DNA of 63,974 nucleotides, filler included, from Ministeria vibrans ATCC 50519 (lineage: Eukaryota; Protista; Filasterea): NCBI GenBank assembly GCA_943704425.1. It is 7 parts of 7 records of this genome, joined end to end, with 100 filler letters (N's around TTAATTAATTAA, not from the genome) between each part and the next. Parts side by side here need not be neighbours in the genome. Positions count along the whole stretch, not along the records: positions 1 to 30,229 come from CALSCP010000833.1; 6 more parts are not named here. One strand, written 5' to 3'. The stretch's first letter is position 1. The number at the start of each line of letters is the position of its first letter. The notes under the pieces are model-generated. The model ran no database searches. It was not told where the DNA came from and saw nothing but the letters and a program-made list of their open reading frames with translations. Below are positions 1 through 63,974 of the stretch, one piece after another. The position numbers and the translations under genes were made by a program.

Positions 1-109
<109 letters not shown>

Positions 110-113
110 TGAC

Positions 114-1167
114 CTTTGGCATGCCTGTGGAACCACTGGTGTACATGAGAGTAAAGATGCGACCAGGCTGTCGGCAGCCTTGCTCCGAGGCAGAGCGGAC
201 GGCGGCGTCTCGATCCCACTCGAGCTCACTCTCGGTGTCTCTCTCACACCACTCGTTCAGCAACGGATCTTTGCTGATTTGCTCTAGACCGACACTTTCA
301 ATGTCTTCCAGGCTAACAAGAGTGGTGGAAGCTCGGGAGAGGGGGACAGAGCCGACGACGCCAATGACGATGATGGTGGTAAGCTCGGGGAGAGAGGTGA
401 GCAAGGCTTCGAGTTGAGGCAGAAGAGTCGCATGAACAACGCAACAGCGTGCTTGCGAGTGTTGTAGAATGTCACGAGCCGACTGGGGATCGATGGCGGC
501 GGCAAGAGGTACCGACAAGGCCGACGTGAACATCGTCAAAGCCATGTCAACAAGGACCTATGCAGAACGAAAAAAAAAAGAAAGCGAGCGAGAGAGGTGA
601 TGTGTGGGTGCAATGTGACAGCAAAAGGTCAAAGGGCGGTACCCATTCGAGACAGTTTGGCGAATAGATGGCGACCGCAGTGGGAGAGTGCGCAAGATGA
701 GGGATGAGACGGAGGTGCTGAAGGCCACGACCAACGGCGTACACTCGTCTGGCGGTCTCGTCGTATGTCAGCCATTGGTAGTCGGGGGTATTGGCAGGGT
801 GGGTGCCAAAGAGGGGTCGGTGGGCAAACGCCTTGAAGAGACAGGCGTACGTGGCGCCGAGAGTGGGTCGACGAGCAGCCGTGGCAAGTTCAAAGGTCGA
901 CGAGGCCTCAAGAACAAGTGCATGGGGGTGAACGGCCTTGTCGTGGAGCACTGCAGGCCGTGATGCGGAGGATGACGAGGTTGCGAGGGCGCAGGCGGTG
1001 CACAGATCAAAGTCGCCACATTCGTGAATGCAGGTGTAACGGGGAGATTGCGATTCAATTGGGGTGTAACAGGCGTTGCAAAGGAACCCCTGAGTGACAG
1101 TGGGAGGTGGAGGAGCAGAAGGGGAAGGTCGGAGACGTGAGAGTTGGGTTTGGATTGCTTTCAACAT
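114..1167 (-). CDS. ZZ-type zinc finger + AMP-binding (long-chain acyl-CoA synthetase / CAR-like adenylation) protein, 3' part outside window
   Basis: Exon 1 is 1167-643 and exon 2 is 557-114. It encodes CNAC...RYTCIHECGDFDLCTAC (ZZ), YQWLTYDE, VAIYSPNCLEW|VLVDMA and the P-loop IFTLMYTSGSTGMPK. Confidence 0.88.
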
Positions 1168-1359
1168 GAATATTTTAATGGCAATAAATGTATCCACACA
1201 AATAATAAAAATATAATAAATTTATTATTATTATAATTATTATGATTTAACAACGCAACATGCAGTGCCCGTTGTCCCTTTGTTATTCAAGAGAACAATT
1301 ACAAAGTCTCGCCATCAACAGTACACAAGGTTAAAATACAGACTGCACATAATGACAAA

Positions 1360-1794
1360 CTACAAGATGTGTGAAGATGAAGCAACAGCGGTGTCCTGGA
1401 CGGACTGCACAAGAAAGAAGGAACAGCGAGTGTGCGCTTCAAGTTGCTCGCGCTCTTGCGCCACGGCACTGGAGTCTACGGGCGTGTTGACAAGTGCACG
1501 TTCAGCATCGAAAGGGGATGTGGGAGGCTCGGTGTCCATGGGCGAAGAGCACGAGAGAGAGGGCGTCGAGGGAGGGGAGGGCAAGGCAAGGAGTGGGTTG
1601 GCAGGGCGCGCTCGCTTCGTCGCTGGTCGCTCGTCCCGCGTTGTGCGTTGCACTCCCGTGTCATCACCAACGCCACCACCATCATTGCTCCGCACACCCA
1701 GCGCATTCGCACTCCATGTCGGTGTAGAGCCGTCAAGTTCGTCAAATTCATCGACCCGCCGTTTTAGATTCAAACGCGAATTATTCGTGACCAT
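1360..1794 (-). CDS. Small hypothetical low-complexity protein (LKRR/TKRAR basic motifs, Ser/Pro-rich)
   Basis: GC-rich single-exon ORF flanked by AT-rich DNA. No family recognised. The start could instead be the ATG at 1863. Confidence 0.5.
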   Translation of the reverse strand: MVTNNSRLNLKRRVDEFDELDGSTPTWSANALGVRSNDGGGVGDDTGVQRTTRDERPATKRARPANPLLALPSPPSTPSLSCSSPMDTEPPTSPFDAERALVNTPVDSSAVAQEREQLEAHTRCSFFLVQSVQDTAVASSSHIL

Positions 1795-2272
1795 CGATTC
1801 ACTGACGCACACAAAAGCAAGTGGTGTCAGGGAGCATTCGTGTGGAGGATCGTATGGGTTCATGACGGCGAGATTGAAAAAAAAAAACTTTAAAAAAATG
1901 ATCAATCGAGTCACATCAGCATTCAGCAACCATGTGGGGATTTGCAACAGGAGCCAGACGGCAGACAGATCACACCGTGAGTCTGTCTGTGATCGGTGTA
2001 CTCCTCATCCATTATCCAATGCAGTACAAATTTTGAGTTATATTCGTCTCCACAAATTAATAATAAATAAAATTCATCGTCCCCAAAACTATGTTGTGGC
2101 GTGTGAGAAGCCAGAATTTAAGAGCAAATGGTGTGTATAGGATGTTTGCATGTTGTGGGTAACAGAGCGCAATTGAGAAACAAAAATGACAGAATAGCAA
2201 TATGTAGCGCATTTTTCAGAAATATCAAATGTGTGGAAAACCAGCAGTTAAAGCTTATCCACTAAAAACAAT

Positions 2273-2345
2273 GTCTTGATAGCTCAGTCGGGAGAGCGTT
2301 AGACTGAAGATCTAAAGGTCAGGGCTTCGATCGCCCTTCGAGACA
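2273..2345 (+). tRNA. tRNA-Phe(GAA), intronless
   Basis: 73-nt cloverleaf: acceptor GTCTTGA/TCGAGAC, D stem GCTC/GAGC, anticodon stem TTAGA/TCTAA with loop CT-GAA-GA, T stem AGGGC/GCCCT. Confidence 0.95.
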
Positions 2346-2348
2346 CCT

Positions 2349-2359
2349 GTTTTTTTTTT
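2349..2359 (+). terminator. RNA polymerase III oligo-T terminator
   Basis: T-run immediately 3' of the tRNA. Confidence 0.8.
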
Positions 2360-2835
2360 GTCTTTTTTGATATTTTTTTTTTCTTTCTTTTTTTTTGCTG
2401 TTCTTTTTTTTGCTTTTCCTTACTAATAATTTTTGTTTCTGAACCAATCAAAAATCACGCAGTATTTTTTCATGATTCATGTCATCGGTTATGATAATTG
2501 TAAATTAACAGTTTAATGTTTTATGATTTATGTTGACTGTTGAGAGTTGAGACCGCAATAAATGCATGTGCATACCGCATAATGCATCGAATACAATGAT
2601 GCATAACACATTCGGTAAACCGGCCCGGAGAGTTCTGTCGCTTAACTGTTAAGTGTAAGTGTGTGTGTGACAGGTTTGAGGCTACTTGTTAGATGTATCA
2701 TGTAACTGTGTAAGGTGAAAGGTGGTGTTCGTCGCATTCGACGGACAAGCATACTGACGAATTTGTCGAAATAGAAACAGCTATTATTTTTTTTTCGACG
2801 GAACATTTAGTCACAACAATAATTTTGAATATTTC

Positions 2836-4013
2836 ATGAAAAAATCAACGATTACCCTCCTCTCCCTGGCCCTCGTCTCAAGCGTCTTATCCTCCGTCCC
2901 GTACACTAATCCCGTGATAAATGTCAACTCACCGGACCCCGGAGTTCTTCAGTGGAACTCCCGATTCTATCTCGTCTCCACCACTGGTGACGCTCCCGAC
3001 GCCTTCCCGATCTTTGTCAGTGACAACCTTGTCGACTGGAAGCAAGTGGGCCATTGTTTTCCTGACTGGAAATCCATCGCGGCGCTCTCTTGGGCAAAAG
3101 GTAGCGGAGCCATTTTGTGCACACTTTCGGAACTCATTTCGTCGTCCTTTCAACGAAAAGGCGACTTCTGGGCTCCCGAATTACATTTAAATGCCCGCAA
3201 CGAGACCGTCCTCTACTTTACGGCGCGCTCCCAGGAGGGCATCCTTTCCATTTCGACGGCTCGTTCGTCGTCGCCAGCAGGTCCCTTCACACCCGCCCCA
3301 TCCCCGCTTGTCGCGTCGTCTCCGCTCGGCCAGATCGACGCCACCGTACACTACGACAGTGCCACCGATACACGCGCTCTGATCTGGAAGATTGATGGCA
3401 ACTCTGCTGGCCAGCGCACACCAATCCTGGCGCGGCGCCTTGACGACACTGGCCAAGCGTTTGCAGGTACGGTAATAATAATAAGAATAAATAGTCTCTA
3501 ACCCTAACCCTAAGCCGTCTGGTATCACTATTCTGCCGTGTTCCTTTAGACAATGTCACCCATACGCTCATGACCAACGACCCGCTGTCGTGGGAGCACG
3601 CCCTTGTTGAGGGACCCTGGGTCGTCAAGCACAACAACACCTTTTTTCTTTTCTATTCCGCCAACGGCTTCGCCTCGCCGCGCTACGCCATAGGTGTTGC
3701 ACGCTCGCTCTCTCTCCTTGGAGACTACTCTAAAAACACCGCGGCCAATCCAATATTACACACGAATTTTTCATCGGTGGATCCGCACTCACTGCAAGGG
3801 CCGGGCCACTGCAGCGTGATCCACGCACCTCCCTACGACGACCATTCGTGGGTCATCATTTATCACGCGTGGCACTACGATCACATTGGTGGTGGCAACC
3901 CGCGCGTAGACGCAGTCGATCCCGTCGTGTGGGGCTCCGACAATTGGCCTTACATTGCACACGGCGGAGTTCCCTCCTTCAAGCCCTCGTCGCTCCCAAT
4001 TCTGCAACTTTGA
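2836..4013 (+). CDS. Secreted glycoside hydrolase family 43 (arabinanase/xylosidase-like)
   Basis: Signal peptide, then NPVI..SPDP, SDNLVDW, FWAPE, QIDAT, VEGPW and GPGHCS motifs. Introns at 3101-3160 and ~3467-3549. Confidence 0.92.
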
Positions 4014-4314
4014 AGCGTGACTATATTCGCATCGATAAAAGACCACAACAGTAATGATAATACTAAAAATAATAATAAAAATCAATAATGAAATTAATTT
4101 ATTATTATAAGTAGCGAAATTAGCAGTTGTCATGATAATAATAATAAAAATTATAATAATTAAATTTTTATTATTATTAGATTTTTGAAAAAATCGATAG
4201 CCATGCATTCAAATGAAAAGTTTAAAAATAATAATAACAATAATAAAAATAATAACTATAAAAATATAATAATACTAATTATATTATTTATTTTTGTAAA
4301 AAAAAAAAAATCAG

Positions 4315-6551
4315 TCAGCCTGTGAGGGGCTCGGCTAACGGATCAAAGCGGGCGTGACGACGGGCGGCCTTACGATGACCAAGTACATAGTAGAGGCCAC
4401 CCGCAATCAGAGCAATCCCACACAAACTGCCCACGACAATGCCGGCAATGACCCCACCTGACGGAGCCGGGTTCTTGTGCGGCGCCAGTTGCTGGTGCAC
4501 TGTAGGAAACGAGATGCTCTCGGAACCGACGCAGTGGTGGCACCAAAATGTATTGTTGGGATCGTAGCGCTGCTTGATGGCGAGCAACGATGGGTAATTA
4601 GAGCCCCAGAGACGCGCTTGCCAGCCCGACATGTTGTAGGCACTCTCGGACATGTAAGAGTTGGGACCAAGTGTGTAGAGATGAGACTCAAGAAAGTCGA
4701 CGGGGCCGCCACCAACCAAGTGGAAAAGCGCAGTGCGGAAAGCAGGCGAAATGGACACGTTAGTTGCGTGGGGCGAGCCCACATTGCCTGTAATGTCCTG
4801 ATACAGTTGATAGCTCCATTCCCACTTATTCGCATAGCCAATGTCCAACATGTCAGACAGCACCGAAGCAAGAGTGCCATTGGCACTCATCTCGCGCGAA
4901 ACGAGCGTCGACGGGACACCACCAGCGCTCTGGGGCGTGGGTGGCAGCCAGGGTACGGGTGTGATGGGCTCGAGACCGTACACCACTGCCGCATCCCACC
5001 AAGTGTCGTAGGCAGCGGTCCAGTGCAGCGATGGAATGCCTGTTGTAATGTTGCCCCAGGCGAGAAGAAAGGCTGCATCGGTGGGTGGACCCTGATAAAA
5101 ATACTGCACAAAAATGGACCAGGAAGCATCACAGTCGTCTGTTGGGGTATTTGACGGCGAGAAAAAGACGAGACCGCTCCAGGCCGAGTCAAGTTCAAGC
5201 GCCCACGCAATGTACCGCTCCATGTAGAGCTGCAGCTGCACACGCCCCTCGCCACAGAACGAGCCGCCCCGCAACAGATTGGCTTTGGTGATTCCACCGG
5301 GCGACGTGACATGGGCACGCACAGTAATGTTCACAATGATGCCCCAGGTGCTGCCCCCACCTCCACGCAGTGCCCAGAAGAGGTCCGGGTGACTCTCGGC
5401 ATTCACTTGAAGAAGGTCGCCCGTGGCGGACACCAGCGACACACCAACAATGTTGTCCACGCCAAGTCCGTGTGAGGGGCCGTTTGGACCATGACCCCCG
5501 CCAATGGACCAGCCAATGGCGCCCACTATACAGGCGTGACAATACAAAGACAGAGTCAATTTAAATGTGATAAAGGTGAATCAATTGAAGTCGTTTCTTG
5601 CTTTTCTTCTACTATTATGACAAAATCATCAGTTCTGCTGAGAAATGTGTCCTCTTCACCAACAATAATAATAATAATGAATATAGAGAGACACACTTTG
5701 ATTACCAGTGATGGCCCAACCGCCCGCCACAAACCGGTTTCGCTTCGATGTGATATTTTGAGCAGTTGAGAATGTTGTGCCTGCGCCGAGTGTGATGGAC
5801 GAGTTGTCAGTTGCCCACTCGTACGACTGCAACAGCGTCGTGCGAATAAAAATTCCTGCATATACCACAACACAAGAGAACCTAAGACGAGTTTCCCAAT
5901 AGAGAACTTAAAAATATATAACCTTGATCGCACGAATGACGGTTCATAAAGTCGTGGCCAGTGCCAGCCACCATGATGCACAGGTTGTGGGCCAAAGCAA
6001 AACGCACGGCGGTTTGAACATGAACGGCAGTCAGTGCGAAAACAACAAACGCCGGCGTCCACCCTTCAATCGGGTTGTTACGCGTCGCCGAGACACACGA
6101 CGCAGGCGTGAAGTAGTTGAGATAGCAAGTGTAATCGACATTTTTCTCGTCCTGGACGTACACTCTATAGGGAAGAGATGGAGAGAGGAAAGGAGAGAGG
6201 AGAGTCAGTGCACAATGACTGGCAGCGTCATATGCACGATCGTAAGTACGGTTGGATGTTGGTGTTGTAGCCATAGAAAGGCTGGTCGTGGACGGAATCG
6301 ACAGGAACGGCGGTGGGGCGGGGTGTGCCGGGGCCTTCCCAAGGAATGGCGCTAAAAAAGCGCGTTGAGCGGCCACCCGAGCCACCGCTGCCTTACCGTG
6401 TCGCCAACGGATCGAGTGCGTTGATGAGAGCAGTCACGTTCTCTGATGTGGGCCAACAAGGGTCGCCGCGAGTGCAGAAAGCACGAGCATTCGACGAAAC
6501 GCACCAACACAACAACAGCGTTATGGTAAACATAAAGATGTGGCCAACCAT
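4315..6551 (-). CDS. FAD-binding berberine-bridge-enzyme-like oxidoreductase with signal peptide and C-terminal TM helix
   Basis: FCTRGDPCWP, GTGHDFMNRHS (FAD-attachment His), GGGHGP, DLFWALRGGGGSTWG and BBE tail WGSNYPSLLAIKQRYDP..FWCHHCVGSE. Multi-exon. Confidence 0.92.
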
Positions 6552-6859
6552 GCCGTCACAATAGATGCGGTCAGTGAGATGTCTCACTTCTCAGTGAGAT
6601 ATCAAAAGCCTGTCAATATAGAAAAGGTTTGTACTTTGTTGACTTATTTAAATTATTCTTCTTCTTCTTACTTATTTAAATAAGAAAATAATTAATAGAG
6701 TCGAGATCTGTACCTATGTCAAAACAAAACTATATACAAAACAAAGAGCACAGAGATCTGTCTGCAGCACAATACAATAAATGTATACTGGAATTTGCGC
6801 TGCGCCGATGCGGTTTATTTATTGGGCGAGAAGAACAGCATCATCACGTCGCTCAGCCA

Positions 6860-7162
6860 CAACTTTTCGGGACGTGCCGATGGCAACACTCGTTTGTGAC
6901 GTCGCCCAAGATTGTCGCTGACATCGCACTCGGTGGCAAGCTGACGTTCAACCTGACGACGGATGTCCTCAGCAACGGCACGTGTCTGTCGCACCCTTTG
7001 GGCGACGAGCTGCCCCGCTACGGCTTCTCCGCTGGCGAAGAGACCTACCAGGCGACGTCGGACAATGTCGAGGTCGTCGTATCCCCACAGCACGCGTCTC
7101 CAGCTGCTCGCGCCGTTTGCCAAGTAGAAAGAACCTGCCCACATCTTGCGATGGCAATGTGA
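6860..7162 (+). pseudogene. Coding-like fragment (possible gene relic, weakly ependymin-related-like)
   Basis: Strong G/C-ending codon bias in frame VTSPKIVADIALGGKLTFNLTTDVLSNGTCLSHPLGDELPRYGF. No convincing start or signal peptide, and no room before the next gene. Confidence 0.3.
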
Positions 7163-7268
7163 CGTTGCTCAAGCTTAAGGATCGGTGGTTGACGAATTCT
7201 AGAACTTCCGCAGAACGAAAGAAAGCAAACTTCAACTCAAAAGTTCCTCAAAAGTCAAAATTATTCGT

Positions 7269-10200
7269 ATGATACAACTCATACTCCTTCTCATTGCCGC
7301 GTCGGCGTCAACGGCTCTTCCGAGAGGTCCCCTTGCAAGACCTGTCCCGGATCTTGGCCTTGCGTCGACTCTGAGCGATTGCAAAGAGCGATTGCTCGTC
7401 AACGAAACATTCGCGTCGCCTGAAGTGACCTCACCCGATTGGGAGCTTGAATTCACCGGATTTGAAGTGACATCCAATGGTGCTCAGGTACGTAGTAAAC
7501 TCGGGCACTGTAACGGCCCCTTTGCGGGCGAGTACCCAAAATAGTTGGAATGTCAACAAAAATAGAAAAAGCATTATCGCTCTCCACGTCTCGTAACCCT
7601 GGATCCCCCTGCAAATTTTGCCTCTCCATTGCTCGTCCTCTTATATTTCACCCGAATCAGTCGCTGTAGTTGCTTCGGACTGTACGCGTGTACGTCTATT
7701 GCGTTTTTGATTTTGTTCGCTTGGAAGTTGGCTTTCTCCCTTTTTTTTTTTTTCATCGTGACGCGTCGAAGGGTTGATTCTGTCACATCACTCAGGGACT
7801 CTCACTGAGTCTCACATGTAACATGCTGCATCTGGTGCCAGTCACAATTCAAGTGGGTACCAGCTGTCCCCCAGGCCGTTTAATTTGAAGTGTTTTTTTT
7901 TCTTATTCTATATTAGTAGCTTTCCCCTTTCGTTCCTACTATCTCCCACCTTTCTAACCTCTCACTCTTCCTCTCTCCGATGTTCGTGCGACAGGTCACG
8001 ACAAAGTCGATGGCTGACACCGATGTGGAGTCGGACTTTGCCTATTTTGACAAAGTCATCCCTCATTATACTCGCTCCAGACTGACACTCCGTACCCCAT
8101 GGCATCACGAAACCCCTCGTGCTGTCCGACTGTCGTTCATGACGCGTGGTTCGGGTGGTTTACTCTCCGTGCAATTCGGCACCGACAACATGGACTCAAA
8201 CGTGTTTGTTGTGGACGCCTCGGTGGGCATGACGTCACTCTCTATCTCACTCAATGTACCCTCGGTATCATCGAGTCTCGTCGCCTCTTGGACTTCGACT
8301 CGGCGCAAACAAGGTGAGCCATTATGGGTTATCTTTTTACCTCAACGGGCAGGGAATTGAAATACGCTTGCGCCACACCTTTTTTTTGTTCGTGTCTTAG
8401 CTCTGGATTTGGAGGATCCAGTCGTCGACTGGGCCCTACACTCCGTGGAGGCCACTGCTCTGTGTGAGCTTGTGGACGAGGCGTCGACACAAGAGGCGTG
8501 TTCGACCGCAACGTGTACCAATGGCGCGACGTGTGCGCCACGCCTTGGCAGTGAGGGCTACACCTGCGTTTGCGCTCCTGGATTCTCTGGCGTCCATTGC
8601 GACGTGTACACGCCACAGAAACTTACTCTCTCGCCCTTGAAACTCAGGGACGTTGAAAACGTAAGAGAAGCAAAATTACTCAATCTCTCTTACCCCATTC
8701 TCTCTTTTAGAGCCTTTGCGCGGGAGGTACTTACTTTGTTTCACGTAAATTGTATACCTCTTACGCCATTAATCTCCCCGTATATCTATAAGGTTACTAT
8801 CAATCTGGCTCGAAATGTGTGGTCTGTCAAGCGGGTTACTTTTGCCCTGGCGGTTATACGGTAACTTCGCTTTACGATAATTCAAAAAAAAAACTTTTCT
8901 ACTTTAAACTTTTTTTGAATTATTAATATTCCTAGACTCGCCAACCGTGCCCCAAAGGTCAGAATATTTCTTCTTTCAATATTAAGTTTTATTATTATAA
9001 TTATTCTGAATTTTGTCTTTTTTTCTTCATCACAGGTTATTTCACAAACGACGGGGAGAAAAACTGCGACTCTACAAACGACAAATGTCCTATGGGATCG
9101 TACTGCGCCGGTGGCGGTCAGGTATTGTTCGTGTGTGCAGTACTTTTGAAGTACTTTTTTCGTACTTTTCATGCTCTGAAGAAGCTCTGAAACGAATGCT
9201 TGCTTGTTTTGTTTCTTTTTGTCAGCCACGTAAACTATGCCCTGCTGGCAAGTACCAGGATGAGGCGGGACAGTGGAATTGCAAAGACTGCTCCCCTGGT
9301 CAGTCTATCCCTATCCCTCCTCGATTTACCAAAATTAGCAGTCCTACCATAACGCTTTTTATATTTTGCCTGTACAACAAACAGGCTATTACACAAACGA
9401 CGGGGAGAAAACCTGCGACTCTACAAACGACCAATGTCCAAAGGGATCGTACTGCGCCGGTGGCGGTCAGGTACTGTTCGTGTGTGCAGTGCTTTATGCT
9501 CTGAAACGAATGCCCTTAATCAATTGTTTTTGATTCTTTTTGTTAGCCACGTAAACTATGCCCTGCTGGCAAGTACCAGGACAAGACGGGACAGCGGAAT
9601 TGCAAAGACTGTGGCGCAGGTGCGACAGAACGATGTTTAACAACAAAATATTACGAAAAATAATTCATTTCTTCTCTACACGACAAGGCTTCACCTCTCT
9701 CCTTGGAGCCCAAGATAAATGTGACCACCACGTGTGTGCTAAAGGACACTACTGTGCTGCTGGCCAAGTAATCCTCCCGTCCTACTAAGCCTCTCTAAAT
9801 TTATTTGTTTTCCTTGTTTCAGCCAGAAGAGAAGTGCCCTCCAGGAAAGCATCAGGATATGCCCGGACGGTCGACATGCAAAGACTGCGATGCAGGTAAA
9901 TTATGGTTCTGGTCACTTCTACTTCTCCTCTTCGTCTTCTACTAATCTTTTAAAACTTGGTAGGCTATTACACAAATTTCGGCGAGGTAACCTGCGATAG
10001 TGACAACGACGAATGCCCTAAAGGATCGTACTGTCCTGGCGGGGGAAAAGTAACAACTGAACATCCTTCCATGTCCATGCAAGAGATTCATGACTGCCCT
10101 GTGCCTTGAATTCTTTTGTAGCCACGCGAATTATGCCCCGCCGGCAAGTACACGGATGAAAAGAAGATGGCAGCATGCAAGAACTGCGATCCAGGCAAGA

Positions 10201-13200
10201 AGATCAACTGAGAGAAACGCAAAAATTAATCTACCTTTTTTTCTCATTTCTTTATAATTATAATTATATATCTCACAGGACATTACTCAGAAGAAGGAGG
10301 AACAACCTGCAGCTCGTGTGAGGCGGGATACTATTGCGAAGGCAACGGAAAGGTTCCCACGCTCTCTCTTGCACCCTTTTGAATACTGACCAAGCGTGGC
10401 TCAAATCCTACAGCCCAGGGAGTCGTGTAAGGCAGGCAAATACCAGGACGAGGAGACGGAGTCGTCATGCAAGAAGTGCGATTCCGGTGAATTCTCCTCC
10501 TTTTCTGGGGCCAAAAAATGTGCCATATGCAAGCCTGGAACGTACACTGGCGCTAACGATGACGGCTTTACCGAATGCCAAACTTGTAGTGCCGGTTATT
10601 TCTCAGGCATTTATTCAGCATCAAGTTGTGAAACATGCCCAGCTGGTCAGATAACAAACCCTCAAAACTCACCGCGCTCACAGCACCCTCTTTAAAAGGC
10701 AAATTCTCACCTCCGGGAGTCCACAAATGCTTTCATTGCCCAGTTGGGCACTATTGTGAAGGCGGAACGGTAAATGGAAAACCGAGAGAGACGAGAGAGC
10801 CTGCGTTCAACATCCAATATAAAATTATAATTATAACACGTGTCCCCACTGCTGATTGTGTGTAGGCCAGTCAACCGTGTGCCCCTGGCAAATTCCAAGA
10901 TCAGCCAAAAAAATCATCGTGCAACGTGTGCGAAGCGGGCACCTACTCTAAGGAACTAAAGAGCACCAAGTGTACCCTTTGTCCCACATGTACGACGCAC
11001 TATTTTGATTCTTTCTGCCATTTCACAATGCTGACAATAATGATAATAATTGTTCTTGAATTTCTTTTATAGTCGAGTATCAGCCTTTTCAGGGATCGAC
11101 AGTGAGCAGGAAATGAAAGTGTATATCTGGAGGGAAACTAACACACCTCTTTCGTTATTATTATAATTGTAAAAAGGATTGTCTCAAGTGTCACCGGACA
11201 CTCACGTCGGTTCCAGCCCAAGACCGCCGAACATGCATATGCACGGACGGCACTGCTAGCTCTACGGGCTGCCACCCTTTGAACGTCACTTTTGAGTGTA
11301 CCACCGCCGTCAACAATGACGCCAACCGTGTGAGAGGCGTCATCGCTCATCTCGAAGCGTCCGAGAGCGGCAAATGGAAGGTGACACCAAAGGTTCCGGG
11401 CATTCATCAAGAGGGCACTTCCGACAGTGATGGAGACACCTTGAACATTGGTGGCGCTGCAGCGCTCACTCGCGGTATCATTTCGGGTGCTGTCTACCCC
11501 GGTGAACAATTTGGCGTCCGCTTTAAATCTTCCACCTACGTAAGCACACAAAAAATTTCAAAGACTATAACATAACTTTGTTCTTTTCCTTTTTGCAGAT
11601 TTTGTTGACCATGCCGTGCGGTTGCAACACCGAGTCGCGTGTGTGCGACAGCGCCTACCCCGGCTTTCAAAAGCACTTGACTCCCGACGAGAGTACGCTT
11701 TTCTCTCTCTGACCTCTCCGATGATATCTAAATAATAATTTATTGTGTGTTCTTATTATTTTTCAGTTGAAGATGGCCCCCTAAACTTTGTGGTCCGCCA
11801 GAAAGGCGGAAAAATCTTCTTCTCATGGAGCGTCAATTCAAAATGTGCAATCAACTACGAGATCACACGTCAAGAGTCCCAAACGGGACCTAAACTGTTT
11901 TTCTCGAATGTACTCGAGGTGCCTCAAAGCTCATGCGAAGCTCCAATTGAACCGGCGGATGTCTACGACGACTTGGTTGCCAGTCAGCTCGAGCTGGGCA
12001 CGTCCTACAACTATTGCGTTCGGGGTGGCAACTTACCCAAGGACTATCGCTCCAAGGAGAGGTACACTCTTTTGACAGCCTCACTCTTAATAATATTAAT
12101 AATAATTATTATTATTAATGTTATTGATTATAATATGATTGACTTCACCTTAGCTGTCAGAAGTGGAAGGTTCACTTTGACTCCAAGATTGCCATTTCCG
12201 TGGTGACATTGCGGGGCGAGCGACCCGTCGAAAACGTTACGGTCGCATGGGAGATCAAGACTGCGATTTGCAGTGGGACGACAGCCAAGGGACAAGCGAA
12301 CGAGCTTACGGATGAGGTGGGCCGTACCTTCTTCCATGTCAACGAGCCTTGCCTCCTCAGCTTTAAGTACGTCGTGTCAATTACTGTCAGCAAGAACACG
12401 CACGGCATCGACCACATCTTCAAGTGCAAGGATGGACGGTTCTGTAACACTCGTCTGATTGAGATGGAGCACCTCAACTTTGGCCACACTCTCACATTCT
12501 ACGATTCAACAACTGCGCTTGTGCAAGGCAAGGTGCAGATTCCTCTGAGCGTTGGTACCTCCGAAGCAGATATTGTTCCCGAGACGCGTCGTGACGCGAC
12601 GGACAAGGTGTACGATGCGGATGCGCCCTGGCCGTCAACGCTGGGCGAGACGGCTGCACACGTGTTCCACGCGATGCCGCACGTCGAGACGTTTGTGCAG
12701 AACCGCGACGCGAGAGCTCAGTCGCTGGCGAAGCGTGAGGCTAAGGTGGTGGTGGAGGAAAAGGAGGAGGCACGCCGCAGCAAGGTGGCGGTTCCGGCGC
12801 ATGCGGACACGGCGTTTGTCGGTGACCTCTTTGTGACGAGTGACGCGGTAAATCAGGCTGCGTGTGAGCTGGAGTGTGACACGATTGTCAACTGCTACGG
12901 ATGGACGTACCTGGTCACAGCCGTGGTTGCTGGCTACCGCTGTCGTCTGCAGGTAGGCGACGAGTACAAGTCGGTGTTTTCGGAGGGATCGCACTCAGGC
13001 TGCTCGACTGCTCGCTCGCCAACAGCGTGTGCACAAAAGGGATGCCTTCCTGGCTGGACTGGTATGCAGTGTACGACGCGCATGATGCATGCCAACACGT
13101 CGTACTCGGGGAGCACCACGACGACTGTGGTGGCTGCGAATGCCGAGGCGTGTGCCACGCACTGTGACAGCACGACGGGATGCACTGCTTGGAGCTACCC

Positions 13201-16200
13201 TGTCAAAGAAGCGTGTCTGGTGCAGAGCGACGATGTGTGGACACACTCGGGCGGAATCATCTACAAGGAATGTGTGCAGAGTGGCTGTTCGCGCACATTT
13301 GCCAAGGACAAGAGCCACGCAGCGTTTTGTGGTCTGAAGGCGGCGTGCCCGCCGGGCTTCACGAACTCTCCGAGCTGCACAACACCACACACGTTGCTGA
13401 AGACGTCGTACACGCCGGGCACGGATGCGGATCTGCGTGCGCCGGCCGCGTCCGCCGCGGCATGCTCCGCCCTGTGCGTGAAGGCGGGAAGTGAGTGCAC
13501 GGCGTGGTCGTACTGCCCGTCGTGCTTTCCCAAGGCCTACCCGTGCGCGTTGTTTTCGACGACATCGTGGCAGGGAAGCGCGGAGCGCACGTCGGATGCC
13601 GAGTCGGGCTGTTCGGCGGCGTCATGGGAGAGCAATCCCGTCCAATGTCAACAGTGTGCGCCTGGCTATGGGGGCGACCGCTGCAATGTCAAGGTGTACC
13701 ACGAGAATGCGGAGCCGAGCCGCTTGACTTCTGCGCTACTGTCGTCGACGGCAACGACGCACTCGGTGTCATGGAAGACGTGCGAGGCCAAGTGCAACTC
13801 GCTGGGACGCTCGTGTGTGGCGTGGTCGTACCGTGCGAGCACCTGTTACACGATTGCAACAGTGACGGCGGCCGCAACGACGGTGCCTTTTTGGCAGCGC
13901 AACGGCGTGATCTCAGGTTGCAGCGCGTTTGGCTATCAGCTCTATGGCGAGGCGATGTGCGTGAAGGAGCCGTCAAAGATCACGACGCACGCCGACTCAG
14001 TTGCACTGGAGGCGTCGACTCTCGTCACGGGCATGGCCAACTCGCAGCAGTGTGGAGAGAAGTGTGACTTTGACGAGCTATGCAAGGCATGGACGTTTGA
14101 CGTGAAGCAGTCCAAGTGCTACCTTCAACAAAAGGACACGGCACCGGCATTCCAGCGACTGACAACGCTCACGTCGTATGCGGGCTCGCGCTTGGGAACA
14201 ACCGAGCACACCACGAAAGTGTCACACAGCGTGTCGTCGGTGTCAGCGAACTCTGCGTTTGGCAGCGTTCTCAGCCTGAACGGCGAGGTGCACCACATCA
14301 ACAGCAATTCCTACTACAAAAGATCTCTCAACGGCGAGGCAACGGCGGTGTTTTCGGATCCTCGCTACGACTACAGCGTTGCAGTGTTTGAGGATGGAGG
14401 ATTCCAGTCGTGGGGCTCGCTCACGTCAAACGTGCCGGGATCGAACGCGACACACATTTTGGGAGTGTTTCTCGGCAAGGAGTACTACGTTGTGCTCATC
14501 GACACAACTGGCGTGAACCAAGTGCTCGTCATCAAGAAGGCAGGCCACTCGTTTACGCAGCATTTGACACCCTTCTCTGATGTGGTGCATGTGACGACAA
14601 CGGACGAGTCGTTTGCGGCCCTAACGTCGTCTGGAGGGTCGTACATCTGGAACATGGATGGGACGAACGAGTGTTCGAGTTTACCCTGCCAGAACGGCGG
14701 CTCGTGTGCCGTCTCGGCGACGCCCAACACGTTTGAGTGTTCGTGTCCGACGGGTTTCACTGGGAACTTGTGTGAGGACGACATTGACGAGTGCCTCAGG
14801 GCACCTTGTGTGAATGGTGGAGCGTGCACAAACAGCCACGGCGCGTACGAATGCGAGTGTATCGCAGGCTACAAGGGGGTCCACTGCGAAATTGACATCA
14901 ACGAGTGTGCGTCGAATCCGTGCTGGAACGACGGTACGTGTAGCGACCACGTGAACCAGTTTACATGCAAGTGTGCCCCGGGCTGGATGGGCGATCGGTG
15001 TGGCGCCGATGTGAATGAGTGCGCGCCGAAACCCTGCCAGAACGGCGCGACGTGCGTCAATGGTCGTGACAAGTTTACGTGCCACTGCATGCCTGGATAC
15101 ACAGGCGTGACGTGTGCATCAGAGTTGCGTGAATGTTCATCGAATCCGTGCAAGAATGGGGCGACGTGCAACGACCTGGTGAACAAATACTCGTGCCACT
15201 GCGCTCACGGGTTCTCGGGCACGCACTGTGAAGAGTACATTGAGTGCGTGTCATCACCGTGCCAGAACGGTGGCACGTGTGCCGACTTGGTGGGCAGCTT
15301 TGTGTGCACGTGTCGTCCAGGGTTCGCTGGCGCAATGTGCCAGACAAACATCAACGAGTGTGCAAGCGACCCTTGTCAGGCGGGTGGAACATGCGTGGAC
15401 CGCGAAAACGGCTACGTGTGCAACTGCCTGGCGGGCTACGCGGACAGTCGGTGCCAGACGAACATCAACGAATGTGTGTCGTTCCCATGCTACAATGGTG
15501 GGACATGCGAGGACGGAATCAACAAGTTTACATGCCGCTGTGTGGCTGGATACGCGGGCTCGCGATGCCAGACGAACATCAATGAGTGCTCGCCCAACCC
15601 GTGTGCTTCAACGGGCACCTGTGTTGACCAACTCAATGGCTACTACTGCTCGTGCAAGACGGGATACAACGGGCCGACGTGCGCAGCAAACATCAACGAC
15701 TGTGCCACCAACCCGTGTCACAATGGTGGAACATGTAATGATGGTATTGCGTCGTTCACATGCACCTGCCTTCCCAACTACGTGGGATCGACGTGCGCAT
15801 CATTCACTGGAGCATCTCGCCGTCGTCGCTCGGTCTCAGCCTCGCTTCGACGACGCCGTCGCAATATGCTTTGGGGACGCCGTGATGCGGAGCGAGTCGT
15901 GACCAATTTGGCCATCCCCTCTCAGGGTGAGTACTCACGAGATGTTGGAGTTGCGGCTGCCCACAGCCGCAACCGACGCGGAATTCTGTTCCCTCGCGAA
16001 GACGACATTCCTCGCTCCGGGTACCGCAAGATTGTTGCCACTTCGGGTGCCTTCTGTGCTCTGCACCTCTCAGGACGGGTTGTGGCGTATGGTGCTTCCA
16101 GCGTGGGTGGCGAGATTCCGTCTGGACTCAAGGGATTCTTGAGCGAGCGGATTGTTGATGTGGTGGCGACGCGGAGTGCGTTTGCCGCACTGCGCGACGA

Positions 16201-19200
16201 TGGACGTGTGTTTGTGTGGGGTGACGCGACAAAGGGTGGCGAGGTGCCGGCGACGAAGAAGAGCTCACTGTTGGTGGGTATTGTCTCGCTCCACGCGTCC
16301 AAGAGCGCGTTTGCAGCCCTGAATGAGAACGGGGGTGTTGTGGCGTGGGGCGATCCTGATGTGGGAGGTGACATGGCGACGCTAGAGTTGAAGCTGACGA
16401 AGGGAGTGGAACTGATTCATGCGCACCCACTTGGGTTTGCGGCAGTATGTGAGGACAGCATTACACGCGTGTGGGGTTCAAACGGGTTGACAGCGATTGC
16501 ATCTGGTGAGCTCACAAAGTTTGTGGCGACCAGCACCGCGTTTTACGGAGCCATGTCGGACGGAGCGTTGTGGAGCAGTGACTCGTCCGTTGTAGCACAG
16601 TCGGGAGTTGTGGACATTGTGGCGTTTGCAAGCGGTGTGGTGACGATGACGAAGACGAAGGCGTGCTACTACCCAGCGGGTGCAGGTGTGTACGAGGCAG
16701 GCGAGTGCTTGACATCGCCTCACGTGTCGGCGTGCAGCCAGCGTGTTAGTGGACTGGGATGCACGCAGAAACCGTGTGGATTTGGCACGGGAGGAGTCAG
16801 CTGTGAACTCTCCCTGTTACGACCAGGTTACGCCTGGAACCTTGACAGTGCTGTTGAAGTAAAGGGTGTAGACTCGGCCGAGTCGTGCTCGAGTCGGTGT
16901 GACAAGAGCAGCACGTGCATGGGTTGGACCTTTCTCCAGGACCTGGGAAGTGGACTGGAGGAGAGTTGTCTGCATTACGCGACAGCGGACGCCGACAAGT
17001 GGACAGCGGCGGGCAAGAATGCTGCAGTGAAGTTGATCTTACATGAAGGTGTTCATTCGGCGTGCAGTCGACGTTGGCTGCAAGAGCAGTATCTATCATT
17101 GTCCTTTGAGGCGTACACGGTGCGCAAGACGTGGTGCGAGCAGGGACGGACGGACCAAGTTGTGCATAAGATTGCGCGAGGCACGATCAAGGCGCCCGGC
17201 AAGATGTTCTATGATGCATTGACGCTGACTGCTGATGTTTGTGAACTCCTGTGCGAGATTATGGATGTGTGTTCGGCATGGACACATCGGTCGACGATTT
17301 GTTCGCTGTTTGCAGACACGTCGTTTGGATCGGGCTCGAGTGACAAGGTGATGTTTGATGATGGGATTGGTGGACATGCCATGTCAGGCATTGTGGCGAG
17401 CGTCAGTGCGCCAGCAAGTGCAGGCTCGGGTGTCAAGGCGGAATGTCCGCCGGGTCGCACGGGGGTGATGTGTTCTCAGTCGTATGTTCATCGCAACACG
17501 GTGTATCAGTACAATGAGGCGGGTGTGCTGGAGAACTACGGTGGCATGTCGATGATGGGATGTGCGGACAAGTGTGATACGACCACTGACTGCAGCTGGT
17601 GGACGTATATGCCAAGTGCGACCACGTGCAACCTGTGGCAAACCGTTGACTCGGCAGTGTTCAAGGTGGAATACAACGAGGAGTACATCTCGTCGTGCAG
17701 CCGTGAGTACGTGCACGGAACGGACAAGACGCTGCGGCAGTGCTGGCGCGAACCACCAACGTTCCTGGAGACTCCCGAGTCGCCGAGCCGTTGTGCCGTC
17801 TCTAATGCAGAGGTGTGTGCCTACGACTGGTATACGGGTGCCAAGGTTCAATGCGAGACGACAGGGCCGGACGGAAGTTACAACATGCAGGTCCCGATTG
17901 GTCTCACAGTTCAATTTTCCGCAACGTATGGTCTACACGACCTCATGTTCAACCCTACTGAAGTGTCGCCGAAGGACGTGGTTGACCACGGAAACTCACC
18001 CTTGTGCAAAAACAAACCGACGACCAAGTCACCTTTTGTGGTGATGCCTGACGGGGACCTTCAGGGTGTGAATTTTGTTGACAAGACGACTGCAGAGCTT
18101 ACCATTACGGTGGCGGGTGGACCTCCGCAGTGCAACATTCTGCTGGGTGCATCTGAGATCCTTCTGGAGAGTCCTCTCATATGTGACAACGGCAACACCT
18201 TGACCGTGGTACAGGATACGGTGGTGCACACACATGTGCTGCCTGCGACACTGTTTCATGTCACCTTGAGCAAGGTGTACGAAAGACCCGAAGTGGCGCC
18301 CTATCTGGAGCGCATCCAGACGCGCAAGTACTTTAGCATGGATTTACGTCACGATGATGAATCGAAAGAGGAAAATGTCGACCCAGGAAATATGGCAAAC
18401 GACAAACTACGCAAGCTCACGTCGCATCAACAGAAGCAGTGTGACAACGACGTACCGGCCGACAACTTGAGTCTGGAATCCAAGGCGGATAAGGCGCAAA
18501 TAAAAGAGGCCTTGGGGGAGGCTCAGAAGGCAAATCACGAGCGAATGATTCGCTATGAGTTCCACACGAGACCCCAGCTGACGGTAACCCTTGAAAATCA
18601 GTTGAGTGGCGATAAAAAGATAAAAGACAAGACGGCAAAAGACGTATGCGCTGCCAAGGGTCGCACGTTCCCAACGATTCTTGGCACCGGCGTGAATAAG
18701 AGCCCAAACACGGCCACTTTTTCGATCCATGCCACCGAGGTGTATGGCGACAAGGAGGAAGAAAAGTGCCCCTTCGTGGAGGGTGCCGTTCACATTGTGA
18801 ACACTGTTGCGACGACCACGTCGGTGACGGCCAAGAAACACGATAAGTCCGGCACGGGAGTGCCCGTCAGTGACGATGACAAACCCGACCCAGCCAAGGG
18901 TTCTGTTCCGGTGCATTTGTGTGGTCGCTACCCGGGCTGTGTGGCTTGGCTTTCCATCGCTAAGAGAGTCGGGAACGAAAAATTACCCTCTGACGAAATG
19001 CCTCCTATGATTGAGGTCGGGGGTATCACTGCGAGTCCGGAACGAAATGCAGCGGTCATGTCAGCTGAGACGCCACACACGCGCCCTTTCTATGCGACGC
19101 TGAATGTACCAGGCTGGGAGACGCTGGACGGCGTGAATCACGTCGAGTTGGACGTCGCCATTGTTGGGCAGGTCGAACTGAGCGCCTTTTTCTCGCTACA

Positions 19201-22200
19201 ACTCCCGGAGTATTTGCCTTTGATGATTGTACGTGATCCGCCTGGAGGAGGTAGCTCAGCGAGTGTGAGCGCCGGCAAGACAGTTGCGTGGTCGTGGACT
19301 AACTCACTCAGTTTTGGTGCCGGTTTGGGCGTCCAGGCGCAGCTTGCAGCCGCTACCAAGAACGACTTGACGTTCTGTACGGGAGTTGGAGGGATGGTGT
19401 GCAAGAATGGATTCAGCGCGAAGACTCTTGCGTCGCTGGGTCGCCGCGATCTGGAGAGTCTTGGAATGAAGCTGGCAATGGTTTCGATGCAGGAAGCGTC
19501 GGACGCGCAGGCAGACGCCGATGGAAAGCCTAACGCCCTCCAAGGCGGTTCCCTCGGGTTTGCGATTGATTCAACAGCAGGTGTGCCTTCGACAAATTGG
19601 GAGAAATCACGCGAGATCTCCATGTCGTACTCGGTGTTGACAAGTGGCAACCCAGGGACAGCGGGTCGCTCGTCAGACATGTACCTGGTGCCGTCCCTCT
19701 CGGTGAAACTCACGCGCTCACTCAACATCAAGTTCAACCGTGACGAATGTTCAATGGAGGCTGAGCCAGTGGTGATTGTTTCTCCCGACGGTGACCAGGT
19801 GATGGCGTGGAAGAGCGAGGATGATCTGCGCTATCGTCAGGTGCCGGATTTGCTAAGTCAGCTGAAGTACGAGATCGAGAACACGGGCACAAGTGAGACG
19901 ATCAAGCGTCTTGTGAATGCCATCAACGGCTGGATCAATATGCTTGCGTACAATGGAGCGGTACATCACATTGTGGGTCAAAAGGGTGGAAGGTGGACGG
20001 ACTTTGAGGACGAGCTGAAGATGGATGCTGCGTCGTTTGTCCCATCAACGGCTGAGAACGCTGTTGCTATCCACGAGCTGTTCGATGACATCAATTCGAT
20101 CATCTCGTACAAAGAAGCGGCGGGGGCCTATGTAAAGATGATGAAGAAGTGGAAAGACAAGAACGAACGTCTGTACGGCTCATCGAAGTATGCATTGCCA
20201 CCCATCAATTCACTCAAGTTGCAAAGTGGCGTGAAACAGTTCAAAGGTGAAATAGCCGAGCCGTACGAGAAGAACGGGGCGTTGGTGCCGGACAAGTGGG
20301 CAGACCGTGCTGGCGACGAGCCGCAGAAGTGGACGGACGAGGCGACTATCGAGTGGCGTCGAAGGGCACGCCTTGCGGATGCGAAAGCGGCCGATATGAA
20401 CACATTCAATGGCATTAGCTTCTCCGGTGGCGGCGCGTCCATGTCATACGGCGTTGGAGGCGGAAAATCAGAGAGTAGTCACGCTTCATTTGGGTTTGAT
20501 CATACATTGACCCTGCCCTCGCTCAAATTTGGGTTCAAGTTCAATTTGGGCGTCGGTCTAGAGCTTGGGCTGGAGATTCCCTCTTCGATCAAGCTTGCAT
20601 GGAGCTTTTCACAGGATGCGTCGACCAGCAGCTCGGAGGAGGTGTCGTTTACCCTTGGTGATCCCGATGTCGGTGATCAGTTTGACGTGTTGGTAAGCTC
20701 GAGACTCATAAAATGGAGAGGAAAAAATTGAAAATTTATGTGTTTGTTCTTGTAGATATTCTATGATCCACTCTTCTCCACGCCAGTGTTCCACACACTC
20801 AGCGGACGTTCAATGTGCATTCACGAAGAGAACACAGTGCGTCGAGAGAGTGTGCGTATGATTCTGGCCAAGTGGCCCACTGGTCCTGTTCTGCCCGATG
20901 AGCCGGCGGTGTTTGAGTTGCTCTTGACCAATGACTCACCGACGGGCGACGTCTCCGATTTCCTCCTGAAAATGCCTCCGAGCTATAATCGACTGGACTT
21001 GGTGCCTATTATCGACGGTGACACCCTCAAGGCGCCCTTGAGTTTCAAGAACTTCGCCGTGGGCAGCACCCGCATGACTCTTGAGATATGGCGTGCGGCC
21101 GGGACGTACAAGTATCCGCCTTTCCGCCTGAAATGGGTATCCGACTGCGAAAGTGGGTTCGCGGCAAACCGTGTCCTTCAACACGGCTACGACACAACTG
21201 GCACGTACCTTGACATTCCCGTGAACTTCCTTGAGCCATGTCCGCCCGTCGAGTTTGCGGGTGATCTCTTCACGTACGGTTCGTTTACGATCAACGACGA
21301 GACGCGCTCCAAGGGTGACTTTGCTGGCAAACACAAGGACCAATTACGAGTGGTGGCGGTGAATAAACGAGTTGTGGAGCAGCCTTGGACGACGGGCGAG
21401 ACGGAACGTCTGGTGAGTGTGGACTTTGAGTACCGAAAGGCGGGCACGACGGCGTGGAACCTCGCCAGTATGGTGATGGTGGAGGAGGCGGAAGAGTTCC
21501 CTGCCGAGGGTGGTCTTGCCTCTTTGGCGTCGGTTTTTGGCTATGCGACTGCCTACTGGGACGTGTCGACGCTGCCTGACGGAAACTACGAGGTGCGTCT
21601 ACACAGCGTCTGCAAGGCGGCGAGTATGACGGACCCACCCGAGACGATCAACGAGCAGTTCTCCAAGGTGGTGTCGGGTGTCGTGGATCGTCAAGCGCCG
21701 CGTGTGTTTGGCCACTTTGCACAGCCTGCATCGGGTGTGTACTCGCCCGGTTCGGCGGTGAGCATCACCTTTGACGAGGAGCTGGACTGCCGAGAACCTT
21801 ACGGGTTTAAAGTGAAGGCTACGGCGACAATCAACAACTCAGAGTTTACGTGGACGTCCTCCAATCAATTGCTTGAAGTGTGCTCGGGACGCACCATCTC
21901 GGTGGAGTTCGCACTGTCTGTGCCATGGGACAATATTGAAGGAGCGACGGTGGAAATGACGGTCTCGGATGTCGAGGATAAGGCAGGCAATGTGATTGAG
22001 AAGGGTCGACGGTGGGAGTTTGTGATGACGGGAGTGACACTGGCCGGTGTGAAGGCAACGGTGACGGAGGTTGGTGTGCAGCGTCGATTGGTGCGTGCGG
22101 TAGGCGAGACACAGGAGCATGCGGAGCAGCGATGTGCGTCTGCAATTACAAGCGAGCTGACTGAGTTGCTGAAGATTGATGTGGGACGTGTGCATGTGAG

Positions 22201-22687
22201 TGTGGTTGGCGTCAACGCCGAGACGGGCTACCCGTCCATTTCGGTGTCGATCGATGCGGCTACAAATGCGCATGAGGTGAGCACTGCTGCACTGCTGACG
22301 CGTCTGTACAACGGCGCGTTTGCTGCGAATAATGACACCGACTCGGCTGTGTCGCAGATGGAGTGGCTGTCGCAAGTGAACACGGCTGTACCTGTGCGCC
22401 TTCAGATGTCACATGTAACCGCAGGAGCTGGTGCAGTAGCGGGTGGTAGTGCTTCGTCGCTGGGTGATCACACTCTGCTCATTATTGGTTTTATGATTGC
22501 CGCTGTGTGTCTGGTCATCCTTGTGGTGCGTCGTCAGGGAGGCAAGCAGCGCGAGGTTAACTATATGCTAATTCAAGAGACGCACTCGCTCAAGGAAGAC
22601 AACCGCACACTTATGCAGCAGAATGAGCGTATGATAGCCATGTTGGCGGGTGATCAGACAAACAAAACGCAGCACCTTCAGGTTTAA
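7269..22687 (+). CDS. Giant type I membrane protein: signal peptide, EGF, GCC2/GCC3 Cys-rich repeats, FN3, 8 PAN/Apple-like units, split RCC1-like repeats, 10 EGF-Ca repeats, RDPPG-motif region, Ig-like domain, TM, short tail
   Basis: Signal MIQLILLLIAASASTA, then many short exons (7269-12061) splicing in frame with CPxGKYQD..C repeats. One 8.5-kb exon (12154-20692), an intron (20693-20755) and a last exon (20756-22687) with TM LLIIGFMIAAVCLVILVV. Confidence 0.88.
9036..9620 (+). repeat. Recent tandem duplication of an exon-intron-exon unit (GCC2/GCC3 repeat)
   Basis: 9036-9300 and 9385-9620 are nearly identical, including intron sequence (gtattgttcgtgtgtgcagt vs gtactgttcgtgtgtgcagt; gctctgaaacgaatgc in both). 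Confidence 0.9.
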
Positions 22688-22817
<130 letters not shown>

Positions 22818-23092
22818 AGGGAACGCACCTTGCTGCGCTCGTGTCGGCGCCAAGGTCAATGACCGTGTCAGCCATGGTTCAAAAGAGTGACAAAAGCAGT
22901 TAACAAAGGGAACTGTGACTCGACTCACTCGTATTTAAGTGTGAAAAAGAATGATAATTAATTAATAATAATAATTATTATTATTATTATTATTGATAAT
23001 AATAATTATTTAATACATTGTACATCAAGCGCTCAAGGGCGCGTTTGGGAATTAAGATGTAGGGCAGTGCAATTGTGAGTGAGTTTGGCCTT

Positions 23093-23786
23093 CTATACAT
23101 TTGTTTTGAGACAAAAGACGGCTATGATGAGAGCAATTTCAAACGTAAAGGGAACAACGCTGAAGAAAGAGACAAACATTCGATTATTGCACAGATCAAG
23201 AGCATCATCACCGTACCAGCAAAAGCCAAATATGTACCAGTAGTCTGTGTACACCCATTCGTCCAGAATAAAGAAAGCCAACACAATCGCTCCGGTAGCA
23301 TGGATCACCGCTATATGTGACCCGGCGCGAGAGGGAGTGTGGTGAATGTGTCAGAGCGCTGACTGAACTTTCCTTCTGGAAACACCCTTACTCGTAAAAA
23401 CATTGATGGAGTCGTTGAAGAGCGATACACCGCGCAACAAACTTGCATATTCAACAGCAAAGAGTGCCATACTCGCAGCAAGTGCTATGGAATATAGATA
23501 TGGGAGCAAAAAACGGGTTGGGTTAAGCGTCTGCTTGTCGGCTCTTGCATTGGCGATGTCGCACCAGCCGTGAACTCCTTGTCAGCACTATCATAGTCCT
23601 CTTGGGATGCACCAATACCAATCGAAGCGTATATATTGATATCCTGAGAGAAACGATGACAGTGAGTGATTCGCAAAGTAAAAAAAATAAACGCTATACC
23701 TTTGACCAAAATAGCATCAGCGTGATCACAAAGTGAGCCGTGAGCACCAAGAATCGTGCTGGAACAATGGTTTCAGTTTGTCCCAT
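23093..23786 (-). CDS. TMEM107: Transmembrane protein 107 (ciliary transition zone)
   Basis: Spliced product MGQTETIVPARFLVLTAHFVITLMLFWSK|DINIYAS..EDYDSAD..GVSLFN..FFILDEW..YWYIFGFC..P..EIAL parallels known TMEM107 (VPSRFLTLLAH, GVSMFN, YWYIFVFC). Confidence 0.93.
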
Positions 23787-24427
23787 TACTAACAAACATA
23801 AATAATTACTTTTAATTAATATTAATTATTTATGTCAAAATATGGTGCTGCATAATGACGTGTTGATCATTTCATGCGCTCATTCCACAGATCAAGCGTT
23901 TAATAGTTAGTTGCGACCTTGCGGGCCCATGATTATTCATGATTTATCATTCATGAAGCGGTTGGATAAACTAAATATTGTGATCTTATCACTGCTGTGC
24001 TGTAGCACAAACGGTCTCACGCTCTCCGACGCCAACTTCTGTGCTTTGAGCGCTTGTTATGTGTTACAACAGCTCGGTGCACATTTGGCACATGGTCAAA
24101 CCAGATGTGTGGAGACGCAATTGGCAATGCGGAATCACATTTTAATGGGACACGGGCCGTTGTCTACATATACTTCGCCAAGGGATTGCGAGTGGCTCGG
24201 AAGATGAACAATGAAACGGCGCTTGTAGTGTAGTGTTTGACAGTCATTGGCAATGCCCTTGCGCCCGAGTGGGTTGCCCGCGCCATCGTTGACAGCCAGG
24301 GCACCGCAGTGCTCTCACACTGTCCCTGCCAGCCTATGTGCTCGACAGTTGCCATTGTCCGTTAAAAGAGACAGAGCGAGATTGCGAAATACGTCTTGTT
24401 TCTTGTACACTTCATATAATTGTTACG

Positions 24428-26876
24428 TTACACTTGGGCCTCGGGAAGACCCAATGTCGATACAAGATTGGGCTGCGATTGCGGTCGACGCGAATGGCTC
24501 GCGTCGGACAAAGGGTAGTACGGAGGCGGAATAGCACGTTCGTGGGACGGGCCTGCATGGAGGTGTGCGTGCGAGTGAGCAAACGCAGACCCTCCTGCCG
24601 CGGCGGCCACCGCTGTCTGAGCGTGCAGGGGAGAGGTTGCAGGGCCATTATGCAGTGAATAGTGCAACTCATGCTCGTTATTGGCCGCCTCTGCCGTGTG
24701 GCTGACCACGTGCGTGACTGCGCCGCCCGCACCCCCACCACCATATGCAGCGGCAGCCACAGCCGCCTCAGCTGCCAATTGCAACGACCGACTGTTGGGT
24801 ATTCCGCCAAAGCTGCTACCGGCACTGCCGGTGCCCCCATTGGCAGTAGACAGCCCTGCAGCGGCGGCAGCTCGACGGTGGACATACTCGGGGGTATCGG
24901 GGATGCCCCAACGAGTTGTGTCTTCCAGCATGAGCACGTCGAGCGTGTACTCAAAAATGCGCGACTCAGGAAACTCCACCTTGGTCTGCTTCTTCTCTGT
25001 TGCATAGAACATGGACGTGCAGCAGATCTCGGCAACACACCGGCCCGCCGCGTAAAAGTACCATGTGCAAATGTCGCGAGGACAGTTGTTGTCCTTGACA
25101 AACAGAATGCTAAGAAGTAGAGGAAGCAAGGAACAGGGGAAAGAGAAAAGAAAAGGAAAAATAATAATAAGAGAAAGAGATAGAGAGAGGAGGAGAGGTA
25201 AGAGAAGAAACACAGTGATAGGGAGAGAAAGGGGGGAGAAAGAAACAAAGAAAGAGAAAAGCAAAGTGAAACACGGTGATAGGAGAAAGGAGGAGAAAGA
25301 AACATATAGAGAAAAACAAATTAGTGATAGATGATAGGGAGAGAAAAGGAGAAAGAAACAAATAAAGAGAAAAACAAAGTGAAACACAGTGATAGGAGAA
25401 AGGAGAAGAAAGAAACATATAAAGAGAAAAACAAAGTGATAGATGATAGGGAGAGAAAAGGAGAAATAAACAAAATGTTAAAGAAGGAGAACAGCACAGA
25501 AAGAAAGCGGAATAAAGACAACCATCAAAGTCTAGTTAGTACCGCTTGTTAAACTTGAGAGAAAGTTTGTCAAAGAGCTCAATGTTCTTCAAGAAGTTGT
25601 CACTGGCATTGGGAGTGTAGCTGAACATGTTGTTCTGGCGGTTGTAGTTGAAACGGATGACGGGAGTGGGTGACGTGTTGATGAGATGTCGCTCTTCTAA
25701 CTCAGAAGTAATGATCGGGATTTGACATCGAGGTGTCGACATTTGCATCTACAAACAAACAACATTGTAAAATGCGACCTCAGTGCCATGACAAATGTCC
25801 CGTCGCCGAACCTCCTGTTCGCGTAGAATAAGCTCCATAAGACCATCTAAAACATAGAATTTGGCTTCGGACAGCAAACAGAGACGGTCTGTGGGCGACG
25901 GAGGCAACGGCACCGATGCGCCGTCACGGAAGAAATTCAAAATGTACCCAAACAACCTAAAAGTAAAAGGAGAAGGTGGTGAGTGGAAAAGAATAGGACG
26001 GAGAAAGAAACAGAAAGAGATATAGTGTATACAAAGTGATAGAGAGAGAGAGAGAGGGAGAAAGGAGGGAGAAAGAAATAAAGTGATAGAGAGAGAGAAA
26101 CAAAGTGAGAAGGGAGAAACAGTGAGAGGAAGGAGAAGAGAAAACAAAGTGATAGAGAGGAGAAAAAAAAACAAAGTGATAGAAAGAAGAGAGAAAGAGA
26201 GAGAGGACGGACAAAGAAACAAATGGGAGAGATGACTCTCGACCGAGCGAGAAGTGAAAACTTTAAAACAGTGTTTAGAAATGAAACACAAGGGCTCAGC
26301 AGATGGAATTGTTGTAACATAGTTGCACAGACTCATAGCATATTGTGATCTTGCAAGAATACGCCCACTCCCTTTCGAGCCATCTTCCGCTCACACATCA
26401 CAAACACAACTGAGCTATTACACACCCCCAGTGTCGGCGGCAACCTCCCTCCGTGGCAGCGGGGCAAAGGAGATCCAGTCGCTTCGCCCGAACACAAGAC
26501 AAACACGCCTGCCTCTCCCGATACCGTACCTTCCGTCCCGGTCGATAGTAACCCAGCCTTCTGGATCCTTCTCCACCTCCATGCGTCCCGAGAACATCGC
26601 TGACAGCATGTTGTCTCCCTGCGAGTTCACACAAAAACGGACGAGACAAACCCAAAAATAAGAAATGTCACACTCGACGCCATTGTCAACGTGGCACGCA
26701 CGAAACATCATCACAGCCTCGGTTCGTACTTGCTTCATGAGCGTGTCGACAGCGGTGTAATAGAGAAAGCCGCCGACGTTGAGTTTGACATATTTCTCCT
26801 TCTTGCGCATCGCGCGCGACGATGAGGGCGAGTCCATCGACGACGATAGCGTTCGTTGCGCAGTTGGAGAGGACAT
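24428..26876 (-). CDS. KCTD10: BTB/POZ CUL3 adaptor of the BACURD family (KCTD10/KCTD13/TNFAIP1)
   Basis: [36 protein letters not shown] and [27 protein letters not shown]. Multi-exon, with an Ala/Gly/His-rich C-terminal extension. Confidence 0.95.
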
Positions 26877-27119
26877 CAATGCAAGAAGATCGACGAGTGA
26901 TGAATAATATATTATATTACAATGTAAATAATAGGAAAATAAATGCTCGCGCCGTTTCAGTTTCTTCACTGCTCCGCGCAAGTCTGTAGCAGAACAAAAG
27001 AGATACTGAAATAACCCACGTACTGGGAGATCAAGATCAAATATGAAAAACAGCATATTGACAATTGGGTTATTTATACGGAGCAAATTGAGAGTAACGA
27101 ATTATTTTTATTATTAAAA

Positions 27120-27145
27120 TAATAATAATAATAATTAAATTTTTA

Positions 27146-27225
<80 letters not shown>

Positions 27226-27255
27226 GTTATTATTGTCATTATTATTATTATTATT
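27120..27255. repeat. (ATT)n microsatellite, intergenic
   Basis: Trinucleotide run. Confidence 0.9.
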
Positions 27256-27364
27256 AGGGTTACTATTAATTTGAAAGTTTGTCGTTTATTCAACGTCGTT
27301 TGCGTTGTAACTGTATCATTAATACCATGGTTCGAATCTTCTTCTTCTACCTACCTTACAATAT

Positions 27365-28740
27365 CTAGCAAGGTAGCTTTTTTGTTATCTGTCTCTTAAG
27401 GCGCTTCCACGCATCGCTCCCGCGTTTAACAAAAGCAAATTGCTCTGTGCAAGCTATTGCGTCACTTTCGATTCTTGAAAGATTTCCTGTTCCACACGCG
27501 TCGAAGGGTATAAGCTAAGCAGGCAAGCGAAGAAACATTTTAGTCACCTTGTGACAGGTGCCAAGAGAGGAGCCAAGACAGTGTCTTCTTTCAATGTACC
27601 TTATGGCCCCATTGCCGCTAATTCTCCAAAGACCAACGGCAAAGTCTCCGGAATCTGGATATCACAATGCACCCATGTCAATTTCGTAACCCAAGCGCGC
27701 CGCGGCCTGCTTGATGCGGTGATGGCGCATTATGAAACATTTTCGAAGGCACGGATCTAACATTGGGTCGAGACGTGCCAATGCGATGTCAATGCTCTCG
27801 CGGTCGGACAAGCTCTCCCAGTTTTCATCGCAGAGCCTCTGAACAATGCGCAATTTGCCTTCGAACCCAATTTCTGCCTCGACCATTTCCATCTGCAAAA
27901 AGAAACTCCAGGAGGGGGCAGGGGGAAGTGATCAGTTTGAGGAGAACGAAATGTGCAGCGACAATCGAATTAATGTCAAGTGAACGCGTTAGTTTGTTTG
28001 CTAACCTGCACAATGGATGTTGGTGGCAGCAAACCCTTTGCCGACTCGATCACTGTCAACTCATTGCCGTCCACGTCAATTTTCAAAACGCCAATGTGCG
28101 CCTCATGAGCCAGGTTACGGTCGAGCCGTTCGCCAGGTGGTCTCACCACAACTGTGCCATGAAGTGAGACTGGCGCCTCCCAGCCGTTTAGCTCAAGGTT
28201 AGACATTATTCGTCTGCTCTCACGGTTAATACTCGGCTCAAAGAGATGTACATAGTGCCCATGGGCAAGCAAAAGCCACCCTGAGACTCCATCACTCGCG
28301 CCTACGTCTACCGCAACACCCGTCTTTCCTTTTCCAACTGCAGCTAACCCTAACCCTAATCCCAAGATAGCAGCGGTAAGATTTACCCTCACCGCGGTGG
28401 CAGTCTGTGTTGCAGCGTGTCCGGATAAAAGGCGACAACATCGACGTAAGCGACGCACAAGTGAAAGCGGTGCAGCTCACGGTGACGCGTTGTCACTTGT
28501 TTTGCAAACGGAAGAGAGTGGAGACACTGGAGGAGGTTATGAGGTAGTTAGTACACATAGCGCGGCGGCAAAACACGGTATACATGCGGATAAGCTCAGC
28601 GTGCTGTCGTGCGTTCTCAGGTTGGCGTATGGGGTTCCCGCCAGTGAGGGCATTGAGCTCACGTGCACGTATTCGCCCACCCGACGTGGTACTCTTCTTG
28701 ACAATCTTTGGGAGCTGATTCAGTCGGGGGGCGTCGCCTC
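27365..28740 (-). CDS. FkbM-family (Methyltransf_21) SAM-dependent methyltransferase; 5' exons unresolved
   Basis: VAVDVGASDG, VHLFEP and IGVLKIDVDGNELTVIESAKGLL..IVQ|ME motifs, with GT-AG introns. Further exons may extend to ~29100. Confidence 0.7.
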
Positions 28741-29206
28741 TAGCTGACAAATTAAAAGGGAGAGGGTGAGGTCAAGGGACAGAATGTGTCGTGTGCGCTG
28801 CGGCACGTGTTGGGTAGCCGTGCATGTGGTGGCGTCAGATCAAGTAGCGGGCCGAGGGCGAATGCGTCTGTGTCCGAATTGACCTTGCAATGGCTGCTGG
28901 CATGGCGACGGGTAGGCTGTTGTGCGGGTTGCGTCTGATATAAAGCAGAGGAGCCGCACCGTCTCTTTGGAACAGGTGGATCTCCGGTGGATCAGAGGTG
29001 CCACAGGCTGTCACGAGGGACTGAGTCAAAGGCGGCCTTGCAGAAGTCGTTCGATGTGATGTGTTCGATGTGGGGATGCTCTGAATTCTTATTCTTATTA
29101 TGAGTATACCTCTCGGATTCTATATTAATTTTCTCTTTTAATAATAATAATAACAATAAGAATAATTATCCACGTCTGTCCTGATCAAAATGAGTCGTAA
29201 TTTTAA

Positions 29207-29240
<34 letters not shown>

Positions 29241-29296
29241 TCTCTCTCTCTCTATACATATATATATATAATATATATATACATATATATCCAAAA

Positions 29297-30071
29297 TCAC
29301 AGAATAGAAGAAGTGATATTCTCCAGCTCAGCACCAAGGAGACGCTCAGGCTCATTCCCTCTGCGATGCGCCAAAAGAATGTCGGCGAGTAGTGCGCGCA
29401 GCTGTGTGAAGTCGGGGCGCATCTTGGCATTAGCGTGCCAGCAGCGCATCATCAGCGCATACACATCCGCAGGACAGCCCCGCGGTTGCGCTAGTCGCTT
29501 CCCCGCCCGCAGATTGTACGTCAACTCCCGCAATTGCACTGTCCGATACGGACTACAATAATAATGAAAAAGAAAAATTAATATAATTATTATGCAACAA
29601 ACCAATCGTTGAGTACAACTCTCTATTGGTAATAATAATAATGATAATAATAATAAGATTAATAAAATATTATTATTAATAATTATTATCATTCTTATTA
29701 TTATTATCACACAATTCTTAATCTTAAGTCACATCTTTGGGGTTGTTAAACATACCGAACAGTCCCAAATGTCATTACTTCCCACATAAGCACTCCAAAC
29801 GACCACACATCTGTCTTGACCGAAAACTATCGAATACACGCAATAATAATAATAACAACAATAATAAGTTGTTAGTCAAAAAGATAACAACAATGCTAAT
29901 AATATTATTACTTTGCGGAACTCGAGTGACTCCAGCGCCATCCAACGCACAGGCAATTTCCCTTTGTGCTGCACTCGATAGTAGTTATCCGCGTTCATGT
30001 GACGACTCAGCCCAAAATCCGCAACTTTGATTGTGGAATCTTGGCCCACGAGACAGTTTCGAGCGGCCAAC
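29297..30071 (-). CDS. Protein tyrosine kinase, C-terminal half (truncated by contig end)
   Basis: [42 protein letters not shown] and [17 protein letters not shown]. Confidence 0.95.
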
Positions 30072-30168
30072 TACGGGAACAAGGAATCAATCACACACAC
30101 ACACACACACACAAATATAATAATTATTCGATTTTCTCTTTCTCTATCCCTCCCTCCAACTTTGTTTC

Positions 30169-30229
<61 letters not shown>

Positions 30230-30329
30230 NNNNNNNNNNNNNNNNNNNNNNNNNNNNNNNNNNNNNNNNNNNNTTAATTAATTAANNNNNNNNNNNNNNN
30301 NNNNNNNNNNNNNNNNNNNNNNNNNNNNN
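30230..30329. other. Artificial contig linker (N-TTAATTAATTAA-N); also at 36383-36482, 42330-42429, 49664-49763, 58620-58719, 62322-62421
   Basis: An identical 100-bp six-frame-stop spacer occurs six times, and genes break off at each one. Confidence 0.95.
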
Positions 30330-30361
30330 GAGAGGGACGTGCTTGTGCGTGTGTGATACAG

Positions 30362-32117
30362 GGCGACTGCTGCTATGGCCATTGACTATGCCCTGCGCAT
30401 TGTGGCGGGCGGCAATGCGTCCATCCAGGGCGCTCTGGCCCAGATCCTTATTGGCTGGAAGGAACCCCAGCTTGTGGCGGGCCCTCCAAAGCAGTTTGCA
30501 GCGATGTGTGGTACGTCAAAAGAGAAATTAACCAAGAGAAACGCACATTAACGCGACGTGATTGTTTTCTTGAAGGGCTGACGTTTTCGTTGCTTGCGAC
30601 ACTGTTGTTTTTCCTGGTCGACAGCAACGTTCCTGGTGCCGTCGTGCTGGCATGCCTTGCGGGCGCTGCGTCCCTCGAGGCCTTCTTCAATGTGTGCGGT
30701 ACGACTACTCCCTTCTTTCTAACGAATTTTTAACAATATTTCTCATATTGACCATGACGTTTTATTCTGCTGTATAGTGGGATGCATCATTTTCGGTTTT
30801 CTTATCCGGATCAATCTGATTGACAAGAACGTTTACGCCATGTGCGTGCACACAATGGACGATGCAGTACTGCTCAGCAAGGATCTTGCTCCGCCTGGAC
30901 CCCCTCCCAAAGAAGTACAAACGCACACGCTATGCACACACTCGCACTAAACACACACTGACTCGCTTTTCCTCATACTGTACCTCTCACTTTTTTTTTT
31001 CTCTTTCTCTATCACTGTGTGTTTCTCTTGTTCTTGCATTCTCTTGTTCTTTCATTCTTTTTCTTTCTATCACTTTGTTTCTCTCTCTCTCTTTCTTTGT
31101 ATGTGTGTGTCTAGACCTCTGTGCCTCTTCCCGGTTTCCCTCCGACCCCTATTGACCTGCGCTACAAGAGAATGCCGGATGAGTTCAAGGTGTTTTTACT
31201 TCTACCTTTAACCTCACTCACTCGTCACTAACCATGATTTTGTGCGTGTCTATACATGTGTGTCATGTTCCGTAGTTTGGTGACTTTAACCCTACCAAGC
31301 ATATCAACATGTCTGATTTTGCGATGCCAATGGGCGCAGCGGGTCTTGCTGTTGTCTGGAAGAGCGCCCGTACTCACTTTATTACCATTAATAACACAGT
31401 TATTCATAATAATAATTATATTTCTTCATCTCTTTCAGGGTCGATGGTTCTGCCCAACGTTGCGAATTCCGTTTGGGTCGGTCTCTCCATTTTCTCTGCC
31501 ATTATGGTACACAAACTGACTATCACTCCGATATCTCTCTCTATCACTTTGTCTCTATCACTTTATCTATCTATCACTTTATCTCTCTCTATCACTATCA
31601 CTTTCTCTCTCTGTATCACTTTCTCTCTATCGCTTTGCTTCTTGCTTTGTTTCTTTGTTTCTTTCTCCCTCCTTCACTCTCTTTTCTTTCTTTGATTTAT
31701 TCTTCCTCTCTCTTCCTCTGTAGTTCATTGTGATGTCCTTGGTCTATCTCAAGAAGATGTACAAATTCAAAAAACTCATTATCAAAGAGGTAAGAGCCCA
31801 GTTCGACCCACCTGACGTAACTTTCGGTTTCTTCTCGTTTGTATTCGACTCGGATCACAGTTTGAACACCCAATGTACTTCAATGGGTTTGGTCTGTATC
31901 CCATTTGCCTGCTTCTCTTTGGTGTACTCTGTGTTGACGATGCTCGTGGACTCGGTATGCACACTCTATCGCCCTTGTTTCTTTCTCTCTCTCCCTCACT
32001 TTGTATCTTTCTCCCTCCCTCCTCTATCACATTGTTTCTTTCTCCCTCCCTCCTCTCTCTCTATCACTTTGTTTCTTTCTCCCTCCCTCCTCTCTCTATC
32101 ACTTTGTTTCTTTTTCC

Positions 32118-32171
<54 letters not shown>

Positions 32172-33334
32172 TACTTTCTTTCTGATCTCCTTTATTTGGC
32201 CTTTGTAGGGAAAGCGCTCTTTGTAATAATTCTCTTCTTTTGTGTGTGTGACTGTAAAGTGGATTCTCATTGGTTTTCTTCTTGGATAGTTTTTGGGGAT
32301 TGGCTTTCTCTTTCCATTGACCATTATTACAATTGGACGGTAACACTGACACACATGCGGACACACCATAACAATCGACTATGCGACTCGTGTACTAATA
32401 ATCACATTCCACGCATTCACTAGTTGGGTGTCGCGCCGCGCGGATCCCGAGCACTTTTCTGCGTCGCAGATGATTCCTGTCCTGGGCAACCTCATTGCCG
32501 CTCTCCTTGCACCGTATTCAAGTCACTCTTAACCTCACATAGCCTCACTTTTTTCACCTTCTCATTTTTTGTAGGCAATTGTCTCAGTCCTACACTGAGT
32601 TTGCGAACCTGTTTTACAGCGTTGCCGTTTTCTTTTACTTTGGTATCACTCACGCGCATAACAAACCTGTCGATTCAATCATAATAACTAATAATTATGC
32701 CTCATTTTTCCTTGCAGTTCTTTTCGTACTGAGTTTTCAGCGAGTCTACTTTGGAGCAAATGCGGACGACAAGATGCGGACCGTCTTGGCACTTTGGGTC
32801 GCTGCTCCAGCCATCATCAGCATCTGCGAGTTCACTCTCAACGGCGGCGTTTACAACAGATTCGGTACGTTTCTGCACAAATACAAGGACGCTCGTCTGA
32901 TACTTATTCCCTGTGGACTTGTAGCGAAAACAACTTTTTACTTTGCACTTGCGTTGTTTATATGTGGCATCTATCTGGTGTACCCCGGTCGATTCCTCGC
33001 ACAACACGCTTTTGACATGTCCTACTGGAATTTCCACTTCCCGTCCGTCGCAATGGCCCTGTCGACCATTGTGTTTGTCTCCAACGTCAACACTGCCACT
33101 ACTCGCGTACGCCTCCAACAACAATGTTATAATTATGGATTTATTTCTTCTCTCGGTCGCTTTTTTTTCTTTTTAGGTGTTGCTCTACTTTATGCTTGCA
33201 TTCTCCTCCGGACTCGGAGCGAGTAAGAACTGAATTGATTATTTGACATCTTATTGATCGTTCTCTTCCCTCTCTATCACTTTGTTTCTCTCTCTCTCTA
33301 TCACTTTCTCTCTCTCTCTCTCTCTCTATCACTT

Positions 33335-33394
<60 letters not shown>

Positions 33395-33396
33395 TT

Positions 33397-33439
<43 letters not shown>

Positions 33440-33441
33440 CA

Positions 33442-33486
<45 letters not shown>

Positions 33487-34004
33487 NNNNNNNNNNNNNN
33501 NNNNNNNNNNNNNNNNNNNNNNNNNNNNNNNNNNNNNNNNNNNNNNNNNNNNNNNNNNNNNNNNNNNNNNNNNNNNNNNNNNNNNNNNNNNNNNNNNNNN
33601 NNNNNNNNNNNNNNNNNNNNNNNNNNNNNNNNNNNNNNNNNNNNNNNNNNNNNNNNNNNNNNNNNNNNNNNNNNNNNNNNNNNNNNNNNNNNNNNNNNNN
33701 NNNNNNNNNNNNNNNNNNNNNNNNNNNNNNNNNNNNNNNNNNNNNNNNNNNNNNNNNNNNNNNNNNNNNNNNNNNNNNNNNNNNNNNNNNNNNNNNNNNN
33801 NNNNNNNNNNNNNNNNNNNNNNNNNNNNNNNNNNNNNNNNNNNNNNNNNNNNNNNNNNNNNNNNNNNNNNNNNNNNNNNNNNNNNNNNNNNNNNNNNNNN
33901 NNNNNNNNNNNNNNNNNNNNNNNNNNNNNNNNNNNNNNNNNNNNNNNNNNNNNNNNNNNNNNNNNNNNNNNNNNNNNNNNNNNNNNNNNNNNNNNNNNNN
34001 NNNA

Positions 34005-34078
<74 letters not shown>

Positions 34079-34494
34079 CACATACATACACACACATACT
34101 CTCTCTATCACTTTGTTATTTCTCTCTCTTTATTATTATTTTTGATTTATTATCTCACGCACATTGTCTTTAGGTTCTGCGTGACGTGAAGGAGCTCCTG
34201 CGTGGGTACATTGATGGCATGGCAAAGCACATGCGAGGCGAAGAGGTATATTAAAAAAACACATAAAAGTGTATTATGTGTGTTCTTACCTTTTTTTTGC
34301 AGTTTAACCTTAATCCCATTGGCCGCAAACATGTGCCCTTGGCGACACAAAAGCAGGTATTTTTAAGAGATAGATCGGACACGATAAAATCTCTCTCTCT
34401 ATCACTTTGTTCTTTCCCTCTCCTTTCTCTCTCTATCACTTTTTTTCTCCCTCCTTTCTCTTTCTCTCTATCACTTTATTCTTTCTCCCTCCTT

Positions 34495-34588
<94 letters not shown>

Positions 34589-35014
34589 TCTCTTGCTCAC
34601 TCACTCACTTCTTTGTGTAGCTCGTTGCGGCTGCGTGGAACTGCATGAGTGCGGATGAGCTTGCTCTCTACTTTAGCTTTGTGCTGCAGAACCTCGCTGA
34701 ACTTCCTCGTCGCATCAAATTTGTCCGTACGACATTCCACTATAGTTTACACACTTATATCTCACTTGCACTGCACATACCTGATTATCATTCTTCTGTT
34801 TTACTTTCACTGCCTCACACACATTTTCTTGCCACATACACACCACCGTCTCGCACATTTTATAGGATGTCTGCTATGGGGCATGCCCGAGAAGGCTCAG
34901 CAGTTGGGCGCCATCATTTTCCGCCACTGCGACGCTTTTATCTTTGAGGAGATTGCGCGCTTTGTCCCTGAGATCGTCCCCCGTGGTCTGCCCCAGTGGG
35001 TTCCTTACCCGTGA
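30362..35014 (+). CDS. DUF4395 + SLAC1/TDT-family anion channel + hemerythrin-like C-terminal domain fusion (5'-truncated, internal gap)
   Basis: DYALR..AGPPKQFA..GLTFS..LEAFFNVC|VGC (DUF4395). FAMPMGAAGLAVVWK, IPVLGNLIAA, LWVAAPA and YWNFHFPSVAMA (TDT/SLAC1). GMAKHMRGEE|FNLNP (hemerythrin-type HxxxEE). Confidence 0.8.
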
Positions 35015-35134
35015 ACCCGTGAGAGGTTCAAGGAGAGAGAGATTAAGAGAAATACGAAAGTAAGGGAGAGGCCTAATGAAAGGAAGAAAAAAAATCAATA
35101 CAATCAATGAATGAAAAGAGGAAAGAAAATGTGT

Positions 35135-35699
35135 TTATTGTGGGGAGAGGGAACGAGGAATAAGTTTCATGGGAAGGCCAAACTTGGGCCTAAGCGTAAT
35201 GGCTGGCTCAGGCGCATGGCGGTATGACGCACTCAGCTCAAACGAGTACTTCTACAGCCACATCAGTGTCAAGTGTCAGTTTCATAATAATGAATAATAA
35301 TACTCTGGCGTTTGTTTGTATCTTTTTGTTTTTTTGTTTTTTTTTTGTGACTGACTTTAATGAGCATTGCAAGCACAATTTTGGCTTCCAAAAGAGCAAA
35401 GTTGGCACCGACACAGTTCCGCTTTCCATGCGAGAAGGGCAAAAATGCCATTTGGTGCTCAAGAGCGGTTGAGAGACCGTCGCGAAAGCGCTCCGGATTG
35501 TACGTGAGAGGATCGGGCCAGAGCGACTCAGTGCGATGGACAGTCGCAATAGGGATGGTAAGGTTGAGACCGGCAGGGACGCACACCTTGCCGGCGAGGG
35601 TGTTGGCGCGGATGCACTTGCGCACGATGATGGGGACAGGCGGAAGAAGCCTCATTGTTTCGTACAGAACCATCGTCAGTACTTTCATCTTGGAGACGT
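35135..35699 (-). CDS. Cytochrome P450, last two exons
   Basis: ETMRLLPPVP (ExxR), PERF and FLPFSHGKRNCVG (heme Cys). The last exon reads KYSFELSASYRHAPEPAITLRPKFGLPM. Confidence 0.95.
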
Positions 35700-35814
35700 C
35701 TATGGCGAAGACGAAAAAAAAAAAAAGAAGAAGACACACTGAGCACATACCATCAACACGGACAAACACCGTCGCCGTGCCCACATCGAAAGAGAAATAA
35801 TAATTATACGAGCG

Positions 35815-36382
35815 CGCTCTCTCTCTATCACTTTGCTTCTCCCCTCTCTATCACTTTGTTCTCTATCGCTTTGTTTCTTTCTCCCTTCTCTTTCTGTCTC
35901 TCTATCACTTGTGTCTTTCTCCCTCCTCTTTCTGTCTCTCTATCACTTGTTTCTTTCTCCCTCCTCTCTCTCCCTCTCTATCACTTTGTTTCTTTCTCCC
36001 TCCTCTCTCTCCCTCTCTATCACTTTGTTTCTTTCTCCCTCCTCTCTCTCTCCCTCCCTATCACGTTGTTTCTTTCTTCCTCCTCTCTCTCCCTCTCTAT
36101 CACTTTGTTTCTTTCTTCCTCCTCTCTCTCCCTCTCTATCACGTTGTTTCTTTCTCCCTCCTCTCTCTCCCTCTCTATCACGTTGTTTCTTTCTCCCTCC
36201 TCTCTCTCCCTCTCTATCACGTTGTTTCTTTCTCCCCCCTCTCTCTCCCTCTCTATCACTTTGTTTCTTTCTCCCCCCTCTCTCTCCCTCTCTATCACTT
36301 TGTTTCTTTCTCCCCCCTCTCTCTCCCTCTCTATCACTTTGTTTCTTTCTCCCTCCTCTCTCTCTCTCTCTCTCTCTCTCTC
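35815..36382. repeat. ~39-bp minisatellite built on CTCTCTATCACTTTGTTTC core
   Basis: Tandem units ctctctatcactttgtttctttctccctcctctctctcc. The same core occurs in many other introns. Confidence 0.9.
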
Positions 36383-36523
36383 NNNNNNNNNNNNNNNNNN
36401 NNNNNNNNNNNNNNNNNNNNNNNNNNTTAATTAATTAANNNNNNNNNNNNNNNNNNNNNNNNNNNNNNNNNNNNNNNNNNNNTTATAATTCTTTTTTTTT
36501 TTTTTTTTTTCTCTTATGCGTAG

Positions 36524-39384
36524 CTTGCGACTCGTTTGCGAGTAGTTCCTCTGTTGCGCACGTCGGACCAGCTCAGCGTGGTGCGCGCCATCTGTGATGT
36601 GCTTTGCGACGTGGACGTGGACCATGGCACTCTTCAGCTTGTCTACGAAACACTTGTGCCGTGTCTGGCGGCTCTTGAAACACGAATCATCGCCGAACAC
36701 GCGCAGACGGCTTCGTCGTCCCTCGTGTCGCAGACGACGCCGCTTGCAGCACCAATGACATCGGTATCCACTGCGGCTCCCCCGTCTGAATCTCTTGCGA
36801 ATGCCCCAAGCGACAAGGGCGCGATGCGAAAGAGCGCGAGCAATGGCAACATCGTCCATGCCGCCAGTGTGCGCCGCCTCAAGACCAGCAACAGCAACTC
36901 CAATGTTGTTGCCTACGCAGACTCATTCACGGACGGCGGTGGTAGTAACAGTAACAGCAGTGGCGGCGGCGGCGGTGCCCCATTCACCGACACTTTGACG
37001 ACCTTGTCGTCCAGCACCTCCTCGAACGCCATCGCTGCCTCTGCTTCTTCTTCAAATTCTTCTCCTTCTTCTTCTTCTGCTGTTGCTGCTTCTGCTACTC
37101 CCACTTCTTCTTCTGCTACTGCGGACAATGACGAGCTTATCGCAGGTGTTGCGTTTCCCCAAGCACATCGTGTCTCCACTCAAGAACGCGTCGCTCTCCT
37201 CATGCTCCGTCTCATTCTCGTACTCGTTCATTTTCACGACGGTCTTTTGGGGAAATTGCGTCAGGATATGCTGCGTCGCGTTTCGACGTCGACTGCTCGC
37301 TCTGGTACGCGCGTTGCAGTGCTTCGTCAGCTGTTGCGCAACGGCCGCGATGCTTCGCACGTCGAAGAATTTGTTGCGCACGTCATTGTGTTAGAGGTTC
37401 ACAAGTCTGCACTCGGTGACGGTCCAGTTGCACCCATTATGGAGCTTGCCGCTGCCTGCGTTCGTCACGTACCTGCGTGCTTTGGCGACGATCTCACGAG
37501 TGAGTTGGTCTCTGCTGCGTGCCTGGTGTGCGACGGCATCTCGGACGTGGACGATGTTGACGCGTGTCTGGCGCTTCTGTCGGCCTGTGTCAATGCTGCC
37601 TGGATACGCAGCACGACCATGCCTACTCTGCTTACGACCTTGTGTCGCGCAGTCAATGTCGGCAAGGTAAGCCGTGTCGCTTGGCAATGCATGCGTGTGG
37701 TGCTGCGTAGCGAACTCGGCGGCTTGGCCATGCGCACCATGTGCGGCTTTCTTGAGGACCGTCAGATGCATGTTCACCCCGAGTTGCTTCGCGGGGCTGT
37801 TTTTTTTGTCGGCATGACCACCTGGGGCTCTCAAATGATGGAAGAGTTTGCCGCAAAGCGTGTTGTCGTCTTGCCAAGCTTTCGTCGCGTTCTCGAACTC
37901 GGCGAGGTCGTCGTTGCCTACGAGGTGTCCCTCTCGCTCTGCCGACTTGTCAAAAAATTCGGTGCCGATCTTTCGTGGGCCGAGTGGACTTGTGTTCTCG
38001 ACATGGTGCTCTCGCTAGAACGCTTTGCCTCTCACGGTGGCTCTCTTGCCAAAGGCTTCCACGACATTCTTGCGGCCACCGAGGCGCTCTGCTTTGCCTT
38101 GGACGATTCGCCAAGCAGCGCCTCTCAGTCAACTCCTCAACTCTCCAAATATAACCGTCCCTCCTCGACCGCTTCCGTCACATCGACAATGGTGGCCACA
38201 GGCGCGTCGAGCCCCGCGTCGTCAATCACGTCGCCCGCCCTCGGCCACGAAGCAAAGGACACTGGTCCCCTCGTGTCGCCGCCTCTCCACTCGGAACCAG
38301 TTGTATCGTCGATGTTTTTGGGTAACGTTGAACAGCTTATGACGGTACTGCACCAGTGCCGCCGTGGGCGTCCAGAGACCACCGTCATGCGTGTCGTACG
38401 TTTTCGGGCGCATCTCATGGACCCCACCCATCATGCCTGGCTGCACCGCGCCCGCGACTTTCTCTCGGCATATGTTCAACGCGAAACGCGCATTCGCGTA
38501 CGAACATGTGCTCTCGAAACCTTTCAGCAGCTCGCCCTCTCCCTGCACACGCGCCACCTAGAACAGCTCATTAGTGAAGTGCTTCTTCCGCACCTGTCGC
38601 TCTTTGACTTGGGCACCGAAGACCCTGTAGTGCGCGCCGTGACACTCGACACTGTCGTGCGTCTTGCCTGTGCCTGTCACGGCGACTCTTTTCAGCCACT
38701 TCTCATGGTGGTCGAGCGCCTCGCTTACGAAGGCAGCTGTGTGCGCCTTGCCGTGCAAGGTCTGGTGCGTCTCTTCCACGCCAAGCTCACACACCTGCCC
38801 TCGTCCCACGCACGCCTCGTCTTCCTTTCGCTTATGGCCGTGCTGCGCTCGCACCAGCGTGATGCACACGCAAGTGCGGCCGCCGAGTGTCGTTACATCA
38901 TCTTTGAGGCGCTCCTCAAATTGCGCGCTGACGATAACTATCGTGTGCGTCTGGCCAACGACGGTCCGCGCAGCGCCTATCTCCTGTGCTGTCCTATTAG
39001 CGCGAGCCAGGGTGCGATGAAGACGCACGCTCTTGCGACTCTGCCGATTAGTGAACTTTTTCAGTGTATTTGTGTGGCGTTGCGCACCGAAACCGCCTGG
39101 GCCATTTACAGCCTGGTACTCAGTGAGTTGGCGTCGCTCTTGCGCAACTGGTACCTCCTGTCGGGCGCGCGTGTGAACATGTCCGCTCTGTGCGGTCTCG
39201 TCTGTGACATGATGGCTTCTGGCCTTGTCGCTGGCTCTGTCACACCACCTCCTACGGGCCCCCTGGCCGATTCCGTCTGGCCCGATCGGTTTCTTCGTGC
39301 CTGTGGCATTTTAGAGGTACGCTGTTTTGTTTTTGTTTCGTTTATAATTATAAATAATTAATATCCTTTGTAATTGTAATCTTC

Positions 39385-39427
<43 letters not shown>

Positions 39428-39507
39428 GTCTTATTTTTATTTTTATTATTATTACTATTTTTATTTTATTATTATTATTATTATTTTTATTATTATTATT
39501 ATTTTTA

Positions 39508-39546
<39 letters not shown>

Positions 39547-42039
39547 GATAGAAACTCTCTGCTGTTATTTTTTATTATAATGATTGATTTTATTAATGTG
39601 ACATTTTGTTTTTAAAGGCTGTGTTTGGGTATCAACACATGCTTGGAGAAGTTGACGTGCAGAGCACCATTGCGTGCTTTGAGCGACTTCTGGGTTCGTG
39701 CCATCTGAGCTTGGCCAGTCACGCTGCGTCCGCTCTGGAGATGTGTGTGTGTGTTGCGCCTGCCGCAGTCTTTCCGCACGTGCCGTCCATTTTGGCGCGG
39801 CTCACTTCGCTCGTTGCCTCCGTGTCGCTCAGCCTGCCCGTTCTTCAGCTCCTCATGATGCTTGTGCGTCTTCCTCGTCGCGTGGGCTCGTTCCAATTCA
39901 ACGACTACGCCAGTGCTATTGCCGCGTCTCGGCCGTACACACGCTCGGACCGATTCAACGGCCACATTGTCGGCATGTCCCACCGCGTTCTTGCCACTTG
40001 GATTGCTCGTGCACCCTTGCGTTGGCGTTCCATCCTCTCCTCGAGCGTTCTCGACGCCATTTCAGGTCAACGTCCGAATGCGCTTCGTCCTTCGCTGTCT
40101 AACCTGTCGACCGCTTCGTCGTCGGCGACCGCCCCATCCGCGTCGACAAGTATCACCTCTGTGAAAGGCAGCAGCAGCAGCAAGGGAGGCTCTGATCATT
40201 TGCTGTTAAAGACATCGTCGTCGTTGTCGTCGTCGTCGGTGCTGACACAGACGGAGACGGAGGGCTCGAAGAAGCAGTATGCCGAGCAAGACGATATTAT
40301 GTCGCGCGAGACAATGCGTGACATTCTCTCAAGGCTTGCCTCCACCGAACAGCCTCTTTTCGACGTGGTGCAGCCCGACACTGGAGAGTCGTCAAGTCTG
40401 TTGCGGGACGCAACGGTCCGGTCGTGGTCCGTCGATTGCAATCGAATCATCACCGTTGTTGCAAGCTGGTCGACTGGCTGGGCGCGAATCATTACACGCC
40501 GTCCATCGTGTCGCACCACGTGGCTGATGCGTTTGCGCGCGCCCGCGGACGTTAGCGATGAGTGTGAGAATGGCGATGTTGATGTACGCATTGAGTCGGC
40601 AACCGCCGCCGATGTGCTCGACGCAGTTCGAACTAGTGTGCCAGTCGACATGGACGAGGAGGTTGCCACTACGGTGCGGTCACTGCTCCATCGCGTGAGC
40701 TCACAGTTGAATCGCTCCACCGACGACGATGATGACACGGACAGCGACGACAAACTCCATGACACTGCCACCACATCTTCGCATCCTTCCATGTCCACTG
40801 TCGAGCAATCGCAATCGCAACAGCAACCTGACCATCGTGGATTGACCGGCGGATCCCAAGAAGCTCTGTCGTCAGCCACCGATGCGCCTTCACCTACCTC
40901 GCACCACCAGTCGTCGGCGTCGAGTGACGCGGGCAGCGACGACGACCATGTTGTTGGTTGGGGTCTCGACCAGACATGGACTCCACCCAGTCGCTCGCGC
41001 ACTCATAGCAACGCTCGCGTCCCCTTTAGTGCCGAGACTTTGTCTCACCAACAAACGTACGACCCGCTGCCGTCTTACGATCAACTTGTTGTTGGTGACG
41101 ACGACACTAGCGACGTGGTCTTCTCACCCGCTCTTAATCTCACGACGGATCCTTTGGAATCAGCTGCGCCCTTTTCTACCGCCGCTCTCATGGTCTCCAG
41201 GGATGCCAGTGACGCCAAGGAGCCCCCGTCTGCCGCCCCCTTGTCCGCAGGGCGCATACCAGCGCCTTCTATTCCGTCCCTCACTGTAAATACCACTGTA
41301 CTCCGTTCCGCCGAGCGATCCACTCATGTCGACCTGGCTCTCAGCACGCCCCCGTCGGCTGCGCCGCCGCTTGCTCACTTTGTCACCCCGAACTCATCGG
41401 CACCCACTTCCGCCATCCTTTCCCAGTTCCCTGATGAGGCGCTTCACGCCACCTCCGGCAATCACGAGCTGCCTTCTATGTCCATGACCAATGCCACCGC
41501 CGTCGGCAACTCTTCCTCCTCACTGACTGCTACAGTTGTGGCCTTGTCTTCCCCGGATGCATCGTTGCAACCGTCTGCAACACCACTGCCACCATCGTTG
41601 CCGCCCACCACTGTTAAGTCTTCACCGCCTGTGACAACCGCTCCCGTTCCAACCGAAAGCAAGAAGCACAGCCTTGCTCGTCTCTTTCCCGCCCTTGTCT
41701 TCAAGCAGCTACAGGCACTGCTCGTCGACGGCACGACAGGCGCGCATGTCCACGCGCTTCGAAACAGTCCCGAGCTGGAGCGCGCCTTGACTGTGCTTGA
41801 TCGCATTGTGCCACGCGACACGCACAAGATGGGCTTGCTCTATGTGCGTGTAGGTCAACTTGATGACGAAATTGCGATTTTGTCCAACGAGACGGGCTCG
41901 CCGCGCTACACGCGCTTCCTCCAATGCCTCGGCTCACTCGTCCGTCTCAAGGGCTGTACGGACTTTACTGGTGGTCTCGATCGTTCTGATGACCTCGATG
42001 GGCCCTATGCTTACATTTGGAGCGACGTCATGTCACAAG
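36524..42039 (+). CDS. TSC2: Tuberin (TSC2), internal portion
   Basis: LCRAVN..AWQCMRVVLRSELG, LLRGAVFFVGMTTWGSQ, VVAYEV, TRRPSCRTTW and Rap-GAP start LERALTVLDRI..DTHKMGLLYV..GSPRYTRFL..FTGGLD. Intron at ~39317-39617. Confidence 0.95.
39386..39545. repeat. (AAT)n/(ATT)n microsatellites in TSC2 intron
   Basis: Opposed trinucleotide runs. Confidence 0.9.
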
Positions 42040-42278
42040 GTGAGTCGCGCTCCTTATGATTTTTTTCCCCACATTCTCTTTCACTTTGTTTCTTTATTGT
42101 CTATCTCTTTGTTTTTTATTCTATCAATTTGTGTGTGTGTGTGTATGTCTCTATCGCTTTGTTTCTTTCTCTTCTCTCTATCACTTTGTTTCTTTCTCTT
42201 CTCTCTCTATCACTTTGTTTCTTTCTCTTCTCTCTCTTTCTCACTTTGTTTCTTTCTCCCTCTCTCCTCTCTTTCTCC

Positions 42279-42329
<51 letters not shown>

Positions 42330-42429
42330 NNNNNNNNNNNNNNNNNNNNNNNNNNNNNNNNNNNNNNNNNNNNTTAATTAATTAANNNNNNNNNNNNNNN
42401 NNNNNNNNNNNNNNNNNNNNNNNNNNNNN

Positions 42430-42539
<110 letters not shown>

Positions 42540-42558
42540 ATAATATTATGAACACGTA

Positions 42559-44192
42559 CTGACTCCCGCAAAGATGACGAATATATCAAAGTTCAAATTT
42601 GCAAAGGGAAACTGCGCAAAGGGCAGATAGGTTCCAACGTGTTCGGCGCGCACAGGGGGACATCCAAACTCACTGCCTCTCTGGCACTGCTGCCAGTACG
42701 ACTGTTCCGTCCATTGATGGTTGGTTGTGTCCAGAGTCCATAGTGACCTAGTATAAAACCAAAAAACCGAGAATGAGAGGGAAATGTCGGGTGGCACGCG
42801 GTGGAATTTTCAGCGCACCCTAACAGTCGCTCTTCGGTAAGAAAGACGCTTGCGCCACCGTAAATGGTGAGAGTGTCCCCCGAGCCAGACACCGAGCCAG
42901 CAATGCGCCCAGCAGGAAACACCTGGTCGCCCGTGAGGTTCTCCCAATCGTCGAGAGAGAGAGAGTAAAGGTACATGTCGTCGAGGAAGTTGCCGGAGAC
43001 AGTTGCGCCATTGAGTACGATAACGCCGTTGATGATGTCCATGTAAAGCATGGCCGCACCCGCGCGTGGTGGAGGCAACGTGTGGTCAATTGGCATTACC
43101 AATCGCCATTGGACTAAAACGTATCAAGTTCAGTCAGACGAGCTTCAAAAGCAACGCAAGGGGTTTCTGTGGTTACGTGTGTTTGTGTTGAAGATAATGG
43201 TGTGGGTCTGGTCATTACCACGACCAACGCCACCAAAGATGAAGAGTTCGTAGTCGCTAATGGCGGCCATGGACGAGGCCATTCGACCGTTGGAATTGGT
43301 GCAATTGCAACAGAGTAAGGTCCAGCGAAAGGCGCCCTCGGTAGTGTTGTAGGCAAACGAGTAGAGGTCGTCAAGAATTTGCAGGTCTGTAGTGCGCCCG
43401 CCATAGAGAAAGGCGACCGTCGAGTCGTTGTTGGACGTCATGGCGTGGTAGGATCGTGCCAGAGGCGTCGCAGACACGTTAAACTCCAGACGACTCCAAC
43501 CCACCGGGACGCTGTGATCGCCGTCCACCTGGAGGGCGTTGAAGAGCCACGTTTCATTGGAGACACGTGCAAAGCTGCTGTCGATCTGTCCGCCAAAGAG
43601 GACGAGCACAGTCGGGGAAATGCGTGTGGCGGCATGCATAAAGCGTGGGCCCGGCGAGTGCGAAGTGTTGTCGCGTCGCCAGCCGAACTCGCCACCCTCC
43701 CCGGACTCAAATAAGATGCTGTAGATGAAGGTCTCATTGCTCACGCCAGCACGCGTGTCGCCGCCGTACAGCACGGAGAACATCAGACCGAGTTTGGGGT
43801 TGAGAAGTGCAGTGAGTGAGTGACCGTAGCGCGCACTCGGATACTGCTCGACGTCGACGGTCGGCGTGCCGTAGAGGTGCCACTCGCCACTCTGAACGTG
43901 GTACGACCATGTGTCGCTGTAGAGCGTAGTGAATCCGTTCCAGCCCCCAAAAAGCAGAATTCGGTCAAATTCTAATCGCGATCAACGTTTTATCAGAAAA
44001 AACGCCAGACGTAATACAAAACAACGTACCTCCCGCTCCGGGCGGATCTATAGAAGTATGCGACACGGCTGAAAAGGCACGGCCCGGAGGATGTGTCTGG
44101 CGACCGGGAGTGATCGACTGCCATTGATTGGGAGTACCAGAAGAATTGCACAGAGCCAGAGCGAGATACACCAGCCACGCAAAGGGCCGCAT
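42559..44192 (-). CDS. Secreted/surface Kelch-repeat protein (attractin/MEGF8-type propeller repeats), 3'-truncated
   Basis: Signal MRPFAWLVYLALALC, then repeated PxxRxxH..LFGG..W units (PSARYGHS, PGPRFMHAA, PLARSYHAM, PPPRAGAAM). Confidence 0.85.
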
Positions 44193-44442
44193 TGGCTGCT
44201 TATCCCTGGGACGGTGGGATTTGGTTACGAAGAGCAACAAAACAAAATACAGTGAGTTTCAACATAGAACATTGAACATACTTTCAAGTGACTCAACTAC
44301 TCCTTAAACAAGAATCAGCACTACATTGTACATCCTTCTGACACCCTTTCTGTATCGTCTCTTAAAATGGTCCTGGTCTAAGTCAACGGGTGGAGCAAAT
44401 GCGTTAGACTGATCCTTCGATTGCACACACTTACCTGATTTG

Positions 44443-44445
<3 letters not shown>

Positions 44446-44505
<60 letters not shown>
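44446..44505. repeat. (GT)n microsatellite
   Basis: Dinucleotide run. Confidence 0.95.
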
Positions 44506-44506
<1 letters not shown>

Positions 44507-44829
44507 ATTGACAGCAACTCAAGAGTGGTTTGGACTTTGGAATTTCAGCTCCATTTCAGCGTGGTACTTCAAAGGTATTTGTATAGTCGTCGAATGTCTT
44601 TCTCCCTCTCAATAAATTCAAGGGAGCAAGGCACATTTTCACACACACACATACATCATGATTCTACATCCGTTAGGCTTATCAACGTACACAAACAGTC
44701 GACTAAGAAGTGGATACTACAATATTTCTGATACAATTGAGCTACTTGAGGCGGAGTCTCAAAGGCAATATGAGAGGTCTAGGAATGAACAAGATTAGAC
44801 GCCATAAAAGATGACACAACAACTGTTTC

Positions 44830-45893
44830 TTACTCGTAGATGAGCGCATGACGACCGGGGTTGTGGTCAAAGACAAAGGTGAAGCGACGCTGATGAGCGC
44901 GCGTGACTAGCTCACCGCTCACCCACCAGTCGTCTACAAAGCCCGTGTGCGCCAGATGTCCGTTGCCACTGTACACCGTCTCGGACGATACTCTCCGACT
45001 GTACGAGAGGGAGACGTACATCAATGCAAATCAAGAGAAAGGAATGTAATTTGAACGTACGGAGGCAGAGCGGTGGTGTTGGCAGTCCAAGAGAGCTTCC
45101 CACAGGGCACATTGGGGTCACCGGTCAATTTGAGAGCGCAAAATTGTGCACCTGTGGAAGATTGCTCGACAAAGATGATTTCACGGCCGTGAGGGCCGTA
45201 CATAGAGGTGAAGAGGCCCTCGCAGCGGTGCAGAGGGTTAGTGTGATGGGTGGTACGTCGACAGCGCACGTAGTCGAATCTCATAAAGGTAAATGTATCA
45301 GCGGTGAGTGATTCAAGTTGGTTGTCGTCGGGGTTCGGACTGGTGATGTTCAGCTTGGTGGTGTACGGTTCGAGTTTGATACGAAACAGCTCCTGTTGCA
45401 AGCCAAATGACTCGTCGGCAACGCCGCGCACTATGACGGCGCGTAAGAAGTGTGCATCGTCGGTGAAGGCGATGTAGACACATGTGCCACGGGGTGCGGA
45501 CGATTCCGTACGCCACACGCCCAACAGCGAGACACATCGATGTAGGGCACTGTACAGGTCTTGCGACGAGGCGTCCGGTCGGGTCTGGCGCAGCCACTGC
45601 GTTGTGTCCAGCGCAACGGCGTCGTCTGCCTCTGTACAGTGTGGTGGCAGCTTCGCATAGGCATGGGCGAGCAGTTGGTGCAGCAGGCGGCTCCAGATGG
45701 ACGAGTCGTGAGCAATGCGACGGAGCAGACGACACGTCGTCGAAAGTTCACTGAAAAAGAAGATAGGTGTCACTCGTTTCCACGATCAAGGCCACGCAAA
45801 GCAAGGCGGGGGCCCATACCGGATCTCTTGGAAGCCATTGTAAAGCAGAATCTTGAGAATGAGCTCTTCGGGAAGAGACGTAAGTCGAGACAT
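44830..45893 (-). CDS. F-box protein with FBXO31-type (cyclin D1-binding/DUF3506) C-terminal domain
   Basis: MSRLTSLPEELILKIL..|ELSTTCRLLRRIAHDSSIW (F-box), then GLFTSMYGPHGREII, ALKLTGDPNVPCG and YSGNGHLAHTGF. Confidence 0.88.
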
Positions 45894-46123
45894 ATGATAC
45901 ACGACGATTCTCGAAAGAAGTGATGCCCTCGCGCCGGCCTGCTTGACGCCTGCGTTCGTCCTGATATGTGGGACAGCGAGTGACGTCTTGATACCCTTCA
46001 GGAGTAATTGACTGATCGGACGAATAATTGATCAGTGATCTTGAAAAAACAAAGGGAATTGCGACAACCCAACACCACTTTCTTCTAACAGTACCGTCTA
46101 ACAGTCTGCCATTGGGGATCAAG

Positions 46124-48210
46124 ATGGACGAGACCGCAGATGTGCCGGGTGCGTGTAGAGAGCGAGAGAGAGAGAGCAACGACTGTCGTTTGCTGAACTT
46201 GCCACACACACTCTTTCCCTTCCGCTGCAGAGTCCGTCTACGCGCCTATTGCAGTGGGCTTTCTGACGAAACAGGGCGGGAGTGTCAAGACGTGGAAGAG
46301 AAGGTGGTTTGAGCTGAGACGCGTAAGTTTGTTCAAGAACGTTTTTTTTTTGTGTCCCCACTGCATGTCGTCTCTTTGCGACTGCTGACTCATCCTGGGA
46401 ATAGCCTTTACTGTAATAATCTCTGTACGACGTCGCCGGAGAGTTTTACCAGTCTATATTTTGTTTTTTTTTAAGGATTTGCGAAATTCGCAAAAGTTTT
46501 TTTTTTCTTTTTCAGTTCTCTGTTAAACTTTAATTTATCGCGCAGGAGAAATCGAAGAAGAACACTGTCGACTTTGTCTTGCTGTACTATCGTAACATGG
46601 ACACAGCAGCCCGCGGAGAGTTTCTCGGGTTCATGCGCGTCTCCAAAATGCGTTCTGTGCAGAGGTGGCAAACTTTGCATGAGTGATTTCGGCGCACTCA
46701 CGTAATAACTTGCTTGATGCCTTTAGAGTTGACTATCTGCGTCCGTTTACCCTCAGAGTCGTCACGCCTACTCGAAGCTACCTGGTTAGCGCGCCCGACG
46801 AAGTGTACGCAGGATATTGTGATCGGGAAGCGACTGACCTAACGTGTTGTGTGTGGTCTGTGTGTGTGTGTGTGTGTGTAGCACCATTTCGATTTGGGAA
46901 CACACCTTGTCGGACATTCGCTCACGTCTTCGTGTTGACCAAACAGGTACGAGATGCTGGAGAAGGCATGTAGCAAGACAGCCACAAGGCATTTTATCTT
47001 CTTCTCTGTCAGGAGTTCCGGGAGTTCAAGACGACATCTCCAATGCAACACAGGCACTACCACAGGAACTGCCCTTTCAACTGACAAAGGTCTGCACTGT
47101 AACACACTGTGTCGTTCCTTTCTGAACAAAAGCCGTTCTTCTTTTGTACCGCAGGGCTTTATGCAGAAGAAGAAGCAAGGAAAGAACTGGAAGAGGCGAT
47201 GGTGCACGCTTTTCCAAGGTAAAGAAAGCATCATGTCGTCTTATCAAACTTTATTCTTTTTTCTCTCTCATCTTCTTCTTCTCTCTTTCAGCGAAATTAT
47301 CGTACTTTAAGTCGCCTGACGATGAAATGCCGCTAGGGACCATTCCAATCACACGACAGGCGGCAGTGAGCCAAGTCAAGGACGACAAACGTACGCACTT
47401 GTTGCATTTCTCCCGCAACTCGCTCACTTGACTCACTCCCTCTCACTTTCTTCTTCTTCTTTTCTTCTTCTTCTTTTGATTGTAGAGCACAAGTACATGT
47501 TTAAAGTGGTCGCACCGGATGGAAAGACGACTTTTTTCTTTGCGGTGGAGGATCAGACGACACTGGAGCACTGGATGAAGCCACTCTTTTTGGATGTGTA
47601 TGGGCGCGAAGCGACTGTGGAGGAGATGGGCGGAATCCCCGATAGCAAGAGCACCAGTAGTGGGAGTGGAAGTGGAACGCGGGAGCCGCCGCCGAGTGCG
47701 GTTGCGGCGGGACCGTTGTCGGTAGAGCACACGACGGTGGACGGGGACGGTGTGGACGAGCTCGGGTGCGCTGTGGGTGTCACGGTGGGTGTGGTCATCT
47801 TTGCACGTGATGATGTTGGACGTATGCGTGTGGGTCACCATGATGTGTTCAATGTGTCGCTTGTGGCACCCGAGAGCGAGCAGGCACTGCCGGTCGAGGT
47901 GCGCAGCAATGGCGATGGCTCGTACTCGTGCGAGTACTGCAGTACGCGCGCCGGGGTGCATACGTTGCGCATCGAGTCGGGTGCATCGGGTCTTCCTATC
48001 CACGGCAGTCCCTTCCGTGTGCTTCATGCGGGCGGCAAGCTTGCCATTGATGACGATGATGCGGCTGTCGCAGACGGAGTGGATGGCGCTGACGACGACG
48101 ATGATGATGAAGATGATGACGAAAAGCACGGAGGCGCCGTCGCGTTCGCGGTGGTTGAAACTGCCAATTCCTCAATGAATGCTTTTGGTAGCGACGATGA
48201 AGACGACTAG
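46124..48210 (+). CDS. Tandem PH-domain protein with filamin-type Ig repeat and acidic tail
   Basis: GFLTKQGGSVKTWKRRWFEL, GFMQKKKQGKNWKRRWCTL, LSYFKSPDD and VRSNGDGSYSCEY..AGVHTL..IHGSPFRV. Multi-exon. Confidence 0.88.
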
Positions 48211-48480
48211 GAGTAAGGGCAGAGTGAGAGAGAAAAGTATTGTGCCTGTAGTAAAAAAAAGTTTTTATTATGAAAGAAAAAGAAAGCAAGCAAATCGACT
48301 CGGTCGGTAGGTAGTAGTGACTAAGAAAGTACCTCTAATGACATAAGCACTCCCAATAATGAATATTCTGATTATGCAGACTCACGGCGCTCACTTCACC
48401 CTTGTTCTTAAATGTCCTCAGTTCTGAGTTCTCGATCTCAAGTGATAGTCTCTAAACTCTACTAACTAATTTTTTACCTT

Positions 48481-48540
48481 AGACCTCTTTCTGTCACAGT
48501 CTCACTTCTCACAGACTCTCACTTCTCAGAACTCTCAACC
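48481..48540 (+). promoter_or_regulatory. Cluster of TCTCA(C) motifs upstream of SNAP-25
   Basis: cagtctcacttctcacagactctcacttctcagaactctca lies ~60-100 bp before the ATG. The same motif occurs upstream of other genes. Confidence 0.45.
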
Positions 48541-48595
48541 TTTTTTCCTCCTTTTCATTCAAGCTTCAGCTGGTTGATCTTTCATTCAGTCCACT

Positions 48596-49474
48596 ATGGC
48601 GGCCATGAGCGAGAGTGAGAGAGACGAGATCCTTGCGATCAAGGTGACGACAGCTCCTGTCGAACTTTTGAGAGTTCTGACACACCCGCCTCGCTCCACG
48701 CGGCTTCTTTCCCGTCATTCTGCAGCAAAAGCAAGATGAAATCACCAATGAGAGTCTTGAGGCCACGCGGCGCATGAAAAGGGTAGGTGCTTCGTGTGCG
48801 GAGACGGCAACTGATTTATTTTTGGGTTGATTTGCTCGTTTTGCTTACTTGCGCCGCCGTTTCTCTCTCCTTTCCATGTGTCGCTGCGTAGCTTGCCATG
48901 GAAGCCGAAGAGACCGGAGCACAGACGCTGGCTGCGCTTGATGACCAAGGACGTAAGCAGAACATTCGTCTTTTGATTTTGGTTTTTTTGCTCTCTCTGT
49001 GCGCTCTACTCTTTGTGGTGCAATGAAAGCACCCCTATGCGATCGTGGAGTGAGGATCATGCAGTTGGCGTCGCGATTGTATCGCGTCGTCACACCAAAA
49101 TGGTCATTTTTGGGGGTTTTTTGTGTTTTTTTTCAATCTTGTTTGGCTTACAAGTGGACTCTGTGGTTCTTTGTCGCTGACGACACCCGAAGCCCAGCGC
49201 CCAGATGGATCTAAAGGAGATGGGGGACTGAAAAGCGCCTTGTGTAGGAAAACTCGATCACGTTGAAGGAAATTTGGACAAGATCAACAGAGACGCTCGC
49301 GAGGCTGAGAACACCCTGACAGGTCTTGCACTCTCTATCTCTGATCTTTCGAGTTACGCCGTCTCACATTTTTGGTGTTGTTGGGGGGTTTTTTGTTTCG
49401 TTGTCTGTGTAGAAATGGAGAAATGCTGTGGACTGGTTGTGTGTCCGTGGAACAAATCAATACCGTTTCAGGAG
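48596..49474 (+). CDS. SNAP25: SNAP-25/23 family Qbc-SNARE, N-terminal half
   Basis: DEITNESLEATRRMKR|LAMEAEETGAQTLAALDDQG|EKLDHVEGNLDKINRDAREAENTLT|EMEKCCGLVVCPWNK. Confidence 0.93.
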
Positions 49475-49555
49475 GTGCGTGGAAAAGGGAGAGAAATGAG
49501 AGAGATAAAGGAGGGAGAAACAAACAAAGTGAGAGTGAGAGAGAATGTGACTATG

Positions 49556-49663
<108 letters not shown>

Positions 49664-49797
49664 NNNNNNNNNNNNNNNNNNNNNNNNNNNNNNNNNNNNN
49701 NNNNNNNTTAATTAATTAANNNNNNNNNNNNNNNNNNNNNNNNNNNNNNNNNNNNNNNNNNNNTTTGTTTTTTTGTATTCACTCTCTCTTTGTTGCG

Positions 49798-50981
49798 ATG
49801 GAGACTCTTTTGGGAATTGTCGGCGACGGATTCGTTTTGTGTGCCTCTGATCAGACGGCAGCACGCAGCATTGTCGTGATGAAGACTGGTGAACATTTTT
49901 ATTTTTATTTTTTATATAAGAGAACATTCACGAGAACTGACTGTGTCTCACCCACTGCCTTTCTCGGCGCCTTTTCCTGTCCGTTCTACGCCCTCCTGCC
50001 TCCCCCCCACAGACGCCGACAAGATGTACCAGCTGGCGCCGCACATCCTGCAGCTGGCGTGCGGTGATTCGGGCGATGTGACTCACTTCAGCGAATTCAT
50101 TGACAAAAACGTCTCCCTCTACCACCTCCGCCATGGTAAGCGCACCGCCATCCTCCCACTACCTCCCCTCTATGTGTCTGGTCCAGCAACGTCCAGTTTG
50201 CTGTGCCAGGCTTGCTTGTGTGCCAGATTTTGTTTCAAAAGTGTTTTTTCCTGACAAAGAGAGCGAGAGAGAGTTAGATAGAATGTGTGTGTGTGCATAT
50301 GTATGTGTGTCTATGTGTGTGTGTCTGCGTATGGTGTCTGCCTGCGTGCGTGTGTCTGCGTATGTATGTGTGAGAGAGACACGGTTCATTTGGTTTTGGC
50401 TTTGTCATTTACGCTGTTGGTGTGTGCCTCTGTAGGAATCCCTCTCTCACCGAAAGCCGCTGCCAATTTTACGCGTGGCGAACTTGCGCGAATGCTTCGA
50501 AGTCGAGTACGTCAAACAGAGAGCAAGCAAGAGAGAGATAGATACATACATCGAAAGAGAGAGATACAGAGAGGCAGTTAAGGGGAGATAAAGAAGAACT
50601 GAAGATTCGTTTTTTTTTTGGCAGTCGGCGAAACAAGTGAATCTTCTTCAAGCGGGATTTGACGTGAAGAAGAACACTCCTCACCTCTACTGGATGGACC
50701 ATCTGTCAGCAATGGCAGACGTAAGACAACAATAATATGCGTGTGTGTGTTTTAAAAAGAGCTGGAGCTGTTTCATACTGTTGTTGTTTGTGTGTGTGAA
50801 GGTGAAATTTGGGGCTCATGGCTATGGAGCGTATTTCTGCTACTCACTGCTGGACCGACACTACAAGGAGGGGATGAATGTGGAACAGGCGCGTAAGGTC
50901 ATGCAGATGTGCATTGACGAAGTCCAAAAGCGCCTGATCATCAACACACCAAAGTTCAAATTGCGGTACAAAATCAAATCA

Positions 50982-51058
<77 letters not shown>

Positions 51059-51255
51059 TGTGTGTGTGTGTGTGTGTGTGAGTGAAAGGAGGGGGAAAGA
51101 AACAGACCGATCGAGAAGGAGAGAGAAGAAAAAGTAATATATTATAGAGAGAGAAGGAAACAGCGTTTGATTGGAAGATTTTTTCGAGAGTTTGTTTTAT
51201 TAACCTTATTGTTTGTAGTATTGTTGACAAGGACGGAATCCGCGAAATTGAGTGA
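49798..51255 (+). CDS. PSMB2: 20S proteasome subunit beta type-2 (beta4)
   Basis: METLLGIVG..ASDQTAARSIVVMK, LSPKAAANFTRGELA, AHGYGAYFCYSLLDRHY and IVDKDGIREIE*. Confidence 0.96.
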
Positions 51256-51314
51256 TTTAAACTTCATTTTCTTTACTACTGTGTACAATTTAACAACAAA
51301 ACAACGAAAAAGAT

Positions 51315-54098
51315 TTACTTTGAAAAGGAACTAAAATTGAGAGAAAAGAATCGATTGAAATCGAGTCGAAGCAATAATCGAGCAAGATGTGGAGCATTGT
51401 GGTGGGAACGGACGGTGGAAAGAAGTTGGAAGAGGAAGGTCGAGTGGAGGGTGAATTTCTAATGAGAATGCGACAGAGAGAATTTGTTAGATAAAAGAGA
51501 CATATTATTTATTAAAAGGAGCGAAGAGAGAGGGGAGAGGGAAAAAGACAAAGTAATGGAAAAAGAACAAAGTGACAGAGAAAAAAATTGATAGAGAGCA
51601 AGTAACAGAGAAGAATAATATTATTAATATACCTTTGTGAGGATTGCACAGTCTTGTTTTGCTGCAATTTGATTGATTTCCGTCTCACTCTCAGCATTTG
51701 AGACTGTCTCAGAGTGTTCTCGATATTTTCCACAAAACTGATGACACAGATTCAACAGCTATACATAGAAAATTAGAGTAAGGGATCATCGTGCAAAAGA
51801 TGGTGGCAACGGGAAGCCCTGTGCGTCGTAAGAGGGTGAGACACGTTTCAGGTCGNNNNNNNNNNNNNNNNNNNNNNNNNNNNNNNNNNNNNNNNNNNNN
51901 NNNNNNNNNNNNNNNNNNNNNNNNNNNNNNNNNNNNNNNNNNNNNNNNNNNNNNNNNNNNNNNNNNNNNNNNNNNNNNNNNNNNNNNNNNNNNNNNNNNN
52001 NNNNNNNNNNNNNNNNNNNNNNNNNNNNNNNNNNNNNNNNNNGAAACAAAGTGATAGAGAGAAACAAAGTGATAGAGAGAAACAAAGTGATAGAGAGAAA
52101 CAAAGTGATAGAGAGAAACAAAGTGATAGAGAGAAACAAAGTGATAGAGAGAGAGAGAGAAGGTGCAAATATACCGTGAGCTTTTAAAATGAGTTCAAAG
52201 TCAGTCGTTTGGGTGATTTTGGAAGAGAGAGCATTGAATTGGGACTGGAGGACATCGACCATAAGATAATATTGCAGGTTGGAGATGAGAAAGAGCATGT
52301 GAGAGCGAAGGGTCCACCAGGGGTTCTAAAGAGGGAGAAGGAGGGGTTAGTCGTGGAGAAGAGGTGTTGTGGGTGAGGAAGAAGAAGGGAGTAAGGGTTA
52401 GGCAGAAGTTATGTGTGTGTATGTGTATTTAGAGATGTTGTATGTGGTGAAATGGATCGAGTGGTGTGAAAAAAGTCGGTGAGATGAAGAAGGGGGAGGG
52501 TGTTGGTATGATGCTATGAAAGGGGGTTTGCCCATTTTGAATCACACTGTGCTGCTTACGATTCCTGTGCGGTCGGAGGGCAGTGGCTTGCGCATTCGAC
52601 AGTGCCAGAGGGAATGGAGGTTTGTATGGGCACGTTTGATGGCAATGAGAAAGGTAAAGAGCCGCGAGTAGGAGGCGAGGAGGGGCGGTGTGAAGAAGAG
52701 ATCAAGCGGAGGAGCAACGGAGAAGGACATTCCAAGTAAGGGCCAAAGGGTCTTGTGTGTATCGGGCGCAGCACACTCTTGGGGAGTGTCGTCGTCGCTC
52801 GAGTGGATGGTCAGATGGAAGCGACTGAAGTACTCCTGGTCATCGGCATTCGTGTCTACCGTACTGTCATTATCATCAGAGATTGTCGTCGTGGATGATA
52901 TTGAGGTGCCTTCGGGGCGCACAAGGAAGGATGCGGCGCGTTGAAAGGCGGCATTGATATTGCGCTCGACGGAGGCCAGACGTGCACTCAGGCTCTGGGT
53001 TGCACCACTGCTGCTACTGGTTGGGAGGGATCCCATGATGGTACTGGCTTGCTCGATAAAGGCACTAAAGAGCTCACCACGCGCAAGAAGGAAGAAGTCG
53101 CGAGCGGCATTGAGATGGGCCATGAGATGGGCATCGTGCACTACAAGATGATGCAGGTGAGCTGCGACGGCCGTGCGCATGTCGTCGACAGCATGCTCTA
53201 CGTCACTGGCGTGGTACACGGCCTGTCGCTGGAGTGTAGCAAATCGCTTAAGAAACACCGCCTGTTGTGCCGGAGGGATTGCTGTGGTGTGTCGGGCGCT
53301 CTTTCGTTGTGAAAGAGTGTGGACGGCCTTGCCAACAAAAAGGACCTTTCGAGCGACACGCAAAGGCACATGGGATGGAAGTTGTTCAACGTCAATGTCA
53401 AAGTCGTGCCAACTGTGACCAGAACGCTTGGGCGCGGAACTGCTGTCGTCGACATCAGCGCTGCTCACGTCGTCAAGGGGATCGTTGGTGTCGCCAGCAC
53501 GCTGGACAAAAAGGTCCTGTGCAAAGCAGGGCAGAGAGCCTTCAAGCATCCAAGCGGCCATATGACGGTAGAGAACGACATGAAGAGCGGCACAGATGCG
53601 TTCGAGTGCGGAGCGAACGGACGGGACACCACAGGCAACGGTCTGACGGTACACTGTGTCCAGTAAGCGACAGCCGCGCACTTCGGTGTCCTCGGCGTTC
53701 TCCAGCACACTCCAACAGAGCGCCTCAAGGGCCGGAAGGAGCAGCTGCTGCTCGACAAGGGCAACGCGCACGGCTGCGAGACTGTTGATCTTGTTGGATG
53801 CAATGGACGATTCCGTCTCGACAATGACACGGCGGTAGGCGTCGAGTTCGTCGTCGACGGCCAGCGCCATCGCAGCACTGTGGGTGTCGCTCACGTTGCG
53901 TGCCCGCAGCGCCCCGAGTGCTTCGAGGATTCTCGCGTAGGCGGATCCCAACGGAAGGAGTTCGGCCAGTAACGACGTTTCGCTGGCGTGCAGCGTCCCC
54001 TGCAGCACGCCGCTCACACGCAGTCGTCGCTGTGTCTTGTCCCACACAAACACATCGCCTGCGTGGCCCACAAGCGCATATAAAAGTTCGTTGAGCAT
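51315..54098 (-). CDS. TUBGCP4: Gamma-tubulin complex component 4
   Basis: MLNELLYALVG, RKVLFVGKAV, DFFLLARGELFSAFI, NLQYYLMVDVLQSQF and HLARLLLRLDFNRFFS. Confidence 0.93.
52043..52160. repeat. 18-bp tandem repeat (GAAACAAAGTGATAGAGA)n in TUBGCP4 intron
   Basis: About six perfect copies next to an assembly gap. Confidence 0.92.
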
Positions 54099-54318
54099 CG
54101 TAACGGCTGGTCGTTTGAAACGCGCGCGAAAATAGTAATAATAATAGTGAGTGAGATTTATATCATAATAGTTATAATGCGAATAGTGTAGTGTGTAAAT
54201 AGTTGTGAAATTTGAATGAATTTCTGATGATGACTAAAAGGGCGGCATATCAAGCAATCAATCGACATGACGACGTGATTTATTATTATTATTTTTATTA
54301 TTATTTTCTTTTTTTTAA

Positions 54319-55532
54319 TTAGAACGACATTGATTTCCTGATGGCGTCGCACACACGAATATGATCCGGCAAGTAAAACTTCTCGTAGATGAGGGGAAAG
54401 GGGGTGTCGTAGCCAGTAACGCGTTGAATGGGGCTCTCCAGATGCAGGAAACATTGCTCCTGTACCACACTGGAGATTTCGGCGCCAAAGCCACTGGTCT
54501 GAGGGGCTTCGTGGGAGATAATCAGACGGCCCGTCTTGCGCACTGAGTCACAGACTGTCTGACGGTCCCACGGCAGAATGGTCTGCAGATCAATCACTTC
54601 ACATGAAATTTGTTCAGTCTCCTATAAAAAAAGAAAAGGGAGGAAGCAAAATGATATGGAGAGAAAAAAAACAAAGTGATAAAGAGAGCGTGTGTGGGTG
54701 TGCGTGTCAGTTAAGACAAAGACAGGGGGAATTCTGACTTGGAGTGTTTTGGCGGCCTTGAGGAGTACATGGACCTGAGTGCCATAGCCAACAAGAGTGC
54801 AATCCGTTCCTACTCAGTAAGAGGATCAGTTTCTCCATCGGTGTCCCTCTTTCACACAAAGAAAAAACACAAACCTTGTTTGAGCACTGTTGCTTTGCTC
54901 AACTCAATTTCATAGTCGGCCAAGGGCACCTCTTCCTTGGTCTCAAAGTACATGCTCTTAGGTTCAAGGAAAATGACGGGGTTGGGGTCGCGCAAGGATG
55001 CCAAAAGAAGACCCTTGGCAGTGATGGGCGAGCGGGGCATAACAACCTATTCAATGCATACCACATTAGTGAAGACACAACGATGTGTTTTTTTTTACTT
55101 TGAGGCCTGGAACGTGTGTGAAGAAGGCTTCGGGAGACTGTGAGTGGTAGAGTGCGCCATGACCAATGGCACCGCAGGGCGAGCGGAAGGTGAGTGCGCC
55201 GCAGTCAAACTGGTTTCCGCTGCGATAGCGGTACTTGGCGGCTTCATTGACAATTTGATCAAAGGCCGGGAAGATGTAGTCGGCAAACTGGATTTCAGCG
55301 AGAGCCGTGTGGCCCGCCGCCGCCACACCAATGGCAAAGCCGGCAATACCCTGCTCACACAGCGGCGTGTTGAACACGCGATCGCTGCCGTGCTTCTCCT
55401 TGAGGTCCACCGAGCAGCGGAACACCCCGCCAAACGCCACATCCTCGCCAAACAGAAGCATGTTGGGGTCGCGGGACAGAGCCACGTCGCTGGCGTTGCA
55501 GATGGCCGCAGACATGTTCATTATTTCGGTGG
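54319..55532 (-). CDS. BCKDHB: Branched-chain alpha-keto acid dehydrogenase E1 beta; transit-peptide exon(s) unresolved upstream
   Basis: [69 protein letters not shown] and [10 protein letters not shown]. Confidence 0.97.
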
Positions 55533-55572
55533 CTGAGGGAGAGGGCAGAGAACCAAAGGATAGAGAGAGAGA

Positions 55573-55657
<85 letters not shown>

Positions 55658-56520
55658 AGTGATAGAGAGAGAGAAACAAAGTGATAGAGAGAGAGAAACA
55701 AAGTGATAGAGAGAGAGAAACAAATAGAGAGAGAGAGAAACGAGTTTTAGCATTAGCGCCTGCTCGTACACGAAGCACATTGCGACACACAGACCACCAG
55801 CTGGGCTACATAGTACACATCCCAAGAAAAAAAAAAGGAAAAGAAAAAAAAGCAAACGNNNNNNNNNNNNNNNNNNNNNNNNNNNNNNNNNNNNNTTGTA
55901 TAGCAGCTTCATAGCAGCTGTGTGAAAGCTGTGTACCTTTCTTATGAAAACGCAGAAGAAGCAGGCCAGCTGCAAGGCGAGTTGAGCGGAATGATGGATC
56001 GTGCCGATCAGGGGCGCTTGCAGGCGAGCCCGGTGCACGGGAGGGTCAGTGGAAGGCAGGGGCGGCGAGCGAATTTCCAGTCCATTGAGACGCACTCAAT
56101 GGGAGCCCTTAGAAGCGCTTATAACGCAGGGGGGTGGCGGTACCTTCGCCAGCAAGCGAGGGCACGACGTCGGCTGGCGTCTGCGCGATAAACTCAAAGT
56201 GGTTTGCTCTGGCAGTAGTGTGCAACGATGACACGCCGAGTAGTCTTCTGAGCGCCTGACGGCTTCCACCGAGGAGCATTGCAGTGTTGAGATGCTGGGG
56301 GAGGTGGCTACGAAAAGAAAAGTAGAGAAAGTGATATTGTTGTTGACATGTTGGTCAGTCTCACTCAGTCTCAATCAAACTTATATCACTTCCTCATATT
56401 GATCACTGCAACATTGACAATTTTCTTGCGTCTCGTTACTTCTCGTTCAGTTCTCTTAATCGCTTTTGTCAGAATACCTTCAACCCTTTGAGGATACGTG
56501 CGACACTGGAGTGCATCAAT

Positions 56521-58619
56521 ATGAAGCAGGCGTTGGTGATTTGCTGTTTCAGTTTCTGTCTCTCGTTCGTTAGCGCTCTTGCGCCCTTTCCTATTCCGCT
56601 TAACACTGATCCACGTAAGATACAATCATACAGACATGTTGCAGTGGGTTGGAGGGAAGCGGTTGCTTGTTTGAGTGTTGTAGCTCTTAATGCTCTTATC
56701 ATAAAGAAATCATAAAACTCCATTACATAAAGGGTGTTGTTATTCACTCATGCCCCTCCTTCTCACTTCTGAGTCCTTCATCAATTCAATCATCAATATG
56801 AACATCTATGGTTTTCTTCTTGTGTGGGGGTTACTTCACTCGAGAGATCCACTTGAACGAATAAATTATTAAATTACAATCATGACGTATCAAAGTTAAC
56901 ACGCGCGACTACATTTCTCTCCTGCCTTGCATTCTCCCTTGCAGTGGTCAATGTGACTGCCCAGGTTGTGTTCCAAGGCAACGGAATGCACGGAATTGTG
57001 TCGTTCTATCAAGCGAATGAGTCATCGCCCGTTATCATCTCATCCAACTTTCGAGGCCTCCCCAGCGCAAACCACCTCCTTGTGGCAACCGTACGCAGCA
57101 CCAATGTGGTATGCCCCCTTCGCAATATGGATCCGTTCACTCCGTAAGCGAAAATTGTCGAATCTCTATTCACACAAGTGATCATTCATCATTGATCAAT
57201 TTCAAAAATTTTCATTTTCACAGATGGATCATGAACACGACGTTCCCCTGCTCTCCGTCGTTCCCGCAAGGGTGCCCTCAGGGTGACATTGGCGGCAAGT
57301 TTGGTTCGCTTCCCAATGCGCCGGCCGTCTTTGTCGACGAGAACGCCAGTCTGATTGGCGCCAACTCTCTGATTGGACACGGCGCGTTCATCTACACAGA
57401 CCAAAACGGCATCAAGCATCCATACCTGTGCTCCAACATCATCATGACGTCGACGCCGCGCATGAAGTACGCCGTTGCCAAATTCCCCGCGCAATCGGTC
57501 CTTCAGGGCCAGTTTGTCTTCCAGCAGCCGTTGGGCTTCGCGCACGCACAGACGCTCATGCAGGTCACCGCGCTGTTCAACACCAACCTCAACATCTCGG
57601 CGCCGTACGACAGCACCACCCGCTTCCACTGGACTATCCACCTCCGGCCCGTCGAGGAAGGCGACAGCATTGCCACGACACCCAACGAGGAGCGCTGTCT
57701 CAGCACCAGCGGCCTCTTCTCGCCCTTTCTGCAGCGCCTTGAGGACACCAAGGACGCCGAGGAAGCGCGTCGGCTGTGCCGTCTTGCCAATCTGTACGGG
57801 ACAACAGCTCTATCGAGATCCTCACACACCATTGTCTGTTTTTGGGAATAGGGATAATGACATTTGCTCGGAGTCTCTGCGCAATTTCACTATGCAGCAC
57901 TACTACGTTCGTGTACCGGAGAGAAATACTATCACCGATCCTTTTATCAGTCTTCAGGGAAATCATTCGGTGGTGGGACGCTCTATTGCCATCGAGGCGG
58001 AGGACAACACACCCTGGACCCTTGCGTGTGCTACCGTTGAGGAAGTACCAATACCTTACATCGAGACGCCCTTCTACCACAACGGTGTGAGTGGCACGGT
58101 GCGCTTTGAACAGTGGGACGAATGGTCGCCCACCTTTATCACCGTCAACGTCGATGGCGCAGCGGGAGCGCCCAACCCCTGGGCCATCCACGACTTTCCC
58201 GTGCCCGTGGACGCATCGTGCGACAATCCTTCTGTGGGTGGGGTGTACTCGCCGCTGCCTGTCAACATGACGGTGTACAATGAGATGTGCACGCCCACGT
58301 CGGACTTCAAGTTCACCGCCTGTAAGCTTGGCGACTTGTCGGGTCGCTGGGGCGATCTTCCCGCCACGGCAAACAATTTGGAGTTTCTCGACTTCAACAC
58401 TCCATTGTATGGCCCGTACAACATTGTTGGGCGCTCTGTTGTGTTGAAGAAATCAAGTGGAACAGAGGCGAGGACACGCGTTGCGTGTGCCTCGGCTGCG
58501 TCGCCTCCCATTGGGGCCAACGTGTTTGAGTTTGTGACGTCGCAGGCAGTCTTTGACTCGTCGACACTTGCCGGCACGCTCACGTTCCGTCAGAGCACCA
58601 ACTCGTCGATTACTGGCGT
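56521..58619 (+). CDS. Secreted Cu-only-SOD repeat protein (CSRP-like), 3'-truncated
   Basis: Signal exon MKQALVICCFSFCLSFVSA (56521-56614) splices to 56945. At least three SOD-fold repeats: GxVxFxQ, CPQGDIGGKFG, CKLGDLSGRWG, SVVGRSIAI, IVGRSVVL..RVACA. Confidence 0.85.
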
Positions 58620-58719
58620 NNNNNNNNNNNNNNNNNNNNNNNNNNNNNNNNNNNNNNNNNNNNTTAATTAATTAANNNNNNNNNNNNNNNNNNNNNNNNN
58701 NNNNNNNNNNNNNNNNNNN

Positions 58720-61700
58720 ACGGATGATGGAACGCTGGGCGACGATAGCGAAGGATCCATTGAGCAGCAGCTTCGATGGACCCTTCGCATTCTTCTGGCA
58801 CAGTTCCCACGCGCGCTCGTCGAGGGCCTTGTGCACCATGTCGATGGTAATGGCGCATTTGCGACAACCTACCAACTTCATCACGACGCGGACACTGGCG
58901 CCCCAGTTCGCCTTGTACGACATGCAGCGCTGCATGACCACCCCCAACGACTTCGTGCTGCTCGTGAGGCGAGTCCACGCTACTACCATCGCGCGTATCT
59001 GTCGCATCACGCCGTCTTTGACATTCCCCCGCCAGGACACAAACTTCACAGCGGCCAGAGCCAGGCGCCCTTCCTCACCGCCCGCGTCCGCGACGTCCAC
59101 ATGCAGCCACTCTTTGATGTGCCTGGTACCACGTACGGCGGCACTGAATCCCGCCTCGACGAGCACAATGCGCAGCAAGACACTCCGCTTGACACCTTTG
59201 TCGACGCCTCCGTCACCCCGCCCGACATGATGGTCGTCGCCACAGACACCGTTTTTACCTACACAGGAGAGCGTCTCGTGCCGGCACATGACCCTGCGCA
59301 CTCCTCCCAGCGCCGCAGTACGCTGCACCAGTCAACCAGCACACTCCCTCTGCTTCCCACCACCGGCCTTACCGTCGACAATTGCTCCTTGCTCCGCCAC
59401 GCAACGGACGCGAGTCATCGGACTTCTGGTGTGCCCCATACGCATCGACTTGCTCGCCGCGTCAGTGGTGTCACACACGAGCATCACCACATTGACAAGG
59501 CCGAGGCGTGGTCTATTCTCACGGCCGAGCGGGTGAGTCCCCAAGTCGACGTGGCCGCCGTGCCTCTTGCGCGTTTGTACGAGTTTCTTACCGATGTCCC
59601 TGAGAGCGCCCTTGAGTTCTTCCACACTCTTTTTCCCAACGGTGTTGGCTACCCTGACGCTACCTTGGTCGATGTCTTGGCTGCCCCCAACGACACGACC
59701 ATCCCCCTCGCAGTGCGAGTGCAGGGTCGCTTCATCAACTTGTGGGCGGGAGTCGGCTCGCCCCTCGCCCAGTCTACGCTTCTCTCGCTTCTCGACACCG
59801 TTCCGCCTGCTTGGGAATTCTACTTCAACGACCTCTTCTTTAGTCGTTTGCGCAATCCGTCAACGCAGGTGATGGAAACACTCATCAAGCGGACCCGTGC
59901 TGCCGTTCTGGACCGCCAATACAACGGCACCGGCCTGCTCCAATCCGAGCGCATGCCTCTTGACCATACGGGTCACCCGGGGGCCGTCATGGCAACGCGT
60001 CTTGCTGCTCTTGGACACCTTTTGGGTGTGTATGCCGTGCATCCCGACTCGGACAACGACCTTCGCCGCGCGACACTCGTCGCCGAAACACTAGCTTGGC
60101 TACACTCCATTGCCATCGATGACGACTCTTTCTTCGATCTTCATCTTCTCTGCTCGTCGCTCAATGCCATCGGCAATGCCTTTCTCAACGAGTCTCTGCC
60201 TCTGCTCATAGACCACTCGCAGCGTCGCCCCAGTGCCATGCTTGATCCTGTGGATGCTGTCCAGCTGCGCCACACGGCGTCTCTTTCGCTGCGCAACTAC
60301 CCCCAGGCTCAGGACCACCTCACTGACATTGCGACAAACCGTATCTTGCCATCTACCGACCGTCTCGGCGCACTAAGCGCCCTCATGCACCAACCGTTGC
60401 TGTCAAAGTCTACGTGGAACCGCCTCTCTGGCATCGAAAGTGAGGCGCCCCTCGATGCTCACGAAGTGCATCAGCGCGACCGCCACCTGTATGCTCGCGA
60501 CGCAGTCTCCGAGCTTCTCCATTACGAAGAAGCCAAGGAGGACAGCACAGACTCCGCGACCGATGCTGACACCTCTACGCAGGAACAAGACTATGTCCGC
60601 GGTTACGCCGGCATGGTGCTGGACCGCTTCAACAACCAGCACGGCCGCCGCCCATCCACACCGCACGCAAAACACTCGCGTAACACACGTCCCACTTTCG
60701 ACGCTGCCAAGTTGGTAAAGGAACAAGACCGCTTTGTTCGCTCCATAGTACACTCGGCAAACCAAGAGTACGCTGACAAGTTGCGTCGCCGCAATGTCTT
60801 TGACGATATCGTTGGGGGTGCCAAGGATGCCACTGACGCGGTGTTTGACGAGCTTGGCAAGGCCACCAAAGAACAGTGCGGCCTCCTCGAGTTCTTTTAT
60901 CCCATCGACTTTAGTTGGAAGAAGTTTGAGGGATCAAGTGACGCAAACATTGAGTCGCGTGTCATTATCAGCAACAGTGTCACTTTTCGTCTTCGTGGAA
61001 TGCAGGTAGGATAGAACCGCCCAAAAACAATGAACAATGATGATTGAAGACGTTAGAATATCGCATACCTTAACACACTTTTTTTGCGTAGGAATTCTCA
61101 CTTCGCATCTTCATGTTCGATGAAGCGTACTTGGCAGCCAAATTCTTCTTTCTCAATCGCATCTTTTTGCATCTGAAAATTGATATTGACTTTCGGGCGG
61201 CATGGAAGCTGGAAGAAGCCAACGCAGTAAGGAAAACCGCAAAAATCTCTCAGTCGAGAGAGATCAATTGGTGCATTTTTAATAACTTTATTAATTTCGT
61301 TTTCGGCTTTAATTTAGGTGTCGCCTCAACTCCAAACGTGTACTTCGTGGGAGAGCTTTGAAATAAAGCGAGGTCTGTCGTGGAACGCAGCGTCGCGTCA
61401 TCCCAACACCTGTCCGTGCTCCCTGCCCCCCAACCCATTTGCAAAGACTCGCACTTTGGATGACCTTGTTCCGTCGACTCCACCTTCGGCAAAGTGGCGC
61501 AATGTACTTGGTCCTCTGCGGCCGGAGGGCGCCGACCACTGCATCATATCTGTGCCCATTGCTCTTGGTGGTGGTACGCTCACCACAGCGCGCAATAAAC
61601 CGGGGCGCATGTGCTGCTACCGTCATTTCAGCACCCTTGACGATACGGCCGTGCGCGATGTGTTCTATCTGATCAAGAGCGGTCCATCTGCCGGCTATGA

Positions 61701-62321
61701 CCATCTGCAGACACCATACTCAGACGACCTGGACGAGTCTTACACCCACAAGCGTGTAGATCTGGACGCACGTGAAGCTTGTCTTCTCGACGGCAACCTC
61801 GCTACGTTTTACCGCCATCGACCAGTCAATGGTGCCGACACATGTGCCAGCGTGTGCGGCACCGACCTGCATGGCAACGCCGTGTGCAACAGTGACCTTT
61901 TTTCGACCACTCCCATTGCAGGTGTCAAGCACCCTTTTACGAAGCGCTCTATCATCAGCAATACCTTGTCACTACTGCGCGAGCGTGCCGGCAGCATGAA
62001 GACCGCTATTGTCAAAACTGACAACTTTGGCTACCAGCATCGCATTCCCAGCGACAAAAAGTCGCTGCGCAATTACCCGATTGACTCCACTCTCACCTAT
62101 GCCGAGGGCCGTCTTCTTCTCATTGCAGATACCATGGCCATTGAAAACGTAAGCATCACATGCGTGTGTATGTGTGTGTGTGTGTGTGTGTGTGCATGTG
62201 TGTGATACTTTTCTCAAAATACTGTTTCTAACAAATTTCATAATTATAGTGCATCAACGAAGCGATTCCTGCTTCAGTCGAAATCAACAACAATCAGTTT
62301 GGTGCTCTTGTGTCGTTTGCA
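58720..62321 (+). CDS. Large protein fragment with vitellogenin-N / large-lipid-transfer-like helical domain and Cys-rich region (both ends truncated)
   Basis: Open frame 58720-61005 plus three further exons. Motifs HVDGNGAFATTY, AGVGSPLAQSTLL, LAALGHL, LNAIGNA..SLPLL and LRHTASLSLRNY, with an RRR site before a beta-rich region. Confidence 0.6.
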
Positions 62322-62460
62322 NNNNNNNNNNNNNNNNNNNNNNNNNNNNNNNNNNNNNNNNNNNNTTAATTAATTAANNNNNNNNNNNNNNNNNNNNNNN
62401 NNNNNNNNNNNNNNNNNNNNNTTTTTTTTCTCTCTCTCTCTCTCTCTTCTGTTTGTCTAG

Positions 62461-63129
62461 GCATCCGGTATCGCAGTCGCTGACGAGGTCGTCGAAATCT
62501 TCAACGGAATGAAGGTACATAGCCCGAACGCGACGATTCGTGGCGCGAGTCGCTCGCGAGAGAGCACCAACTGAAAAAAAAACATCGTTGATTGTTAGAT
62601 TGGACACAAGACTCAGTTCGCTATCTTCAAGATCAACGACTCCAAGGACACCATTGTCACCGATGCCCAGGGTATGCTGCCTCCCTCCCTCTCTCCTTGT
62701 GTTTGTGTTTGTGTGTGTGTGTGTGTGTCAGCCTCTTTCTCTCTCTCTCTCCATCACTTTGTTTTTCTCTCTCTCCATCACTTTGTTTTTCTCTCTCTCC
62801 ATCACTTTGTTTTTCTCTCTCTCCATCACTTTTGTTTCTCTCTCTCTCGATCACTCTCTCTCAAACTCTCAAACTCTCTCTCTAAATCGTACATGTTTGT
62901 GTAGGTGCCCCCGGTGCCTCGTACGACGAGTTCATCGCCCACTTCAAGGCTGGTACGCTGGCGACCGATTACTCTCATCTCTCCTAATCTCTTTGTTCTC
63001 TCTCTCCTTCCTTCTATCATTTTGTTTCTCTTTTTCTTTTTTTTCTTTCTTTCTCTCTCCCTCCTTCCTCTCTCTCTATTTGTTCTCTCTCTCTCAAACT
63101 CTCAAACTCTCTCTATCACTTTGTTTCTT

Positions 63130-63223
<94 letters not shown>

Positions 63224-63711
63224 CTTTTCCGTTGTTGATCTACGCTGTTGACAGACAACTGCCGCTACGGCGTAAGTTTTTAATTTTTCATTATCTTGTT
63301 TCTTGTACTCAAGCTTTTTGATTCTTCTCTCTTTCTACAGCTCTTCGATGTTGAGTACGAGAAGGACGGTGGCAAGCGCAACAAGCTTGTCTTCTTCACC
63401 TGGTGCTCGGACCAGTGCAGTATTAAGGAGAAGATGATCTACTCCTCGAGCAAGGTACAAAACACAACCTAATCACCGTCGAGCTCGACTGTTTGTCTCA
63501 TTCTCTGTAATTCTTTGTTGTTGCTATTCAGGATGCGCTCAAGAAGAAGTTCAACGGACGTAAGCACTTTCCTTAGCAGACGTTGTCTCATCCACTTACT
63601 CAATGTTTCTTTTTTTTTTTTTGACGCATAGTCGGTGCTGAGGTCCAGGCCACCAGCCCCGATGAGATCGACTTCGACGAGGTCCTCTCCAAGTTTGCCA
63701 AGTCTGCCTAA
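62461..63711 (+). CDS. Cofilin / actin-depolymerizing factor (ATG exon missing)
   Basis: ASGIAVADE..FAIFKIND..CRYG|LFDVEY..RNKLVFFTWC..IKEKMIYSSSK|DALKKKFNG..VQAT. It begins right after the conserved post-ATG intron. Confidence 0.96.
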
Positions 63712-63974
63712 GCGTAGCAATACACCTTACAACACAAAAAAAAAAATCAAAACCTTATCTTTCGTACGAGTGTGTTGTGCGTCTCAGTCCTCAGACACTC
63801 CCAAGTCAATATTCAACTCAAGTCTCAAAACTAAAATCTAAGAAGTATCAACTCATTCCATTTCCCGTGTTATCGTGCGTGAGTCCCGCCGACTCTCCCT
63901 GCCGCTGTTCGCTGTCCCTTGGCATTGACTGCTCTTCTCTTCGTGTGTTGTAAAAAAAAAAAAAAAAAAATCCA

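Follow-up and report, generated by a model that had tools for sequence, protein, structure and literature searches.

Giant surface proteins that carry EGF repeats together with a module common to bacteria are known from the teneurins, type II membrane proteins in which the bacterial-type part takes the form of a YD/RHS shell bearing a toxin-like tip. In Bacteroidota, the very large T9SS cargo proteins SprB and GhpA serve as surface adhesins, and Aureispira captures prey with GhpA (bioRxiv 10.1101/2024.01.29.577165). In Salpingoeca rosetta, Matriano et al. singled out dermatopontin/Ca-EGF (DPT/Ca-EGF) genes as candidates for HGT; they read the proteins via their dermatopontin domain and did not describe the core discussed below (bioRxiv 10.1101/2020.06.28.176636).

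The window, the whole stretch of Ministeria vibrans DNA that was analysed (63,974 nt, filler included), contains at 7269-22687 on the + strand one real, expressed gene for a cell-surface protein of this marine protist. It has 24 exons, a CDS of 13,287 nt and a product of 4,428 aa. LHC genes are absent from the source genome, which marks the organism as a heterotroph, and its HSP70 is 100% identical to a metagenome protein only, the best named matches, mostly animals, standing at about 70–74% identity. The reading preferred here, with a probability of roughly 60%, is that this single expressed gene encodes a type I protein belonging to a multigene family of modular adhesion/recognition receptors, the core of which is homologous to giant T9SS proteins of bacteria.

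The window protein shares with teneurins its giant size, its surface location, its EGF repeats (Pfam EGF_TEN gives 82.5 bits on the EGF array) and the possession of a module common to bacteria. However, a type I topology is predicted for it, and the module that it has in common with bacteria is unrelated to theirs, with no match for YD, RHS, NHL or Tox-GHH found by Pfam in the window exons. The likeness is best regarded as analogy only. SprB and GhpA differ from the proteins with the core described here, the RDPPG core, in having dozens of Ig-like repeats. GhpA was considered as a relative and rejected; its architecture is different and an Aureispira member of the RDPPG-core family had no match among PDB chains, GhpA fragments included.

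The S. rosetta proteins (PTSG_07019 and at least 10 paralogues) have the same core, TM helix, tail and multigene organisation as the window protein but differ in their N-terminal parts, where dermatopontin and a single EGF_CA domain stand in place of PAN, EGF arrays, RCC1-like repeats and GCC2/GCC3. Over the first core half they are ∼25% identical to the window protein. The sequence-only reading took the family to be undescribed; this applies to the shared core, which is not described in that paper, but not to the S. rosetta members already flagged. The shared core accounts for the 'alien' scores of these S. rosetta genes.

Domain layout and the conserved core

The order of domains is a signal peptide (judged by eye), one EGF domain, about eight GCC2/GCC3 units, PAN arrays, ten EGF domains, RCC1-like repeats, the C-terminal core, one TM helix and a 52-residue tail, with the second PAN/apple array lying C-terminal to the RCC1-like repeats (Table 1). 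With a signal peptide at the N-terminus and a TM helix near the C-terminus, the protein is probably a type I membrane protein.

Table 1. Features of the gene at 7269-22687 and of its product, in window positions.
Feature	Position	Strand	Basis or remark
Exons 1-8	7269-7487, 7995-8313, 8401-8660, 8711-8726, 8793-8860, 8936-8957, 9036-9121, 9226-9298	+	
Exons 9-16	9385-9470, 9547-9619, 9688-9767, 9823-9895, 9964-10049, 10122-10194, 10279-10352, 10414-10645	+	
Exons 17-24	10699-10769, 10866-10989, 11073-11101, 11177-11539, 11599-11692, 11767-12061, 12154-20692, 20756-22687	+	
Exon 1	7269-7487	+	Start codon, hydrophobic signal-peptide-like N-terminus (translation; signal peptide judged by eye)
Single EGF domain exon	8401-8660	+	Pfam EGF 27.2 bits
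GCC2/GCC3 (Ephrin_rec_like / TNFR-like) cysteine-rich repeats	8793-11101	+	Pfam PF07699 42.9 bits, joints, per-exon translations
Giant exon, 8,539 nt	12154-20692	+	Open frame; acceptor RNA-supported; donor 20692/GT predicted
First PAN/apple array	12815-14137	+	Pfam PAN_4 73.4 bits, PAN_1 49.6 bits
Ten tandem EGF domains	14666-15796	+	Pfam EGF (186.9 bits), hEGF, EGF_CA; cysteine-pattern count
Two polybasic runs, RRRR and RRRRR	15818-15862	+	Read from sequence
RCC1-like repeats	16013-16627	+	Pfam RCC1_2 26.7 bits (cut-off 22)
Second PAN/apple array	16826-17650	+	Sequence pattern and Pfam PAN matches
Ig-like beta-sandwich immediately N-terminal to RDPPG domain	18557-19168	+	CarboxypepD_reg-like domain at same position in bacterial homologues
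RDPPG beta-rich domain (first half of core)	19220-20692	+	Motif conservation, eukaryotes and bacteria
Last intron, 63 nt, GT..AG	20693-20755	+	Predicted from frame and family continuity; interrupts conserved core
Second half of core: three Ig/FN3-like sandwiches, last Big_5-like	20756-22135	+	Fold model; part best conserved with bacteria
Juxtamembrane segment, eukaryotic members only	22136-22474	+	Homologue alignment ends
Single TM helix	22475-22528	+	18-residue hydrophobic run, then RR
Cytoplasmic tail, 52 residues, ends HLQV, then stop	22529-22687	+	Translation

In searches run exon by exon, Pfam supported all of the EGF, PAN, RCC1-like and GCC2/GCC3 domains noticed in the sequence-only reading; GCC2/GCC3 (PF07699) now bears the name Ephrin_rec_like, and the TM helix and a tail of about 50 residues ending HLQV were found as described. 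The FN3 domain proposed for exon 11767-12061 was not recovered, Pfam giving nothing there at E ≤ 0.1. The Ig-like domain is an intermediate case; Big_5 scores 18.9 bits in the window, under the cut-off of 23.6, but the aligned domain in the bacterial homologues reaches 25–34 bits. In the RCC1-like region WD40_RLD scores 38.6 bits against its cut-off of 150. Exons of 73 nt alternate with exons of 74–86 nt in the GCC2/GCC3 region, which also contains microexons of 22 and 29 nt. The sequence of the tail is conserved only in the closest paralogue.

The core is the membrane-proximal third of the protein and consists of the RDPPG beta-rich domain followed directly by three Ig-like domains (fold model); in a wider sense it also takes in the Ig-like sandwich on the N-terminal side of the RDPPG domain. 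Within the RDPPG domain lie the invariant R-D-P-P-G, a helical insert and a pair of amphipathic hairpins rich in Gly and Ser, together with FSGGG and an acidic, DxDxxD-like LGDPDxGDxFDV. The conserved blocks are, in order, P-x-Y/H-x-P-L-x-V/I-L-R-D-P-P-G-G/D-x-S; S-x-T-S...A-G...S-D-x-F-L-V-P; F-S-G-G-G; and L-G-D-x-D-x-G-D-x-F-x-V, and all of them were found in the window, where they line up with the blocks of family members from eukaryotes and from bacteria. The scaffold motifs quoted previously are present at LMIVRDPPGGGSSAS (19220-19264), FTLGDPDVGDQFDV (20648-20689), VFHTLSGRSMCIHE (20786-20827), GNYEVRLHSVC (21581-21613), VDRQAPRVFG (21683-21712) and FDEELDC (21770-21790). Alignments to the last exon extend to about residue 594 with eukaryotic homologues and to about residue 460 with bacterial ones.

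No Pfam or NCBIfam model covers the core, which speaks against its belonging to a characterised eukaryotic family, a finding that would have refuted the sequence-only reading. Searching Pfam with the RDPPG domain alone at E ≤ 10 gave nothing meaningful, and PDB sequence searches with both core halves, the Aureispira homologue and a profile from a diverse alignment (A2) gave no significant match, the sole match in the profile search being a natterin-like protein at E 0.94. The module, some 750–1,200 residues long, is thus without a database model and yet common to T9SS cargo of the Bacteroidota group and to giant type I surface proteins that form expanded families; the RDPPG-core family could gain a Pfam model.

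Bacterial and eukaryotic relatives and the origin of the core

The bacterial relatives of the core, most of them from Saprospirales, are LamG / CarboxypepD_reg / Big_5 proteins of 1,600–4,200 aa that end in a T9SS sorting tail, and their domains occur in the order LamG, CarboxypepD_reg, core, Big_5, T9SS tail. Scanning of bacterial genomes with a paralogue alignment (A1) selected lineage-specific patterns and gave no matches, and A2 offered no usable stretch. A focused alignment (A3) succeeded and located 94 core loci in bacteria. The A1 profile matched blocks A, B and C in conserved order in 79 bacterial ORFs. Plain phmmer comparison of last-exon residues 1–460 with the bacterial region gave 106.7 bits, and a choanoflagellate homologue searched against 5.8 billion proteins had a bacterial match at E 1.8e-28. 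The bacterial core genes sit in genuine bacterial genomes and contexts. Taken together, the alignments make a solid case for homology between the window core and that of the giant LamG proteins secreted through T9SS by Bacteroidota and other bacteria of the FCB group, the type of protein named in the sequence-only reading.

Window protein and bacterial giants are homologous over about 750 aa, in which a beta-sandwich is followed in both by the RDPPG domain and then by three Ig-like domains, the last Big_5-like. In both, ligand-binding modules are N-terminal and the core adjoins a C-terminal surface-targeting element, which is Por_Secre_tail in bacteria and a TM helix plus tail in the window protein and its eukaryotic homologues. 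The window protein differs in lacking LamG and a T9SS tail (no Laminin_G or Por_Secre_tail match in either large exon, and nothing from NCBIfam) and in having a TM helix, a cytoplasmic tail, introns, EGF, PAN and GCC2/GCC3 modules and, unlike the bacterial proteins, long helical inserts in the RDPPG domain. At NCBI the bacterial proteins are uncharacterised and named 'LamG-like jellyroll fold domain-containing protein' or 'T9SS type A sorting domain-containing protein'. IMG/VR contained no viral relatives with the RDPPGG pattern, and the tail-fibre-like protein encoded upstream of the bacterial core gene had no homologue in the source genome (one query).

Profile searching for the family gave 292 matches at E ≤ 1e-3. 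There are at least eight paralogues in the source genome, with differing N-terminal modules, and at least 11 members in S. rosetta; the closest unicellular relatives of animals hold a dozen copies. N-terminal adhesion modules vary among the eukaryotic members, with dermatopontin, MAR, Sushi and fibrinogen found elsewhere in the family, and the C-terminal TM helix and short tail are constant. Eukaryotic members are patchily distributed over four supergroups, occurring in choanoflagellates, Amoebozoa, Paulinella (Rhizaria) and a diatom, and the idea of a holozoan-specific, teneurin-like event was therefore given up. Besides teneurins, the RDPPG core is a second independent case of eukaryotic adhesion modules joined to a module shared with bacteria.

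In a tree of the core the bacteria form one clan (SH-aLRT 100) and the eukaryotic sequences are more diverse, with several deep groups. As the tree is unrooted, the direction of transfer is not readable from it. The earlier description of eukaryotic modules grafted onto a bacterial-type scaffold therefore holds in that the core is common to bacteria, but 'grafted' implies a direction that exceeds the single split between bacteria and eukaryotes in the tree. The opposite direction, a scaffold of eukaryotic origin with the core gained once by FCB-group bacteria, is possible though on balance doubtful. It would explain the single bacterial clan beside a deeper and more varied eukaryotic side, the spread over four supergroups and the presence of the core in only 11 of 301 Bacteroidota species sampled. 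However, besides the missing root, the flanking CarboxypepD_reg-like and Big_5-like modules are typically bacterial, the patchy eukaryotic distribution is discordant with the species tree, as expected after transfers, and the bacterial sample was seeded from one motif pattern so that bacterial diversity is underestimated.

Possible functions of the protein

Adhesion or recognition is the function that we infer for the window protein from its sequence; the narrower role in prey capture or attack put forward in the sequence-only reading goes further than the evidence. The outer, shuffled modules would bind other cells, prey or matrix, the variable ligand-binding modules N-terminal to the core being PAN, EGF, GCC2/GCC3 and RCC1-like in the window protein and LamG in bacteria. 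The core would act as a constant stalk or assembly platform next to the surface anchor, which is a TM helix in the eukaryotic members and a T9SS sorting domain in the bacterial ones. The stalk role is the default reading because no known fold was recognised in the RDPPG domain. The invariant R-D-P-P-G, the conserved cysteine pairs and the DxDxxD-like motif suggest a role more specific than that of a spacer. The genetics of S. rosetta and the cultivable bacterium Phaeodactylibacter xiamenensis are tractable systems for the role of the core.

Rather than a receptor, the protein might be mainly a structural part of the cell coat, theca or extracellular matrix, but this is unlikely. Its very large size and its tandem matrix modules of the EGF, PAN and dermatopontin types would suit such a role, as would the expression of S. 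rosetta members, which is tied to thecate cells and for which a role in theca production was suggested (bioRxiv 10.1101/2020.06.28.176636). The cytoplasmic tails of paralogues are unlike one another, which argues against conserved signalling. Against a structural role, the TM anchor and tail are consistently kept in the eukaryotic members, and the family is spread over organisms whose coverings differ widely, among them naked amoebae, one testate amoeba, choanoflagellates and a diatom.

The two amphipathic hairpins raise the question of membrane attack. If the RDPPG domain were a beta-pore-forming module, lectin/adhesion arrays would bind prey and the hairpins would insert, giving an anchored killer like perforin-2 (MPEG1). 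Only under this reading does the protein resemble perforin-2 and the MACPF and aerolysin types, in its type I anchor, its long amphipathic hairpins and weak fold and feature matches; there is no sequence or profile similarity and the fold scores are far under significance. Aerolysin-type atlas feature scores of 0.77–0.80 were obtained for the RDPPG domain (leads only, with the domain folded as part of a longer stretch). These scores are under the 0.9 reliability line, pLDDT is below 50 in the hairpins, and Foldseek matched only pore-form hairpins with a TM-score of 0.1 and an rmsd of >20 Å. Even with the threshold relaxed to E ≤ 10, Pfam gave neither a MACPF nor an aerolysin family, hhalign gave the RDPPG domain a probability of 0.8% against a Bacteroidota MACPF alignment and of 0.9% against a single ETX_MTX2 sequence, and the natterin-like PDB match was not significant. 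Alternating patterns are also usual in ordinary beta-sandwiches. An anchored killer is therefore quite unlikely, and membership of MACPF/CDC was rejected on the Pfam and hhalign results; a structural relation is conceivable, because the fold model is poor in this region. It is more doubtful still that the RDPPG domain is a new beta-pore-forming or membrane-inserting module common to predatory or alga-associated Bacteroidota and phagotrophic protists; if so, the giants would be surface-anchored capture-and-kill devices that grip a target with their outer lectin/adhesion arrays and puncture it with the core.

In mucin VWD domains, the GDPH motif undergoes self-cleavage at its Asp-Pro bond. By this parallel the core might be a self-processing or force-sensing module like GAIN or SEA, with cleavage at the RDPPG Asp-Pro or at polybasic sites freeing or exposing the outer adhesion array. 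R-D-P-P-G is nearly invariant in both domains of life, and the two polybasic runs of the window protein are possible kexin/furin-type processing sites at which cleavage may occur. However, Pfam shows no GAIN, SEA or VWD homology and the second Asp-Pro (LGDPD) is missing from the bacterial consensus, and self-processing appears improbable.

Transcript evidence for the gene model

Exon boundaries were taken from GT..AG joints in RNA contigs and then refined to canonical splice sites. At least 15 such joints were seen in RNA contigs from three studies. Overlapping spliced contigs span 7992-12899, the pieces 7992-8311 and 8399-8660 being connected within them; one contig of 1,942 nt links the cysteine-rich exons with the giant exon, and exon 11767-12061 is joined to the giant exon by the RNA joint 12059>12152. 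Five of the 23 introns were inferred (7487>7995, 9298>9385, 9470>9547, 10769>10866 and 20692>20756), and an RNA contig at 9229-9470 crosses one of them unspliced. The reading frame is unbroken from ATG to stop, all 24 exons being open and in frame. An artefactual model that joins two or more genes within 7269-22687 would fit the five inferred junctions and the fact that no single contig covers the whole gene, but it is contradicted by the overlapping spliced contigs, the unbroken frame and the same overall layout in paralogues and homologues, and can practically be dismissed.

The 5' exons are thus connected to the giant exon in RNA contigs, in agreement with the sequence-only reading, which treated the locus as one gene; the length of ∼4,300 aa given there was somewhat short of the 4,428 aa given by the exon model. 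Exon 1 is covered by RNA contigs at 7200-7593 (X11/X12), and the loose end CAATGGTGCT of an X20 contig corresponds to 7475-7484 and ties exon 1 to 7995.

Transcript evidence and domain content

The contig carrying the gene, C833, belongs to a eukaryotic assembly of 2,860 contigs and 29.7 Mb. Its + strand holds two large open frames, one of 8.5 kb (12200-20731) and one closed by a stop (20786-22687), with numerous short open frames, cysteine-rich when translated, 5' of the large ones. Transcript contigs over 7200-13100 were obtained from four public runs in three studies, at least one run being a poly(A) RNA library, and contained at least 15 joints, each skipping 53-104 bases. Fifteen of the 16 junctions checked were GT..AG, stated ambiguity allowed for, and the other was a GC..AG intron (10195-10278). 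A contig of 1,942 nt runs from at least the cysteine-rich exon 10412-10644 through 11177-11539 and 11767-12059 into the giant exon (12152-12433) and so puts these 5' exons on one transcript with it. A separate contig links 7992-8311 with 8399-8660 and then with a 16-nt microexon; exon 1 was tied to 7995 because the 10-base loose end of a contig from the poly(A) run matches 7475-7484. RNA contigs support microexons of 16 nt (8711-8726), 22 nt (8936-8957) and 29 nt (11073-11101).

The few remaining junctions were filled in with the help of the recurring 73/86-nt exon lengths and of available GT..AG sites, so that five junctions of the 24-exon model, among them the last intron (20693-20755), are predicted. 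All exons stay open when the reading frame is followed from the ATG at 7269, giving a CDS of 13,287 nt and a protein of 4,428 aa. Intron 9299-9384 is required by the frame and the repeat pattern although contigs of about 240 nt from three runs cover 9229-9470 gap-free and unspliced, which could be due to a retained intron, to carried-over DNA in the libraries or to an assembly that broke at the repeated exons.

Database searches were run exon by exon rather than with the joined protein. The giant multidomain surface protein proposed from the sequence alone was upheld, with GCC2/GCC3, PAN, RCC1-like and EGF domains recognised by Pfam, the quoted scaffold motifs all at their expected places, and the transmembrane helix and tail of about 50 residues present. 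The proposed FN3 domain was without Pfam support, and the Ig-like domain gave a sub-threshold Big_5 match here that gains credibility only from the bacterial homologues. The stretch ∼18500-22135 is without any Pfam or NCBIfam model and includes the membrane-proximal core, namely the beta-rich RDPPG domain followed by three Ig-like domains. The polybasic runs, which separate the EGF array from the RCC1-like repeats, resemble cleavage sites of the kexin/furin type.

Features of the giant protein, its paralogues and the bacterial upstream neighbours
Feature	Position	Strand	Basis
EGF domain, one	8401-8660	+	Pfam
GCC2/GCC3 repeats (PF07699)	8793-11101	+	Pfam
PAN/apple array, first	12815-14137	+	Pfam
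EGF domains, ten	14666-15796	+	Pfam
Polybasic runs RRRR and RRRRR	15818-15862	+	
RCC1-like repeats	16013-16627	+	Pfam
PAN/apple array, second	16826-17650	+	Pfam
Hydrophobic helix, 18 residues, near end of last exon	22475-22528	+	
Tail after the helix, 52 residues, C-terminal HLQV		+	
Paralogue, contig C2288; giant-exon outer modules PAN, EGF, RCC1-like			
Paralogue, contig C905; giant-exon outer modules PAN, fibrinogen-C; no EGF array	L130:183-9389	-	
Paralogue, contig C2457; giant-exon outer modules PAN, RCC1-like			
Genes upstream of bacterial core genes (loci L016 and L019, with 37 further bacterial loci)	L016:4013-4915; L019:1698-2915		alignment A5

A core shared by eukaryotes and bacteria

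At least eight paralogues of the core region are present in this genome, and the architecture of the C905 paralogue shows module swapping inside the family in a single genome. An exhaustive search of 1.84 billion representative proteins with a five-paralogue profile gave 292 hits at E<=1e-3, which match in three blocks of constant order. All named members among them were eukaryotes: the choanoflagellates Salpingoeca rosetta, S. infusionum, Barroeca monosierra, Monosiga brevicollis and Choanoeca flexa, the Amoebozoa Soliformovum and Difflugia, the rhizarian Paulinella micropora and the diatom Seminavis robusta. An environmental member lies on a TARA contig whose neighbour genes are eukaryotic. 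The N-terminal modules of the named members vary (dermatopontin, MAR sialic-acid-binding, Sushi, fn3, EGF_CA, Ephrin_rec_like), and most of the complete sequences inspected end in one transmembrane helix and a short unconserved tail. The sequence-only reading had called the family undescribed. This holds in part: the S. rosetta members had been flagged by sequence-based tests as horizontal transfer candidates ('DPT/Ca2+ EGF' genes) and interpreted via their dermatopontin domain, the shared core being undescribed there (bioRxiv 10.1101/2020.06.28.176636).

When one genome of each bacterial species was scanned with the RDPPG block as seed, 94 loci were confirmed. Most were in Saprospiraceae, Lewinellaceae, Haliscomenobacteraceae (including the isolate Phaeodactylibacter xiamenensis KD52) and other Bacteroidota, and the remainder in Calditrichota, Fidelibacterota, Chlorobiota, Latescibacterota and Eisenbacteria. 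The proposed Bacteroidota LamG/T9SS relatives thus proved correct in detail, the bacterial architecture being LamG (1-2 copies), CarboxypepD_reg, core, Big_5 and a T9SS sorting domain. In 79 bacterial ORFs, 1,100-4,165 aa long, the paralogue profile found blocks A, B and C in constant order. The last-exon protein matched bacterial ORFs over its first ∼460 residues with up to 106.7 bits in plain phmmer, and the equivalent S. rosetta region found bacterial proteins with E values as low as 1.8e-28 in a database of 5.8 billion proteins. At the sequence level the similarity extends past the seeded motif. The bacterial genes lie amid ordinary bacterial neighbours (MarR, LuxR, Rrf2, aldehyde dehydrogenase), in one case on a complete 4.7-Mb chromosome. 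The core is present in 11 of 301 evenly sampled Bacteroidota species; P. xiamenensis (G001) has six copies in proteins of 2,270-4,159 aa on contigs C10, C18, C79, C82 and C90, two of them ∼10 kb apart on C82.

For the best-conserved part of the core, a maximum-likelihood tree (121 rows, IQ-TREE quick search, LG+G4, unrooted) contained a branch with SH-aLRT 100 that set apart all 57 bacterial rows. Grouped with them were three unnamed proteins, the one inspected having a T9SS tail, and all named eukaryotes and all copies from this genome were on the opposite side. Given this split a single inter-domain transfer would suffice to explain the pattern; the unrooted tree does not point to the donor. 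A bacterial origin of the core is favoured by the accompanying CarboxypepD_reg and Big_5, which are typically bacterial domains, and by a patchy eukaryotic distribution at odds with the species tree. A eukaryotic origin is favoured by the greater diversity of the eukaryotic sequences, spread over four supergroups, and by the rarity of the core among Bacteroidota. Of the claimed chimera on a bacterial-type scaffold, then, the relatives of bacterial type and the chimeric make-up stand, transfer in either direction would fit, and the protein belongs among giant surface proteins that share modules between domains of life. Judged from the family membership, the fusion is not holozoan-specific whichever the direction, and therefore the suggested parallel with teneurins is one of outcome and not of history.

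Possible function of the core

In both domains of life the core adjoins a C-terminal surface anchor, with interchangeable ligand-binding modules on its outer side. Given this constant anchor-side core and variable outer modules, and from the homology and architecture shown, we infer, with a probability of roughly 0.6, that the family are modular surface adhesion or recognition receptors. The core would be a stalk or assembly platform beside the anchor and the exchangeable outer modules would bind the ligands. Many Saprospirales loci have, directly upstream on the same strand, a gene for a tail-fibre-like protein of 300-540 aa. These neighbours have an N-terminal domain in common; Peptidase_S74 (endosialidase/intramolecular chaperone) occurs in 11 of 39 and a phage tail collar domain in three of the 39. 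The tail-fibre-like protein might act as partner to the giant protein and fits a surface-fibre or adhesion apparatus; one query found no homologue in this genome.

That the core is instead a pore-former seems improbable: the signals for it are weak, comprising a Foldseek match between the model for this protein and MACPF proteins in pore form (E ∼1e-4 but TM-score 0.1), aerolysin, ETX-MTX2 and monalysin as nearest named protein atlas clusters for the eukaryotic and bacterial domain alike (0.77-0.80, below the tool's 0.9 line), and two poorly modelled, strongly amphipathic loops, the first closed by conserved cysteines, whereas Pfam had no meaningful match for the RDPPG domain even at E<=10, hhalign probabilities were 0.8% with a MACPF alignment and 0.9% with an ETX sequence, and a PDB profile search returned only a natterin-like protein (E 0.94). 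Two AF2 models were made, and the RDPPG domain, folded only together with adjoining sequence, had no convincing structural neighbour.

Flanking sequence and occurrence

Around the gene lie a glycoside hydrolase family 43 fragment (2836-3498, +), an FAD/BBE-type oxidoreductase (4315-5556, -), an FkbM-type methyltransferase (27976-28455, -) and the C-terminal part of a Tyr/Ser-Thr kinase domain (29297-29707, -; PF07714, 48 bits). Intergenic DNA downstream of the gene contains long simple repeats of CT/GA dinucleotide type (22700-22930 and 25100-26300). The HSP70 of this genome (L111:1501-3318) has 100% identity to a single unnamed ENA protein and about 70-74% to its best named matches, which are mostly animal HSC70. 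LHC genes were not detected in this genome, that of a marine heterotroph, and DNA of the organism is also present in algal-culture and seawater metagenomes.
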